Shown: in pieces, positions 1 through 64,000 of the stretch | How positions within the stretch are numbered: the first letter of the stretch is position 1 | How the letters are laid out: every line of letters starts with the position of its first letter | The notes under the pieces: model-generated | What the model saw: only the letters and a program-made list of their open reading frames with translations | The model's database searches: none | What the model was told of the DNA's origin: nothing | Virus record (IMG/VR): IMGVR_UViG_3300045988_037736 | Span: 1-64,000 of that record | Length of the DNA: 64,000 bases | From: a virus | Direction: 5' to 3' (one strand) | Translations under genes and position numbers: made by a program

Positions 1-646
1 AAAGAACCCTAAAGCAAAAGGTAGGGTCATTTATAGTTCTTGGGCTGAGAGATGGCATTATATAAGGCAAAAGAACAATCCTGTGCATATCTTCTGTACA
101 CAGGCCCAATATCTTGATGACCTTAATGGTCAGATAGAATGGTTCAAGAACAGAAGGGGAAATATGGCTTGCAGGAATAGGTGGCTCAAACTCTGTGGAG
201 ATAGGCTCAAGTACCTTAGTGACTGCAAAGTATCTATTGTGCTTAGAATACTCCAACATTGTGGCTATCAGAGGACACTAACATTCTGCAATAGCATAGA
301 GCAGACTAAGAAACTTGGTGAACATTGTATCAATAGTCAGAACTCAAAGTCAAATGATGTTCTTGAACTGTTTAACAAAGGTATAGTTCATCATATTACA
401 GCCTGTAATATGCTCAATGAAGGCATGAACCTTGTGGATTGCAGAGTTGGTATCTATGCCAATCTGAATAGTTCAGAGACCATTATCAAGCAGAGGGCAG
501 GTAGGTTGCTCAGGCATCCTAAACCTGTTATCATTATTCCCTATTATAAGGGAACAAGAGAAGAGGAACTTGTCAATAAGATGCTTGAAGATTATAATCC
601 AGAGCTTGTCAAAACTGTAAACTTTGTTGAAGAGATACAATTATGA
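1..646 (+). CDS. SF2/SNF2-type helicase, C-terminal domain only; the gene starts upstream of the window
   Basis: The frame is open from nt 2, and the ORF track begins only at an internal GTG at 83. The helicase motif VI 'QRAGRLLRH' (QRxGRxxR) is present, preceded by a motif V-like segment. It ends with TGA. Confidence 0.55.
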   Translation, partial: KNPKAKGRVIYSSWAERWHYIRQKNNPVHIFCTQAQYLDDLNGQIEWFKNRRGNMACRNRWLKLCGDRLKYLSDCKVSIVLRILQHCGYQRTLTFCNSIEQTKKLGEHCINSQNSKSNDVLELFNKGIVHHITACNMLNEGMNLVDCRVGIYANLNSSETIIKQRAGRLLRHPKPVIIIPYYKGTREEELVNKMLEDYNPELVKTVNFVEEIQL

Positions 647-1248
647 AAATTGCAATCGACGAGGAAATATGCAAGAAGATGGGAATGACACTCCCTGAAG
701 TGCTTGCAACAGTCTTAGTAAAGACTGGCGTTGATGTAGGTGAACTCTTCAAAGAACTTCAACAGAAGCAAGTCCTTGTGACTCAGAACACCCTAATAGG
801 GAAAACTTTGTTAGTTACCCAAAGATGGGATGATGTTGTCTCAAATATCCTACTTTCTTCTGACACTTCTGTGCCAGGAGAAGATAGGATTGAAAGGCTT
901 GCTTCTACACTGATGCAGATTTTCCCTCAAGGAAAGAAAGATGGTACTAATACCTATTGGAGAGGGAACATCAAAGACACCAAGCTTAAGCTCAAGAAAT
1001 TCTTCAAACTGTATGGCAGTAAGTATTCTGATGAACAGATTATTACTGCTACAAAGAAGTATGTGGAATCCTTTAATGGAAACTACTCCTATATGAGAGT
1101 TCTTAAATACTTCATTTGGAAAGATGTGAGGAAGCAAGATTCAGAAGGTAGATTCTATGTAGAAGAAGTCTCTGACCTTGCCACCCTTATTGAGAATGCA
1201 GGACATGAAGAAGTACTAAGAGATGACTGGACATCAACAACTGTCTAA
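643..1248 (+). CDS. hypothetical protein
   Basis: 201-aa ORF whose start overlaps the upstream stop (ATGA). The sequence is not low-complexity. It sits in the replication module. Confidence 0.4.
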   Translation: MKIAIDEEICKKMGMTLPEVLATVLVKTGVDVGELFKELQQKQVLVTQNTLIGKTLLVTQRWDDVVSNILLSSDTSVPGEDRIERLASTLMQIFPQGKKDGTNTYWRGNIKDTKLKLKKFFKLYGSKYSDEQIITATKKYVESFNGNYSYMRVLKYFIWKDVRKQDSEGRFYVEEVSDLATLIENAGHEEVLRDDWTSTTV

Positions 1249-1250
1249 CT

Positions 1251-2432
1251 ATGGGAAAGTTAAAGAATGACATCCAAAGACTCCGAAACAGGAGACAAAG
1301 AGTTCTTGATGGGAAGTATAATTGCATTCCATTTCCTTTCCCAAGGTTTAGAAGGCTGTTTCCTGGATTGGAGCAAGAGAAGTTCCTGGTTGTGACTGCC
1401 AATCAGAAGATTGGTAAGAGCAAGTTTACTGATTATATATTGGTATATGAGCCTCTGTTCTTTTCTATGGAACATCCTGAACTTAAGGTAAAGATTCTTT
1501 ATTTCACCTTGGAGATGAGTCCTTCTGCAAAGAGAGATGAGTTCTATTGCCACCTGTTATATAGACTTGATGGCATAAGAATATCTCCTACTGATTTGAG
1601 AAGTACTGACCAAGAAAGACCTGTTGATGAAAAGATTCTTGAACTGCTTGAATCTGAGAGATATAGACCATACATTGAAAAGTTTGATGAAATGGTTGAG
1701 TTCATTGATGAAGATAAGAATCCTACTGGTATCAATAAAAGATGCAGAGATTATGCTTTATCTCATGGACATCTCAATTTCAAGGAGGTTGATGTTGTTG
1801 ACCCTCTTGATGATACAAAAGTCACCAAGAGGAGAGTGGTTGACTCTGACAATCCCTATACCCCAGATGACCCTGAGGAATATAGGATTGTCATAGTTGA
1901 CAATGCTTCAAACCTTGCACTTGAAAGTGGAATGAAGAAGATGGAGAACATTGATAAACTTGCTAAGTATGGTATAACCTTGAGAAATCAGCTCAAGTAT
2001 ATCTTTGTTCTCATACAGCATCAAGCACAAGCACAGGAAGGTGTTGAAAATCAGAAACTTAACAAGATTAAACCATCTTCTGATGGTCTTGCAGACTGTA
2101 AGACTACAACAAGAGATGCCAACTTTGTCCTTGGTCTTTACAGTCCTTATAAATATGGACTGAGAGAATATGAAGGTTATGACATAACAAAGTTTGGAAA
2201 CTTCATCAGGTTCATGGAAGTTATTGAGGATAGAGATTATGGTGCAAGCAACAACATATGTCCTTTGTTCTTTGATGGTGCAGCAAGTACTTTTGCAGAG
2301 CTTCCAAGAGCTGATGATAAGGAGGGACTTGAAAAAGTTTATGCTTACATTCAGACACTGAAACAACCAAAGAAGAAGGGTATTTCCTTCTTCATGAAAT
2401 CAATAAAATCATTATTTAACAAGAATGGCTAA
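1251..2432 (+). CDS. DnaB-like (SF4) replicative helicase RecA-type domain
   Basis: Walker A-like 'TANQKIGKSKF' is present. 'YFTLEMSPSAKRDEF' matches the DnaB H2 motif (FSLEMS). A Walker B-like 'IVIVDNASNL' is also present. The gene lies next to the primase. Confidence 0.5.
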   Translation: MGKLKNDIQRLRNRRQRVLDGKYNCIPFPFPRFRRLFPGLEQEKFLVVTANQKIGKSKFTDYILVYEPLFFSMEHPELKVKILYFTLEMSPSAKRDEFYCHLLYRLDGIRISPTDLRSTDQERPVDEKILELLESERYRPYIEKFDEMVEFIDEDKNPTGINKRCRDYALSHGHLNFKEVDVVDPLDDTKVTKRRVVDSDNPYTPDDPEEYRIVIVDNASNLALESGMKKMENIDKLAKYGITLRNQLKYIFVLIQHQAQAQEGVENQKLNKIKPSSDGLADCKTTTRDANFVLGLYSPYKYGLREYEGYDITKFGNFIRFMEVIEDRDYGASNNICPLFFDGAASTFAELPRADDKEGLEKVYAYIQTLKQPKKKGISFFMKSIKSLFNKNG

Positions 2433-3105
2433 CATTTGTCTCATTTTGGGCAAGACTGGCACTGGTAAATCTTCAAGTATCAGAGGTCTTGACCCTAAGG
2501 AAACAGTTATCTTCAATGTATTGAAGAAAAGGCTTCCTTTCAAAGGAAGTAAGTCTTTGTACAATGAAGAGAACAAGAACCTCTTTAATGTAGATGACTA
2601 TGCTACTATTGTAAATTACATGCAGGGAGTTGACAAGTCTGCTCCTCATGTAAGGAACATAGTTATTGAGGATGCTACCTACATCATGAGGAAAGAGTAT
2701 TTCAAGACTGCCAAAATCTCAGGCTTCAATAAGTTTGTAGACATGGCAGCACATTTCCAGAGCATTGTCAGCACTGCTGAGAACCTCAGGGATAACCTTA
2801 ATGTGTTTATCATCATGCACTGTGAGGAAATCTTCTCGGACAATACTATTGTCGGGTACAAGACTTCTACAGTGGGTAAGCTCATTGACAACAGCTATAA
2901 TCCTGCTGAGGTGGTTCCTATGACTTTATTCTCCTCTGTCAAGTATAATGATAAGGGAGAGGCAAGTTATGGATTCTATACACACAGATGTATGGAAGGT
3001 GGAGTTGAAATTCCTGCCAAGTCTCCTGCTGATATGTTTGAACAGGACTTCATCCCCAATGATTTGGGTCTTGTTGTAAGAGCAATGGATGAATATTATA
3101 ACTAA
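2425..3105 (+). CDS. P-loop ATPase, AAA_24/Sak4-like
   Basis: Walker A 'GKTGTGKS' lies at residues 9-16 and Walker B 'IVIEDATY' follows. Size (226 aa) and position next to helicase/primase are typical of phage AAA_24 ATPases. Confidence 0.45.
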   Translation: MANICLILGKTGTGKSSSIRGLDPKETVIFNVLKKRLPFKGSKSLYNEENKNLFNVDDYATIVNYMQGVDKSAPHVRNIVIEDATYIMRKEYFKTAKISGFNKFVDMAAHFQSIVSTAENLRDNLNVFIIMHCEEIFSDNTIVGYKTSTVGKLIDNSYNPAEVVPMTLFSSVKYNDKGEASYGFYTHRCMEGGVEIPAKSPADMFEQDFIPNDLGLVVRAMDEYYN

Positions 3106-3123
3106 AAAAAAACAAAAGAAAAC
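3103..3123 (+). promoter_or_regulatory. recurrent A-tract upstream element 'aacaaaaaaaaa(c)aa' before the start codon
   Basis: The same motif recurs upstream of the ATGs at 3124, 3574, 5533 and 16157, and in related form before 20875. It is consistent with the SD-independent A-rich leaders of Bacteroidota genes. Confidence 0.35.
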
Positions 3124-3543
3124 ATGAGAGAATTATCAACTAGAGAAATTGCTGCCATTAAGAGGCAGTTTAAGAACTCTCTTCCTGCAATGAAGAAGAT
3201 TGAGTCTATTGACTTGAAGATTGCAAAACTTCAGGAAGAGAGAGCTATTCAGCAAGCTATCCTTGATGGTGGTGAAGCTGGTATCATGGCAATGACTGGT
3301 GGCTATAGGTCTGTAGACCTTATTACTTGCACCTACGAGCCTCAGTTCAATGAGGATGGTACTCCTAAGATGGACAAAGAGGGCAAGTATCAGGTCAAGA
3401 ACCAGGTGCTCACTTTTCATGCTCCTGTAGAAGTAGAGGAAGTTCCTATGGAACCTACTTCGGAGGTGGATGATACTCCTAATGGTGAGATAGAGACCAC
3501 TGCTGCTGATGCAGCCTTCAACCCTCTTGAAGGACTTGAATAA
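3124..3543 (+). CDS. hypothetical protein
   Basis: 139-aa ORF preceded by the A-tract motif. Confidence 0.35.
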   Translation: MRELSTREIAAIKRQFKNSLPAMKKIESIDLKIAKLQEERAIQQAILDGGEAGIMAMTGGYRSVDLITCTYEPQFNEDGTPKMDKEGKYQVKNQVLTFHAPVEVEEVPMEPTSEVDDTPNGEIETTAADAAFNPLEGLE

Positions 3544-3573
3544 CAAAAAAAAACAAACTAATAACAGACTACA

Positions 3574-4512
3574 ATGAGTAACAAAGGTTTTCTTTTTATG
3601 GCTATTGCCAAAGGTAAGGAATCTACAGAAAGTGATTTCAAAAGGTACATTGGTGTAGCTCCCTGCTTCATCAAAGGTCTTAACCCCACTAAGGCTCAGC
3701 TTGAGGAGATTTATGGCAATCCTCAGGACAAAGAGCCTGAATATGTAGGTGAGGTAGAAGTTACTGAGGGTGAATCAAAAGTAAAGTATCCCAATGTAAG
3801 GCTTAGCTTCCTTACACTCCCCGACCCTGAAAAGGTAGGTGTTGAACTCAAGCCCATCAGTGTGGCTCTCTTCCTTCAGAAGAGGTTCAAGTATAATAAG
3901 GACAAGACCAAAGTACAGGTCATTGACAAGTATGGTAGAACTGCATGGGTTACCATCGAGGAGTGCAAGAATCATGAGATTCCCATGTACAGCAATGGCC
4001 CTGCCAATCTTGACAAGGACTATAGACCTGCTTATGTAGGTGAGGAAGAGCTTACCAACTTCCTTATTGCTTACCTCAATATCCCCTCTGTGATGAGGTA
4101 CAATCAGGGAGAGAAGAAATGGTATATGGTAGAGCATCCTGAGGAGTCAGAGTGCAGACTTGACCATATTGAAGACTACTTCAAGGGCAACTTCTCTGAG
4201 CTGAGAGATGCTCTTTCCCTTCAGCCTACCAACAAAGTCAAGATACTGTTTGGTATCAGAACTGACAATGAAGGCAGACAGTATCAGGCTGCTTTCACTC
4301 AGATGTTCCTGAAGAACAGTATCACTGATTACAGTAAGCTGGATGCAAATGTACAGGAAAGGAAGAACAATGGTGCTTATGCCACTACTGAGTTTGAAAT
4401 AGTAGACTTCCATGAGTACTCTGTAAAGAGTTCTACTATCACTGACAATGCAGCTGATGACCCCTTTGCATCTTCAGCTCCTGCTGCTTCAAATCCCTGG
4501 GATAACAAGTAA
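3574..4512 (+). CDS. hypothetical protein (replication module)
   Basis: 312-aa ORF preceded by the A-tract motif. No diagnostic motif was recognised. Confidence 0.4.
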   Translation: MSNKGFLFMAIAKGKESTESDFKRYIGVAPCFIKGLNPTKAQLEEIYGNPQDKEPEYVGEVEVTEGESKVKYPNVRLSFLTLPDPEKVGVELKPISVALFLQKRFKYNKDKTKVQVIDKYGRTAWVTIEECKNHEIPMYSNGPANLDKDYRPAYVGEEELTNFLIAYLNIPSVMRYNQGEKKWYMVEHPEESECRLDHIEDYFKGNFSELRDALSLQPTNKVKILFGIRTDNEGRQYQAAFTQMFLKNSITDYSKLDANVQERKNNGAYATTEFEIVDFHEYSVKSSTITDNAADDPFASSAPAASNPWDNK

Positions 4513-4515
4513 AGT

Positions 4516-5508
4516 ATGATAAGCTCAGGTGAACCCTTTGTATCTTTGGAAGATATATATAAGGTAACAACTGAAGCTGAAATAGCCCACTACTATTTAG
4601 GTGTGTCTAACATACCATGCAAGATAAACAGTCCATTGAGGTTAGACAGAAGTCCCTCATTTGGACTGTTTTCTCCTAATGGTAGCAGGATAACTTGGAT
4701 AGATTTCTCCTCTGGAGAGAGGGGAGGTATATTCGACCTGCTTGGAAAGATGTGGAACACTAGTTTTAAGGAGACTCTTGCAAGAATATATAAGGACTTC
4801 AATAAATTCAATGGAAGTGTTAAGATAGACTCCACAGGGCATTTGCCAATGGCACCTCGCATCAATGTAGGAAATAATGATGTTATAATGGAGTGCAAAG
4901 TTAGAGAGTGGAGGAAGCATGATATTGAATATTGGGAGTCTTATGGTATATCATTAGAGTGGCTTAAGTATGCTAATGTGCATCCTATATCTCACAAGAT
5001 AATAATCAAGAATGGTCAAAGATATGTCTTTGGAGCTGATAAGTATGCTTATGCTTATGCAGAGTTCAAGGATGGAAAAACCACTTTGAAGATTTACCAG
5101 CCATACAACAAGCAAGGATTCAAATGGAGCAACAAACATGATAGGTCTGTAATAAGCCTGTGGACAAAAGTGCCACCTACAGGGGATAGAGTATGTATAT
5201 GCTCTTCTCTAAAAGATGCACTATGTCTATGGTCTAATACAGGGATTCCTGCTTTGGCAATACAAGGTGAAGGATATACTATCAGTGATACTGCTGTTAG
5301 TGAATTGAAACGCAGATTCAAGAATGTCTATATCTTACTTGATAATGATGAGGCAGGACTGAAAGATGCTGAAATATTAGCTTCAAAAACTGGGTTCACT
5401 AACATAGTACTACCTAACATCAATGGTGCGAAAGATGTGTCAGACCTCTATCTTTCCCTCCAGGACAAAGAACAATTCCAAAAGATTATGATAGGTCTAT
5501 TTGATTAA
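4516..5508 (+). CDS. DnaG-type primase (TOPRIM domain)
   Basis: 'ILLDNDEAG' is the canonical TOPRIM DxDxxG motif. It is preceded by a conserved Glu-containing strand 'LAIQGEGY'. A possible zinc-binding N-terminus is present. Confidence 0.6.
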   Translation: MISSGEPFVSLEDIYKVTTEAEIAHYYLGVSNIPCKINSPLRLDRSPSFGLFSPNGSRITWIDFSSGERGGIFDLLGKMWNTSFKETLARIYKDFNKFNGSVKIDSTGHLPMAPRINVGNNDVIMECKVREWRKHDIEYWESYGISLEWLKYANVHPISHKIIIKNGQRYVFGADKYAYAYAEFKDGKTTLKIYQPYNKQGFKWSNKHDRSVISLWTKVPPTGDRVCICSSLKDALCLWSNTGIPALAIQGEGYTISDTAVSELKRRFKNVYILLDNDEAGLKDAEILASKTGFTNIVLPNINGAKDVSDLYLSLQDKEQFQKIMIGLFD

Positions 5509-5532
5509 CAACCAAAAAAAAATAATGAAAAC

Positions 5533-6264
5533 ATGGAAGCAAGAAAAATTACAGTTGTTTCTACGAAAACTCAGAAAAAGAGTGTAATCATGTCAGGTGC
5601 CGAGACACTTGGCGAATTGAAGAAAGACCTCAATGAGGCAGGTATTGACTACGATGGTATGACCTTCTTTGAAGGCACCTCGAAGACTGAACTCAAGACA
5701 GATGAGTCTGTTCTTCCCAAGGATGTACCTTACACCAACAGAACTACAGGTGAAACTATAAACACTAATGAACTGGTGTTTATGCTCACCAATACCAACA
5801 AGAAAATCAGGTCAGGTGCTATGACTAGAACTGAGGCTTACAATACTATCAAGGCTCAGGGTCTTCAGGGTGCCTGTGTAGCTATGTATGGCAAAAACTT
5901 TACACAGTGCTCTACCAATGACCTTATCCTTCTCATTCAGAAGAAGGGCAAGAAAGCTGCTACTGCCCCTGTAAAGGAGCAGCCTGCACCTACAAAAGTT
6001 GAGACTGTAGCTACTACTCCTGCTACTCCCTCTGTTCCTGCACCTGTAGCAAAATGTGTTGATGTACAGGTAAGAGCTGCCATCACTGAACTTACAAGGG
6101 TTCTTTGTGAGGAGGGTACCATTGAGGAGGATACCAAAGATGAGGTTCTCAATATCCTTGGTGGGGGTGCTGTAGTTCCTACAGTATCTGACAATTATAA
6201 GCCTGATTCTGCCTCTCCCTACAGCGACAATGAGATTGATGCCATGTTCAGAGGTATGTGCTGA
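5533..6264 (+). CDS. hypothetical protein with Ala/Pro/Thr-rich linker
   Basis: 243-aa ORF. It contains the linker 'KKAATAPVKEQPAPTKVETVATTPATPSVPAPVAK' between two globular parts. Confidence 0.4.
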   Translation: MEARKITVVSTKTQKKSVIMSGAETLGELKKDLNEAGIDYDGMTFFEGTSKTELKTDESVLPKDVPYTNRTTGETINTNELVFMLTNTNKKIRSGAMTRTEAYNTIKAQGLQGACVAMYGKNFTQCSTNDLILLIQKKGKKAATAPVKEQPAPTKVETVATTPATPSVPAPVAKCVDVQVRAAITELTRVLCEEGTIEEDTKDEVLNILGGGAVVPTVSDNYKPDSASPYSDNEIDAMFRGMC

Positions 6265-7376
6265 TAGCACAGCCTATAGGCAATAACCCATGGGGAAGAG
6301 AGGAGCAATACCTTTCTTCCCCATTTTTTTTTGCATTTTATATGACAGAACATGACCCTATATCAATAGTCCACAGCATCTTTGCTGACTTCTTTGGTGA
6401 AGAGAATGTGGACTTGCAAGGACAGATTATCATAGTTCACTTCCCTAAAGTTACAGTGACTAATGAGCACAACCGAAGTGTTGATATAACCCACCTGTGG
6501 GTGAAAGTCAAAGTATCTCTTAACGGAACTATAGATGGCACATTTCAGATGATGAGGTCTGAGTTTACAGCAACTCAGTTTGCAAGTGGTTACAGCCATT
6601 CTCATATACCAAGCATTAGTAGAACTGGTCTTTCTTGGGCTAGTCCCTGTCTTGGTGATGGACCTATAAGGAGCACTATCACCTCTCTATCTACAGAGTT
6701 TTCTGAAGAGATGTGGAACTTATTTTGTCTTGAACTATCAAAGTATGTCACTGTAGAATCTCTCAGTGGAGGCCCTTATATACGTCTTGAAACTATAGGA
6801 ACTAGCAGGAGAAGTACTGAGGAAATTACATTCCCACTTGAACCTGCTATGGACGATATAAGACTTAGGGAGGATATAAAACAGAGCATAGCAGCTTTCA
6901 TTCCTGCGATACTTAGTAAGAAGCCTTTTGGGTTTAACTTCTTCAATGGAAGCTATGGTATTGCAATGTCTGAAAGAGACCTCTTTATCACTTTGAGCAA
7001 CTTGTTCATTGAATATTACAACTCCCTACCTGCTTCACAACAGACCCCAATAGAAGACCTATTTTCCGCAGGTATCTTGTGTAAAGGTAAACTTATTGGC
7101 AACAAATTGTACTATGTCTATGATGGTGACCCAAATGCAGTTACTAACCATAGAGATATGATAGGGAGAAATATGTTGAGGTTCAAGAATAGCACCATAA
7201 CTCTCAACATTACTAATGATTCAGTTGCAGAAGATGACCCTAATATGTCTATCTTCCTGTCGAAGATTGTAGTAAAGGCTATAATTGATAGAATTTTAAG
7301 AACAATAAATAACAAGTATGGACAACCAAGCAACCAAGAAGATGATTTCTCTGGAGAAGCACACAGATACTTATAA
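6258..7376 (+). CDS. hypothetical protein, possibly an E2/UBC-like partner of the downstream JAB/E1 pair
   Basis: 372-aa ORF translationally coupled to the JAB gene. The segment 'SHIPSISRTGLSWASPCLGDG' loosely resembles the E2 HPN...C-L active-site region. This is a weak similarity only. Confidence 0.3.
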   Translation: MLIAQPIGNNPWGREEQYLSSPFFFAFYMTEHDPISIVHSIFADFFGEENVDLQGQIIIVHFPKVTVTNEHNRSVDITHLWVKVKVSLNGTIDGTFQMMRSEFTATQFASGYSHSHIPSISRTGLSWASPCLGDGPIRSTITSLSTEFSEEMWNLFCLELSKYVTVESLSGGPYIRLETIGTSRRSTEEITFPLEPAMDDIRLREDIKQSIAAFIPAILSKKPFGFNFFNGSYGIAMSERDLFITLSNLFIEYYNSLPASQQTPIEDLFSAGILCKGKLIGNKLYYVYDGDPNAVTNHRDMIGRNMLRFKNSTITLNITNDSVAEDDPNMSIFLSKIVVKAIIDRILRTINNKYGQPSNQEDDFSGEAHRYL

Positions 7377-8487
7377 ATTAGTTATCCCTGCTGATGTAGA
7401 GAAGAAAATAAGACACCTTTGCAATAGGGTTTCACAGGTGGAGTGGTCTGGTACACTGTTCTACACGCATAGTGGCTCATACGAGGAGGGAACTCTTGAG
7501 ATAAGATGTGTGGACATATTCCCAATGGACATTGGTTCACAGGCATATACAGAGTTTGACATGTCTCCTGATGTAATAGCTTACATGACTGGCCATCCTG
7601 AACTGTTAGATTGCCAGATGGGACTTATACATAGCCATAATAATATGGCTACTTTCTTCAGTGGTACAGATACTGCCACCTTAAGGGAGGAGGGAAATGA
7701 TAGGAACCATTTTGTAAGCCTTATTGTAAATAATGCAGGAACCTATACTGCTGCTATTACAAGGAAACTCACAACCAAGAAGGTAATAAACTCTACTTAT
7801 ACTTATAAGACCTTTGAAGATGTTGAGAAGACAGGCACTAGAACTGTGGAAGTAGAGGAAGAGGTGATTGCATATAATTACCTCAATATCATCAAGGAGG
7901 GTGAGGTAACTGAACCCTTTCTTGAAATTGATGAAAGGCTGGAGGCAATCAAGAAGAATAAGGCTACAGCAGCTCCTACAAAAGCTCCATTGTCAACTAC
8001 TCCTTATCATAGTAGCCTTCCTTTCACTCCTCCCACATATCCCAAAGCTAAAGAAGTCAAGCCTGTACAACAGAGTACACTCTTTGATGAAGGGTTCATG
8101 GAAAGTGAACCACCAAGAGTAGTTTCTGCTGACCCTAATGAGATAGATATTACTATCCCAGCACCTGTAGTGAGAGCTACCACACTACAACTTATCACAG
8201 GTTCAATAGCTATTGCTGATGCAAGTAGAATTGACCCTGTGAAATGGTCAGGTCAGATGGTGGGTCTGTTTGACAAGAGATTTGATAAAGATGAATCTCT
8301 CTTTGCATTATGGGCTGAAACTATGGCAGAGTTTGTCTTAACTAACTTTGTACCAGATGAATATGCTCACTTTGAAGAGGAGTATATATCAGAACTGTGT
8401 CAAGCAGTCTATATGACTCTTGATAAGTTACCCAAGAATAAATATATTAAAGCAATTCAAGACGCATTAATTACATGGATGTTATAA
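7318..8487 (+). CDS. JAB/MPN (JAMM) metalloprotease domain protein
   Basis: The complete JAMM motif is present: upstream Glu 'EIRCVD', then 'HSHNNMATFFSGTD' (H-x-H-x7-S-x2-D). A ~250-aa C-terminal extension follows. The real start may be the internal ATG near 7342. Confidence 0.7.
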   Translation: MDNQATKKMISLEKHTDTYKLVIPADVEKKIRHLCNRVSQVEWSGTLFYTHSGSYEEGTLEIRCVDIFPMDIGSQAYTEFDMSPDVIAYMTGHPELLDCQMGLIHSHNNMATFFSGTDTATLREEGNDRNHFVSLIVNNAGTYTAAITRKLTTKKVINSTYTYKTFEDVEKTGTRTVEVEEEVIAYNYLNIIKEGEVTEPFLEIDERLEAIKKNKATAAPTKAPLSTTPYHSSLPFTPPTYPKAKEVKPVQQSTLFDEGFMESEPPRVVSADPNEIDITIPAPVVRATTLQLITGSIAIADASRIDPVKWSGQMVGLFDKRFDKDESLFALWAETMAEFVLTNFVPDEYAHFEEEYISELCQAVYMTLDKLPKNKYIKAIQDALITWML

Positions 8488-9314
8488 CAACAAATACCTT
8501 AGGATTATCTGAAGCAGAGGTTGCACTTCTTGAAGCAACTTTGGCACAGGCACATGAGGATAACAGGCAGATTCTGCCTCCTAATTCAGAATCACTCCTA
8601 ATAGATGAATCTTCTTCGAGATTCAGTTCTGCCATATGGTTTAAAGAAATAGGAAAGCGGATAGTAACTCTTGCTGGACTTGGAGGTATTGGCAGCTATG
8701 TTGCCTTCCTTCTTGGCAGACTTAAGGTAAACGAGATAATCATCTATGATGATGATACTGTAGATGAAACCAACCTATCAGGACAGATGTTCTCTAGAGA
8801 GGACATAGGACGTTCCAAGACAGTTGCAGTATGTCAGATGCTTAGGGACTATTCCACCTATTATAATATTATAAGTAGGAGTGAAAGGTTTACACATACC
8901 TCTCCTGCTACTAACATTATGATATGTGGCTTTGACAATATGTCGGCAAGAAAGACTTTCTATGAGAGATGGAGAAACTATGTTATGGGCAAACCTGAAG
9001 AAGAAAGAAGTAATTGTCTCTTTATTGATGGTAGGCTTGCAGCAGAGGAGTTCCAAGTATTTTGCATCAAAGGTACTGACAACTTCCTTATGAATAAATA
9101 TGAGGCAGAGTGGCTGTTCCAAGATGGTGAGGCAGAAGCAACACTATGTTCTTACAAACAGACAAGTTTCTGTGCCAATATGATTGCATCTGTTATGATA
9201 AATCTCTTTGTCAACTTCATAGCAAACAAATGTGAACCTCTCATTGAGAGGGAACTTCCTTTCTACACCAACTATGATGCAGAAAGGATGTACTTCAAAA
9301 CTGAAATGGTATGA
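8475..9314 (+). CDS. E1-like ThiF/MoeB-family adenylyltransferase
   Basis: Rossmann motif 'GLGGIGS'. 'DDDTVDETNLSGQ' matches the E1/MoeB DxDxVExSNLxRQ signature. 'FDNMSARK' matches the MoeB DN..AR motif. It overlaps the JAB gene by 13 nt. Confidence 0.7.
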   Translation: MDVITTNTLGLSEAEVALLEATLAQAHEDNRQILPPNSESLLIDESSSRFSSAIWFKEIGKRIVTLAGLGGIGSYVAFLLGRLKVNEIIIYDDDTVDETNLSGQMFSREDIGRSKTVAVCQMLRDYSTYYNIISRSERFTHTSPATNIMICGFDNMSARKTFYERWRNYVMGKPEEERSNCLFIDGRLAAEEFQVFCIKGTDNFLMNKYEAEWLFQDGEAEATLCSYKQTSFCANMIASVMINLFVNFIANKCEPLIERELPFYTNYDAERMYFKTEMV

Positions 9315-10069
9315 CAATCTCTTATGCACTTAGTAACAGTCTGAGAAGTAACACTTTTGGACCCTCTGATAGGTGGCACGACACTGTCAGTCCCCCTCCC
9401 AGCTATGAGAATAATGGAAGGTTCTCTAGATTTCTTGAGGTAATTGTTCCTTGTTCTGGAGAATGCTTTGTGCCTGTGCTAGGTATTTCAAATACCATAA
9501 GCTTTATAAAACACTGGCTTGATTCAGTATCTCCTACACGGCCAATAAAGCTCTCCTATCCTCTCTTCGTAGGTGGAAAGGGGGTGAGAAAAACAGCAGA
9601 CTCTATCATACAATCTATTAACAACTGCCCTGAGGACCTGAGGCTTAGTAATATTATTACTTCAAAAGGTCTTGACTATTATGGGGGACAAGGGCTTATC
9701 TTTGATGAGAACTGGAATCCTCTTATGCTCTGTGGGTACATCATTAACATTGATAGGATTAACAAAGTTATACGGATTGTAAAGCCTGTATGCCATGTTT
9801 CTCCTGATGTCATTGAGAATAAGGATATTCTGTCAAAGGCTATCATAAAGAAAGTTGTTCCCTTTATAAGCACTAGAGGCGCAGATGTTCCAGTCCTTTT
9901 TAGGAGAAGCCACTGTGTCACTTTCAACTCTGAGAGCTTTCAGTGTATCCCTGTGACAATATGTTGCTTGAATGACTTCTTTGTTACTCCTAAAGCACCT
10001 AGGTTCATAGAACATCTTGATGATGCTATATGGGGCTTTCTTGAAGAGCATGTAAATGACTTAATATGA
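9311..10069 (+). CDS. hypothetical protein (coupled to E1-like gene and UDG)
   Basis: 252-aa ORF with 4-nt overlaps on both sides. It is Cys-rich. Confidence 0.4.
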   Translation: MTISYALSNSLRSNTFGPSDRWHDTVSPPPSYENNGRFSRFLEVIVPCSGECFVPVLGISNTISFIKHWLDSVSPTRPIKLSYPLFVGGKGVRKTADSIIQSINNCPEDLRLSNIITSKGLDYYGGQGLIFDENWNPLMLCGYIINIDRINKVIRIVKPVCHVSPDVIENKDILSKAIIKKVVPFISTRGADVPVLFRRSHCVTFNSESFQCIPVTICCLNDFFVTPKAPRFIEHLDDAIWGFLEEHVNDLI

Positions 10070-10809
10070 CAGCAGAGGAATACTTTGGAAGATGGATGAG
10101 AGTCATTGATATGAATGAGATGGCAAAGGTTCTCAATACACTCAGGAGTGTAAATCCTGACAGGTTATGCCCTGAATACCCAAATATATTCAAGGCATTT
10201 GAACTGTGCAGGTATGATGACTGTAAGGTAGTCTTCCTAGGTCAAGACCCCTATCCTCAGAAAGGTGTTGCTACAGGTATATTGTTTGGTAATAAACTTG
10301 GAACAAAGGAGCTTTCTCCTTCACTTGAAATTATCAAGGAGGGTTGTGTAAATTATGAGATACCTCATGGCCCTATAGAGTTTGATATAACTCTTGAATC
10401 ATGGGCTAAGCAGGGTATTCTTATGATAAATTCAGCTCTAACTTGTGAGGTAGGAAAGGTAAACTCTCATGTTAACTTATGGAGGCCCTTCATCTCTAAA
10501 CTGCTAAAGAACCTTTCAGAGCATGAGACAGGAATAATTTATGTTCTGTTTGGTTCTCAAGCAAAGACTTTCAAACCTTATATCAATAAGAACTATAATG
10601 ACATAATTGAAGTAGAGCATCCTGCATACTTTGCAAGGACTGGTCAGATTATGCCATACAGTGTCTTTACTGATATAAATAAACTCTTAAAAGGTAAATA
10701 TGGTACTACTATTGAGTGGTATCATGAATTAAATAACATAAATACAAACGACAATGAAAGAAAAGAAACAACTGATGGTGATGACTTCTTTTGGCCCTGT
10801 TCCCTTTGA
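10066..10809 (+). CDS. ung: uracil-DNA glycosylase (family 1 UNG-like)
   Basis: 'VVFLGQDPYPQKGVATGILFG' matches the UNG water-activating motif GQDPYH. It sits in the replication module. Confidence 0.65.
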   Translation: MTAEEYFGRWMRVIDMNEMAKVLNTLRSVNPDRLCPEYPNIFKAFELCRYDDCKVVFLGQDPYPQKGVATGILFGNKLGTKELSPSLEIIKEGCVNYEIPHGPIEFDITLESWAKQGILMINSALTCEVGKVNSHVNLWRPFISKLLKNLSEHETGIIYVLFGSQAKTFKPYINKNYNDIIEVEHPAYFARTGQIMPYSVFTDINKLLKGKYGTTIEWYHELNNINTNDNERKETTDGDDFFWPCSL

Positions 10810-11248
10810 TGCAGTAAGGGAGCACCTTCCCAAAGAGATTGTTGAAGTGATTGACTCAACTAAGGATGAGATTCTTACAGCCATAGAGAGTGCTGTCCCT
10901 GTGTGTGTGGATTACTACATTGCAAGTCTCGCACAGAAAGCAGGGTGGAAACCTGAAAAGATGGCAGGCTACCTCACCAATCTCTACAACATCAATCCTG
11001 CTCTTGCATTCTCTATGCTCCTCAGAGAGGTGGCCATTGAGCTTGACAAGAAGTATGAGGACCACATCAACAACTGTAAGGAACTCTACATTATTTCTTT
11101 AATGGATGGCAGGATTCACAAGGTGCCCAGAGCTTATATCAAGAACTTCAGGAACTTTGCAGCTTTCAGAACTGAGGAAGATGCAAAGACTGCCTGTAGG
11201 ATTCTCAGAAGTGAACTTAAGGAGATGTTCAAAAGTGGCAGAAAATAA
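10754..11248 (+). CDS. hypothetical protein
   Basis: 164-aa ORF. Confidence 0.4.
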   Translation: MKEKKQLMVMTSFGPVPFDAVREHLPKEIVEVIDSTKDEILTAIESAVPVCVDYYIASLAQKAGWKPEKMAGYLTNLYNINPALAFSMLLREVAIELDKKYEDHINNCKELYIISLMDGRIHKVPRAYIKNFRNFAAFRTEEDAKTACRILRSELKEMFKSGRK

Positions 11249-11711
11249 GAAGATTAGAAATGCTAGAGAGTCAGTCTTCAATGGTATAACTTTCAAGTCC
11301 AAACTAGAGGAAAACTTCTACAAAACACTTGTGTCAGCAGGTCTGGCACCTGACTATGAACTTGCTAAGTTTGTACTGGTCGAGGGATTTAAGCCCACAG
11401 TACCATTCTACAACAGAAGTAAGTCAAAGGTGTTCAAGATGGATATGAATAAAGTCAGGGATATTACCTATACCCCTGACTTTACCATTCTCTATAATGG
11501 TACTTTATTCATCATAGAAGCAAAGGGTATAGAGAATGATACCTTCCCTCTTAAGAAGAAGCTCTTCAGAAGGTTCCTTGAATCTATGGAGATGCCCTGT
11601 GTGTACTTTGAAGTTCATACCAAGAGAGAGCTACTTGAAGTAATAAACATAATCAAATCTTATGGAACAGCCACTGGACAAAATCAGAAGACTCTCAAAG
11701 AGTTTACCTGA
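11187..11711 (+). CDS. PD-(D/E)xK-type nuclease-like protein
   Basis: 'TPDFTILYNGTLFIIEAKG' fits the D...(E)xK catalytic core. The ORF track starts at 11106 inside the upstream gene, so a downstream start near 11187 is more likely. Confidence 0.4.
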   Translation, partial: RLPVGFSEVNLRRCSKVAENKKIRNARESVFNGITFKSKLEENFYKTLVSAGLAPDYELAKFVLVEGFKPTVPFYNRSKSKVFKMDMNKVRDITYTPDFTILYNGTLFIIEAKGIENDTFPLKKKLFRRFLESMEMPCVYFEVHTKRELLEVINIIKSYGTATGQNQKTLKEFT

Positions 11712-11949
11712 AAGGGACATCAAATTTGCTGAGAAATATATTGCAAGCCGAGAGTTTGACAAGTTGCTTGAGATAGTTGAATCAGATATATACATGGTTC
11801 AGCAGAATGAGCTTCTTGAACATCCTAAAGAGAAGTTTGCTAATATTAATCTTGAAGAATTGCTGGAACTTAGAGGAGCTATAGATGAGTATATGTCATT
11901 CCTTGAAGTGCCTGACAATTCTGATGATGACAGCTGGATGTATGATTAA
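11662..11949 (+). CDS. hypothetical small acidic protein
   Basis: 95-aa ORF. Confidence 0.3.
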   Translation: MEQPLDKIRRLSKSLPERDIKFAEKYIASREFDKLLEIVESDIYMVQQNELLEHPKEKFANINLEELLELRGAIDEYMSFLEVPDNSDDDSWMYD

Positions 11950-12973
11950 ATCATTGAAAGAAATAAGCTGGGATGTTCCAGAGGATGTATATAGAGCAGA
12001 CCCTGCAATATCCTACTCTACCTTGTCAAAGTTTAAGAGAACAGGTTTCAATGAACTTGAACATCTTTTTGACAGGATTGATACTCCTTCTCTTACCTTC
12101 GGTTCTGCTGTAGATAGCATTATTACAGGTGGAGAAGAGGAGTTTGAGAGCAGGTTCATGGTAGCAGAGTTTCCTCCTGTTCCTGACTCTATTATCACTA
12201 TAGTAAAGTGCTTATTTGAGAACTATCACCATAATTATAGGATACTTGAAAACATCCCTGACAAGGAGGTTATAGAGGCAGCTTCTCAGTTCAACTATCA
12301 GAACAACTGGAAGCCAGAGACAAGAGCTAAAGTGATTAAGGAGAAAGGTTCTGCTTATTACAGACTACTGTACTTGAGCAAAGACAAGACTATTATTGAT
12401 ACTACCACTAACTTTGATATAAGAAGAACAGTGGGGGCACTCAAGAACAGTCCTGGTACTGGATGGTACTTTGCTCCTAAAAATCCCTTTGAGAACATTG
12501 AAAGGCTCTATCAGCTTAAGTTCAAAGCCACTCTTAATGGCATTGAATATAGGTGCATGGCAGACCTTCTGATAGTAGACTATGATAGGAAAGTGATTAT
12601 CCCTGTTGATTTGAAAACAAGTGGAAAGCCTGAATGGGACTTCTACAAATCATTTGTAGATTGGAGGTATGATATTCAAGCAAGGCTCTATTGGAGAATC
12701 ATTAGATATAACCTTGATAGAGACCCTTATTTTAAGGATTTTCAATTATGTGATTACAGGTTCATTGTAGCTAACAGGAGAACCCTCACCCCATTGATTT
12801 GGAATTGTGAATTTACCCAACAGAAGGGAACAATTTCATTTAATGATATAGTATTTGAAGACCCTGAAGATATAGGGAGAGAACTTCACACCTATCTTAC
12901 ATTAAGTTTATCAGTTCCCATAGGCATAAAGCTAGAGAAATGTAATTCATTAACTGAATGGTTAAGTAAATGA
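11941..12973 (+). CDS. PD-(D/E)xK nuclease (RecB/Cas4-like phage exonuclease family)
   Basis: 'CMADLLIVDYDRKVIIPVDLKTSGKP' carries the D-x(n)-D-L-K motif. The likely start is ATG ~11941, since the track start at 11885 overlaps the upstream ORF. Confidence 0.45.
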
Positions 12974-15135
12974 AAGTTACAAAAAGAGACGGTTCAATAG
13001 AGGATTTTGACATTGGCAAGATTGAAAAAGCTGTAAAAGCAGCCTATGCCAGTCAAGGTCAGGAAGTATCAGAAGGTATCTTAGCTGAACTGAACTATGT
13101 ATTTACACGGGATTACAAAGATGTAACTCTCAGTGTGGAACATATACAGGATGAAGTTGAGAAGATTCTGTTTGATTTGGCTCCTTATAAAGTTGCAAGG
13201 GCATATGTAACTTATAGAGAGCACCATAAACAGGCAAGATTCATAAGGGAAAGGCTGGATTATATGGAGAGGTATAGTTCTTCTTCTGATAATGCAGCCA
13301 CTTCCTCTGAGACAGATGCAAATGCAAATGTCACAATGAAGAATGTTGCCAACCTTGAGGGTGAGGTCTATAAGACCACCAATAGAACTATTCAAAGGCA
13401 AAGGATGAAGGACAAGCTCAATGAGATGTTCCCTGAACTTGCCAAGAGATATGAGGAAGACCTAAACCATCACATCATATATACCCACGATGAGGCATCT
13501 ACTCCAGTACTCAAGCAGTATTGCATGGCAGTGAGTCTCTATCCCCTTATGCTTGAGGGTGTTGGCAATATTGATGGGGTAACTCCAGGCCCTCCTAATG
13601 ATATACAGTCCTTTAGTGGGCAGATTACCAACCTTATCTTCCTCCTTTCTTCACAGTGTAAAGGTGCAGTAGCAGTAGGTGAATACTTTATTGCTCTCAA
13701 CTACTATATTGTGAAGGAATTTGGTCCTATGTGGTATGAGAAGCTTGATGAAATTGCCACATCAGACTTCTGTGTACAGAAAAGAACAATCAGAGACTCT
13801 ATACTTAAAGCTTTCAAGCAGTTTGTATGGGGTATCAATCAACCTGCTGGTAATAGGAGCTATCAGTCTCCCTTTACTAATATCTCCTATTATGACCATA
13901 CCTACTTTGAGTCACTCTTTGGAGAGTTTGCATATCCTGATGGTTCAAGACCTGAATGGAAGGCAATAGATACTCTCCAAAGAATGTTCATGAAGTGGTT
14001 TAACCAACTTAGATTGAAGCAGGTGCTTACATTCCCTGTTGAAACTATGGCTATGGTTCATGATGGCAAAGACATTATTGACAAGGAGTATAAACAGCTC
14101 ACTGCCGAAATGTATGCAGAAGGACACAGTTTCTTCACCTATATATCAGATAGTGCTGACAGTCTTGCCTCTTGTTGTAGGTTGAAGAATGAACTCACTG
14201 AGAATACCTTCAGTCCTACCTCTGGCCTTACTGGTGTTATGACAGGTAGTTGTAATGTAATTACCTTGAATATCAACAGAATTGTACAAGATTGTGTAAG
14301 AATAAACAATCTAAGTAGAGGCGAATGGTGGGATGGAGATAAGATATTGCTCAAGAATTACCTCGTAAACATTCTGGAAAGGGTTTATAAGTATCATATT
14401 GCATTCAAAACAATGCTTTATGAAACTGAAGACAAAGGTATGTTTGCAGCAAGCAATGGTGGATATATTCACATAAGCAAGCTGTATAGCACCATTGGTA
14501 TCAATGGTCTGAATGAAGCTGCAAGGTTCTTAGGTCTTGATGTAAGCAACAATGAGAAATACTTTGAGTTTCTCCAGCTTATTCTTGAGACCATCAAGGA
14601 ACAGAACAAACTTCATTCAATCCATGACAAGAAGAGACCTTTCCTGTTCAATTCAGAGGTAGTTCCTGCTGAAGGACTTGGTGGCAAGAACTATAATTGG
14701 GACAAAGAGGATGGCTATTGGGTTCCTGAAGACGAGAATCTATATAATAGTTACTTCTATAATGCCCATGACGATACATCAGTACTTGACAAGTTTATTC
14801 TTCATGGAAGAAAGACTTATCAATATACTGATGGTGGTTCTGCTGCACATATCAATCTTGCAGAGCATCTTAGCAAGGAACAATATCTTAAGCTGATAGA
14901 TTTTGCAATAGCACAGGGTACTAACTATTTTACCTTCAATATTCCTAACAGCAAGTGTAACAAGTGTGGGCACATTACCAAATCAATTATGAAAGTGTGT
15001 CCTAAATGTGGAGGAACTCATATCACTTATTACACAAGAGTAATAGGTTATCTTAGGCCAATCGACAAGTTTGGAGAAGATAGGCAGATTGAGGCAAAGA
15101 AAAGATACTATAAGAGTGATGTTGAAATATGTTGA
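12970..15135 (+). CDS. nrdD: anaerobic ribonucleoside-triphosphate reductase NrdD (class III)
   Basis: N-terminal ATP-cone 'VTKRDGSIEDFDIGKIEKAV'. C-terminal Zn-ribbon 'CNKCGH...CPKCGG'. Glycyl-radical motif 'RVIGYLRP'. Confidence 0.85.
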   Translation: MKVTKRDGSIEDFDIGKIEKAVKAAYASQGQEVSEGILAELNYVFTRDYKDVTLSVEHIQDEVEKILFDLAPYKVARAYVTYREHHKQARFIRERLDYMERYSSSSDNAATSSETDANANVTMKNVANLEGEVYKTTNRTIQRQRMKDKLNEMFPELAKRYEEDLNHHIIYTHDEASTPVLKQYCMAVSLYPLMLEGVGNIDGVTPGPPNDIQSFSGQITNLIFLLSSQCKGAVAVGEYFIALNYYIVKEFGPMWYEKLDEIATSDFCVQKRTIRDSILKAFKQFVWGINQPAGNRSYQSPFTNISYYDHTYFESLFGEFAYPDGSRPEWKAIDTLQRMFMKWFNQLRLKQVLTFPVETMAMVHDGKDIIDKEYKQLTAEMYAEGHSFFTYISDSADSLASCCRLKNELTENTFSPTSGLTGVMTGSCNVITLNINRIVQDCVRINNLSRGEWWDGDKILLKNYLVNILERVYKYHIAFKTMLYETEDKGMFAASNGGYIHISKLYSTIGINGLNEAARFLGLDVSNNEKYFEFLQLILETIKEQNKLHSIHDKKRPFLFNSEVVPAEGLGGKNYNWDKEDGYWVPEDENLYNSYFYNAHDDTSVLDKFILHGRKTYQYTDGGSAAHINLAEHLSKEQYLKLIDFAIAQGTNYFTFNIPNSKCNKCGHITKSIMKVCPKCGGTHITYYTRVIGYLRPIDKFGEDRQIEAKKRYYKSDVEIC

Positions 15136-15607
15136 TGCTCAAGTAGTCTTTGCAGAGGTTCCAGATGAGATAACTTTAGCAATAAGTATAAGTGGCTGCC
15201 CTTGTCATTGCAAGGGTTGCCACTCATCTTATCTTGCCGAGGACATAGGTGAGGAGCTAACCCCAGAAGCTATAGACAGGTTGATATACAACAACAGTGG
15301 CATAACATGTATAGCTTTAATGGGTGGAGATGCTGAACCCATAGTAGTAAGTTATTTGGCAGGGTGCATAAAAGGAGAGCATCCTGAGATAAAAGTAGCT
15401 TGGTACAGTGGGAGACAGGAGATAAGTGACAGGATAGACCTATGGTACTTTGACTATATCAAGGTTGGACCTTATGAGGAGGACAAAGGACCTCTTGATA
15501 AGAGAACAACCAATCAAAGGTTCTATAAGGTAGTTCATACTACAACAGGTAAAAGTAAGTTGTATGACATAACAAGTAGATTTTGGAAACATGAAGCAGA
15601 AGATTAA
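15119..15607 (+). CDS. nrdG: anaerobic RNR activating enzyme NrdG (radical SAM)
   Basis: The radical-SAM cluster 'CPCHCKGC' (CxxxCxxC) is near the N-terminus. The gene is immediately downstream of nrdD, with the ATG at 15119 overlapping the nrdD end. Confidence 0.7.
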   Translation: MLKYVDAQVVFAEVPDEITLAISISGCPCHCKGCHSSYLAEDIGEELTPEAIDRLIYNNSGITCIALMGGDAEPIVVSYLAGCIKGEHPEIKVAWYSGRQEISDRIDLWYFDYIKVGPYEEDKGPLDKRTTNQRFYKVVHTTTGKSKLYDITSRFWKHEAED

Positions 15608-16130
15608 AGTAAAAAGAATAAATAAGAATATTCCTCTCCCCGAAGTGATAGAAAAGGGAGATTGGGTTGACCTTAGAGCTGCTGAAACTGTACATCTCAA
15701 TGCTCCTCAAGCAGGAACATTAAAGAGGCATACAGTTGATGGAGTAGAAGTGTCACATAGAGATGTTACATTTGACTCCAAGCTTATTGGTCTTGGTGTT
15801 GCTATGCAACTCCCCAAAGGACTTGAAGCAGTAGCTCTTTCTAGAAGTAGCTCCTTCAAGAACTTTGGAGTAATTCTTGCCAATAGTGAGGGAGTAATTG
15901 ACCAGCCTTACTGTGGTGATAATGATGAGTGGAGATTTAATGCTATAGCATTGAGGGACACTACAATCAATGAAGGTGACAGAATCTGTCAGTTCAGAGT
16001 CCAGCTTAGTCAGAAGGCTACTATGTGGCAGAAGATTAAGTGGCTCCTCAGTTCTGGTATAGAGGTTGTTGAGGTTGATGAACTTGACAATCCTGACAGA
16101 GAGGGAATTGGTAGCACTGGCACTAGGTAA
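15591..16130 (+). CDS. dut: dUTP diphosphatase
   Basis: dUTPase motifs are present: 'DWVDLRAAE' (motif 1), 'GVIDQPYCGD' (motif 3) and 'REGIGSTG' (motif 5). Confidence 0.7.
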   Translation: MKQKIKVKRINKNIPLPEVIEKGDWVDLRAAETVHLNAPQAGTLKRHTVDGVEVSHRDVTFDSKLIGLGVAMQLPKGLEAVALSRSSSFKNFGVILANSEGVIDQPYCGDNDEWRFNAIALRDTTINEGDRICQFRVQLSQKATMWQKIKWLLSSGIEVVEVDELDNPDREGIGSTGTR

Positions 16131-16156
16131 GAACAAAAAAAAAACAATATGAAAGC

Positions 16157-16648
16157 ATGATTTTAGAAACTGGAATAGTACTTCTTGCAGTGGTGGCAGT
16201 AGGACTTACTGTCAACCACTTCGAGAGTAAGATTAACAAGGAAAAAGCTAAAATCTCTATCAAGGAGTCTATGGACTTGGCTCAAGTACCTGTAGTTACA
16301 TTCCTTGAAGGAGATACAAAGCTGAACTTCCTTCTTGACAGTGGTGGTTCCCATTCACATATCAGTAAGAGTGCTGCAAAGATGCTGATAGGAACACCTA
16401 TTGATACAGATTATACCTATACTACCTCAATAGGTTCTGACTCTACCAGCAAGATGATTGAATCAATTCTTAAATATAAGAATGAAGAGTTCAAGGTCAA
16501 TCTGTTTGTCAATGAAGGACTTGATACTTCCTTTGAGGAGGTTAAGAAAGAATGTGGTGTACAGTTGCATGGCATTCTTGGTGCTGATTTCCTCAAAGAG
16601 CACAAGTATGTACTTGATTTTGCAGAACTTGTAGCATATCACAAATGA
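16157..16648 (+). CDS. membrane-anchored retropepsin-like aspartic protease (putative)
   Basis: The N-terminus has a TM helix 'ILETGIVLLAVVAVGLTV'. 'FLLDSGGSHSHIS' resembles the clan AA D(S/T)G(A/S) active-site loop. Confidence 0.35.
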   Translation: MILETGIVLLAVVAVGLTVNHFESKINKEKAKISIKESMDLAQVPVVTFLEGDTKLNFLLDSGGSHSHISKSAAKMLIGTPIDTDYTYTTSIGSDSTSKMIESILKYKNEEFKVNLFVNEGLDTSFEEVKKECGVQLHGILGADFLKEHKYVLDFAELVAYHK

Positions 16649-16797
16649 AAGAATACATAAAACTTCAATCAAGATATAGAGAAGATGAAAACTATTCTGG
16701 TGGTTCCTTTATACAGAAAGGAACTGAAATTAATGGCAACATAGTCAAGTCTATATCAAGAGGAGAAGAGGGAGTTATTATTGAATTTGAGCAATGA
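16645..16797 (+). CDS. small hypothetical protein (50 aa)
   Basis: An ATG at 16645 overlaps the upstream TGA, and the stop overlaps the polA ATG (ATGA). It is below the ORF-track size cut-off. Confidence 0.25.
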   Translation: MKEYIKLQSRYREDENYSGGSFIQKGTEINGNIVKSISRGEEGVIIEFEQ

Positions 16798-19115
16798 TTT
16801 ATCTTGTTACCAATGCAATTCTCCCTGGAATTGAATCTCCTTATTACAAAATAGTAAGTGTAGAAGAGTCTTTAGCTCTGCTTGAACCCTTGAGAGTTGT
16901 GGGACTTGATACTGAGACTATGGGATTTGACCCTTATACAAAGGAGCTTCTTATGGTTCAGTTGGGGTGCTATGAGTTTCAAGTGGTAATAGATTGCACT
17001 ACAGTTAACATACAACAATATAAAGCCTATCTTGAATCAGACAGGCTCTTTATAGGATGGAATATCAAGTTTGACTTGAAGTTCCTATATCATAAAAGGA
17101 TAGTACCTAAGAGAGTCTATGATGGTTTCTTGGCTGAGAAACTTATGTGGCTTGGCTATCCTGCTGGCATTCATGGTATGTCTTTGAAGGCAGCAGGTGA
17201 GAACTATCTTGGAGTTGAACTTGACAAGACTGTTCGAGGGAAGATTATGTGGGCTGGTCTTTCAGATGAAGTCATTGTGTATGGTGCCAATGATGTGAAA
17301 TATCTGGAGAAGATTATGGAGGCCCAACAGCCTGAACTTGAAAGAAGAGGTCTTGTCAATGCTCTTGTCTATGAAAATATGTCAGTACTTTGGCTGGCAT
17401 ACACAGAATATTGTGGAGTTCTTCTTGATGTTCAGAGATGGCAGGAGAAGATGGAACTTGATAGCTTCTCTGAAAGAGTATTCAAGAAAGGTCTTAATGA
17501 CTGGGTTGTTGCTTGTGTAAAAGGGAGAAACTTTGCTTATCACTATCTACAGACTGATGGTGTTGATGAAGAGGATTTAGAGAAGGCCAGAGCCAGTATG
17601 AAGGGTGAAAGATGCCCTGAAATGGACATCAAAGGAGAAAAGAGAGGCTATTGTGAAGCTTATAGAGTGGTAGTTGAAGGTAATATAGACCCCAAGTTTG
17701 TAGGACCTGATATACCAGCAAATCTCTTTGAAGGACCAAGAGAGGGAGAATGTACCATAAATTGGGATAGTCCCAAGCAGGTAGTTCCCCTTCTCCTATC
17801 ACTAGGATTTGACCTGCTGGTTCAAGATGATGAGACGGGTGAAATGAAACATAGTACTGAGTCTAAAGTCATAGAACCTCAACAGGATAAGTCAACTTTA
17901 GCTTATCTTTATCTTCAATATAAGGCTGCTAAGAAAGTAACCTCTACTTATGGACAGAATGTTCTCAATCAGATAAATGAAAGGAGCAGGAGAATCCATA
18001 CCAACTTCAATCAGTTAGGCACAGATACAGGTAGATTAAGTTCAGGAGGCAAGGACAAGGCTAATGGTCTTGAATATCTTAACTTTCAGAACTTTCCTGC
18101 TGACCCTGTGACTAGAGCCTGCTTCATATCTGGACCAGGTATGAAGTGGATTAGTTGTGACTATAGTGGGCAGGAAAGTAGGATTATAGCTGACATAACC
18201 AATGATATGGCATTACTAGACCTGTTTAATCATGGTTGTGGTGATGTCCATTCATTGGTAGCCAAGATGTCCTATCCTGACATTATAGGTGACTGTCCTG
18301 TAGAAGAAGTAAAGAAGAGATTCAAACATTGGAGAAGTGAAGCCAAAGGTGTTGAATTTGCCATAAACTATGGTGGTGATGCCAACACTATCAAGAATAA
18401 CAAAGGTATACCTATAGAGGAAGCTCAGAAGATATATGATAGTTATATGAAGGGTTTTAAGGGTATGAAGACATATCAGGATAGACAGAGAAAGTTTGTC
18501 ATGGAACATGGTTTCATAATTCTTAATTCTATAAGTCATCATAAGGCTTATATTTATGACTATGATTTACTTATGAGAACTAAAGCTAGGTTCACAAGAG
18601 AGTTCTGGGATGTTTACAAGAAACACAAAGGACATGACAATAGGAAAATTCCTAAGGCTGTCCTTCAACAGTTATATCAGAGGTTTGCTAATGGTGAACC
18701 TTTTGAATCTATGGCTGGTGTTTATACCTATACCAAGAAGAAGGGCAAGATGGAAGAGACAAAGGAGGTTACTGTAACTATCTCTGATGTCTATGTCCAT
18801 CCTGTAAGACACTACTTCAAGAGGAAGGCTGCTTCTGAGAAGCAAGCTATCAACTATCCCTGTCAAGGTACAGGTGCTGTAATGTTCAAGACTGCATCAG
18901 TATTCCTATGGGAGTATCTTGTAGAACATGACCTCCTCTTTAAGGTTAAACTCTGTATACCTGCACATGATGAATGGAACATAGAAGTTCCTGAAGAAAT
19001 GGCAGAGGAAATGACAAAGGTCTTAAAGGATTGTATGAGTAAAGCTGGCTCTTATTTCTGTAGGAAGTTGGAGTTGCCTGCTGATGCAGAGCTTTGTGAC
19101 CACTGGGTACATTAA
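16794..19115 (+). CDS. polA: DNA polymerase, family A, with 3'-5' exonuclease domain
   Basis: Exo I 'VGLDTETMG'. Motif A 'DYSGQESRIIA'. Motif B 'RSEAKGVEFAINYGG'. Motif C 'PAHDEW'. Confidence 0.85.
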   Translation: MIYLVTNAILPGIESPYYKIVSVEESLALLEPLRVVGLDTETMGFDPYTKELLMVQLGCYEFQVVIDCTTVNIQQYKAYLESDRLFIGWNIKFDLKFLYHKRIVPKRVYDGFLAEKLMWLGYPAGIHGMSLKAAGENYLGVELDKTVRGKIMWAGLSDEVIVYGANDVKYLEKIMEAQQPELERRGLVNALVYENMSVLWLAYTEYCGVLLDVQRWQEKMELDSFSERVFKKGLNDWVVACVKGRNFAYHYLQTDGVDEEDLEKARASMKGERCPEMDIKGEKRGYCEAYRVVVEGNIDPKFVGPDIPANLFEGPREGECTINWDSPKQVVPLLLSLGFDLLVQDDETGEMKHSTESKVIEPQQDKSTLAYLYLQYKAAKKVTSTYGQNVLNQINERSRRIHTNFNQLGTDTGRLSSGGKDKANGLEYLNFQNFPADPVTRACFISGPGMKWISCDYSGQESRIIADITNDMALLDLFNHGCGDVHSLVAKMSYPDIIGDCPVEEVKKRFKHWRSEAKGVEFAINYGGDANTIKNNKGIPIEEAQKIYDSYMKGFKGMKTYQDRQRKFVMEHGFIILNSISHHKAYIYDYDLLMRTKARFTREFWDVYKKHKGHDNRKIPKAVLQQLYQRFANGEPFESMAGVYTYTKKKGKMEETKEVTVTISDVYVHPVRHYFKRKAASEKQAINYPCQGTGAVMFKTASVFLWEYLVEHDLLFKVKLCIPAHDEWNIEVPEEMAEEMTKVLKDCMSKAGSYFCRKLELPADAELCDHWVH

Positions 19116-19160
19116 ACTGGTAAGGGACTTAAGTGTCCCTTACCTTTACTTTCAATAACT

Positions 19161-19352
19161 ATGGTAGGAAATTTTTACATATATCCAAAGAATGGACATA
19201 CTTATAGGGTCTTACAGGAAGTAAAGATGAAAGACCCTACTACAGGAGAATGGATTCCAGCAGTTATCTATACTGATGGAGACTCTGCTTACTGTAGAGC
19301 AAAAGAAGATTTTATAAACAAATTCAAACTGAACAACAATGAGCAAGTTTAG
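19161..19352 (+). CDS. hypothetical small protein
   Basis: 63-aa ORF that terminates with TAG (19350-19352). Confidence 0.3.
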   Translation: MVGNFYIYPKNGHTYRVLQEVKMKDPTTGEWIPAVIYTDGDSAYCRAKEDFINKFKLNNNEQV

Positions 19353-19767
19353 ATGCACCAAGGATTTTTACTATGAGGATGTACTTATAGCAGCCAAGGG
19401 TGACATAGTTGAAATATCTAATAATAGTCTTGTAAATGCTTCAAGGGATACAACATGTACAAAGTGGGGTAACATACGGGACCATATCACTACAAACTCC
19501 TTTGTAGAAGTTAAAGAGACTAAAGCAGATATGGTCAATCATCCTAATCACTATACATGGCTTAAAGGCAAATGTGGAATTGAAGTCATAGACATTACAA
19601 GATGGCTTGACTTTGACACAGGCAATGCTGTCAAGTATCTGCTCAGAGCAGGACACAAGTCAGAAGAGGGAATAACAGATAGAGAGAAAACCATTCAGGA
19701 CTTGAAGAAGGCTGTCTGGTACATAAATGATAAAATAAAGCAACTAGAAGATGGGAATCAACATTAG
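19339..19767 (+). CDS. hypothetical protein
   Basis: 142-aa ORF that terminates with TAG (19765-19767). 'GNAVKYLLRAGHK' resembles a conserved phage-domain signature, but the family is not confidently recognised. Confidence 0.35.
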   Translation: MSKFRCTKDFYYEDVLIAAKGDIVEISNNSLVNASRDTTCTKWGNIRDHITTNSFVEVKETKADMVNHPNHYTWLKGKCGIEVIDITRWLDFDTGNAVKYLLRAGHKSEEGITDREKTIQDLKKAVWYINDKIKQLEDGNQH

Positions 19768-19924
19768 TGCTAACACCAAAGCCAAGGCATCTCTCAGGCT
19801 GTACAATCATATAGCATCCTATATGTTTGAACAGGAATATGGTGAGATGCAAGGCAATTCAAGAGTTAAACAAGTTCTTGATGAAGCTAAGAAGACTTTG
19901 GCTGAAATAATCGAGAAGAAGTAA

Positions 19925-20092
19925 ATGGCACAGTATATAATGTGTGAAAAATGCAAGAAAGTAGTAGAGTATAAGCCCGAAACAAGGTATGAAGGAGGTA
20001 TCTCTACCACTATCTTTAAGTGTCCTGAATGTGGACATGTGAAAGAAAGCAGTGTTAACCATATTCATTATGGAAATGATGGAAAGAAATAG
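19925..20092 (+). CDS. small Zn-ribbon protein (55 aa)
   Basis: The two Cys pairs are 'CEKC' and 'CPEC'. It ends with TAG and is below the ORF-track cut-off. Confidence 0.3.
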   Translation: MAQYIMCEKCKKVVEYKPETRYEGGISTTIFKCPECGHVKESSVNHIHYGNDGKK

Positions 20093-20630
20093 GAAACTTA
20101 GACTGTTAGTCACCTCAGAATGCCCTAACAGGTGTCCTATGTGCTGTAATAATCAATTTGACTTTGACCAGTTAGAAAGGGTCAAGGACTTTGATTATGA
20201 TGAAATCATGATTACAGGAGGTGAGCCTTTGCTATACCCTGATAAGGTAGAGGAACTTGCCAGGTCTATAAAGGTATGCAACTCTATTATATATCCTGAA
20301 GAGAATACTCCTAAAATCTATGTGTACACTTCTGTTGCATCATATTTGGCTTTCAGACAGGTACTTAGAGAGGTGGATGGCATTGTACTTACTCCTCACA
20401 GTGGAAGAGATGTGCAGCAGTTCCTAAAGCTCAATGATGTACTAAAGTTGCACCTGAGATTTAATGAATTACGCCCTTCACTTAGGCTCAACCTCTTTAA
20501 GAACATCAAGAAGATGCTCCCTGAAGATATTGATTTGTCGTTATGGCAAGTTAAAGATATGGAATGGGTCAAGGACTGTCCTGTTCCTAAGGGAGAAGAC
20601 TTTAGAAGATTGCCTACTTTATGGACATAG
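20070..20630 (+). CDS. small radical SAM enzyme (QueE/NrdG-like family)
   Basis: 'SECPNRCPMCC' is a CxxxCxxC motif. 'ITGGEPLL' is the SAM-binding GGE motif. The ATG at 20070 is preferred over the GTG at 20052. It ends with TAG (20628-20630). Confidence 0.5.
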   Translation: MEMMERNRKLRLLVTSECPNRCPMCCNNQFDFDQLERVKDFDYDEIMITGGEPLLYPDKVEELARSIKVCNSIIYPEENTPKIYVYTSVASYLAFRQVLREVDGIVLTPHSGRDVQQFLKLNDVLKLHLRFNELRPSLRLNLFKNIKKMLPEDIDLSLWQVKDMEWVKDCPVPKGEDFRRLPTLWT

Positions 20631-20631
20631 T

Positions 20632-20823
20632 ATGAAGCAATGGGCACACAGAGAGTTTGTTAAGTTAGTCAGACAGAATGGCTTTGAATATGTGAGAAGC
20701 AAAGGAAGTCATGATATATACTATAACAGACAGGGAAGACATATCAGTATTCCTCAAACTCTTGTGGATGTAATTGCTAGAAGACTGATTCGAGAGAATA
20801 ATTTAGTTTCAAAGCGTGAATAG
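20632..20823 (+). CDS. HicA/YcfA-like small protein (63 aa)
   Basis: 'FEYVRSKGSHDIYYNRQGRHISIPQ' matches the HicA dsRBD-like 'KGSH...IP' core. No HicB-like partner is adjacent. Confidence 0.45.
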   Translation: MKQWAHREFVKLVRQNGFEYVRSKGSHDIYYNRQGRHISIPQTLVDVIARRLIRENNLVSKRE

Positions 20824-20874
20824 TTGTAATTGCACTTGCAATTGAAAAATTTTTCCTAACTTTACAAAAAAAAA

Positions 20875-21444
20875 ATGGAATATTGGAAATCAGTAGTAGG
20901 TTATGAAGGATGCTACGAAGTTAGCTCCTTAGGAAGAGTAAGGAGTGTAGAGAGACAAGTGTGGAACCCTGGAAGGAATTGTTACAGAACTCAATACTCT
21001 AGAGTTTTGAGATTGTTTCAAGATAATAAAGGTTATTACAGAGTTACACTGTCGAAGGATGGGAAGCTCAATCAGAAACTAGTACATAGATTAGTAGCTG
21101 AGGCATTCATCCCCAACCCAAATAATCTGCCTCAAATAAATCACAAAGATGAGGTTACTTCTAATAACAATGTTTCTAATTTGGAATGGTGTTCTAATGA
21201 TTATAATTGTAATTATGGAAACCATAATGCAAACATTAGTGCAACTCAATCTATTCCTATAGAGCAGTTGTCCATAGATGGGACTCTTATCAAGGAGTGG
21301 TCCTCTGCTAGGGAAGCTGAAAGGTCTCTCGGTATTCCAAATGTAAACATTCTTAGGTGTTGTCATGGTGGTTTTTACAGTAAAGGTAGAGGAAGATGGG
21401 TAAATGTAACTACAGCTAATGGCTTCAAATGGAGATTCAAATAA
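20875..21444 (+). CDS. HNH homing endonuclease (NUMOD4 + HNH)
   Basis: The N-terminal NUMOD4-like segment is 'GYEGCYEVSSLGRVRS'. The HNH core is 'HRLVAEAFIPNP...INHKDEVTSNNNVSNLEW'. Confidence 0.7.
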   Translation: MEYWKSVVGYEGCYEVSSLGRVRSVERQVWNPGRNCYRTQYSRVLRLFQDNKGYYRVTLSKDGKLNQKLVHRLVAEAFIPNPNNLPQINHKDEVTSNNNVSNLEWCSNDYNCNYGNHNANISATQSIPIEQLSIDGTLIKEWSSAREAERSLGIPNVNILRCCHGGFYSKGRGRWVNVTTANGFKWRFK

Positions 21445-21631
21445 TATGGAAAAGTTAGTAGTAATTGACTTTCTATGTCAGGAGGTTGAAGTTCATATCT
21501 ATAACATATCTTCTGATATAGAAGTTGATGAGGAGTTCATTGAGAAGTTGGGACATGATACCAACCATTGTCAGTGGGCTTTCGGAACAAAAGTAGACAT
21601 AGTAAAACATAAAGGAAAAATACTGAAATGA
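21419..21631 (+). CDS. hypothetical small protein
   Basis: 70-aa ORF. Confidence 0.3.
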   Translation: MASNGDSNNMEKLVVIDFLCQEVEVHIYNISSDIEVDEEFIEKLGHDTNHCQWAFGTKVDIVKHKGKILK

Positions 21632-21897
21632 AACTATTACAATTCAAAGCAAACTGGTGTGGTCCTTGCAGGCAGCAGACCAAAGAGTTTGAGGAGAACC
21701 CTGTAGATGTAGAGGTTGTAGCTATTGACATTGATGAAGATGAGGCTGAACTCTCTACTAAGTATGGGATTAGGAGCATTCCTACAATGATTCTCATAGG
21801 AGACAATGATGAAATGTTGCATAGGTGGACTGGCTACACTAAATCTAGTACTATCAATGAGTTCATCAATGAATCAAGAGGAATTGCAGCTCCTTAG
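21628..21897 (+). CDS. trx: thioredoxin
   Basis: The 'WCGPC' active site is at residues 10-14 of an 89-aa ORF. It terminates with TAG. Confidence 0.7.
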   Translation: MKLLQFKANWCGPCRQQTKEFEENPVDVEVVAIDIDEDEAELSTKYGIRSIPTMILIGDNDEMLHRWTGYTKSSTINEFINESRGIAAP

Positions 21898-21910
21898 AGA
21901 GAACAATGAA

Positions 21911-22069
21911 ATGCTCAAGGAAATACTAAGTATCTTAAGAAGATTGACAAGCAAAGAGCACATAGAAAAGGAAGACCTTAAGGCATTTGCTATCAATCTT
22001 CTTGCAGATATTATGGTAGAGTACAAATCAGATGAGCTAAGCAGGTTAGTGAAAGATATAAAGTTATGA
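21911..22069 (+). CDS. hypothetical small protein
   Basis: The track ORF 21806..22069 overlaps trx by 92 nt. An internal start after the trx stop is more plausible. Confidence 0.25.
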   Translation: MLKEILSILRRLTSKEHIEKEDLKAFAINLLADIMVEYKSDELSRLVKDIKL

Positions 22070-22233
22070 CAAAGAAAGAACTGCAAGCACTAATGCCTCT
22101 ATTAGGTGCTGTCAGAAGTGCAGCATCAGAAATAGACTATTACAGTGTGGACTATGATTGTAAAGACTTAGGACATATTGCTGATAGGCTAAGAGAGGCA
22201 TTGGATAAATTCAGAAAGGAGGCTAAGGTATGA
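22066..22233 (+). CDS. small hypothetical protein (55 aa)
   Basis: Coupled by ATGA overlaps at both ends. An 'aaggagg' element precedes the downstream start. Confidence 0.25.
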   Translation: MTKKELQALMPLLGAVRSAASEIDYYSVDYDCKDLGHIADRLREALDKFRKEAKV

Positions 22234-22439
22234 AGAAGTTCATAGTGGAGTCAGTATATCATGTACATATCATAAAGAAAGGACATGAATTTACAACTAC
22301 TGAACATCTTATAGCTGATTCATTCGAGGATGCTGTAGCTATGTGCAGAGAGATGTATCCTGATGGACATCTGGAGAGAGTAGAACTTGCCTTTCAAGCA
22401 AAGAAAAGACCTACAAAAACAATAACTGTTGAAATATGA
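22230..22439 (+). CDS. hypothetical small protein
   Basis: 69-aa ORF. Confidence 0.35.
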   Translation: MKKFIVESVYHVHIIKKGHEFTTTEHLIADSFEDAVAMCREMYPDGHLERVELAFQAKKRPTKTITVEI

Positions 22440-24268
22440 AACTTATAAACCCTTCATTTGAAATATATGAGCAAGGTCCTGGTTTAGATGGTATCTATGA
22501 AGCTATAGAGAGGGCAGGTAGGACTTGTTATAAAAGTAAAAGGCCAGAGGGTCAAACAGCAAAGGACTTTGTTGACAGGATGATTGCTTCTCAACATTGT
22601 TATACAGGTAGTAGTGAGGTTCTCACTGAAAGAGGGTGGGTTCCTTGGCATAGTTATAGTGGAGAAAAAGTAGCTGTTGTAGATAGAGACTCTAGCCAAT
22701 TTATTGGCTTTGAGTTCCCTACTAGAGTAATATCTCATGAATACACTGGTAACTTCTATTACTACCCATCACTAGGTTTAGAAGTTACAGATGGGCATAG
22801 AATGTATGGGCTATTTAGAGAAAGTAGAAATAACTTTTATAATAGTTCTTACTATGATGTCTTTGTATGTGGGCAATCCTATAAGGATAATAATGGTAGA
22901 GAAAAGACCCTTGGAGAGAGGATGTTCAAATCTCCTAAACATTGTCCAAAACCTATCTACACTAACCCTTTCTATGAACTAATAGGATTCTGGCTAGGAG
23001 ATGGTTGCTACCAAAAAGATACAATAAATAAGTTAGTATTCCATCTTAAGAAAGACAGGAAAATAGAGTATCTTATAAATCTATGTAATGAGCTAGGGTA
23101 TAAATTTGAGATAGGTAAGGGAAATTATTACAAAGTAGTTAGAGATGGTATAGGAGAGCTGGTTAATTCTCAGTTTTATTATAATGGTAAATACATTCCA
23201 ATGATGTATAAAGCTGATGACCCTATTGCTGTTAATTCTATAATAAAAGGATTGATTAACTCTGATGGGAGTGTTGGAGTAAATACCAAGACTGTTACTT
23301 TTACCAGCACCAGCTATAGCATCATAGATTGGATAAACTCTGTAGCCCCTATTGGCGGTTATACAGCCTCATTCAGAGGAATTTGTCATGAAACTCCTGT
23401 ACACAATCCTGTGTATAAAATTCTTTTGTTAGATACTGATTATACTATTAACAATGATAGTAGAAACCCAGACTCTAAAGTTAGAATAACTAATAAAACA
23501 GAGAGAGTTTATTGTGTTACTGTCTCTACTGGCTTGATTATAGTTAGAGGTGACAATGGGGTTACTTCTATCTGTGGTAACTGTGCAATGCTAGAGCATG
23601 GTACTGTGTACCTTAAAGTCCCTAATAGTGTTGTAGATGAAGGGTTCCAGTTTGGCACTAATTGGAGTATTTTATGCCTAAATCCTTATACGAAATATAC
23701 TAGTGATGGAGATTATTACTACTATACGACTAACTACAGAGTAATTATAGAACATGGCTTACAAGGAGTTCTTGAGTATCTTTGTGAACCTACAGAATAT
23801 CATGAAAAGAGAATTACTGTGAGGTTTACAACTGATAGGGGAGTATCCCATGAATTTGTAAGACACAGAGTATTCTCTTTTGCTCAGGAAAGTACAAGGT
23901 ATTGTAACTATTCTAAGGATAAGTTTGGAAATGAACTTACTTTTATTATTCCTAACTGGGTTAATACTCATTGTCCTAATAAGGAACAAGAAGGTCCTTC
24001 TGTACCTGATATGGAATGGAGTTCTGCAATGTTAAATGCAGAAGCAAGTTATATGAATCTTCTTAAAATGGGTTGGACTCCTCAGCAAGCAAGGACTGTT
24101 TTACCAAACTCCTTAAAGACAGAATTAGTTGTAACTGGGTTTGTATCTGATTGGAAGAAATTCTTTAGACTCAGAAGTAGGATTGCTGAAACTGGAAAAC
24201 CTCATCCACAAGCTCAGGAACTTGCAGATTCACTTATGGATGAGTTTGTCAAAAGAGGATTGATATGA
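22436..24268 (+). CDS. thyX: flavin-dependent thymidylate synthase ThyX interrupted by an intein
   Basis: The N-extein is 'RTCYKS...ASQH'. The C-extein is 'CAMLEHGTV...RHRVFSFAQESTRY', containing the ThyX RHR...S signature. The 610-aa precursor is far longer than the 220-300 aa typical of ThyX. Confidence 0.75.
   Translation: MKLINPSFEIYEQGPGLDGIYEAIERAGRTCYKSKRPEGQTAKDFVDRMIASQHCYTGSSEVLTERGWVPWHSYSGEKVAVVDRDSSQFIGFEFPTRVISHEYTGNFYYYPSLGLEVTDGHRMYGLFRESRNNFYNSSYYDVFVCGQSYKDNNGREKTLGERMFKSPKHCPKPIYTNPFYELIGFWLGDGCYQKDTINKLVFHLKKDRKIEYLINLCNELGYKFEIGKGNYYKVVRDGIGELVNSQFYYNGKYIPMMYKADDPIAVNSIIKGLINSDGSVGVNTKTVTFTSTSYSIIDWINSVAPIGGYTASFRGICHETPVHNPVYKILLLDTDYTINNDSRNPDSKVRITNKTERVYCVTVSTGLIIVRGDNGVTSICGNCAMLEHGTVYLKVPNSVVDEGFQFGTNWSILCLNPYTKYTSDGDYYYYTTNYRVIIEHGLQGVLEYLCEPTEYHEKRITVRFTTDRGVSHEFVRHRVFSFAQESTRYCNYSKDKFGNELTFIIPNWVNTHCPNKEQEGPSVPDMEWSSAMLNAEASYMNLLKMGWTPQQARTVLPNSLKTELVVTGFVSDWKKFFRLRSRIAETGKPHPQAQELADSLMDEFVKRGLI
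22598..23581 (+). mobile_element. LAGLIDADG-type intein inside thyX (~328 aa)
   Basis: It starts 'CYTGSSEVLTERG' (Hint block A). LAGLIDADG blocks are 'LIGFWLGDGC' and 'KGLINSDGSV'. It ends '...GVTSICGN' followed by the +1 Cys of the extein. Confidence 0.65.
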
Positions 24269-24532
24269 TAAGTAACATCAAACTAATCCTTCCTCACTTC
24301 TATTACCCTAACTCCCTTAGCAACAATAAATGAATTTATCAAAGGTTATTTGTTGCTCTGTTGAGTTATTAAATAACTTCTTTTGCCCATGTAGCTTTAT
24401 ATTTATGGAGTTACATGGGCAATTATCTTCCAAAAACAAACACAATCATTATTAGCCTTCAGTTTTTTCCTTATGCTGTTGGTTATATAAAGAAATTTAC
24501 TTACCTTTGCACAAAACTTTAAGATACATCAT

Positions 24533-27500
24533 ATGAGTAAAGTATGTTATATACCCTTGAAAGGGGTAGATGATGTGATTGCAGCACATCTTGGGTGGAA
24601 ACCCACAGCAACCTTTAACCCAGCCTATAGAGTGGCTACACTTAGAGGCATGTATGATGAGGTACATGAGAAGAATCCACTTGATACTTCTGACCCTGCA
24701 AAAGCAGCTCAAGCTCTTGCAACTTTCAGAAAGGAAATAGCAAGAGGAAATAATGTTGCCATGAACAGTATAGGCACCAATCTTCATGCCTCTTACATAC
24801 AGCTTAGAAGGAACTTCACAGCAGAAGAAAGGTTCAATAGAGTCAATATGCTTGCATCTATGTTCTCAAGATGGATTGACAGGATGAAGGCAGCTGACCC
24901 TTCAAAGTCAAGAACTCAGTTTGTTGAAGGCTTCACTAGAGATGGTAAGCTAGTGGCAGGAGAGTTTGCAATCTTTGAAAAGATGTATAGTGAGTTGATA
25001 GATAAGCAGTCTTACTATATGAGCCTTAATACTCAAGAGGGCAGGGAAAGAGCAGACAAAATCAACCAAATACTCAGTAACTGGGCACCTCTTACAGCCT
25101 TTGTGAGAATGAAGCTCAGAGATACTGAGGGTGTCAAGCTTGGTAATGCACTTGAATGGGCAGATGAAACCAATGCTGATAACTTTGGTGAGAATAACAT
25201 GGGTGAGTTGTTTGATATGTCAGAGTCTAAAAGAGAAAGCTGGCAAGAGACCAATGATATGCAGTCTTCCTTTGGCTCTGTGGGCAAGAATGTTAGGAGG
25301 CTTATTAGCTGCGCTCCTCTATACAAGGAGGTAGATGGAAAGCCACAAGTTCAGTATGATGACCTTGGTCATCCTATCATGCTTGACCCTGTAAAAGTCC
25401 ATCAAGCCCTTATGGAAGACCTGAGAGGTATTACTTCCGAAGACCAGATGATGAGAGCTTTCTTTACAAAGGATGGTTCTCTAAAGCATGAATGGCTCAA
25501 GCCTATTGTGCAGACTCTAAGGACAAACAACCAACTTAGAACACAGTTCTTTGTTGACTTCAAGAAGAATTTCCAACCCTATTCTATCCTTGTAGAAGAT
25601 AAAGACCCTGCTAATAAAGGACTCAAGGTCTTCAAGACTAAGTTACTAAACAGGGTTGAGAACCTTCTAGGTGGTGAGTTTATGACAAGAGTTCAACTTG
25701 GTACTCCTGTCAATGAAATGAACTCAGTCTTTGACAAGAATGGAAATGTGGACTGGCAGAATCTTCAGAAGGTAAGAAGCTCTATTACAGAGTGGCTCAA
25801 TCCTGGTCCTATGAAAGTAGCTAAATGGGACAATCCAAAAACTACAAGGGCTGAAAAGAGAGCTTTCCTCCTTGAGAAGAGAGCTTTCCTCCTTGAGGTA
25901 AGTGAGGCTCTTGGTATGCCAGTGGATGCTGATACTGTTGACTCTATCATGGGCACTCCTAAAGACTTAAAGGAGTATCTAAACAATCTGAAACAAGCTC
26001 TTGTATATGGTATTGAAGGTAACCTTACCAAAGAGGTTGCTGACAAACTTACAGCAGGAGACTACTCCATAAGTAAGAGAAGCTATAAGTCACTTCTTAA
26101 TGCACAGAACTCATCTAAGGGTTCTCTCAGGGAGAAGATAGATAAGATGCTTACTCTAGTAACCAAGAACAGAGAAGGACTTAGACTAGAATCCAGAGTG
26201 AGGCACAAAGACTCTAAGGGAAATGGTATCACTCTCTTCTCTAATATCAATCCTTCCTACATGGGGGACAAACTTGAACTCATTAAGAGTTATGTAGAAG
26301 CTAATGATAAGAAAGGTCTTAAGAAGTTCCTTGAAGACCACTATCTAAGCTCCTCATATTTCAGAGATTCAAAAGGTACAGTTCTCAATGTGTGGCTTGA
26401 GGAATTACTCAAGTGCTGTGATGAGAAAGGTCCTGAACTCTCTGAGACTTTTGCAGCTCAGTTTGACTACATGAGGTCTCTTGGTTCTGCTGACATTAAC
26501 TTTGAGAACTTCACTGGAAAGCAGCACATGGTTGATATGCTTACCAGATTCTTCTCTGATAAACAGATTAGCTCAAATGCAGATACTGCTCTATATCCTG
26601 TCTTCATTCTTGGTGATAGTGGTGTGAGCAAATACATAAGAGCCAAGATGTATGAAGCAGAGGACATCCTTGATGGAATGTACAAGGTATGGAGGCAAGA
26701 GAAAAGAAGAATGATGCTCACTGAAGCAGCCAATAGAATCCTTGAAGAAGGAGGCTATAAGGGCATTGATAACTTCTCAAAGAGAAAGGTTGAAGTAAAG
26801 AGAGATGCAAGTGGCAAAGTCATTGATGTTGTTGGTGAGTATACTATGCTCCCCTTCCTCAATGAACCTAAGTATGCTAAACTCCTTGGAAGCCAGAGTG
26901 AAGCAGAAGTGAAAGCTGCTATACAGGCTTATATGGCTGATGCTCTTGTAAGTTTCAAACAGTCCCTCAATAATATGGGATTGCTTGAAACCAAGACTGT
27001 AAAGGCTAGAGACCCCAAGACAGGGAAGTATTCTGATGTTGAAAGGTATGTACATCTACCTAAGAACATCTCTCCTGCTACTCTTGACAGAGACCTTGCA
27101 AGATTCTACTGGAATACTAAGTTTGCTACTATTCAACAGCTCCAGATGATGACCATAGATACTGCCTTCTATAAAGGTACTAAAGACCTTCAGAAGAGGT
27201 ACAAGGAGATTCATGCTCCTGGTCAGGTTCTCAGCCTTACTGCTCTTGACAGAGATGGCAAGAGATATAGTGAGGATGGAATTGAAAGGTGCATCTACTT
27301 TGATGACATAGAGTTAAGTTCTGCTGACACCAACCCTAAATTCCTTGCTGCTGTAAAAGCAAGACTTGGAGAAGGTGCTTGGAAGAAATACCTTGAGAAT
27401 ACTCTTACTGATGGACAGGGTTACAGAAGCCTTAGGTCTTACAGAAAGGTTCTTGGTATGGCAGGTCAGTGGACTGATGAAATGGAGAATGCTTTCAGAG

Positions 27501-30500
27501 AGATTGAAGGCATCAGAAGTAGATATGGTAAAGACAAGATTCCTGCTGAGGAGTTGAAGAGAATTGCAGACCTTGCAGTCATCTTCCAACCTATTAAGCC
27601 TTATATGTTTACTCATGAAGTACTGGCAGTAAATAATACTGACAAACTCTTCATTCCAGTACAGCACAAATATGCTGAGGCAGTGCTTATCCCTGAACTA
27701 CTTCCTCATGGAAGTAAGTTAAGAGATATAGCCTACTATATGGATGAGAACAACATTGACTTGGTTGGCTCTACTAAGATTGTCAAGGTAGGTGGCTTTG
27801 GTTCTACAAGTATTAAGGGAGTTACCAATGCAGAGGAACTCAATACTGCTTTGGCAAAGGGCTATGTACATCAGTTAGACTATGCTGACTACAGAATACA
27901 AGGTAATGTTCCTGACCATGTACAGAGTGCTAGACTCTTTGGTACTCAGGTAAGGAAGCTTATCATGGCTGGAGTCAAGATGGATAGGTTTGATGATGGA
28001 CATTATGCAAGTTATGTAGACTCTGAGTTCATTAACCTTGGAGGAAAGCATGGCAATGTAAGAATGAATGGTAGGAATCTTATTTCCTTCTATAACTCTC
28101 TCATTGTAGCAAACATCATGGAGTCCTTTGACCTCTTCTCGAAGAAGACTGGTAATACTGAAGACCTCAGCAATCAGTTGATTCAAGCTGTCATAAACAA
28201 CAGTAGAGAGTCAATGGATAATCTTCTTGCCTATGGTATTGAAGATGGTGACTTTGCTGTCCCTTTGTTTGAGGCTGGTCTTGAACATGATGCTTCCTCT
28301 ATGCTTCTCAGTATCTTCAAGAAAACTGTCAATAAACAGACTATCCAAGGAAACCCTCTTGTGCAGGTATCTGCTATGGGTATCAGTGGGTATGCTGAAG
28401 ATGGTGACTTGCAGTATGTCACTGATGACAATGATAACATTCTCTATGCAGAATGTGAGATTCCTTGGGACCTCACATATACAGATGAGAAAGGCAATAC
28501 AGTTGCATTAGACTTCAATGACTATTGTAATGAAGATGGAACCCTCAAACTTGCCAAGGATGGCACTCCACTCATTGAAAAGAAACTTCCTGGTGTTACT
28601 AGCTTAGTAGCATATAGAATCCCTACTGAAAGAGACTATTCTATGATTAACCTTAGAGTTAAGAGATTTAGTCAGAAGACAGCAGGTGGTACTATTAAAG
28701 TTCCTGCTGAAGGAACTACCATTGCAGGTTTTGACTTTGACGTGGATAAGCTGTACTTGATGAGAAGAGAGTATAGGGCAAAGAGAAAGCAGTCTAAAGA
28801 TGAGGCAACAGATAATCTGCTGTCTGCTATCTTTGGACAGGATACTTCTGAGCTGCTTGAGTTTGAAGAGTATGACTTCACAAAGTCTCCTCTTGAGAAC
28901 ACTAAAGCTGCAAGGAACAATATGCTCATTCATCTCATTCAGCAGAGACTTACGGACCCTGAGACCTTCGAGCAAAGGTATACCCCTGGTGGTTTTGCTA
29001 ATGCTTCTAGGTCTGCAAGAATCATGAGAGAACTGCTGTTTGGTGACCTCTCTGGAATAGTACATAATGGTGAGGTTGACTTTGCAGCACTTAATGAGAG
29101 AGCTGCAAGGAAAGACCTTGACCCTGAGCCTAACTATGACCCTTCAGACCCCATGACTATCATCACTTATAATCAGCAGAACCAAGTAGCTGGAAAGCTT
29201 GTTGGTGTCTTTGCTAACCAAAATACTAACCATGCTTTTGCAAGTCTTATGAGCAGCTTCAGATTAGGTGCTCCTATCTCATTTGCAGAACATAGTTATG
29301 GTGATGGTAGAATGAGTGACTTCCTTAACCCTCCTGCTGGAGTTGATGTAGACTTGAATGTAGCAGAGCTTCTTTCTGCATCTGTGGATGCTGTAAAAGA
29401 CCCTGTGCTTAACTTCATGAATCTTAATACAATAACAGCAGATGCTGGAGCTATCCTTGCAAGAATTGGTTACACAACTCAAGAGATTGGTATCCTGTTC
29501 AATCAGCCTATCATCAAAGAACTTTGTGACTATTGCTTCAATAATGCAGTAGGAATAGAGACTGCTCTTAGGGATGTTAAAGCCAAGTATCTTACAGTTG
29601 AAGGAGTGAAAGCTGCTTCATCTACAAGCCCCAGTGACTTCACAATAGAGAAGCTTGCAAGTCATATCATTCAAGATAGAACTTCAAGAGAGGCTGGCAA
29701 CAATGCCATGCAAGAGGCAGGTTTCATAAGTGAGCAGTTGAAGGTTCTTGAACTCTTCAACAACATCACTACTATTGCAAGTCAGGTGTCTCAGTTTGTA
29801 ACTTCTACCAAGTTCACTGCATCAAATGCAGTAGGTTCTACCTTTGGTGACCTCTATGCACAGCAGATGAGAGTCAACAAGTATCTTGAAGGAGTTGAGA
29901 CTAATGAGGCTATCATCATGGAAGTAACTGACAGGATTCATACTCCTCTTAATAACAGTCAGAGTCTTCTTGGCATGAGTAATGAGGAATACTTTGATAC
30001 CCTTATTGACAATCCCTTTGCATATGAGCAGGCAATGTTTGATGCAAACAGGAGAGCTTTAAGGCATCTCATGAAGTACTTCCCCTATGATAACTCTTGT
30101 TATTCAAAGGCAAGAGCAAGACTTGCCAGTCTTACTAAAGCTGGCACTCTTGATGCTGACACTATCAACAGTCTTCACAGTGACATGATGGTATATCTGT
30201 TAGCCAATGAAGAACACAGTGACTTCAATGGTGAGCTTCCAAAGCTTGGAACAGGTCATACCAATCCTGATGGCACAGCTCCTACAGTCAGAGAATATTA
30301 TACCAAGTACTTTGCAAGTGATATGTTTAAGGAACTTGAAGCAAACCCTGCTCTCAAGGAACTTGCAATCTTCAAGTACATGGTATTTGAGGCTAATGAC
30401 CAGGGAGAAGTTAGGATGAATGTTCAAGGTATAGGTGGTCTTGCTCCTTTCCAAAAGGATGAAATCAGGGAGAGCTGGTCTGATTTAAGTAGGAATAATC

Positions 30501-31384
30501 CTCTGATAGCTAGAGACCTGTTCCTCTATAACTTCTATAAGCTTGGTTTCCAATTTGGTCCTAGTGCCTTTATGAACCTTGCTCCTACAGAAGTTAAGCA
30601 GTCTCTAATGGTTCCTAATAAGGATGGAAGTCCAAGGAGCTATGTTGAGTTTCTTAAGGATGTAAGGGATGACAAGATTCAGTATGATTCTGTTGATTTC
30701 GCCATTCAGTATATGCTTAATCATCCTGATAATGAGAGACTTGTTTTCAATGCTGATAAGAGCAAGACAGCAAGGGAGATTATCTCTAAACTTGCTTTCA
30801 ATAGTGCTAAGGATGTTCAGTCAAACTTCACTATTGACACTGCAAGACTGGGTGATGATGCAGGACTATTCCTCCTTAAGGCACCTACCAAGCAAGACCC
30901 AACCTCTGTGTTCAGACCAGTAATCTCTATCAAGGGAGCACTATTTGTTGCACAGAGTGGAGGACTTAAGTTTAATAAGACTGAAGGAACTACTATGACT
31001 TATGTCAGAATGGACCAACAAGGTTCTAAGGGAGTTTCCATGAGGTATAATGGCAGTACTCCTGTTGCATCTGTAATGGATGTGGCAGGTGAGACTGAAC
31101 AGGAGCCTCTTGGTAATTCCTCACAGGAGCCTGGTCCTGCTCCTGTAGTGTTTGATAGAGAAGCAGCTATCACAGAAATAGCAACTGAGATGGCTAAAGC
31201 TCTTGAGAATATAGGCTACAGAGATGAAATGGGAGAACCTATTTCAGCTCAGAGTCTCATTGAAGGCCTAAGAGGAGCTTCTGATTCAGAACTTCAATCA
31301 CAAGTTGAAGACATCAGAAAGGCTTGTAGGAAGGATGGTATTCTTCTCATGGACAGTGAAGGTAACTTGTTACAAGGTTGTTAA
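24533..31384 (+). CDS. giant virion protein (2283 aa), candidate virion-packaged RNA polymerase
   Basis: It carries 'AGFDFDVDK' (a DxDxD metal-binding motif, as in double-psi beta-barrel RNAPs) at nt ~28728-28751. Its size and position next to other giant proteins match the crAss-like vRNAP/cargo block. Confidence 0.4.
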   Translation: MSKVCYIPLKGVDDVIAAHLGWKPTATFNPAYRVATLRGMYDEVHEKNPLDTSDPAKAAQALATFRKEIARGNNVAMNSIGTNLHASYIQLRRNFTAEERFNRVNMLASMFSRWIDRMKAADPSKSRTQFVEGFTRDGKLVAGEFAIFEKMYSELIDKQSYYMSLNTQEGRERADKINQILSNWAPLTAFVRMKLRDTEGVKLGNALEWADETNADNFGENNMGELFDMSESKRESWQETNDMQSSFGSVGKNVRRLISCAPLYKEVDGKPQVQYDDLGHPIMLDPVKVHQALMEDLRGITSEDQMMRAFFTKDGSLKHEWLKPIVQTLRTNNQLRTQFFVDFKKNFQPYSILVEDKDPANKGLKVFKTKLLNRVENLLGGEFMTRVQLGTPVNEMNSVFDKNGNVDWQNLQKVRSSITEWLNPGPMKVAKWDNPKTTRAEKRAFLLEKRAFLLEVSEALGMPVDADTVDSIMGTPKDLKEYLNNLKQALVYGIEGNLTKEVADKLTAGDYSISKRSYKSLLNAQNSSKGSLREKIDKMLTLVTKNREGLRLESRVRHKDSKGNGITLFSNINPSYMGDKLELIKSYVEANDKKGLKKFLEDHYLSSSYFRDSKGTVLNVWLEELLKCCDEKGPELSETFAAQFDYMRSLGSADINFENFTGKQHMVDMLTRFFSDKQISSNADTALYPVFILGDSGVSKYIRAKMYEAEDILDGMYKVWRQEKRRMMLTEAANRILEEGGYKGIDNFSKRKVEVKRDASGKVIDVVGEYTMLPFLNEPKYAKLLGSQSEAEVKAAIQAYMADALVSFKQSLNNMGLLETKTVKARDPKTGKYSDVERYVHLPKNISPATLDRDLARFYWNTKFATIQQLQMMTIDTAFYKGTKDLQKRYKEIHAPGQVLSLTALDRDGKRYSEDGIERCIYFDDIELSSADTNPKFLAAVKARLGEGAWKKYLENTLTDGQGYRSLRSYRKVLGMAGQWTDEMENAFREIEGIRSRYGKDKIPAEELKRIADLAVIFQPIKPYMFTHEVLAVNNTDKLFIPVQHKYAEAVLIPELLPHGSKLRDIAYYMDENNIDLVGSTKIVKVGGFGSTSIKGVTNAEELNTALAKGYVHQLDYADYRIQGNVPDHVQSARLFGTQVRKLIMAGVKMDRFDDGHYASYVDSEFINLGGKHGNVRMNGRNLISFYNSLIVANIMESFDLFSKKTGNTEDLSNQLIQAVINNSRESMDNLLAYGIEDGDFAVPLFEAGLEHDASSMLLSIFKKTVNKQTIQGNPLVQVSAMGISGYAEDGDLQYVTDDNDNILYAECEIPWDLTYTDEKGNTVALDFNDYCNEDGTLKLAKDGTPLIEKKLPGVTSLVAYRIPTERDYSMINLRVKRFSQKTAGGTIKVPAEGTTIAGFDFDVDKLYLMRREYRAKRKQSKDEATDNLLSAIFGQDTSELLEFEEYDFTKSPLENTKAARNNMLIHLIQQRLTDPETFEQRYTPGGFANASRSARIMRELLFGDLSGIVHNGEVDFAALNERAARKDLDPEPNYDPSDPMTIITYNQQNQVAGKLVGVFANQNTNHAFASLMSSFRLGAPISFAEHSYGDGRMSDFLNPPAGVDVDLNVAELLSASVDAVKDPVLNFMNLNTITADAGAILARIGYTTQEIGILFNQPIIKELCDYCFNNAVGIETALRDVKAKYLTVEGVKAASSTSPSDFTIEKLASHIIQDRTSREAGNNAMQEAGFISEQLKVLELFNNITTIASQVSQFVTSTKFTASNAVGSTFGDLYAQQMRVNKYLEGVETNEAIIMEVTDRIHTPLNNSQSLLGMSNEEYFDTLIDNPFAYEQAMFDANRRALRHLMKYFPYDNSCYSKARARLASLTKAGTLDADTINSLHSDMMVYLLANEEHSDFNGELPKLGTGHTNPDGTAPTVREYYTKYFASDMFKELEANPALKELAIFKYMVFEANDQGEVRMNVQGIGGLAPFQKDEIRESWSDLSRNNPLIARDLFLYNFYKLGFQFGPSAFMNLAPTEVKQSLMVPNKDGSPRSYVEFLKDVRDDKIQYDSVDFAIQYMLNHPDNERLVFNADKSKTAREIISKLAFNSAKDVQSNFTIDTARLGDDAGLFLLKAPTKQDPTSVFRPVISIKGALFVAQSGGLKFNKTEGTTMTYVRMDQQGSKGVSMRYNGSTPVASVMDVAGETEQEPLGNSSQEPGPAPVVFDREAAITEIATEMAKALENIGYRDEMGEPISAQSLIEGLRGASDSELQSQVEDIRKACRKDGILLMDSEGNLLQGC

Positions 31385-31397
31385 ATAATTCTATAAT

Positions 31398-34300
31398 ATG
31401 AGTAAATGTACAGTTTTAGCTCATGTTAGGAACTCTAATGGTGAGGTGGTGGAGAGTAATCTCTTTAGGGATTTACTCTCCCACCTTCCCACTAGGGAAC
31501 TAGCAAAAGAGTATTACAGTGTAGGTACTAACCAAGAGTTCCTTGACAGAGTCAGGGATAAAGCAAAGTTTGATGAGAATGGAGAGATTACCTTTTCCTC
31601 TCTTAGAAAGTTGGCTAACATCAATATAAGTCAGGAGCAGCTTCTTTCAACTCTCAATAAGCAAATAGGGTCTGGTACATATGAGTATCAGCAGGCAATA
31701 GCCAGGCTACAGAGTTTCAACAGAAACAGTCAATTCAAGGATGAGTTCATGGCTACTATCAAATATAATGAAGGTAAGTTTGAACTCTCTATTGTGCCAA
31801 AAACATCAGCTAATGAGGCTACTTTACATGAAGAGATAAGGAAGAGGTCTCTTCAAGAAAGAATAATGTATCACTTAACAAAGGCTGGAGTTTCAGTAGA
31901 CTTCATTGAAAAGGATGACAGGACAGGTGGAAGATATAGTACAGTAAATGCACAGCAGACTGCTGATGGTCTTTACCAACTTATCAGAGTTGTAAATGGA
32001 GAAAGTGTTACTGCAAACCTTGCAGAAGAAGCGGGTCACTTTGTTATAGGTGCACTAGGAGAATCTCCCTTAGTAAAAAGACTTATGGAACTTCTTACCC
32101 CAGAGGTACAAAGGGAAGCATTAGGTGATGAACTTGATGATAAGGTTCTTGGTCCTGATGGAAGGAGAGAAGTTGCAGGTGCCTTAGTAGGTAAGGCTCT
32201 GATGGGAGGAGTTGATAATGAGAAGCCTTGGCAAAGAATGGTTCATAGAATTGTTAACTTAGCCAAGAGAGTCTTCTCCACTTTTAGTAAAGGAGATAAT
32301 GCAGCTTACAGAGCTACACTTGAAGCAAAAGAAATAGCTGATAAACTTGTCAGTGACTTTATGTCAAGTAACTTTAGCGGTTCAATTGAGAATGCTCTTA
32401 ACACAAGAGAAACTCTCTATAGTGCACATAGTTCTACTAATACAAAGCTATACAGAGAAACTGTCAATAGATTAAGTCTTGCTGTATCAGAACTCAGGAA
32501 CATAGACAATAATGTTTTCACTGAAAGAATGATGGGCATTCTTGGTGTAACTGAGGCAGGAAGGACTAATCAAATCAATGCTAATACCTTCCTATCTGAT
32601 AGCATTGCTCTTGATGGCATTACTGAGGCACTCAGTCTTATCTCTGACATGATGGGTCAAGGGAAAGAGATAGATACTCTTCTAAAATCTATTGACTTTC
32701 AGAATGTTGGAGACTTCATGTCTAACATGGCTGAGAATGGAAAGAAGCTAAGGCAGATACACTCCTTTGTTACTCTCTCTTATACTCTACAGGGTATCAT
32801 AGAAGAAGCTTGTGTTGAGGTAGGTGGTGAAAGGAAACTGAAAGGCAATATTGACCATGTTCAGTTGACAGATAGTCTTGGTAATGTAGTCACAGTAAAT
32901 CTAAACCAAGTACTAGACAATCTTGCTAAAGCTAATAAGACTCTTATGGCAGAGTTGTTCTCTAAAGAGAGACAGTTCTTCTGTAGATTCTGTGAGGACA
33001 CTTTAGGAAGTAAATATGTGCAGACTTCTGCAAGAGTATTGTTTAGCAAAGATGGTAGATGGGGTTTGTCCTTTGAAGGAGAGGGAAAGATAAATGTTTC
33101 AGATGCCTTGGAGCACATGGAAAGTGATATTACTTTCTTTGAGAGGTATCTTGCTTCTATGTCTAATAATTCTGACCTTATAGGTCAAATAGTAGACAGA
33201 GCTACAAAGGCTGCAAACAAAGCAGCAGATGACCTTACAAACCAATGTCAGGATGAATTAAGAATCCTTGAGGCAAGACTAAAGAAACTTGGATTGAAAG
33301 ATACAAGTATTCTCTTTGAGAGAAGCTCAAGGGATGGTCAGCTTACAGGTAATATCATGTCTGATGTAAATTGGGGTGACTATGAGAATGATTGGAAAGA
33401 GTTTAAGGAACAGGAGCTTGAAAACTTCAAGCAATCAATACCTAACTTAGACCAATTGACAGAGTTCGAGAAAGCTCTTCAGTGGGATATGTATTTCAGA
33501 CCTCTATCAAAGGCTTGGCATAAAACTCATAGTGACTATGACCAGAACTTACAAAGGTATGTTCCTAATAGTAACTATGCTAACCCTGACTTTGCTGACC
33601 TTATGTCTAAACATCCTGGTCTTCAAGGATGGTATAATGACTTCATGCAATTAAAGACAGGTCTTGATGCAAGACTTCCTGAAGGAAGTACACTTGCAGT
33701 AAGGATGCCTCAGTTCAAAGGAAGGTTTATCAATAGGGTAAAGAATCAAAACAAAGGTCTAACAAAGGCTGTAGGTCATGCTTTAAGAGGTAGTATCATG
33801 GACACCTTCTGTGAGAGTAGTGAAGATACAGACTTTGGAAGTAACCAAACTTATAACTCTGAGGATGAAGAACTATTTGCTAATGCTCTTGCCCATGAGA
33901 AAGAGAAGTTACATAGACTGCCTCTCTTTGGTATAAACAAGTTGCAGGATATGACAGAATTGTCAACTGACTTGTTCCAATCTACACTTGCTTATGCTGG
34001 AATGGCTAATAGTCATCTTGCAATGAGTCAGATAGTAGATACTCTTGAAGTAGGAAGTAATGTTCTTGCTAAGAGAAGTGTTGCTGGTCAAAGTACTGAG
34101 GAACAAAGGCAAGGTAATAAGTCTAAGGCTTACAATAGATACCTCAAGTTCCTTGATAAGCAGGTATATGGCATTGGTAACACAAAGCATAAGATAGGCA
34201 AGAAAGTAGTACTTGAGAAAGTGCTAGCAGCTCTATCAGGATTTGCAAGTAAGTATTTCCTAGGAGGTAATGTTGCTGGTGGTATGGTTAACACCATGAC

Positions 34301-35768
34301 TGGTTTCAATGAAATATTCAAAGAAGCCTTATCTGGGGAATACTATTCTCTGAAAGATTTCCAAAAGGCTAACAGACTTTACTTTGGGTCATTTGTCAAC
34401 AACTGGATGGACTATGGTAAAGATGTAAAGAGTGATAAGGTATCTCTACTTATAAGGCACTTTAACATTCTTGGAGACAGTAGACAGAGGCAAAGAGATT
34501 GGGAGAATGACAGAAATGGCTGGACCAGAATCTATAATAGGTTCAGTGAAAGCCTATTCCTTCCATATAAGTCTGGTGACCATTATATGTCAACTATATC
34601 CTATCTTGCACTTGCAAGTAAGACTATGCTATATGATGAGTATGGCACTAGAATATCTCTGTTTGATGCTTATAAAGTGGTTGACAATGAAGATACCTAT
34701 GGTAACAAGGCAGGAAAGACTTTATCTCTCGAAGGGACATTCTTCAAATCAGCAGATGGTAAGCAGGAATATGACATGGTAAATTCTATCATATCTCAGA
34801 TAGAAGCTGCTATGTCTAGTCCATTTGGAGCCTCAATCAATCTTACACAGGATGAGCAGGATTATCTTGCAAACAAGGGCTACAACCTCGCAGATACTGA
34901 AAATACTCTTGCTAATCTAAGGCAGGATGCTGAGAACCTTACTTGGAATGCTACTGATGAGACAGAGTTCATGGATAAAGCCAGGGAGATTAACATCAGA
35001 CTTCATGGTATTTATAATAACCAAGACAAGGTAGCTTTCTCTCAGAGCTGGTATGGTAATGCTGTGCTTGCTATGAGGGGTTATGCCCTTGGTATGATGG
35101 AAAGGAGATTTGGTGCTAATAAGTATAGTGTAGTTCTTGGACAAAATGTTGAAGGTTCACTCAATACTGTTGCTAAGGTGCTATTAAGCACATTTACTGA
35201 TAGAGGTGGCTTCAAACTTACAGCAAGAGCATTGTTACTTCCCTTTGGAAAGAACACAGCAAATGCTCTATATCAAGCTGGTTTCTCCTCAAATCAGGTA
35301 AGAAACCTTAAAAGAAATTGGGGTGACAACTTGTTGATTGGACTTTTATATCTGCTAAGATGTCTATCAAGTCTTGGAGATGATGACGATGATGATGAAA
35401 CCAATATAGCAATGGGTCTTACATATTACTTCTCAAATAGATTGTTCAGGGAGCAGGCAGCTTTCAACAATCCTATGGGTTGGTACTATGAGGCAAACAC
35501 TGTACTTGATATGATGCCTTCAGGGTTCAGTGCCCTGATGGATATTGGCAAGACAGGTTATCAACTTGCTGGTCAATCATTTGCTGATGAAGCTAATTCA
35601 ACTTTCTTCTATCAGTCAAGTAAAGAAGGATTCTATGAAGAGGGAGACTCAAAAGGATGGAATCATATGAAGAGAATGACTCCTTATTTAAGGAGTGTAT
35701 ATACATTCCAACATCCTTATGAAGCTGCTAAATCCTATGAGTATGGTAGAAATGTAAAGGCTAGATAA
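31398..35768 (+). CDS. giant virion/cargo protein (1456 aa)
   Basis: It contains the run 'GDDDDDDET' (nt ~35380-35400). It ends in TAA. Confidence 0.4.
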   Translation: MSKCTVLAHVRNSNGEVVESNLFRDLLSHLPTRELAKEYYSVGTNQEFLDRVRDKAKFDENGEITFSSLRKLANINISQEQLLSTLNKQIGSGTYEYQQAIARLQSFNRNSQFKDEFMATIKYNEGKFELSIVPKTSANEATLHEEIRKRSLQERIMYHLTKAGVSVDFIEKDDRTGGRYSTVNAQQTADGLYQLIRVVNGESVTANLAEEAGHFVIGALGESPLVKRLMELLTPEVQREALGDELDDKVLGPDGRREVAGALVGKALMGGVDNEKPWQRMVHRIVNLAKRVFSTFSKGDNAAYRATLEAKEIADKLVSDFMSSNFSGSIENALNTRETLYSAHSSTNTKLYRETVNRLSLAVSELRNIDNNVFTERMMGILGVTEAGRTNQINANTFLSDSIALDGITEALSLISDMMGQGKEIDTLLKSIDFQNVGDFMSNMAENGKKLRQIHSFVTLSYTLQGIIEEACVEVGGERKLKGNIDHVQLTDSLGNVVTVNLNQVLDNLAKANKTLMAELFSKERQFFCRFCEDTLGSKYVQTSARVLFSKDGRWGLSFEGEGKINVSDALEHMESDITFFERYLASMSNNSDLIGQIVDRATKAANKAADDLTNQCQDELRILEARLKKLGLKDTSILFERSSRDGQLTGNIMSDVNWGDYENDWKEFKEQELENFKQSIPNLDQLTEFEKALQWDMYFRPLSKAWHKTHSDYDQNLQRYVPNSNYANPDFADLMSKHPGLQGWYNDFMQLKTGLDARLPEGSTLAVRMPQFKGRFINRVKNQNKGLTKAVGHALRGSIMDTFCESSEDTDFGSNQTYNSEDEELFANALAHEKEKLHRLPLFGINKLQDMTELSTDLFQSTLAYAGMANSHLAMSQIVDTLEVGSNVLAKRSVAGQSTEEQRQGNKSKAYNRYLKFLDKQVYGIGNTKHKIGKKVVLEKVLAALSGFASKYFLGGNVAGGMVNTMTGFNEIFKEALSGEYYSLKDFQKANRLYFGSFVNNWMDYGKDVKSDKVSLLIRHFNILGDSRQRQRDWENDRNGWTRIYNRFSESLFLPYKSGDHYMSTISYLALASKTMLYDEYGTRISLFDAYKVVDNEDTYGNKAGKTLSLEGTFFKSADGKQEYDMVNSIISQIEAAMSSPFGASINLTQDEQDYLANKGYNLADTENTLANLRQDAENLTWNATDETEFMDKAREINIRLHGIYNNQDKVAFSQSWYGNAVLAMRGYALGMMERRFGANKYSVVLGQNVEGSLNTVAKVLLSTFTDRGGFKLTARALLLPFGKNTANALYQAGFSSNQVRNLKRNWGDNLLIGLLYLLRCLSSLGDDDDDDETNIAMGLTYYFSNRLFREQAAFNNPMGWYYEANTVLDMMPSGFSALMDIGKTGYQLAGQSFADEANSTFFYQSSKEGFYEEGDSKGWNHMKRMTPYLRSVYTFQHPYEAAKSYEYGRNVKAR

Positions 35769-35770
35769 AT

Positions 35771-35817
35771 AAAAAGGGTAGTGAGAATTAACTCACTACC
35801 CTATTTTTTTTTTTTTC
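35771..35817. terminator. bidirectional intrinsic terminator between convergent genes
   Basis: An 11-bp stem 'agggtagtgag/ctcactaccct' with a 6-nt loop. It is flanked by an A-run on one side and a 13-T run on the other. Confidence 0.7.
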
Positions 35818-35825
35818 AATTAGTT

Positions 35826-38800
35826 TTATAGACAACCAAGCTCTTGTTCCATCTCTTGGTCTTCCATCTGTGACCAAGACACTTCATCTATATGCTTGGC
35901 AGCAAGTCCATCTCTTTGCTCCTGTGTTAGATTATTCCACTGTAGATGGTGTGGAATAGGAGTTAATCTTCCTCCTAAATCCCAACCCATTCCTCCAGTG
36001 AAGTCATCTTCAAATAGACCCTCTCCTATGCTCATATCAACTGCTATTCCTAGAGTAGGGTCAACAGTCATATCAACAGAGTCTGCTACCTGAGCTTCTA
36101 TAGGAGTTACAGGTTCTACAGGAGCCTCTACAACACCAGTTCCTTCATTAAGAGTCTCTTCAATTCCTGAAACCATTGCCTTCTCAGCATCAGTAAGTCT
36201 ATCATAGACTATCCTTAATGGCTTGTAAGGAACTGCAATAGTCTCTTGGAGTACAGGATTTGCCTCTGTATATTCTCTACCATCTATAAGAAGTTGATTA
36301 TCCTTCTCAGGTGATACTGAATAGTCAGCAGTTCCATTTCTCCAACCTGCTGGTGCAGGATAGGAAACTCCAATAGGAATAATGTTGAGAGCCTTCACTT
36401 GTACACCATATTTTCTCTCAAGGAAATCTTTATAAAGAGACAACTGTCTAGCATACTTCTCCCTCTTATGTTGGTCAATCCCACTTCTATTAGTCTTCAT
36501 ATCGAAGATATAGAAGTTTCCCTTTCCATCATAGGCAAGAATGTCAAGTGTTCCTGCTACATTTATAGTATGGACTTTACCATTGCTGTCAGCAACTTCA
36601 ACCTGCCCTGTAACAGTTACATCCCTTGGAACAACTGTCAAACCATTTACCTCAAGGTTATTCTTGAGTACAGTGAGTTGTTCTGCAAACTTCTGTAAAG
36701 CTTCAGGAGTAGCATTAGGATACTTGCTAAAGTCAGTTGCCACACCTGCAAAGAAGTCTCTTACAAACTCATCAATACCAGTACCTATATTAGTAGAGGG
36801 TGTTACCCAAGGACTGTTAGGGTCAAACCTTTCTCCAGCCTCTTCATCAGCAGCTATTATTGAAGTAACTCTAGCATATCTAGTACCTTTACTATCAACA
36901 TAGCCTGAGCCATCATCAGCGAGAGTAATAGATTTAGAGTCATCTACAATCCTATCTACTATCTCCTTTGCTCTTTCAGCAGCAGGGTTAGCAGCAGGAG
37001 CAGACTCTCCCTGTACTACAGTTCCAGTGTCACTGTCTATTACTGTATCACCTCTTACAACCTGACCATTAGGTACTACTACTGGCTCATTAACAGGAGA
37101 TGCAGGTGAGGCATTAGTAGGGTTAGCTACTGTAGTATATACAGGACTTCCATCACTCTTGAAAGGACTCTGTAGTGCTATACCTTGGATGATATAATTG
37201 AATGATACATTAGTAGGACTTACCTCAAGGAAACCATCATCATATATATCTGATAGGTTCTTCTTGGCTGCATTGTCTCCTTCAGCAGCTCTCTCTACAT
37301 CAGAGAATGGAACTTGCCATTTGATAAATGAGTCTCTCTCATTAGCCATTCTAACTTCTCCACTTTCATCAGTAAGAAGATTCTTAAGGAACTCATGCTG
37401 AGCAGCCTTACTTGCCTCTTCTGTCATTCCCTGATATACAGTAGTAAGATGTATAGGGGTAATGGAGCCATCATCATTGACAAGGTCTATACTATATACC
37501 TTCTTACCATCTGCTACCTGGTCTGTAGCAGTGACAGAGTAATGCCATCCAGACTTTGAAGGAACATTCATGTAGTTACTTATTTGATTCTCAATAGTAT
37601 TAGCCATTGAGTTAAGTAACTTTTCAGTATCACCTAAAGGTACTACTTGACCACTAGAATCTCTTGTGAAACTCATCTCCTCATCTGAGAAAGTCTCAAT
37701 GAAGTTAGCTATAGTCTTGGCAGCTCTTCTGGTTCTACTGTTAAAGTTGATAAGTCCATCTACACTGTCTCTTACTTGGGAAACAGTCTGTCCTTCCTTG
37801 TTCTGAGTTCTTTGTACTGGAGCAATAAAGATGTCTATGGGCTGTGTTCCACCATTCAGTTTGTCTTGATGGAATACAATCTTCTTTCTATTGTCTCCCA
37901 CCTTAACTATACCAAGTCTCTTTAAGAAATTCCTCTTGGCTTTTTGATAGCCCATTGGAGTTCCCTTATCCTGTTCACTAAGGTCATTCTGTCCAACATC
38001 AAGTACATTATTATTCTCCTGTCCTCTTCTACTTGAGTCAAAGCTGGTTGCAGCTACAATAGGCTTAAGTAGTTTGGTTACAACAGGAGAACCATCAGTA
38101 TTCTTTACAAGGGATGTGCCAGTATTGCCTACTGCAAGGCTCCTTATAGGAGCCATGTTCTTGCTACCTGGACTATATTCAACTCCTGTAGCAGACATTA
38201 CACTAACTGGTTGGAAGTGCTTATCCTGACCATCAACATTGATAGTTATTGGACCATTAGAAGATTCAACAACTGCAATGATAGGTAGGTCATTTTCAGT
38301 ATATCCAAAGCCCTTAGATTCCATGTTGCTCTTAACCTCATCTGTAAGTGCATCATCTGTAATGAACATCACTTCAGAATCTCTAGTAAGAACTCCATCT
38401 CTTAGGGCATCCTCAATACCATACTTATCATAGTACCTTACTATAGGAGTATCAGGATGAGATTGCCTCAGATAAGCTATATTCATACTGGTAATCATAC
38501 CAGATTCTGGATTACCAACAATGAACTGATAGTTCATCTTCCTTGCTTGAGTTCTGATTGCTCTTCTTCTCTTATCAAAGAATGGAGATACAGGAGCATC
38601 TACCCTAGGAGAAGGAGTATCAATCTTCTTCTCATCTGACTGAGATTTAAGAACCTTAGCTACAACATGTCTTAGAAGGTCAGGTACTTGAGTTTCATTA
38701 GCTTCTGCTCTACCATCCATAGCATTTGCTCTTGCAGTAATAGCATCTGCAAACTCTTGTACAGTGTCAAAGCTATTGGCAGACAGTCCTTCTATAAGAG

Positions 38801-41800
38801 CCTTTACCTGCTCCTTTGCTTCAGCAGTAAATGAAGGTGCATTCTCTGCAACTCTTAAAGCTACTTCAGCGGCTTTACCAACCTCCTCATTGCTATTTTC
38901 AATGAATGTGTCTATAACAGAACTAGGTTGGGTTACTTCAATAGGAGTTTCTACAGGAGTAACAGGAGTTTCAACTTCACCCTGCTCAACCATATCAGAT
39001 ACTGTAGGACTTCCAACTCTTTCACCATCTTCAGTAATATGTCCTGCTTCAGGGGTACTACCTCCAATGTCAAATATAGTTGGACCAGATGGAGTAGGGT
39101 CAGGAATTGCAGCTGGCTCTGAGGCTTCAACAGGAGTTTCAGTTGGAACAACTTCCTCATTATTAAGGTCTCTTTGTTCTCTTTCTGAGTTATACCTGCC
39201 CATTATATCTCTATAGGTTTGAATGGTCTCTTCTATAGAGTTATAGCCTGTAATCTGCCCTTCAATAGGAGCCTTCTCATTTGCTCTTGCAAGATGCTGT
39301 TCAAAGTAAAGATTAACTTCTCCATCCTCAGCAGCATCCCTATCATAGTCAAGTAGCATTTCAGCACCTGCTTCAACATCAGTTACATCAACTCCACTAT
39401 TACTTAGATAGTCAAGAGTAGCTGCAAAAACATCAGCTCTTGGGTCATTCTCTTCAAAGACTCCATTCCTTTCAGCCCAATCATAAATCTCTGACTTTCT
39501 TTCATTCTCTCTAGAGTATCTTTCAAACATATCTCTAGCTTCCTGAGGGAAATCATACCATTTACCCTTGTAAGACTGATTGGTAAGCATATCTTCTACA
39601 GCAGCTATTTCAGCTTCATCCCCTCTATTATAAATATCATCAAGTCTTTCTGAGAATTGCCAATAGTTACCATTAGTTGCTATATCAAGGAGTTCCTCAT
39701 TTTTCTTCTGTAGCATTCTCTGTTGTGCTTGATGTTTAACCTTTGCCACATACCTATTGAGGGCTTTAGGGCTATACATAAGAGCAAACTGAGAGTTCAT
39801 AGCAGCTCTATAGTCTCTTTCAACTCTATTCCTATCTGCAATCTTCTTGGTAAAGTCTTGATGTATAGAAGTACCTACACTATTAACTTTATCAATTTCA
39901 GCTTGCTGTTCCTGACTATATCTATCTCTATGCTTTGGGTCAAGCATAAAGGCTCTATCACTTGCAGACAGAGACATAATCTCAGAAGCAGAAAGAACTG
40001 TAGTATCTACAGGGTCATTATATGTAACACCATCCCTCTCTACTGCCTGATGCTGAGCATTGAAACTGTAGTCTTCCTGAGCAGACTTTATAGACTTGAT
40101 GTTTCTATCAAGTTCTCTAGCATAGCTTTCAGCCATAGCAAGAGTAGCTTGGTCTTCCTGTGAAAGAGAACCTCTCTTCTGCTCTCTCTTCATCTCTCTT
40201 ACAACTTGGTCAAGTTCAGACTTCTGTTCTTCAAGTTTAGAGAGTTCAGTTACAGCATTACTTAGTGAGCCAAACCTTGCTATAAGTCTCCTTCCTTTAT
40301 TATTGAGAGCTGAGCTTGGAGTAGCATCTTCCTGTGAGTTAAGTTCAGTTGTTACCTCAGCTATTTCTTCATCAAGTTGACCTATCCTCTTCTTATAGTC
40401 CTCAATAACTACCTTATTAAATACCATACTTGCCTTAACATCCTGGTCAATATTCTCTCCAAATATCTTCTCAATAGACCTGGTTTCTTTTGAAACCATA
40501 TCCATCATGTCAAGCATTTCATTGGCATTTCTCTGTATAGTCTGAAGGGCTTCCTCTCTACTTATGTTCTGAGTTCTGTTCTGAGCTGATGCCATGAACT
40601 GTTCAACAGCCTTTGATTCCTCTGACTCAGGGTCTTGCAGATTCTGAGCATCAAAGTTTGCCCTTGCCTGTAGGTTAGCCATAACAGCTTCATGATAACC
40701 AGTACCTTCAAGGTCATTAAGAGTTATAATGTTACTAAACATTTGACCAACTCTTGCATCTCTTGCAGCCTTTTCATCATTACTTTCTATAGCCTCTTGA
40801 TATTGAGTAAGCCATTCAGCAGTACCTCCTGCATTAAATAATGCTCTCTGCATACTTTCATCAGAGAAGTAGGTATTAAAGTGTTCAGCCATCTTCTCCC
40901 TCTGCTGATTGACAGCATTGATTTCAGTATTTGAGAATAAAGGAGTAAAGGCACTTCTCCAAGTAATACCCTTTGCAGTCATATTACCATTAGCACCTTG
41001 TTTCATACCAATGTTAGGTCCACCCATTGCAGTGGATAAAGCACCATAGACACCACTCTTTATAGCATCAAAGGATATAGCTGTATTACCTGCTGCTTGT
41101 AGACCTGCTGCAAAGGATTGCCAGAAGTCATTCTGAGCTGCTGTAGCTCCAGGGTTTGCACCATATTTATTGTCAATATACTGTTGCATTTTGTCTTCAG
41201 CATATGCCTGACCAAATGCACTAGATATATCCTGTGTGTACTCTTCAAAGCCTTCACCTAAAGCCTCCTTAAGCCTACCCTTAAAGGCTTGACCCTTAGT
41301 CATCTGTCTTGCTTGAGCTACCCATCTATCTCCCTGTCTTGCTATATTAACTGCATCTCCTACAGAGTTATTTCCTCCTATACCAATCTTCCTAAGAGCA
41401 TTCTGAACTCTTGGAGCTTGCTGACCTGCCTGCCATGTAGCATTGACCATACCATTTATAACAGAGTTAGTCCAAAAGTCATAGTACATAGCTGTGTTGG
41501 CACTTTCCTCGGCAGCTTGTCTATCTGCTGCCATATCAGCAGCATACTTTCCTTCAAACTGTGCTCTAGCTTCAGGGTTGGACTTTAAGTAGTCTGCTTG
41601 TTCCTGAGACATATTATGCTCTCTAGCATAGGCATCAATATCAGCATCTACCTTAGAAGCATATCTATTCTGAATATCTGTTTCAAGACCTTTCAGAGTT
41701 TCCTGTTTGGTCATAGCAGCATTCATGCCACCTTCAACTGTGCCTACTGCACCTGGAACAAGAAGATTTCCTATGTTCCTTGCCTTAGTCACTCCTCTTA

Positions 41801-42998
41801 GGAAGGATACTCCTTTTGCTGAAGCATTAAGAGTCTTTCCTCCCATAGCTACTTTTCCTAGCCAAGCAGCTCCTTTAGTAGCTGCATTAACAGCAGCAGA
41901 GCTACCAAATGAGAGGATAGTAGAGGCAGCAGTAAAACCATACTGACCAAATAACTCAAAGGGTGTATTAGCTGAAAATAAGGAGTTCTGTTGCTCAACA
42001 GTATTAAAGATAGGATTGTCAGATAGTCCAAGACTCTCCAATCTCTCTTGCTCCGATGGTGACCATGAGTTAGTAGTTGCAACCCTGTCACCATATCTAG
42101 TTACAGCATTATCAATTACATTCTCAAGCCATGACTCATCATCTTCAAGACCTATACCTACAGCACCACCTATCATACCAGCAGCTCTGATAATCATACC
42201 AGCAGCACTGTCAATAAACTGAGCACCAGAGTTCCATGTTTTTTCAAGGAATGACTGATTGTTTGCTACTGTATTTTGATAGTAGTTACCAAGAGCCTTA
42301 GCAGCAAACTGACCTCCACCAACTGCTTCATTAGCAAGATAGGAGGCAAGAACCTGCTTTCTCTCCTCTGTAGACATTGATAGCTTATCTGTACCATTAT
42401 ACTCCTTATACATTGGAGAAATTTCTCCTGAGAAAGAATCAAGGTCAGTCAGGTACCTTTCTAGAGTCTCTGAGTCTAGGGCATTAAGCTGGTTATAGTA
42501 GGTATCATATAGTTGGGCAGACTTATTCTCAAGATAGGAAAAAGCCTGCTCCCTCATAGTATCTCCTCCTGTTAACTTAGCATCAATTAGGGCATACTTG
42601 TAATCAGGGTCAAACAGGAACTTCCACACAGAAGTGGAAGATTCCTGTAAATCACTCCTAGCATCAAGGTCAGATGCTAGAGCCTTCTTTGCTACATAGT
42701 CATCTCTCTGTCCTTTCGTAAGAGAGCTTCTGCTGTTGAATATCTGTTGGTCTTCTTCACTGTTACTATTGCCAAATATATCCATGAATACTGTGTTCCT
42801 AAAGTAGTTATCTTTTTGAACATCATCCATTCCTTGAATTTCTCTAGCATACTGCTTCTCCCATTCAGCCCTATCATCTGCACTAAGACCGGTCAGTCCC
42901 GAAAAGTAGGACTGATTATACCTTTGCTGTAGAGTCTGTTGTGACTTCTCTGAAGGAAGAGCAAACATTCCAGTGGGACCACCCGCTAATATAGGCAT
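35826..42998 (-). CDS. giant virion/cargo protein (2390 aa)
   Basis: It has coiled-coil-rich and Ala/Pro linker regions and no in-frame TAG. It ends in TAA. A possible PD-(D/E)xK-like segment is 'ILAYDGKGNFYIFDMKT'. Confidence 0.4.
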   Translation of the reverse strand: MPILAGGPTGMFALPSEKSQQTLQQRYNQSYFSGLTGLSADDRAEWEKQYAREIQGMDDVQKDNYFRNTVFMDIFGNSNSEEDQQIFNSRSSLTKGQRDDYVAKKALASDLDARSDLQESSTSVWKFLFDPDYKYALIDAKLTGGDTMREQAFSYLENKSAQLYDTYYNQLNALDSETLERYLTDLDSFSGEISPMYKEYNGTDKLSMSTEERKQVLASYLANEAVGGGQFAAKALGNYYQNTVANNQSFLEKTWNSGAQFIDSAAGMIIRAAGMIGGAVGIGLEDDESWLENVIDNAVTRYGDRVATTNSWSPSEQERLESLGLSDNPIFNTVEQQNSLFSANTPFELFGQYGFTAASTILSFGSSAAVNAATKGAAWLGKVAMGGKTLNASAKGVSFLRGVTKARNIGNLLVPGAVGTVEGGMNAAMTKQETLKGLETDIQNRYASKVDADIDAYAREHNMSQEQADYLKSNPEARAQFEGKYAADMAADRQAAEESANTAMYYDFWTNSVINGMVNATWQAGQQAPRVQNALRKIGIGGNNSVGDAVNIARQGDRWVAQARQMTKGQAFKGRLKEALGEGFEEYTQDISSAFGQAYAEDKMQQYIDNKYGANPGATAAQNDFWQSFAAGLQAAGNTAISFDAIKSGVYGALSTAMGGPNIGMKQGANGNMTAKGITWRSAFTPLFSNTEINAVNQQREKMAEHFNTYFSDESMQRALFNAGGTAEWLTQYQEAIESNDEKAARDARVGQMFSNIITLNDLEGTGYHEAVMANLQARANFDAQNLQDPESEESKAVEQFMASAQNRTQNISREEALQTIQRNANEMLDMMDMVSKETRSIEKIFGENIDQDVKASMVFNKVVIEDYKKRIGQLDEEIAEVTTELNSQEDATPSSALNNKGRRLIARFGSLSNAVTELSKLEEQKSELDQVVREMKREQKRGSLSQEDQATLAMAESYARELDRNIKSIKSAQEDYSFNAQHQAVERDGVTYNDPVDTTVLSASEIMSLSASDRAFMLDPKHRDRYSQEQQAEIDKVNSVGTSIHQDFTKKIADRNRVERDYRAAMNSQFALMYSPKALNRYVAKVKHQAQQRMLQKKNEELLDIATNGNYWQFSERLDDIYNRGDEAEIAAVEDMLTNQSYKGKWYDFPQEARDMFERYSRENERKSEIYDWAERNGVFEENDPRADVFAATLDYLSNSGVDVTDVEAGAEMLLDYDRDAAEDGEVNLYFEQHLARANEKAPIEGQITGYNSIEETIQTYRDIMGRYNSEREQRDLNNEEVVPTETPVEASEPAAIPDPTPSGPTIFDIGGSTPEAGHITEDGERVGSPTVSDMVEQGEVETPVTPVETPIEVTQPSSVIDTFIENSNEEVGKAAEVALRVAENAPSFTAEAKEQVKALIEGLSANSFDTVQEFADAITARANAMDGRAEANETQVPDLLRHVVAKVLKSQSDEKKIDTPSPRVDAPVSPFFDKRRRAIRTQARKMNYQFIVGNPESGMITSMNIAYLRQSHPDTPIVRYYDKYGIEDALRDGVLTRDSEVMFITDDALTDEVKSNMESKGFGYTENDLPIIAVVESSNGPITINVDGQDKHFQPVSVMSATGVEYSPGSKNMAPIRSLAVGNTGTSLVKNTDGSPVVTKLLKPIVAATSFDSSRRGQENNNVLDVGQNDLSEQDKGTPMGYQKAKRNFLKRLGIVKVGDNRKKIVFHQDKLNGGTQPIDIFIAPVQRTQNKEGQTVSQVRDSVDGLINFNSRTRRAAKTIANFIETFSDEEMSFTRDSSGQVVPLGDTEKLLNSMANTIENQISNYMNVPSKSGWHYSVTATDQVADGKKVYSIDLVNDDGSITPIHLTTVYQGMTEEASKAAQHEFLKNLLTDESGEVRMANERDSFIKWQVPFSDVERAAEGDNAAKKNLSDIYDDGFLEVSPTNVSFNYIIQGIALQSPFKSDGSPVYTTVANPTNASPASPVNEPVVVPNGQVVRGDTVIDSDTGTVVQGESAPAANPAAERAKEIVDRIVDDSKSITLADDGSGYVDSKGTRYARVTSIIAADEEAGERFDPNSPWVTPSTNIGTGIDEFVRDFFAGVATDFSKYPNATPEALQKFAEQLTVLKNNLEVNGLTVVPRDVTVTGQVEVADSNGKVHTINVAGTLDILAYDGKGNFYIFDMKTNRSGIDQHKREKYARQLSLYKDFLERKYGVQVKALNIIPIGVSYPAPAGWRNGTADYSVSPEKDNQLLIDGREYTEANPVLQETIAVPYKPLRIVYDRLTDAEKAMVSGIEETLNEGTGVVEAPVEPVTPIEAQVADSVDMTVDPTLGIAVDMSIGEGLFEDDFTGGMGWDLGGRLTPIPHHLQWNNLTQEQRDGLAAKHIDEVSWSQMEDQEMEQELGCL

Positions 42999-43021
42999 AA
43001 TTTATAAATATTTTTAAGTTA

Positions 43022-44410
43022 TTACATACCACTAGATGCATCATCATCTGCTACTGTAGCAGGGGTTGATGAGCTACTCACCTTAGGAACAAGCCAGAAG
43101 TGGTCATCTACAGTTGTCTGTGTCTTCACAGCAATCTCTATCTCATTTACATCATAGCCAGTTCCTGCCAATCTTCTCCTTACATACTGTTGTTGAGTAG
43201 GACTCAACTGACTAAATTGTATATATTGGACATCTCCTGGGATAACATAACCTTCTTTATCCTCCTTATCCCCTCTAGAGTCAGGATTAGAAGCTTGTGC
43301 ATTATCTGCTCTCCAGTGAATGTTACCTAATGGCTTTCTTTGCGCTTTAGCTTTTGCAACTTCAGCAGCTGTTGGAGTAGGTGTTGGAGTAGGTGTTGTA
43401 GATTTCCATGTTACTCCATCAGACTGTAAAATTTCAGTCCATTGCAGCTTACCATTACTATAGAATTTAGTCTTGCCATCAGCAGAAATATAATAAGGTT
43501 TAGCTCCTGAAGCAATACTATCCTTCTCCTTAGCATACTCAAACTGGTCTCTTTGTAGCTGTACTGAGGCTGCTTGATTAGCAAGAGACTGTCTTTGTGC
43601 AGCATTGATATACTCGCCATTCTCAGTAAACTGATAGGTAGGCTTAGCAAGACCTGCATACATACCAGTAGTAACACTACTTAGAACTTGCTGTCTTGCA
43701 GCATCTCCCCAATCAGCAACATTGGCAAGTTCATCATCCATTATCTGTCTGAACCCTTGTAGCTTTGTTCTAAGAGCTTCTGATATATTTGGATTATTAA
43801 GCTGGTCATTTACTACAGCATAGAACATCTCAGGACTCATGCCATTCTGCTGAGTTATCTGATATTTCTGACCACCAAGAACTGTCTTAAATTCAGGGTC
43901 ACTGAATAATGACTTACCTAATGCTTCTGCTTTTGCAGATGTTCTTGCAAGTATATCCTTACCACTTACATAATCCTCACTTACTGTCTTTCCATGTAAG
44001 AAATCATCAAGGGAGAGATTCTCAACCTTGAATATAGCTGAGTTATCTCTTGCCCTTGTATCTCTCCTATATTTTATAGCTTCCTGTCTGGCAGCATCTG
44101 CTCTTGCAATAGGAGTAATCTCCTTTGCATATCTTCTTTTGAGACCAAGGAGCTGCCTTCTGTTAGCCATTGTCATTCCTCTACTGAAGTCATCAGTAAC
44201 AGTTTCTAAATCCTTAGCATATCTACTAAACATTGCATAGGCTTCAGGACTATTCTCCTGTGTTGCAATATCTCTGAATGCCTCAGTCTGAGTTGCAAGA
44301 TTTGCATACTGCTCTTCAGCTTCATTATAAGCTTTGGTGTAATCCTCTAGAGGCTTTACCAGCTGCTCATATGTAAAAGGATTAAACCTACTATTTACAA
44401 CTATATTCAT
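43022..44410 (-). CDS. hypothetical virion protein (462 aa)
   Basis: It contains a 'TPTPTPTPT' linker. It is separated from the upstream gene by TAA in the same frame. Confidence 0.35.
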   Translation of the reverse strand: MNIVVNSRFNPFTYEQLVKPLEDYTKAYNEAEEQYANLATQTEAFRDIATQENSPEAYAMFSRYAKDLETVTDDFSRGMTMANRRQLLGLKRRYAKEITPIARADAARQEAIKYRRDTRARDNSAIFKVENLSLDDFLHGKTVSEDYVSGKDILARTSAKAEALGKSLFSDPEFKTVLGGQKYQITQQNGMSPEMFYAVVNDQLNNPNISEALRTKLQGFRQIMDDELANVADWGDAARQQVLSSVTTGMYAGLAKPTYQFTENGEYINAAQRQSLANQAASVQLQRDQFEYAKEKDSIASGAKPYYISADGKTKFYSNGKLQWTEILQSDGVTWKSTTPTPTPTPTAAEVAKAKAQRKPLGNIHWRADNAQASNPDSRGDKEDKEGYVIPGDVQYIQFSQLSPTQQQYVRRRLAGTGYDVNEIEIAVKTQTTVDDHFWLVPKVSSSSTPATVADDDASSGM

Positions 44411-44413
44411 ATG

Positions 44414-47104
44414 TTAGAATGTTAAACCTCTTTTCTTTCTTTTAATCTTACCACCATAAGCTTCCTTTTGAACAGGAGCATAAACTCCATGTCTACTAGC
44501 CCATGTTCTCCATTTTCTATCAACTTTCTCCCTACCAATATCTCCAAGAGAACTGAAGATGTTTGATAAGTTATCAGAGATAGCTTGTTCTCTTGCAAGT
44601 CTAGCTCTTGACCTTATATCAGCAGCAGCCATTGTACCTCTTAATGAGAAGTCTCTAGCTCTTGATAATGCTTCTTGGTTGGCTATATCAGCTTGCAGGA
44701 ATCCTTGGGAGTTCTGAATATTTGTACCTCTATTGAACTCTTCAACTTGATTCCTTTGAGCAAGGTTATATTCTTCAGCCTGTCTTGCTAAAGCACCAAG
44801 CTGGTTTAGATAGTTATTATCAGCAGCAAGAATGCCTGCCATTGCAGTGGCTCTGTTACCTCCTGAAGTATTTAGTAGAGACCTTCTTGAGGCACCTGCC
44901 TCTGCATTCATCTTGTTAATGTAGTAATCCCTATCAAATGGTCTATAAGTTAGGTAGTTACCAATAGGTCTATACCTTACAGGTCTGTAAGCACCTTTAC
45001 CACTGCTTGCTTCAAGTATGGCTGAGACATCACCATCATCAGGCTTTGTAAACAATGAAGTTCCAAGACCTATGGCAGAGCCTAAGATAGGCATATACCT
45101 CATCCAATTATCATAGTTGGGGTATTCACCTCCATTATCAGTAAGGTCAGGGGCTTTCTCATCAGTAGGAGCTACAGCAGGTCTTTCCTTATAGAATAGG
45201 TCTGTATAATCTGTATCTCCTTCACTACTTGTTCCTGTCCTTACATACTGATATGTTCCAGTTGTTGGGTCATAGTCAGGAATAAGTAGGTCTTCCAAAG
45301 GAGTGCCACTAGCATCTGTTCTTCCTGTAAGATACATCCTCTTACCAGTCTTTCTTGGAGCTACTGGAACTGGACTACCTGCAAGGTCTATTCCTGCGTG
45401 CATACCACCCCAACTCTTGTCAGCTGTCCTTGAAGAGAAGATGTCTTTGGTAAGACCCTCTAGAGTAAGAGGCACATATCCTCTTCTTCCTTCATTATAC
45501 CTATTAACTGATTCAACATACCTAGGTAGCCATTGATTTACCTCATCACTTCCCCAGTTATTGATGACATAGTTCCTTCTTGTCATAAATGGAGAGTTAT
45601 CTCCATACATAATATCCCAGTCAATAGAGCCATTTGACTTATAGGGATTGAATCCTTCTTGACCAAAAGTAAGACCTGGAGTAGAGTTATTATAATTGAG
45701 AGTCTGCATCCAGCTACCTGTTTCATACAGGTGACCTCCTCTCGCAAACTTTCTCTCTTCTTTTCTTTCCCTTACCTGCTCCTGTACTTCCATCAACTTA
45801 GACATGCTGTCTATCATTCCTGCCCTACTTATAGGGTCATTAGGCCTCTCTTCAGATTCTTTGCTCATTTGAATAGCAGCATCTGCAAAGGTGAGAGGTT
45901 TTGTTCCTCTTAGTTTATATTTCTTTCTTACTGCTTTTGGAACTCTTAGTCTGTTACTAAATACATAATCATTGAAGATAACTTCTCCCTCTTCTACAAG
46001 GTTAGGAATGCCTTCAGCATCCATTCCCATAGGAACTCCTTCATTAGGGTTTTCTTCATGTGTACCTCCATTACCCACAAGAACAAGTCCTGTATCAAAG
46101 TCAGCTCCATGTGTCATAAGGTCTCCTCCAAAGGCATGATGCCACTTAGCAGCGTTCTAAGCAAATATAGCTCTCTTTCTAGTTAAAGGATTTTTACTAT
46201 GGGTTAATTCCTCTGTAGTCTTTCCTGTTCTCTTCTTAGTAGCATTGAACTTACCTCTATTCTCTGGGTTAATATGTATTCCTCCACCTTCTGCAAAGTA
46301 CAATGGACCTCCATATGAGGCTATGTTTCTAAGTATATCCCTCTTCCTAGTCTATCCTATATTATACTGTGCATTTTCTAAAGAAGAACTAACATATTGC
46401 CTAGCAGTATCAGCTCTTTTGCTCATATCCTAATATAAATCATCTATATCATGACTAAATGCACCCTAACTGCCTAAATCATCATGATTAAAGTATCCAA
46501 CTGTTGGAGCAGTAGCCATCTCCTAAGCTAAAGCATCATAATCAGTAGCACTTGATTTAAACTGTCCAGCCTGGGATATTTGATTATTTAAAGAACTTAT
46601 AAGTTTTTCATTTCTTTCAGAACCAAATAAGTTATTAGTAACTCCTCCAAGTAGCTAACTTGCTCCCATTACTATACCCCCAACCATTGGGTTTACAGAC
46701 ATTAAGGCTCCACCTACAGTTGAGCCTATACTACTAATTCCATTTCCTACTGCACTAGACCTTTTTCCTCCAATTACATTACCTACAATTGAACCAGTTA
46801 AGGCACTTCCTAGTCCTATACCCTGTTTGCCCAATTGAGTAAGTCCTAAGGATGGATTAGTAGTTCCAGATGGTGGAAGAGGAAGGGTTGCTGAAGCAGC
46901 AGTTGGTTGAGTAGTTTTAGTAAGAGCTTGCAGCCCTGTTGATATAGCTTCTCCAGGCATAGTTTCTCTAATACCAGGCATAGAAAAAGCATCATCCATA
47001 CCTGGTATTCCAGCTAGATAATCAGGAGTACCTCCCCATGCAAAATAATTATTCCTCCCAAAAAGGAGTTTATTTGTTCTTTTTTTAATAAGTTTCTTTG
47101 CCAT
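44414..47104 (-). CDS. large structural protein read through 6 in-frame TAG codons (~896 codons)
   Basis: The 149-aa and 567-aa ORFs are in the same frame. The 537-nt spacer 46118-46654 contains TAG at 46157, 46352, 46430, 46466, 46523 and 46655 as its only stops, with no TAA or TGA. The N-terminus is Gly-rich. It ends in TAA. Confidence 0.5.
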
Positions 47105-47167
47105 CTAAATGAATTTTGTATGCAAATGTAGCAAAAATATCCCACTAATACAATAGTATAATACAAT

Positions 47168-47209
47168 TAATTAAAAAGGTGTAAGGTTTTTCTTACACCT
47201 TTTTAATTA
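47168..47209. terminator. long perfect hairpin at the 3' end of the TAG-containing tail-fiber-like gene
   Basis: A 19-bp perfect stem 'aattaattaaaaaggtgtaag/cttacacctttttaattaatt' with a 6-nt loop 'gttttt'. It is AT-rich on both sides and overlaps the TAA stop at 47207-47209. Confidence 0.6.
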
Positions 47210-50200
47210 CATAGAGTACTTAGTAGATACATTATATATTGTCACTCTCTAGTTTTTATGTGAGGCACTCCCTAGAGTTATTTCACTCCATGGATTTCTA
47301 ATCCTTGCCCTACCATAGTGCCTTATAACATCTTTACCATCTTGTGCTACATAAGGAGACCTAGGAATATTAATCCTCCATATATTAAACTTCTTCCTTA
47401 TATCTCTACTATTAGTGAGGTCAGTATAAGCTTTCTAATAGTCATTCTCTGCTTGGATAAAATCAAATGGCTTATCAGAATTATCCTTTTGGTCAAAGTT
47501 CCGTACTTCAGCATTAACTTCCACTGTGTCAAAAATTTTTGTGTAAGGAGAATTACCATTAGATATATAAGTGAAACTAAATGGTTTAAAGTTACCATAG
47601 AACTCATTATATACCCCAGTGAAGTTCTCCCATAGCCTAACTTTATCCTATTCCTATTTTATAGAGTAAAAACCACCTTCAAAGTCAAACATACCTTCAG
47701 TTTCACCATAACTTAAAAAGGAAGTGAACTAGTTAAGCTTAGTTGAGAAACATAAAGCTTCTTCGCCATGAGCTGGAGAGAAATATACATCCCCATTCAT
47801 ATTATCAACAAAGCTTCTTACTCCCATTCCTGTAGGAGTCCACTCTGATAAGTCAACATCATTCTTAACCCACTAACTCATTCCTGAAAGCTCACTTACA
47901 TTTACTAATTCCTAACCATATCTATAAATACTTTTGGACTCGTTATCTATGAAGAATAGACCTGTTGAGGTAGGAATAATAGACCATTTATTAGCACATC
48001 CAATAGTAGAGGATAGAATCCTGAACCCATCTACTCTGTTTGAATTTCCTATCTCAATAGGTACTCCGTCTGTAGGATTGAGCTATACTCTAGAATTAAA
48101 CATAATCTAGCTAATAGATTTTTCCTAGAAGCCAATAAGAGTATCATTGATGGAGGTTAGACATGTTACAGACCCTTTATCAGCAGGAAGGTCTAAGGTA
48201 CTAGCTAAAGTGACATTAGTCCATGGGTCAATTATAGACTAGGGATTTTTCTTTAAGGACCATGCTACCTAGTAAGGAAATGTATCTATTTTATAATAGT
48301 CCTTGTCTAGTGTTCTGTAGTTAAAGAAGTTATCTAACTAAGAGTATACTTCATTTATCTTATAAGAGTCAGGAGTAATGTCGAAGTTGGATAGCTGCCC
48401 TCTTTTAGTATCGTATCTTCCATCAAGATTAATATGTGACTCAAGCATAAATGAACCTATTTCTACTATCTAATTAGTATCATCATCTGCAAAAGGATAA
48501 GTCTTTACACAATCATATCTTGTACACCATGTATCCCCATAGGCATAAGGAATCGTAATTATCTTATGTGGAGTTGATACAAGAGGAACTGACTCACTAC
48601 TTGGAACCCATAAGTTATTTTTGATAGCTTCATCCGATTTACCTCCAAACCTAGTGTCTGGGTCAACCCACTATGTTAATTCAGCTATAGGTAATGTGGG
48701 GGAATAATCTTTATCCTCTTCAAGTAACTACAGAGTGCTATTCTGGATGGTAAACGTATTATCTGTATTATCTGTAGATGGCTCTGAATACATTTTATAA
48801 GATGTAATACCAACTATATTTCCGAGAGATACCTTTAAGTTTAATAATACCTAATCCCCAAGATACTAAAAGTTATCATGACCATCCTGTAAGTTTTCAA
48901 AAGGACCCCATTTTATTGGCCCCGCATTCTGAAGAACTCCTACCCACTCACCATTTACATAGTGATGATAGATTATACATCCTTTCTTCACTAAAACAGT
49001 CACTTTAGTTCCTGAGTTTTGTACCTGCCAATACCCTACTTCTCCTATCTTTACCCTTTTAACCAATACACGCTTAGCTATGGGTCCAATGTAAGCCATT
49101 ACAATCTGATAGGTTCCTAGAGCAGTCACACTTGTATCGTCAACATCTAGTACTAAGTTCCCCTCTTTGTTATAAGTCCCATAAAAGGTTTTTGAGCCTA
49201 TAAATGAAAGGATAGGATATGAAGTACTGGTAGAAGTATTATTCTCCCATCCAGAGGGGGTATACTATGAAGTTATAGTCTCACCAGTAACAGAAGTGTA
49301 TGGTAGTACTGGAATAACCTTAGGGTTATCCTCATCATATAAAGAGAATACTAAGTGAGGAGATGATTTATACTTCATTCTTACTGACTCCCCAGAAGTA
49401 GGTACATTAGTAGGGGATACTTGTGAAATACTATCATCAGTACCAGCATAAATAGGATAAGCTGATGTGGCTGATACAATATCATCTACATTTCCAAAGT
49501 ATAGTACATCCTAGTCTAAATGTGGAACACGAACAGTTAAGCCTGTAACCTCTTTAGAAGAGAATAACTTAGGAGTTGTAATTTTAATATTGTGGTTATT
49601 AGAGTTAAAAAAAGTTGACTTACTTTCAAAATACTTTAAATTGGAAATAATCTTCCATTTTAGTATAGCTGTTCTATTTCCGGATTTCTCTATAATCTCA
49701 GGAGACCTGACAATATCATTATTTAGTGAGCCTGTTCTATGCCAAGGATAAACTAAATATTTAACAATACCTGTCTTATCATCATCTAAAAAATCCCCTC
49801 TTAGTATTTTATCTTCAAAACAACATGATGATACAAATCCTCCATTAACAGTAGTATTAGGAGTAGTACAGTTCACTGGAAATCCTACAGGATGATGTAT
49901 AAATCCTCCAGCCTGAGAACTAGCTTTAGAGGTCACTGCTAAATCTATATCTCCATACAATCCATGTAGGCTAGCGGCTCCAACAATATTTAGCCTTGCT
50001 CCTTCTAATTGAGTAGTATTTATATAGGACCCATACTCAATTTCTGGGGAATGTAAAGTAACTAAGTTACTATCAACAGCAAAAGTTGAATAATGAGACT
50101 TTATACCATCAGAGGGAGAAATAATTTCCTATATTGACTTATTGGAATCTCCTGGCAGAGATGACTATATTTCAGCACTTCTATTACCTCCACTGAAAAG

Positions 50201-51676
50201 TGTATAATTATGTTTATACTAAATAGTCGACCCCTAATCTATCGAGGTAGAGGTTTCTTTTGGCTTTCCATCTACATATACAGGAGATGGCCTAAAGAAC
50301 CAAGATGACATTGCATATGGGTTATTCATGTGCCTTCCTCTCACACTGTAGACAGTAGGATTTAAAACTCCCTAACATATAATATTTCTCTCCGCTGGCT
50401 TAGGGAAAACAACACAAGTTCTAGCCCTTCTTACTCCAGCTTTTAATAATGAGGCAGTTGCATTAGGGAATAACTAAAGTTCCTTAGTATCCACCCCGTC
50501 AGTAGTGCCCCAAAAATATGAATTATTTAACTCTACATCAAGAAAACCATCACCATCACCATCACTATTCCTTATGACTTTGTTTAATGGAATAGGTTCT
50601 GACCATTCTCCAGTCTTAAACTAAAATTGAACTCCTAATCTATATGTTTCTCCTGCCTTAAAATGACCAGGCTTAAACTATGGTAGATAAGGATAGTATT
50701 TATTTATACCCTAATTATCATAAGTATCTTCGGCTAAAAAACAATCTGTTAACCCTAAAGAGTCCCCATTTTCAGCCTCTTCCTATTGAAGTAATGTAGT
50801 TAGTTCTTTAGTATTTTTCTGAACAGTAATGTTTCCATAAAACATCACTCCTTCTTTGCTAGTGATAGTTCCAGCTAATATTGTTTGTCCCCCAGTATAT
50901 AATAGTTTAGCAGGGTCTTCTATTGAACCAGTAAGACCAGTATCTGTATATTCAATTGTTTTTACCAGCTAATCCTCAGAACCAAACACATCATACCAGT
51001 ATTCTCCTTCAGCACTTTCCTCCTAGCAATCTTTTAAGTCTAAGTCAGCTACAATCTTAACTGTAGGCTATGCGTCTAGTGAAGTTCTATGTATAGAATA
51101 AACCCTTATATAATCAAAGTTATCAACATTTTCTACTTTAATTGTGAAAGAAGTTATAACCTTCTCTTCTGGATTACCAGCTCTATCATAATTCCTTATA
51201 TACTATATGGGAGATACATAGAATATGTTACTTTCTTGCCCATACTTATTAAAGTATGTAAGAGCATATTGAATTACTCCAGGAGAAAATTCTCCATGAC
51301 TGGAACTTCTACCTACCAGTACTCTTTCTTTTAACTATAGGTTCTATACAAAATCAAATGGAGACTCAGCTCTGTATATCCAATTTCCTTTTTCATACCA
51401 CTTTTCTAGATTTTCTATAACTTCCTAGGAAACTCCCTCACTTTTCTATGGATTTGAGAAATTAACTCCGTCTACTATAACTTTACTAGCTATATCTTCA
51501 GGAAGTTTCAACTCTGGGGCAGTTATATTAATAACTCTAGGCTGGTTAATTCCATCTGTCCAATACAACTTATTCACAAGAACTGACTCACTATCCCCTA
51601 ATATTTCTAGAGGGTGATTAGCATCAAGACCTAGCACTCCTTCAAATAGAGTAACTTTAATCCACTCCCCTTTATC
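47207..51676 (-). CDS. very large tail-fiber/tailspike-like protein encoded with 39 in-frame TAG codons
   Basis: A single frame is open over ~4.4 kb (1477 codons). The only in-frame stops are 39 TAG, and it ends at TAA 47207-47209. It joins the track fragments 51446..51637, 49511..49960 and 48866..49129. The start is unresolved, because two in-frame TGAs lie upstream at 51677 and 51713. Confidence 0.5.
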
Positions 51677-51712
51677 TTCATGGAGTCTATATATTCTAGA
51701 TACTTCCTGAGT

Positions 51713-52024
51713 GTCATTCTAACTTACAGTAAATACTACTAAGTATCTATTAAGCACACAATGTCCTACGTACTACCCATCAAAAACAACACCAGTGTCC
51801 GTATTTCCCTTCTCATTAGTGATAGAAAACCCAGTATCACTATCCCTATTAGTAAGTCTCACATTTAAAGCATCCCATAAAAAAGACTCATCTTGTCTTG
51901 ATGGGTGAACATCTCTCCTTAGGCCTTTAAATATATGATTATCTGAATACATCATGTTAATATAATTAATGAAGTTTGATATACTCCTTAGAACCAAGAG
52001 TTTTAAACCCTTTGCTATGCTCAT
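51713..52024 (-). CDS. small hypothetical ORF, boundaries uncertain
   Basis: The 83-aa track ORF ends with TAG at 51773. It would extend 20 codons to TGA at 51713 if the TAG is read through. It overlaps the upstream gene's end. Confidence 0.2.
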
Positions 52025-52664
52025 TAGTCCTGGAGATTAAAGTATTCCAAGAATTAGTGAAAGATTGGAGTTGGTCAATAGAGGGCCTAACAAGGTCAGA
52101 CTGAGCTTGACCCACTGCCCAAGCATATTGTTGTTCTGCGTGTTGCAGAACCTGTTGAGTTATCCTACCAAGCTCAAACTGAACTGTAAAATGTTTTACC
52201 TTTATAAATAGCTCAAGTGCTTCCTCAAAAGAACCATTCTCTGGTATGAGAGGGAATCCTTCTTCATCTGTCGAGAAAGCTCTATAAGCTACTTCTATAG
52301 TTCCTTCCTTCATAGAAGTAAAAATACAACTTCCCTGTAGTTTATAGGTAAGGTCATTATCTCTTGTCTTATCAGGACTCATATGAAATGAATCAGTAGA
52401 GTATCTGAATACTTCATGAAGTACTCCATTACAGTTATGACCAACTGCTCTTACCTGTATCATTTCATAGAAGTCACAAGGTAGCTTACCTCTATAATTC
52501 TCTATCTCAACCTTCTCTGTTTTCTCAAGGAATATTGAGGGCATACCTACCTTCTGTATGAACCTGACAGCATAATTGACTGCCCTTTCTAAAGATAAAT
52601 CTTGTAGCAAGGGATTATCCATCAGGTTATCAAGAACTTGTCTTATGCTTATATATTTTGTCAT
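51966..52664 (-). CDS. hypothetical protein
   Basis: 232-aa ORF ending in TAA. Confidence 0.4.
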   Translation of the reverse strand: MTKYISIRQVLDNLMDNPLLQDLSLERAVNYAVRFIQKVGMPSIFLEKTEKVEIENYRGKLPCDFYEMIQVRAVGHNCNGVLHEVFRYSTDSFHMSPDKTRDNDLTYKLQGSCIFTSMKEGTIEVAYRAFSTDEEGFPLIPENGSFEEALELFIKVKHFTVQFELGRITQQVLQHAEQQYAWAVGQAQSDLVRPSIDQLQSFTNSWNTLISRTNEHSKGFKTLGSKEYIKLH

Positions 52665-53185
52665 ATCTTAAAAGCATCAAAGTTACCACTTTTAATTCTT
52701 TGCTTCAATCTCCTTTTAAGGTCTCTGTTCACTACAAATTCATAGAGGGATTTATTGTTGTAGTCTGCATCAATCCTGTTATAGTAGACCTTGAAGATTT
52801 CTTTTTCCTCCATTTTAATGAGTGTTCTTTCCTTATAGGCTTCCTCATCTTCTGACCATAGTTTAAGTGTTCTATCCCAGTCAATAGGAAGATTAGTCTT
52901 TACCTTTCCCTTCTCAACTGAGATTCTTACATCATACTTCCTTATCTCTATAGTACCCATTCCACATGGTAACTTTATATCATGGCCATGTATAAGTGAC
53001 TCGGCAAGAAGATTATTTATCCTTCTTATAATAGAGTAGAACTGATGTTCTGTAATAGGCTGTCCTATATCAAACCATTTGTTCTTTCTGATATACTTGT
53101 AGGCATCATATACTCCATATGAGTTATTCACTCTATAGACTCTTGACTCACTTACTTTAAGTACCTTCTTTCTGAACTCCTCCAT
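52661..53185 (-). CDS. hypothetical basic protein
   Basis: 174-aa ORF ending in TGA, with overlapping coupling to its neighbours. Confidence 0.35.
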   Translation of the reverse strand: MEEFRKKVLKVSESRVYRVNNSYGVYDAYKYIRKNKWFDIGQPITEHQFYSIIRRINNLLAESLIHGHDIKLPCGMGTIEIRKYDVRISVEKGKVKTNLPIDWDRTLKLWSEDEEAYKERTLIKMEEKEIFKVYYNRIDADYNNKSLYEFVVNRDLKRRLKQRIKSGNFDAFKI

Positions 53186-53864
53186 ATTTGAACTTGTATC
53201 CTCTGCAAAGCTTACCAGTCCTGCAACACTTACTTAACCATGATTTATCTACTCCTAGAGCTAAGGCTGCTTCTGTAGCTGATTTGTACACAGCTAGTAC
53301 TTCTCCCTCCCTATCAAGCATTTGTACAATCTTAGACATTGGTGAGTTCTCAGATATTTTCAACCTTTCACACATAGGTCTTTTCCTACCAAGATTTACT
53401 TGTCTAAGACATTCCTTTTGTTTCTCACTCATTTTCCATCCAGAACCTCTAGATGATTTTCCTCTATGGGCTATACTCAACTTCTTCTTATGAGATTCTG
53501 TAAGAGTACATCCCCTTCTCTTATTGGATTTTTCATAAGGAATCTTAATTCCTTTATTCCATGGGACATTCCCTGTGCATCCCTCCCCTCCATCTGTAAT
53601 ATTGAGACTAATCCCTAAATTCTTGTAATAGGCTATATATTGTTTCTCTCTATTTATAGCGTCTTGTTCTGTCATTCCAGTATAAAGTATTTCATGAGTT
53701 ATATTGTCCCATCCATACTTTATTATACTATTCTTAAATGGAGAGTTCTTACAATTAAAATACCCTTTACCATTATTCCATCTATGAAGAGGATTTTGGC
53801 TAGTTATGCCTATATATACTTTGCCAGATGGAGTAGTATGTTTATACAAACAATATTCTTTCAT
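53157..53864 (-). CDS. GIY-YIG homing endonuclease with NUMOD3 repeats
   Basis: The GIY-YIG core is 'CLYKHTTPSGKVYIGIT...RWNNG'. Basic NUMOD3-like repeats are 'KKKLSIAHRGKSS' and 'KQKECLRQVNLGRKRP'. Confidence 0.65.
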   Translation of the reverse strand: MKEYCLYKHTTPSGKVYIGITSQNPLHRWNNGKGYFNCKNSPFKNSIIKYGWDNITHEILYTGMTEQDAINREKQYIAYYKNLGISLNITDGGEGCTGNVPWNKGIKIPYEKSNKRRGCTLTESHKKKLSIAHRGKSSRGSGWKMSEKQKECLRQVNLGRKRPMCERLKISENSPMSKIVQMLDREGEVLAVYKSATEAALALGVDKSWLSKCCRTGKLCRGYKFKYGGVQKEGT

Positions 53865-54592
53865 CAGTCCTCTAGCTGTTTTTGGAAATTACCCTTCATA
53901 TTTCTTTTAATAAAGGTTGCTATATCAGATAAATCATCTGACGCATTGTTGTCAGTGTCCTTTCCCCTATAGACTGCACCAGAGAGATACTTGACTACAA
54001 GTTCAATCAGTGTAGATGCAAGTCCTTCTTCAAGAGGGAACTCCCTGTCTAGTACATCACATTTCTTATCACCTGAGTCACACTCAAGTTCTGCTGCTTT
54101 GTCAGGGTCTTCAAAGATGCCTGTCATTCTTACCTTTTCAAGGTATAGGAACTGGGGGTTACTTGACTTGAAATATAGGTAATCATCTGGGCCTTTCGAT
54201 ACATAGATAATATTCTTAAGCCATTTATTTTCACCCACATATCTCATTCTTTCCCTACTTACATAAGTAATATGGGTACCTTGATAGAAGTCTACAGGAT
54301 ACACTGTGTTTGTACCTATAGACATAGTTGAAGGCACTTTCTTCTCACTCCTAAGATATGTACCACCCTCACAAGGTTCTCCTGCAATAGCAGGTACTTG
54401 TATAAGGTCTAAACAGATAGTTTGGTAGTTACTTTGGGGTATCTCTTTCTTTATATCAGAATATCTTTGCTTCAGTATTAAAGCTCTTAACTTTGATACA
54501 AGAAATAGGACATGCTCCAATGTTATGTATGAGTCATCAGATACTGCTTTCAAAGAATCTAGACACATATAACACACTTCTCTATACGTCAT
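53864..54592 (-). CDS. hypothetical protein flanked by two homing endonuclease genes
   Basis: 242-aa ORF ending in TGA, which overlaps the start of the downstream endonuclease gene. Confidence 0.4.
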   Translation of the reverse strand: MTYREVCYMCLDSLKAVSDDSYITLEHVLFLVSKLRALILKQRYSDIKKEIPQSNYQTICLDLIQVPAIAGEPCEGGTYLRSEKKVPSTMSIGTNTVYPVDFYQGTHITYVSRERMRYVGENKWLKNIIYVSKGPDDYLYFKSSNPQFLYLEKVRMTGIFEDPDKAAELECDSGDKKCDVLDREFPLEEGLASTLIELVVKYLSGAVYRGKDTDNNASDDLSDIATFIKRNMKGNFQKQLED

Positions 54593-54617
54593 ATATTTAT
54601 GATATTTATAAGTTTAT

Positions 54618-55286
54618 TTAACTACTATATTTCCATATAAACCCGCCAGAGGTTTTGTGCTCCCCATTTAGGCATTTATACAAGGAAGCTTCAGCTATAC
54701 CAGTACATAAACTAGCTTCCTTAACTGAAGGAAAGGACTGTATCAACTCTTCTTCTAAAGAAAACTGTAGTACGCCCTTTATGGTTTTAGCCTTTATTAT
54801 CTTATCAGACCAAGTACAGGGTCTTCCTTTCAGAGACTTACTGATATTATTTCTCCATTCTTCTGTAAGCTTTACTCCCCTACGAACTAATGATAGCTTC
54901 TTTTTAACCTCATCAGTTCTCTTCTTTCCTCTGTTAGCTATAGAAATTCTATTTTTGGACTCTGTAGAAAATTTGTAGCCAACGGTGGAGTCCCCTCCTA
55001 TTGTGCAATTATATCCATGCACATAAGAGTTATATAGTCCTATGTAATATACTTCCAGCTTGTCAAGTTCTTCTTTAGCCTGCTTTTTAGAACTAAATAT
55101 TCTCTTTTCTAAAACTTCATATTTGAAGGACTCCAAACCATATTTAATTCTAGCCCTATTTATTTTAATTCCAGCATATGGCCCGACAGTGTTCCAATGC
55201 TCCCTTCGTATTTTCTCGTTAGTAGTCTGACCTATGTAAGATTTTCCACTTGGAGAAACATATCTATATATAACACCTTCAACCAT
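54618..55286 (-). CDS. GIY-YIG homing endonuclease with NUMOD3 repeats
   Basis: The GIY-YIG core is 'GVIYRYVSPSGKSYIGQTTNEKIRREHW'. Repeats are 'KNRISIANRGKKRT', 'KKKLSLVRRGVKLT' and 'RNNISKSLKGR'. Confidence 0.65.
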   Translation of the reverse strand: MVEGVIYRYVSPSGKSYIGQTTNEKIRREHWNTVGPYAGIKINRARIKYGLESFKYEVLEKRIFSSKKQAKEELDKLEVYYIGLYNSYVHGYNCTIGGDSTVGYKFSTESKNRISIANRGKKRTDEVKKKLSLVRRGVKLTEEWRNNISKSLKGRPCTWSDKIIKAKTIKGVLQFSLEEELIQSFPSVKEASLCTGIAEASLYKCLNGEHKTSGGFIWKYSS

Positions 55287-55363
55287 ATTCTGTATAATTA
55301 AAATGCTCCTGCAAAGGTAAGCATTTTTTACTTATCCTGCAAGAGCATAATAATTTTTATTTT

Positions 55364-55609
55364 TTACTGTATACAAGTTCCTTTACATGAATCATAAGGA
55401 ATGAGGCAGCTTCCTTGTAGGCAAGAAAGTGCTCTCTCTATAATATACTTCTGTTCAGAAGTTAAAGAGGTCTCCTTACTCAGCTCTGTAATATAAGTCA
55501 GTACTAGAACAGAGAATGTGTCACTATCAGGAATATAACCTACTTGAGACAATCTCTTAAAGTACCTGTTGAGAGTGTCATATAGTTTATTATCTTCCAT
55601 TGCATCCAC
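55364..55609 (-). CDS. hypothetical small protein
   Basis: 81-aa ORF ending in TAA. Confidence 0.3.
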   Translation of the reverse strand: MDAMEDNKLYDTLNRYFKRLSQVGYIPDSDTFSVLVLTYITELSKETSLTSEQKYIIERALSCLQGSCLIPYDSCKGTCIQ

Positions 55610-56105
55610 ATCCTTTTAGAGTTGTTCCTTTTACCATTGTGAGCATCTTCCAGTACTTAATAGCAGTACTATAGTTGCAAGTAGCTATAGCCATATCAAG
55701 AGCATATCTGTTAAGTATGAAATCAACAAAGCCCCTTGATATTTCACAGGTATCCCCAAGCTCTTTAAGGTATCCAAGCCCCTTATCTATCAAGATATTT
55801 CTATCATAAATAGCTGCCATATCAATGACATCAGCTCCACAAGGAGTATCAGGAGGAAGAGATATGTGGACTATAGGAGTGATGATAAGAAGTTCTTTCT
55901 TGGCATCTGGGATAAAGATTTCTGTCGTATACTGAGTTACATCGTCTCCATCACAGAGATGATATGGAGTATCAGTTCCATAGGTGAGAGGAGTGTCAAC
56001 CCTGACACCTTTTATACTTAGATTGCTATAGTAAGGCTTATCTTCTATCTCAAAGTCTATTATGAGCTTGTTACCATCTATCTGTAGCTTATTATACTTT
56101 ATCAT
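55590..56105 (-). CDS. hypothetical protein
   Basis: 171-aa ORF ending in TAA. Confidence 0.35.
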   Translation of the reverse strand: MIKYNKLQIDGNKLIIDFEIEDKPYYSNLSIKGVRVDTPLTYGTDTPYHLCDGDDVTQYTTEIFIPDAKKELLIITPIVHISLPPDTPCGADVIDMAAIYDRNILIDKGLGYLKELGDTCEISRGFVDFILNRYALDMAIATCNYSTAIKYWKMLTMVKGTTLKGCGCNGR

Positions 56106-56107
56106 AG

Positions 56108-56146
56108 TGTATAAAATAAAAAAGGGAGGCTTTTGACCTCCCTTAT
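56108..56146 (-). terminator. intrinsic terminator downstream of the 346-aa structural gene
   Basis: A GC stem 'gggagg/cctccc' with the loop 'cttttga' sits immediately after the TAA at 56149. On the minus-strand RNA it is followed by 'UUUUUUAUUUU'. Confidence 0.55.
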
Positions 56147-56148
56147 GA

Positions 56149-57189
56149 TTAGGCTAGTTCTGCAACCTGTACCTTAGAGGCTTCAGCAAACTGACCAATG
56201 AGCTTGTTTAGCTGTGCCTTGTCAGCACATACAATAGTGATGTCCTTCTCTGACCTTTGTGGTCCTTCATTGGGACCTACATAAGCATAGTGGATTTCAA
56301 GAACATTGTATGCAGTGTCAGGGTCAACAAGATACTTGGTTGGAATACTGTTAGGCCATCCAATATTTCTGTATTGGTCACCTCTTTCACCCATGCAGAA
56401 GTACTCAAGGTCTGCAATTATTCTACCATTGTTTCTTACAGTAGTGGAGTCACTTACTGTTACTGCACCCCACTTAACTTCTTCACCATCAAAGGTTACT
56501 GTAGTAGGAGTAACTGTGAAGTTAACTTTAGTCTGTTCCTTGATACCAAGAGTCCAGTCCTGCTCTACTTCTGTGATAGTAACACCATCAGCATAATCTT
56601 CAGCTACTGTGATAGCTGCACCAGTAGTGTCAATAAGAGTTTCCTCACCATTAACATCTGTCTTTACTCTACCTACAACCTTTCCAGCTATAGTGAACTC
56701 AAGCATCTTGCCAAGTTCTCTGCTGAAATTCTTGTAGAGAGAAGCTGCAAGCTTAGTATAGAACTGGGCAGGAGTCATAGTTCTTGTAGCATGAACAGCA
56801 CCATACTTGAAGTAGGGTTCCCCATCTGACATTCCTACATAAGGATTGATACAGATTCTAAGGATATAGTCCTGACCTCCAATAGGATTGCCTTCATTGA
56901 CACTAGCATCAAGCTTAACTACAGCCTGCTTAAGTGCATACTTCTGAGTAGCAGCCTCTGCACTTACAGCTTTGGCATAGAGAATATTGTCTATGTTGAT
57001 GAGGTCACTCCTCATAAGGTTATCAGCCCCCTTATACTGGAAGTATAAGTTCTTACCTTCAGCATCAGCCTTGAGAGCAATGGTACCAGCAGCATCTGAC
57101 TCACTCACCTTACCATCTGTCTTCTTTGCAGTACCTTGAACTGCTGTGACTACATAAAGTTGTCTTACTTGGTTAGTTGAAAATACCAT
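56149..57189 (-). CDS. abundant structural protein candidate (346 aa)
   Basis: It is followed by its own terminator. No internal TAG. Ends in TAA. Confidence 0.4.
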   Translation of the reverse strand: MVFSTNQVRQLYVVTAVQGTAKKTDGKVSESDAAGTIALKADAEGKNLYFQYKGADNLMRSDLINIDNILYAKAVSAEAATQKYALKQAVVKLDASVNEGNPIGGQDYILRICINPYVGMSDGEPYFKYGAVHATRTMTPAQFYTKLAASLYKNFSRELGKMLEFTIAGKVVGRVKTDVNGEETLIDTTGAAITVAEDYADGVTITEVEQDWTLGIKEQTKVNFTVTPTTVTFDGEEVKWGAVTVSDSTTVRNNGRIIADLEYFCMGERGDQYRNIGWPNSIPTKYLVDPDTAYNVLEIHYAYVGPNEGPQRSEKDITIVCADKAQLNKLIGQFAEASKVQVAELA

Positions 57190-57208
57190 AATTTATTTTA
57201 TTAAGTTT

Positions 57209-57904
57209 TTACTTACCTGCACTGGCTCTACTCTTCAAGGCAAGGCTAACTGCCATTTCTAGTATCACTCTATGTATTGCAGGGTTTAATTTACATTCAG
57301 TTGCTTTTGTTAATCCATTGATAGAAAGACCTTCAGGTAAATCAATAAGGATGATAGGTTCTGGCTTTGACAGGTATCTAATCTGGTACTCATCTATGTT
57401 GAATGCTGAGATAAGTTCAACTGTATATCCTTCAATATCAAGCCTTAATACTCTCCTCTTGTTGGGCATTCTGAATGGATTCCTTTTGGTTTTATAGAGT
57501 TCATCTTGAGTGACAGGAACTACTTCCATTATAGAACCTTTAGCACAACCTAACTTAACATCTTGAGATGTTACAGCCTCATAGGTTATAAACCAGGTAT
57601 CTTCAGGAATATTGAAGAAGTATGAGTCTCTTGTAAGACCTTCCCCTTCCACCTTGTCAGTGGTGGAGTAGGTCTTTACAAGACTGCTCAAATATCTTCT
57701 GAGTTCCTCTGTCTTCTCGAATGAATCTCCTGTAAGGTTTCCATTGTAGAGTGATATGACTATACTCTCTTGTGCCTTTGTAAGGAACATTGACTTTTCA
57801 TATTCATCAAACTCCAATGGCATAGAGTCTACACCAAATGGCTTGATGATGGAGTTGCTGTTGACTAGATTGTCAAATTCATTTGAGAACTCTTCGTTTG
57901 TCAT
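57209..57904 (-). CDS. hypothetical structural protein; TAG-free tandem paralogue
   Basis: 231 aa. Its N-terminal 'EFSNEFD...DEYEKSMFLTKAQ' is shared with the adjacent TAG-containing gene. Confidence 0.45.
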   Translation of the reverse strand: MTNEEFSNEFDNLVNSNSIIKPFGVDSMPLEFDEYEKSMFLTKAQESIVISLYNGNLTGDSFEKTEELRRYLSSLVKTYSTTDKVEGEGLTRDSYFFNIPEDTWFITYEAVTSQDVKLGCAKGSIMEVVPVTQDELYKTKRNPFRMPNKRRVLRLDIEGYTVELISAFNIDEYQIRYLSKPEPIILIDLPEGLSINGLTKATECKLNPAIHRVILEMAVSLALKSRASAGK

Positions 57905-57906
57905 AA

Positions 57907-58680
57907 TTATCTACTTTGAGTTACAATACCCATATTAGTCTGTGATGTCTGACCAAGAGCAACCTGTGAAGTAAGGTCTCCAATATAAGCAGCCTTAGCT
58001 AGCTCACAAGCTCTTTGAATAATCTCTGGAAATAGTATTGGGTCAAGCTCACAACATTCCTCACTACTCTCACCTCCTATAGTAAGACCGTCAAATGTAC
58101 TTAGTCTAATAGCTTTAGGACGTCTAACAAATCTATAGGTATAACTAATTAAGGAATCCTAATATCCTAAAATTAATTCAACTTTCTTTCTATTACTGTC
58201 AGAAATAAGCAATCTCCAAGCTTGGTTTTTTAGAGGATATTTGTAAGGTTTGCTAGTGAGTCTATTATACTCCAAGTAACTAATAGGGATAACAGTTAAT
58301 CCAGTTTCGTTATTACCTCTCTAAACTGTAACATACTCGTTGATAAACATGAATATATCATCTTGAAGGATGATACTTTTACTGCTTTTTCTATTGTCAA
58401 AGTGTGCATCTAAAAAAGAGTCTGCATCTGCTATTGTACGGTCTCTCATGAGCATAGAGAAATCAATCTACCTTATCTCACTTCCGTCAAAACCTTCTTG
58501 AGACTTATTAGTTTTTGGACTAAAATAAGCTTTTACTACTTCATCTTGAGCCTTAGTTAGAAATACAGACTTCTCATATTCATCCAAACCAGGAGCCTGA
58601 TTACTTGTAATGCTGTTGTAAATTATATCAAACTCATTACTAAATTCCTAATTTCTTATTCTTCTTTCTTCCGCAGTCAT
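57907..58680 (-). CDS. TAG-containing paralogue of the preceding gene (257 codons, 4 in-frame TAG)
   Basis: The frame is open from ATG 58678 to TAA 57907. Its only stops are TAG at 58648, 58468, 58321 and 58159. It translates to 'MTAEERRIRN*EFSNEFD...LDEYEKSVFLTKAQ', homologous to 57209..57904. Confidence 0.5.
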
Positions 58681-58719
58681 AAGGTTTTCAATTTGCGACA
58701 TGTAACTTAAAGATTAAAG

Positions 58720-59115
58720 TTACTGCCTTAACTTAGCCTCAAGAGAAAATTTAATTTCTTGATGCTTGGGATTATTAAGATACTTGGCTGCTATGTTGAG
58801 TGTAGGTTCTTCATTAGCTTCACATAATGGGGCATTATCACTCCTTAGATATAGATAATTTCCTCTATTAGAGATAAGACCTGCTTCAATAGCTTTCCTA
58901 ATAAGGACTTTGGTAGGAAGCATTGGGTCTGTAATAGCTCTAAGGAAGATTTTACTATCTGCTTGGATAAGGTCATTAGCCTTGGTCTGTAAGAACTCAA
59001 GCTTAGATGTAGAAGCAAGGGGTCTACCATCAATAGTTTCAATGATGACTCTCAGTGTATCTGCATCTTCCTCTATCTTACCAAACTCCTTATAGCACTT
59101 CATTGTAGTACTCAT
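58720..59115 (-). CDS. hypothetical protein
   Basis: 131 aa, ending in TAA. It is in the same frame as the upstream ORF, separated by one TAG and 24 open codons. Confidence 0.35.
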   Translation of the reverse strand: MSTTMKCYKEFGKIEEDADTLRVIIETIDGRPLASTSKLEFLQTKANDLIQADSKIFLRAITDPMLPTKVLIRKAIEAGLISNRGNYLYLRSDNAPLCEANEEPTLNIAAKYLNNPKHQEIKFSLEAKLRQ

Positions 59116-59187
59116 GTTAACCTTAGCATTCTTAGTTTCATCACCTTCAGAAATGATTACAAACTGATAGCTTGCCTTGGGAGCATC

Positions 59188-59715
59188 CTATAGTGCCTCA
59201 AGTGAGGGAGCAATATAGTTCTTATTAGCTAGAAGAATCTTATATCTGATATAATCTTCTGGGTCTGCCAGATTAAAATAATTATCTTGCTTGGTAAGTC
59301 TTACCCTTGAGATACCCTTATCATTTGTGTCATCCCAGAAGTTATCTGTTTTTCTATAGATAGATAGAGCATTTACCTCAAGTCTCATGATATGTTCAAG
59401 GAAAGCCTTTTCATCATCTGTCAGTACATTCACGTACATACCTGAGCTTAACCTAGGTACTGTAAATGTCTTGGTAGCATTCTCGGCCATACCTCCATAG
59501 AGTATATGTTTGGGATTAGTAATCATACCACCAAGCTTGGGTATATGTCTCACAATGATTCTTTCATTTCTTAAGCAGTTTATTAGCTGCTTTGGTGCTC
59601 TTCTTGCGGGCTGTTCCTCAACTATAGGAACAACTTTTGGCACCTCTTGTAGAGGCAACTCATCAGATAGGTCAATCTGAGCTACATCTATTTCTTCCAT
59701 ATTTTTCTTTGCCAT
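59188..59715 (-). CDS. hypothetical protein
   Basis: 175 aa, preceded by AAGGAG. Its TAG stop at 59188-59190 may be read through into 58720..59115. Confidence 0.35.
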   Translation of the reverse strand: MAKKNMEEIDVAQIDLSDELPLQEVPKVVPIVEEQPARRAPKQLINCLRNERIIVRHIPKLGGMITNPKHILYGGMAENATKTFTVPRLSSGMYVNVLTDDEKAFLEHIMRLEVNALSIYRKTDNFWDDTNDKGISRVRLTKQDNYFNLADPEDYIRYKILLANKNYIAPSLEAL

Positions 59716-59740
59716 ATCTTCTCCTTATGAAGTTAAAGAA

Positions 59741-59768
59741 AGGGGAAGAGAGAATTGCTCTCTCCCCC
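59741..59768 (-). terminator. stem-loop terminator downstream of the putative major capsid gene
   Basis: 'ggggaagagag-aattg-ctctctcccc' forms a 10-bp stem with one bulge, located directly after the TAA at 59778. Confidence 0.5.
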
Positions 59769-59777
59769 TTATTTTGT

Positions 59778-61292
59778 TTAGCCCTGTAGTATAGCAGGGA
59801 TAAGTGACATTGTTCTAGTTGGGTCAAGAACACAAATACCAAGAGTAGCCATCCTATGGAAGGTAGCTGAATCTTCATCATATGACATGAATTGATTACC
59901 AAGCTGACCTGTGAAAGGATTTCTCAATCCCCATTGATAACCTCTGAACTCCTCTTGTCCCTTAATCTTACACTTGAAGATATTGGGCTGGTCCATAGTA
60001 CCAATGTACATGATGTCATACCTGTAAGAGAAGGCAGGTCCACCATCAGGGTGTTGTACCTTGTTTCTTATTGGGTCATCATAGTATGGGTCAACATCAA
60101 GCTTCACTCTTACACCATTAGGTGCCCTGTACTCTACAAACTGGAAGCCAGCTGCAAGAGCATTAGTATGAAGATTGCTTTGTGTCTTCTCAACAACATT
60201 CAGAGCATCACCATTAAGTGTGAACTGAGTCCATCCACTTACAGTCTGAAGTACAGCCTTATGGAATTGTATAGCACCTCTTTCACCTGTCTTAATGACG
60301 AAGTACCTATCACCAAAGTCAAGCTTGGATGCAGACAGTTCATATAGGGCATCTTCAAGAAGTTTCAGGCTGAACTTGTTGTAGTACTGAGTATTAGCTA
60401 CCTCCATCTGTTCAAACAGACCAGCACCCATCTTAATAACTTCACCTGACTTACCAAAGTTCAGATACTCTCCATTGTTGTTTCTGTTGCTTCTACCAAA
60501 GGCAAGAATGTTATTCTTGTATTCAGAGAATGTCTGTTCAACTTCCCAGTCAACATAGTGCATCCACATGTTAACTACAGACTTAGTGTAACCTGTAGGA
60601 GTTTCCTTTGTTACAGGAATACCACATGCAAGTTTCTTGTTGAGCATATTGCCAGGCACCTTATGTTGGATTCTGATGGTAGACCATTCATTTCTCATAG
60701 ATACAGGAGAAGTGAATCTAACATCACCAACTTTCCTTGAAAGTGCTCTTTCTACAGGAGCATATTCATAGCTGAATCTTTCTCCTGGAAGGAGTCTTTC
60801 AGCAGGAATACCTTGGGTAATACCACCCATTAGCTCTACCTTGTAAACTGCATTAGTACCTTCCATTCTCGGATTACCAAGAATCCTCATGGGATATACT
60901 TCATTCAGATTACCTACAATTACTTCACCATCAGCAAACCAGTCCTCAGGGAAGACAAGCTCAAACACAGCTGTACCAACACCTACATTGGCAGTAGTTG
61001 CTGCGGTTACTACATTGCCATTCTCATCTCTTGCCTCAAGCAGAGGAATATTCCTTCTGGTAGAGCCAATTACATCCCAGTAATATTCTGAGTCATCTTC
61101 AAACTCTTTTGTAGGGAACTGGCTTAGGAAGGTATCAAGAGTCTTACCTCTGTACCAAGCTAATAGCTGTACCATTAGGTTAGTTGCCTTCTGTGGAGCA
61201 AGCTGGAAGATTTGACCAAGGTGGTTGTCCTTTGTCAGACCTTTCCAGTGAGAAAAGCCAATCATTTGGAACTTATTCAGTTTTCCAGCCAT
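59778..61292 (-). CDS. putative major capsid protein (504 aa)
   Basis: The size matches crAss-like major capsid proteins. It is immediately downstream of the acidic scaffold-like gene and followed by a terminator. Assignment is by size and synteny only. Confidence 0.4.
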   Translation of the reverse strand: MAGKLNKFQMIGFSHWKGLTKDNHLGQIFQLAPQKATNLMVQLLAWYRGKTLDTFLSQFPTKEFEDDSEYYWDVIGSTRRNIPLLEARDENGNVVTAATTANVGVGTAVFELVFPEDWFADGEVIVGNLNEVYPMRILGNPRMEGTNAVYKVELMGGITQGIPAERLLPGERFSYEYAPVERALSRKVGDVRFTSPVSMRNEWSTIRIQHKVPGNMLNKKLACGIPVTKETPTGYTKSVVNMWMHYVDWEVEQTFSEYKNNILAFGRSNRNNNGEYLNFGKSGEVIKMGAGLFEQMEVANTQYYNKFSLKLLEDALYELSASKLDFGDRYFVIKTGERGAIQFHKAVLQTVSGWTQFTLNGDALNVVEKTQSNLHTNALAAGFQFVEYRAPNGVRVKLDVDPYYDDPIRNKVQHPDGGPAFSYRYDIMYIGTMDQPNIFKCKIKGQEEFRGYQWGLRNPFTGQLGNQFMSYDEDSATFHRMATLGICVLDPTRTMSLIPAILQG

Positions 61293-61320
61293 AAATAAAT
61301 TGATTATTGGTTATATTTTA

Positions 61321-61557
61321 TTAAGCATCAATGGTCCAGCCCTTACCTATGAAGGATTCTGAATCAACTCCACTTGCATAGTTAAGATTACCATCTGAGG
61401 TTCTAGCAGTATTGTTTAGAGTATTTTCCAGTTCTCTGAACCCTCTCTTTACTTCTTTTCTTACTTTACCTTTTACAAGTCCATCAAGATTCTTGAAGCC
61501 ATCTGTAAGTGTGAATATAAGACCAAGGTTCTTTAAGAACTCTGTCCTATGTTCCAT
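61321..61557 (-). CDS. hypothetical small protein
   Basis: 78 aa. It is in the same frame as the scaffold-like gene, 3 codons after that gene's TAG. Confidence 0.3.
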   Translation of the reverse strand: MEHRTEFLKNLGLIFTLTDGFKNLDGLVKGKVRKEVKRGFRELENTLNNTARTSDGNLNYASGVDSESFIGKGWTIDA

Positions 61558-61566
61558 TTCATATCT

Positions 61567-62475
61567 CTAAATGGCAGTAAGCATTTCTCCTGTCTCAGGG
61601 TCTTTATATACAGGCTTGGCAAGATTGTCATATATTCTTTGTCTTGTTGCCTTGTCAACTTCTACATCACCAAAGACTTTCTTCTCAGTGAGAATAGATG
61701 TTCTCAGCTTCTCAGCCTGTTCCTTCCTCTTTGCTACTTCTGCCTCTTCCTCTTTCTTGGCATCTTCAATTACTTCCTCATATTTGGACTTGAAGTATTC
61801 CTTGTTGCTTTTCAAAGCCTCTCTTGCATCATCTACATCAGTACCTCCATTAAGGGATTTCTGAACTTCTCTTGAAGCTCTTTCCTTACTGTAACCCCTA
61901 TTAATGAAGTCCTGATATATTAGCTGTTTCCTCAGCTTCTCTCCTTCATCAGTCTCAGCTGCAATAGAGTCATCCTTGATACTGTCAAGATAGTTGATGG
62001 CACCTTCATACTGCCTGATAGTATCAGGTTCCACTCCAACATTGAGAGCCTCATCAATCCTCTTCTGTCTTTCATCAAGACCAGCTTTAATCTGTTGCTC
62101 TACAAGCTCTCTTAAGTCTTCAGGAGTTTCTACTTTAGAAATGGCTTCTTCATCAAGGTCTGGGAAGATACCTTCCTCTGCAAAGGCTTTGGCAATGGAA
62201 GAGTAAATTTTGGGAGAAGTACTGCCTTTGTCAGGGTCAGTATCTTCCTTTTCCTCTGTATCTCCACTACCTACGCTCTCTGGTTTGTCTGTAAACAAGG
62301 AGTCTACATTAACCTCAGTAGTTTCTTTTTCTTTCTTTTCTTTGCCCTCTACGAGCTCATCTTCTTTTTCTTTACCTGTATCATCAGGTGCAGGCTCCTG
62401 TGATGTGTCATCATCTATGAACAGGTTCTCTACCTCAGAGCCTGTCAGAATGTTATCTAGTGATAGTTCTTCCAT
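61567..62475 (-). CDS. scaffold-like highly acidic/charged protein (302 aa)
   Basis: It is Glu/Lys/Asp-rich with predicted coiled coil ('EKEDELVEGKEKKEKETTEV...'). It sits directly upstream of the putative major capsid gene. It terminates with TAG (61567-61569). Confidence 0.35.
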   Translation of the reverse strand: MEELSLDNILTGSEVENLFIDDDTSQEPAPDDTGKEKEDELVEGKEKKEKETTEVNVDSLFTDKPESVGSGDTEEKEDTDPDKGSTSPKIYSSIAKAFAEEGIFPDLDEEAISKVETPEDLRELVEQQIKAGLDERQKRIDEALNVGVEPDTIRQYEGAINYLDSIKDDSIAAETDEGEKLRKQLIYQDFINRGYSKERASREVQKSLNGGTDVDDAREALKSNKEYFKSKYEEVIEDAKKEEEAEVAKRKEQAEKLRTSILTEKKVFGDVEVDKATRQRIYDNLAKPVYKDPETGEMLTAI

Positions 62476-62584
62476 ATTAACTTCTCATTATTAAACTTCG
62501 CTGCAAAGGTAGAAAAAGTTCCTGTATTGTACAATAGTCTAAATAAAAATATTAAGGAAGTATAAATGAAAATGTAAAAATAAA

Positions 62585-62604
62585 GGGAGACAGTAGTGTC
62601 TCCC
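62585..62604 (-). terminator. stem-loop terminator after 62611..62862
   Basis: An 8-bp stem 'gggagaca/tgtctccc' with the loop 'gtag'. On the minus-strand RNA it is followed by 'UUUAUUUUUAC'. Confidence 0.5.
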
Positions 62605-62610
62605 TTCGTA

Positions 62611-62862
62611 TTATAGCTCAGCTATATTATAGAGTGCTTCATTGAGTATCTGCATAGCTGTTTCACCACTAAGTATTGCAGCTTCCTCAGAGTAAGGATT
62701 AATGTCAAGAGCCTCACATATGTGCATTTCAAGATGATTCTTTTCATGCTCAAAGGTGTTAACAAATTCTCCTACACTCGAAGCCTTATGTATGACTATA
62801 AGTGAGAACTTCTTATAGAAGCTTGAGTATATGAAACCTGTATCAAGTTCCGAGTTCATCAA
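62611..62862 (-). CDS. hypothetical small protein
   Basis: 83-aa ORF ending in TAA. Confidence 0.3.
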   Translation of the reverse strand: MMNSELDTGFIYSSFYKKFSLIVIHKASSVGEFVNTFEHEKNHLEMHICEALDINPYSEEAAILSGETAMQILNEALYNIAEL

Positions 62863-63013
62863 GTTCCTTTCCAGTTTCTCAAAGGTTTCTTTGTCAGGCT
62901 GAAGCTCTTTAAGTTCAGTGACTATCTCAGTCTTCTATTTCTCATCTACAGTGTAATATATTACTACATCCCAGTCATACTTCCTTATCTTGAACTGCTG
63001 CCTGAGACCCATA

Positions 63014-63244
63014 TCATCTATATTTTTCTTTGAGTTTTTCAATCTTTTCCTCAAAGCCTTCTCTATAGCTTCCTCTATAAAGACCACCTCTCCTTTCATC
63101 AAAGCCTGCTTCTCTCATAGCTTTCTTATAGCCATGTTCACAACCTTCCTTGAAAGCCTTTTCAAGCATATAGTCTTCATCCTCCCTCCTAGAGCCTCTG
63201 CCACCTCTTTCATCTTCATCCATTATTTGATAAATTCTTCCCAT
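63014..63244 (-). CDS. hypothetical small charged protein
   Basis: 76 aa, rich in Arg, Glu and Gly. Confidence 0.25.
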   Translation of the reverse strand: MGRIYQIMDEDERGGRGSRREDEDYMLEKAFKEGCEHGYKKAMREAGFDERRGGLYRGSYREGFEEKIEKLKEKYR

Positions 63245-63249
63245 AGTTT

Positions 63250-63762
63250 TTATGATTTAGTTGTGCTTTCCTTTGACTTAAGCTGAGCCATTAATTCTTT
63301 CATATCTGTCATCATTTCAGACATCTGAGACTTCAGCATATCTATCTCTTGCTTTTGTTGTTTCTGTTCTGCAAACTCTGGATTTAATCTTTGAAGTAAT
63401 ACTTCACAATCTTGAACTATTTTCTTATGATAATCTACACTATTAAGGATGCCAAGACTCTTCTGTCTGAGTGAATCTACCTCTGCATTCATAGCTTCTC
63501 TTGATGTAGTTATAACCAAAGCTCCGTTAGAAGTTCCTTGGTCTGCAACATCAAGGTTTGCAGGAAGCTTCTGCAATGTAACATCATTACCATTTATCCT
63601 CACTACAACATCTACTACGAGTTCTTGAGGGTTCATGAAGTTAGCCACTGGGAATCTAGGCTGAGGTTGTGAAACACTCAGTACTTGACCCACTTCAACA
63701 TAGGGGGTAGATTCTTTGTGCAGTATGTATATTTGACTGTTAGTTCTTAAGTTGGAAAACAT
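63250..63762 (-). CDS. hypothetical protein
   Basis: 170-aa ORF ending in TAA. Confidence 0.35.
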   Translation of the reverse strand: MFSNLRTNSQIYILHKESTPYVEVGQVLSVSQPQPRFPVANFMNPQELVVDVVVRINGNDVTLQKLPANLDVADQGTSNGALVITTSREAMNAEVDSLRQKSLGILNSVDYHKKIVQDCEVLLQRLNPEFAEQKQQKQEIDMLKSQMSEMMTDMKELMAQLKSKESTTKS

Positions 63763-63788
63763 ATTGTTTATAATTTAGTTGGTTAAAT

Positions 63789-64000
63789 TTATGCCGCTGA
63801 TGCAGCAGGTGGTGTTATAGCAAGAGTCAGAGAGTCATTTATTGTGTATGAGAAAGCACATCCACAATTTATATTAGACCCAAACTGGTCTCTTCCCACA
63901 TTGGTAAGTGTTACTGTTGTAGGTAGAGCAGTCTGACCCTGGAATGCAACTACAAAGTTTTCAGTAAATAGCTGAGTATGTGCATTGCAACCACACTGAC
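63789..64000 (-). CDS. 3' end of a gene that starts beyond the window
   Basis: The minus-strand frame is open from the window edge to TAA at 63789-63791 (about 69 codons, '...TVTLTNVGRDQFGSNINCGCAFSYTINDSLTLAITPPAASAA'). It is absent from the ORF track because no start codon is in the window. Confidence 0.25.
   Translation of the reverse strand, partial: QCGCNAHTQLFTENFVVAFQGQTALPTTVTLTNVGRDQFGSNINCGCAFSYTINDSLTLAITPPAASAA

Follow-up and report, generated by a model that had tools for sequence, protein, structure and literature searches.

Why do two homologous structural genes that lie 2 nt apart on the same strand of a phage genome differ so sharply in their use of TAG? The window, by which we mean the whole 64-kb stretch of DNA analysed (positions 1 to 64,000 of IMG/VR record IMGVR_UViG_3300045988_037736), contains a minus-strand frame at 57907-58680 that starts with ATG at 58680-58678, ends with TAA at 57909-57907 and spans 257 sense codons. 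A sequence-only reading had described this frame as open except for four TAGs, and its coordinates are confirmed here: the in-frame stops are TAG only, at 58650-58648, 58470-58468, 58323-58321 and 58161-58159 (codons 11, 71, 120 and 174). The next gene begins just past the TAA, has no TAG at all and contains only 4 Gln codons. We consider it likely that the source is a Steigviridae crAss-like phage reading TAG as glutamine, and that the TAGs of the first gene came from cassette exchange with recoded lineages. The two genes are as follows.

57907..58680, minus strand: ring protein 4/5 gene (R4), orthologue of PhiCrAss001 gp34; Pfam PF25710, PDB 7qoj_E; 4 sense TAGs
57209..57904, minus strand: ring protein 3 gene (R3), orthologue of PhiCrAss001 gp35; Pfam PF25710, PDB 7qoj_D; 231 aa

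Because PHROGs held no match for R4 or R3, both were searched in Pfam and the PDB. The R4 frame matches PF25710 at 4.6e-50 (170.4 bits, cut-off 27) and PDB 7qoj_E, 'Ring protein 4/5 gp34', over its full length at 1e-60, which counters the possibility, named in the sequence-only reading, that the stretch is non-coding. It is nearer to gp34 than to gp35 (4.6e-16), while R3 matches PF25710 at 1.6e-94 (315.9 bits) and 7qoj_D, 'Ring protein 3 gp35', at 6.9e-77, versus 3.6e-22 for gp34. Calculated from the base composition of the window, the chance of a 257-codon frame without TAA or TGA is ~4e-6. An alternative in-frame ATG at 58701 would lengthen R4 to 264 aa, and this start is used in P0001, a database protein that is 98% identical. 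The AlphaFold model of P0001, with TAG as Q, has a mean pLDDT of 71.8 and displays the conserved alpha-helices and beta-sandwich fold, with helices at residues 10-59 and 225-262 and strands in between; its top PDB matches are 7qoj chains E and F (TM 0.67-0.74), followed by 7qoj_D. The R4 frame is an intact tail-barrel ring protein 4/5 gene, orthologous to gp34. The GenBank phage collection contained nothing closer to the window than ~76% nucleotide identity (for the major capsid protein gene only), and R4 reached at most 50% amino-acid identity there.

In PhiCrAss001, gp34 forms rings 4 and 5 and gp35 forms ring 3 (PDB 7QOJ; Bayfield et al. 2023, PMC10172136); the dodecameric state of rings 4 and 5 and the docking of the muzzle hexamer are known from that phage only (PMC10172136). 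When TAG is translated as Q, R4 and R3 align over 237 columns at 29% identity (BLASTP, E 3e-19), which bears out the homology proposed for the two frames, and gp34 and gp35 of PhiCrAss001 are likewise ~30% identical (PMC10172136). In GenBank relatives, a genome typically shows two matches (97 places across 54 records), which fits a tandem pair. The gene order gp31-MCP-gp33-gp34-gp35-gp36 is the same as in crAss001 and cr85_1, and the position of R4 and R3 between the gp33-like and auxiliary capsid genes is kept in crAss001, cr85_1 and more than 15 metagenomic relatives. R4 and R3 are ancient, functionally distinct paralogues (ring 4/5 and ring 3), and a recent duplicate is ruled out. The sequence-only reading was correct in its crAss-like context, and its 'duplicated structural gene in two codon dialects' stands as far as homology is concerned, but not as a duplicate, since the pair corresponds to the old paralogues gp34 and gp35. 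Gene order and adjacency, PF25710 membership, the R3-R4 identity of ~30% and the fold of chains E and F are all shared with PhiCrAss001, to whose proteins R4 is 48% and R3 56% identical; PhiCrAss001 is a standard-code phage in which both genes are free of TAG, whereas R4 of the phage studied here contains four sense TAGs and diverges in its central region.

Around the pair, the late module comprises the following features.

62611..63099, minus strand: late gene encoding 162 aa; one sense TAG at 62935-62937
61321..62475, minus strand: gp31-like gene; one sense TAG at 61567-61569
59778..61292, minus strand: major capsid protein gene (MCP); Pfam PF23898 at 2.5e-220; no TAG
58720..59715, minus strand: gp33-like gene; 331 aa, with synteny and length as crAss001 gp33
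56149..57189, minus strand: auxiliary capsid protein gene (AuxCP, gp36-like); Pfam PF25650 at 6.4e-111; no TAG
47207..52024, minus strand: muzzle protein gene; Pfam PF25731 at 2e-239; 1605 aa
44414..47104, minus strand: cargo protein 1 gene; Pfam PF25725; 6 sense TAGs, all in codons 150-316
56122..59770, minus strand: terminator-bounded block of gp33-like gene, R4, R3 and AuxCP; hairpin plus T-run at 59770-59740 and 56144-56122

Genes within the terminator-bounded block are spaced by 2-40 nt, and the block, from its layout, is probably a single transcription unit; a sigma-70 promoter scan did not rise above shuffled background.

The four R4 TAGs differ in how well their alignment columns are conserved.

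58648..58650, minus strand: sense TAG 1 (codon 11); column variable among homologues (L/N/Q/E/S), TAG kept in the near-identical genome
58468..58470, minus strand: sense TAG 2 (codon 71); Q in 120/120 homologues, CAG in relatives L142, L145, L012 and L010
58321..58323, minus strand: sense TAG 3 (codon 120); column variable among homologues (T/N/K/S/D/E)
58159..58161, minus strand: sense TAG 4 (codon 174); column mostly N (100/120 homologues)

With TAG as Q, R4 peptides across the TAG positions would read, for example, ...SEIRQIDFSMLMR.

Single TAGs in three other late genes face CAG or CAA in close relatives: CAG in L015, L017, L142 and L144 for the 162-aa gene; CAA in the near-identical L141 and CAG in other relatives for the gp31-like gene; and CAG in L142, L144 and L145, three standard-code sisters of this phage, for the gp33-like gene (TAG at 59188-59190), which the standard code would split into ORFs of 175 and 131 aa. 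The muzzle gene carries 40 sense TAGs, amounting to 65% of its Gln-type codons, and 12-13 of the 40 align to Q in each standard-code relative. Altogether, 53 in-frame TAGs occur in 6 late genes, all of which have full-length homologues, and the late genes themselves terminate in TAA or TGA in 18 of 18 cases, never in TAG. The plus-strand early genes of the window contain no convincing sense TAG, and in three early ORFs TAG appears to serve as the terminator, backed up by a TAA. Judged from these alignments, including the invariant glutamine opposite R4 codon 71, TAG is a glutamine codon in the late genes, and the sequence-only reading was right to treat it as a sense codon.

No tRNA with anticodon CUA was found in the 64-kb window. 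A genome that is 96-100% identical to it (IMGVR_UViG_3300045988_064014) does contain a tRNA with anticodon CTA (L061:1298-1370), whose score with the Rfam tRNA model is 55 bits and whose nearest match is a phage tRNA-Gln(UUG), with acceptor stem and D arm common to both. This tRNA gene is located inside an insertion of ~400 nt that is missing from the tRNA arrays of four relatives, and an exact-pattern scan for the suppressor tRNA matched only the same contig. The R4 TAGs would accordingly fall to a phage-encoded, Gln-like suppressor tRNA (CUA) whose gene lies outside the window, and which may be charged by the host GlnRS and expressed late in infection.

Comparison with the standard-code sisters L142, L144 and L145 revealed two segments where the otherwise close relationship breaks down.

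57961..58755, minus strand: tract A, divergent (replaced) segment starting ~10 codons before the end of the gp33-like gene and reaching R4 codon ~240; holds all four R4 TAGs
46200..52050, minus strand: tract B, second replaced segment, covering the muzzle gene and the 5' third of cargo-1; 46 TAGs

Nucleotide identity to the three sisters is 47-82% in tract A, versus 80-97% in most 20-codon blocks of gp33 and the start of R3, with a few dips elsewhere, and returns to 88-94% in R4 codons 241-257. A codon-guided fine scan put the 3' boundary of tract A at codon ~240; with windows of 300 nt it had come out at ~194, and the TAG-density statistics use this conservative 194-codon version. In tract B, identity collapses from ~52100 to ~46300: the muzzle is 35-42% identical to its sister counterparts, and the N-terminal 320 aa of cargo-1 are 37-52% identical versus 81-90% for the C-terminal part. 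Outside both tracts and a set of homing-endonuclease insertions, identity to the sisters is roughly 75-96%, and MCP is 98-99% identical to theirs. The sense TAGs of the late module follow the same division, with 50 of the 53 in the two tracts: 4 in 194 codons of tract A and 46 in 1926 of tract B, versus 3 in 6912 of the backbone (Fisher p = 2e-28 overall; for tract A by itself, 2e-5). Of the Gln-type codons, 44% in tract A, 60% in tract B and 1% in the backbone are TAG, and GC content is.32,.35 and.40 in the same order. The fraction of conserved residues encoded by identical codons is 44-59% in tract A versus 60-85% in the backbone, a contrast that is only moderate. A third TAG-dense, unalignable tract, covering fibre genes, is present in the rest of the near-identical genome.

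The phylogenetic trees are incongruent. MCP, gp33 and R3 each recover the close group as monophyletic (bootstrap 74, 91 and 100), which R4 does not; R3 clusters with the standard-code sisters at 100% bootstrap, the R4 tree is poorly resolved (bootstrap 36), and the muzzle groups with the recoded phages L153-155 (bootstrap 78). The phylogeny that the sequence-only reading had called for is clear for R3 and less so for R4, whose nearest proteins outside the species are 67-68% identical. Searches for donors returned nothing between 98% and 68% identity for R4 among 5.8 billion proteins, only the same species in a scan of IMG/VR, and a nearest match of 53% for the muzzle in the same protein search. 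TAG positions common to the window and its recoded relatives number ~10, against 9.7 expected, i.e. the chance level, and therefore do not demonstrate inherited TAG ancestry.

According to our model, a gut phage of the Steigviridae (beta-group) has a late-module backbone that is common to the standard-code sisters and essentially TAG-free, onto which a few host-proximal tail cassettes would have been exchanged with lineages where TAG was already a common Gln codon. The exchanged cassettes would be nearly the whole R4/5 gene, the muzzle together with the start of cargo-1, and the tail-fibre genes seen in the near-identical genome. One recombination boundary would lie within R4, ~50 nt short of its end, leaving R3 in the backbone state, and the contrast in TAG use between R4 and R3 would arise because the genome is a mosaic. 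The proposal in the sequence-only reading of acquisition from a recoded phage is retained in this form, as replacement of R4 by an orthologous cassette, and dropped as the arrival of a second gene copy. We infer recombination as the cause of the tracts. The direction of transfer is ambiguous: recoded cassettes may have entered a standard-code backbone, or standard-code alleles may have overwritten a recoded phage.

The latter possibility, in which a fully TAG-recoded ancestor had most of its late genes overwritten by TAG-free standard-code alleles and R4, muzzle and fibres are what remains, is the strongest competing explanation, although we regard it as unlikely. The pattern of tracts and backbone is symmetrical as to direction, and recoded genes would need a suppressor already in the genome; as they would work only with that suppressor present, movement of standard-code genes into a recoded phage would be the unconstrained direction. 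Against this, the suppressor tRNA occupies a discrete insertion in a tRNA array that is otherwise as in the sisters, the insertion is absent from all other arrays examined, the early region is sister-like (95% amino-acid identity in the single gene compared), and each of the three backbone TAGs is a derived state, produced by a C-to-T change in sequence of the sister type.

Less probable still, and in our judgement rather improbable, is that no exchange took place and that R4 and the muzzle just evolve faster than all other genes and gained TAGs in situ by point mutation once the suppressor had been acquired. Both genes are indeed hypervariable among all sister genomes, and fast local evolution therefore contributes to the pattern and is not fully separable from exchange; published time series report TAG-bearing genes mutating faster and gaining TAGs by point mutation (10.1101/2023.08.07.552389), and the three backbone TAGs did arise by point mutation. 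Gradual change is, however, hard to reconcile with nucleotide identity that drops at gene ends, over tens of bases, from ~85-95% to a level where alignment fails although MCP stays at 98-99%, with the drop in identical-codon use at conserved residues within the tracts, with the clustering of the muzzle in a different, recoded clade, or with sister alleles that fall into three discrete classes rather than a gradient.

Gene-specific selection, keeping TAGs in R4 and excluding them from R3 so as to delay or throttle R4 translation, would be in line with a published model in which recoded stops within the frame act as a gate on late and lysis genes (Borges et al. preprint), and the first R4 TAG, at codon 11, would block translation early. 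We nevertheless hold it to be very improbable. Just 2 nt separate R4 from R3, and both lie in the same terminator-bounded block; R4/R3 TAG counts in recoded relatives are 0/4, 2/3, 8/3, 4/3, 3/2, 3/5 and 10/4, with the pattern reversed in L010 (R4 0, R3 4); and with only 4 Gln codons in R3, zero TAGs are expected at the backbone rate (P = 0.90). Moreover, gp34 supplies two rings and gp35 a single one (PMC10172136), and a brake on R4 would therefore be at odds with the stoichiometry. The same adjacency and the reversed or shared TAG pattern in recoded relatives speak against the sequence-only reading's other suggestion, divergence after duplication under translational-timing constraints. Finally, although the standard code breaks the R4 frame four times, there is next to no chance that it is a pseudogene or that the pattern reflects a chimeric metagenome assembly, given that its 257 codons contain no TAA, TGA or frameshift (P ~4e-6) and match gp34 over the full length, that R4 with the same 4 TAGs recurs in three other independently assembled contigs differing elsewhere, that the pair (4 TAGs in R4, 0 in R3) and its junctions are found again in two independent assemblies from other samples, and that the 40-TAG muzzle gene is likewise reproduced.

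The mosaic we favour can be set beside TAG-to-Gln recoded ('code 15') phages described previously (2021, PMC7886860; Borges et al. preprint, 10.1101/2021.08.26.457843; Peters et al. 2022, PMC9523058). As in those phages, TAGs are confined to the late structural module and aligned to Gln, a CUA tRNA is encoded in the lineage, as seen in the near-identical genome, and standard-code relatives exist at short evolutionary distance. Unlike in those phages, backbone TAGs are very sparse (3 in 6912 codons) and TAGs are concentrated in cassettes that cannot be aligned to the sisters; these papers describe recoded stops as accumulating in late genes and leave recombination tracts unmentioned, the word being absent from the Borges et al. 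preprint. The Agate phage pairs (>90% ANI; Borges et al.) also combine closely related recoded and standard-code phages, and their recoded stops likewise fall in structural genes rather than the replication module. They belong to another phage group, in which TGA rather than TAG is recoded, and their stops 'have arisen' across structural and lysis genes, whereas here almost all lie in replaced segments.

TAG-to-Gln recoding in a crAss-like phage is of a known kind, seen here at a patchy stage. Under the standard code, gene callers overlook or break up the genes for ring 4/5, the gp33-like and gp31-like proteins, the muzzle and cargo-1, for which TAG must be read as Gln. Together with its standard-code sisters, the window provides a natural before/after pair for a code change, in which MCP is 98-99% identical, the two sides differ in having the suppressor-tRNA cassette (known on the recoded side from the near-identical genome), and TAGs occur only where host-interaction cassettes have been swapped; with this pair, one can test whether recoding spreads by recombination of modules and whether differences in code shape which exchanges are viable. 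The pair also suggests that ring 4/5 and the muzzle are exchanged as co-adapted partners. A further reading, to which we give an even chance, is that this lineage is a very recent convert that changed its code by modular exchange, not by gradual point mutation, taking up the ~400-nt tRNA cassette and TAG-rich distal-tail cassettes on a standard-code backbone. The fibres, the muzzle-docking ring 4/5, the muzzle and the N-terminus of cargo-1 would then have come from already recoded phages, and CAG-to-TAG changes in the backbone would have only just begun; there are three to date, including one that is polymorphic in the species. Were this true, alternative codes would spread horizontally through phage populations as gene cassettes, the suppressor tRNA would act as a one-way gate for recombination, and the density of sense TAGs could be used to trace the ancestry of genome segments.

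On the minus strand, the frame at 57907-58680 runs over 257 codons from an ATG at 58680 to a TAA at 57907, and its sole in-frame stops are four TAGs, with first bases at 58650, 58470, 58323 and 58161. An alternative in-frame ATG at 58701, which adds seven codons, is the start found in a 98%-identical database protein (P0001). A frame of this length free of TAA and TGA has a chance probability of ~4e-6, as computed from base composition. The neighbouring gene, 57209-57904 (minus strand), has its first base 2 nt past this TAA and contains no TAG. Aligned with TAG as glutamine, their products share 29% identity (E 3e-19). The coordinates and the homology proposed by the sequence-only reading are confirmed.

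Both products match Pfam PF25710, 'phage tail ring protein 3/4' (4.6e-50 for the TAG-bearing frame, 1.6e-94 for its neighbour). Against solved structures, the former matches the PhiCrAss001 'Ring protein 4/5 gp34' at 1e-60 and gp35 at just 4.6e-16, and the latter 'Ring protein 3 gp35' at 6.9e-77 and gp34 at 3.6e-22. An AlphaFold model of P0001 (pLDDT 71.8) contains helices and a beta-sandwich, as expected for a ring protein, and lies closest to chains E and F of 7QOJ, followed by chain D. The order of late genes in the window (gp31-like, major capsid protein (MCP), gp33-like, ring 4/5, ring 3, auxiliary capsid protein (AuxCP), tail hub A, ring 2, ring 1, muzzle, cargo 1, cargo 2) is the same in PhiCrAss001, where gp34- and gp35-type ring proteins are paralogues, ring 3 being gp35; there, rings 3 and 4 are 30.6% identical, gp34 builds rings 4 and 5 alike, and the six-fold muzzle docks onto ring 5 (Bayfield et al., PMC10172136). 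GenBank crAss-like genomes typically give two ring-gene matches per record, fitting the presence of both genes. The pair is therefore ancient and conserved, consists of two different structural genes and did not arise by recent duplication; the duplicated structural gene of the sequence-only reading has to be given up. The TAG-bearing frame beside ring 3, its old paralogue, is genuine and forms an intact gene for ring 4/5, decoded with TAG as glutamine. Some of its 324-aa homologues (P0004-P0013) carry an insertion of ~60-70 aa in the central region that is hypervariable here, and a crAss-like contig of 125 kb carries a tandem of three ring 3/4 paralogues rather than two (L006:2998-5296), with 3, 9 and 8 sense TAGs; TAGs are also present in its capsid gene.

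Further frames of the late module, which lies on the minus strand, are interrupted by TAG alone:

47207-52024, minus strand: muzzle gene, 40 sense TAGs (65% of Gln-type codons)
44414-47104, minus strand: cargo-1 gene, six sense TAGs, all in codons 150-316
58720-59715, minus strand: gp33-like gene (331 aa), one sense TAG at 59188-59190
61567-61569, minus strand: the one sense TAG of the gp31-like gene
62935-62937, minus strand: the one sense TAG of a 162-aa gene

Under the standard code the gp33-like gene would be split into ORFs of 175 and 131 aa; its TAG codon is CAG in standard-code sister genomes. All three isolated TAGs (gp33-like, gp31-like and 162-aa genes) correspond to CAG in close relatives, or CAA in one case: the gp31-like codon, CAA in a near-identical genome (L141) and CAG in other relatives, appears polymorphic within the species. 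The gp31-like and 162-aa TAGs stand alone in sister-like sequence and look like ongoing CAG-to-TAG gain. Opposite the second ring 4/5 TAG, glutamine occupies the column in 120 of 120 homologues, bearing out the proposed recoding; 12-13 of the 40 muzzle TAGs align to glutamine in each standard-code relative, every other residue being far rarer, and no late gene is terminated by TAG. The window is an instance of the late-gene TAG-to-Gln recoding already known in beta-group crAss-like phages, as described in PMC7886860, 10.1101/2021.08.26.457843 and PMC9523058. On the plus strand, three early/middle ORFs apparently end in TAG (19765-19767, 20628-20630 and 20821-20823) with an in-frame TAA 1-10 codons on, which could be a back-up stop in an amber-suppressor phage.

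A tRNA search of the 64-kb window found none. The 98.8-kb IMG/VR genome 3300045988_064014, 96-100% identical to the window in the TAG-bearing genes, encodes a tRNA with anticodon CTA (L061:1298-1370; 55 bits against the Rfam model). Among phage tRNAs, this suppressor tRNA comes closest to tRNA-Gln(UUG), which has almost the same acceptor stem and D arm. It lies within an insertion of ~400 nt, flanked by a conserved promoter-like block on one side and tRNA-Thr on the other; four related genomes lack the insertion in their tRNA arrays. The insertion (L061:1190-1700) also holds a small downstream ORF, and the flanking block has a Bacteroides-type -7 motif (TAnnTTTG).

The standard-code sisters are four IMG/VR genomes (contigs ...031323, ...025205, ...042591 and ...049815), 98-99% identical to the window in MCP, 92-94% in gp33, 89-92% in ring 1 and 77-87% in ring 3. 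In these sisters, the late-gene orthologues compared are free of in-frame TAG, and the tRNA arrays examined contain no tRNA with anticodon CUA. Nucleotide identity to the sisters is ~75-96% across the late module, save for two insertions and two tracts:

54618-55286, minus strand: homing-endonuclease-like ORF (PHROGs homing-endonuclease families, one with a GIY-YIG motif)
53157-53864, minus strand: second homing-endonuclease-like ORF, like the first between structural genes
~58755 to ~57960, minus strand: tract A, last gp33 codons through ring 4/5 codon ~240 (47-82% nucleotide identity)
~52050 to ~46200, minus strand: tract B, muzzle and first ~320 cargo-1 codons

Both homing-endonuclease-like ORFs are missing from the sisters; the first differs even in the near-identical genome (38% identity). 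Elsewhere, a 610-aa ThyX (22436-24265, plus strand) has its Thy1 match confined to residues 460-605 and a LAGLIDADG match at 268-299, and probably contains an intein.

Tract A takes in each of the four ring 4/5 TAGs, and tract B every one of the 46 in muzzle and cargo-1. Per codon, TAGs number 4/194 in tract A, 46/1926 in tract B and 3/6912 in the remaining late-module codons (Fisher p 2e-28 for the tracts; 2e-5 for tract A alone), making up 44%, 60% and 1% of Gln-type codons at a GC of 0.32, 0.35 and 0.40, respectively. At the backbone rate, zero TAGs are expected in ring 3 (P 0.90) and four in ring 4/5 are not (P 6e-6). Past tract A, identity is 88-94% in the final 17 codons of ring 4/5 and 80-98% at the start of ring 3. 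The cargo-1 C-terminal two-thirds is TAG-free and sister-like, which implies a breakpoint within the gene. Outside the window, the near-identical genome has a third unalignable, low-GC tract (L061:12300-16400) of four tail-fibre-like genes with 29 sense TAGs, where the sisters have unrelated TAG-free genes of 2105 and 1412 aa.

In neighbour-joining trees, MCP, gp33 and ring 3 each place the window and sisters in one clade (bootstrap 74, 91 and 100) and ring 4/5 does not, although the ring 4/5 tree is weakly supported; the window muzzle clusters with TAG-recoded relatives (L153-155; bootstrap 78), which a search of 5.8 billion proteins also gave as the nearest muzzle homologues (50-53% identity). 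The gene trees are thus incongruent. Five close genomes sort into identical allele classes for ring 4/5 and for the muzzle: the window with L141, L142 with L145, and L144. This is suggestive of co-adapted exchange, with three classes only, and fits the ring 5-muzzle contact of the PhiCrAss001 structure. The capsid proteins of these genomes are 98-99% identical.

For the contrast between ring 4/5 and ring 3, the best explanation is an exchange of cassettes within a mosaic genome, which would have left ring 4/5 with TAGs and ring 3 without, rather than duplication or gene-specific timing. Acquisition from a recoded phage, as the sequence-only reading had it, survives in this form, without a duplicated second copy. 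The nearest ring 4/5 alleles found, from recoded relatives (L010, L012), are just 67-68% identical, and our inference of the direction of exchange draws chiefly on the tRNA insertion and on the three backbone TAGs being derived. Fast local evolution contributes to the divergence, since ring 4/5 and muzzle are hypervariable in all sisters; identical-codon use at conserved residues drops moderately in the tracts, and TAG positions common to the window and recoded relatives show no excess over chance. The proposed difference in translational timing is not supported: the genes lie 2 nt apart in one block with terminator-like hairpins past MCP and past AuxCP, and ring 4/5-to-ring 3 TAG counts in recoded relatives are inconsistent (2/3 in L012; 8/3, 4/3 and 3/2 in L153-155; 3/5 in L025; 10/4 in L027) and reversed in L010 (0/4), with TAGs in every L006 paralogue, so that no consistent ring 4/5-specific recoding was found among them. 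Assembly artefact is ruled out because both the ring 4/5 (four TAGs)-ring 3 (none) and the muzzle (40)-cargo-1 junctions recur in independent assemblies of other samples.

Between the window and L141, otherwise 97-100% identical, ring 3 is just 84% identical and the cargo-1 C-terminus and cargo-2 ~30%; mosaicism therefore goes on within the species. Neither recombination nor its link to TAG density is mentioned in the section on standard-code relatives of 10.1101/2021.08.26.457843 or in passages of the other recoding papers. Given the association of TAG density with recombination tracts, together with the closeness of the standard-code sisters, this locus could serve as a model for the spread of a code change.
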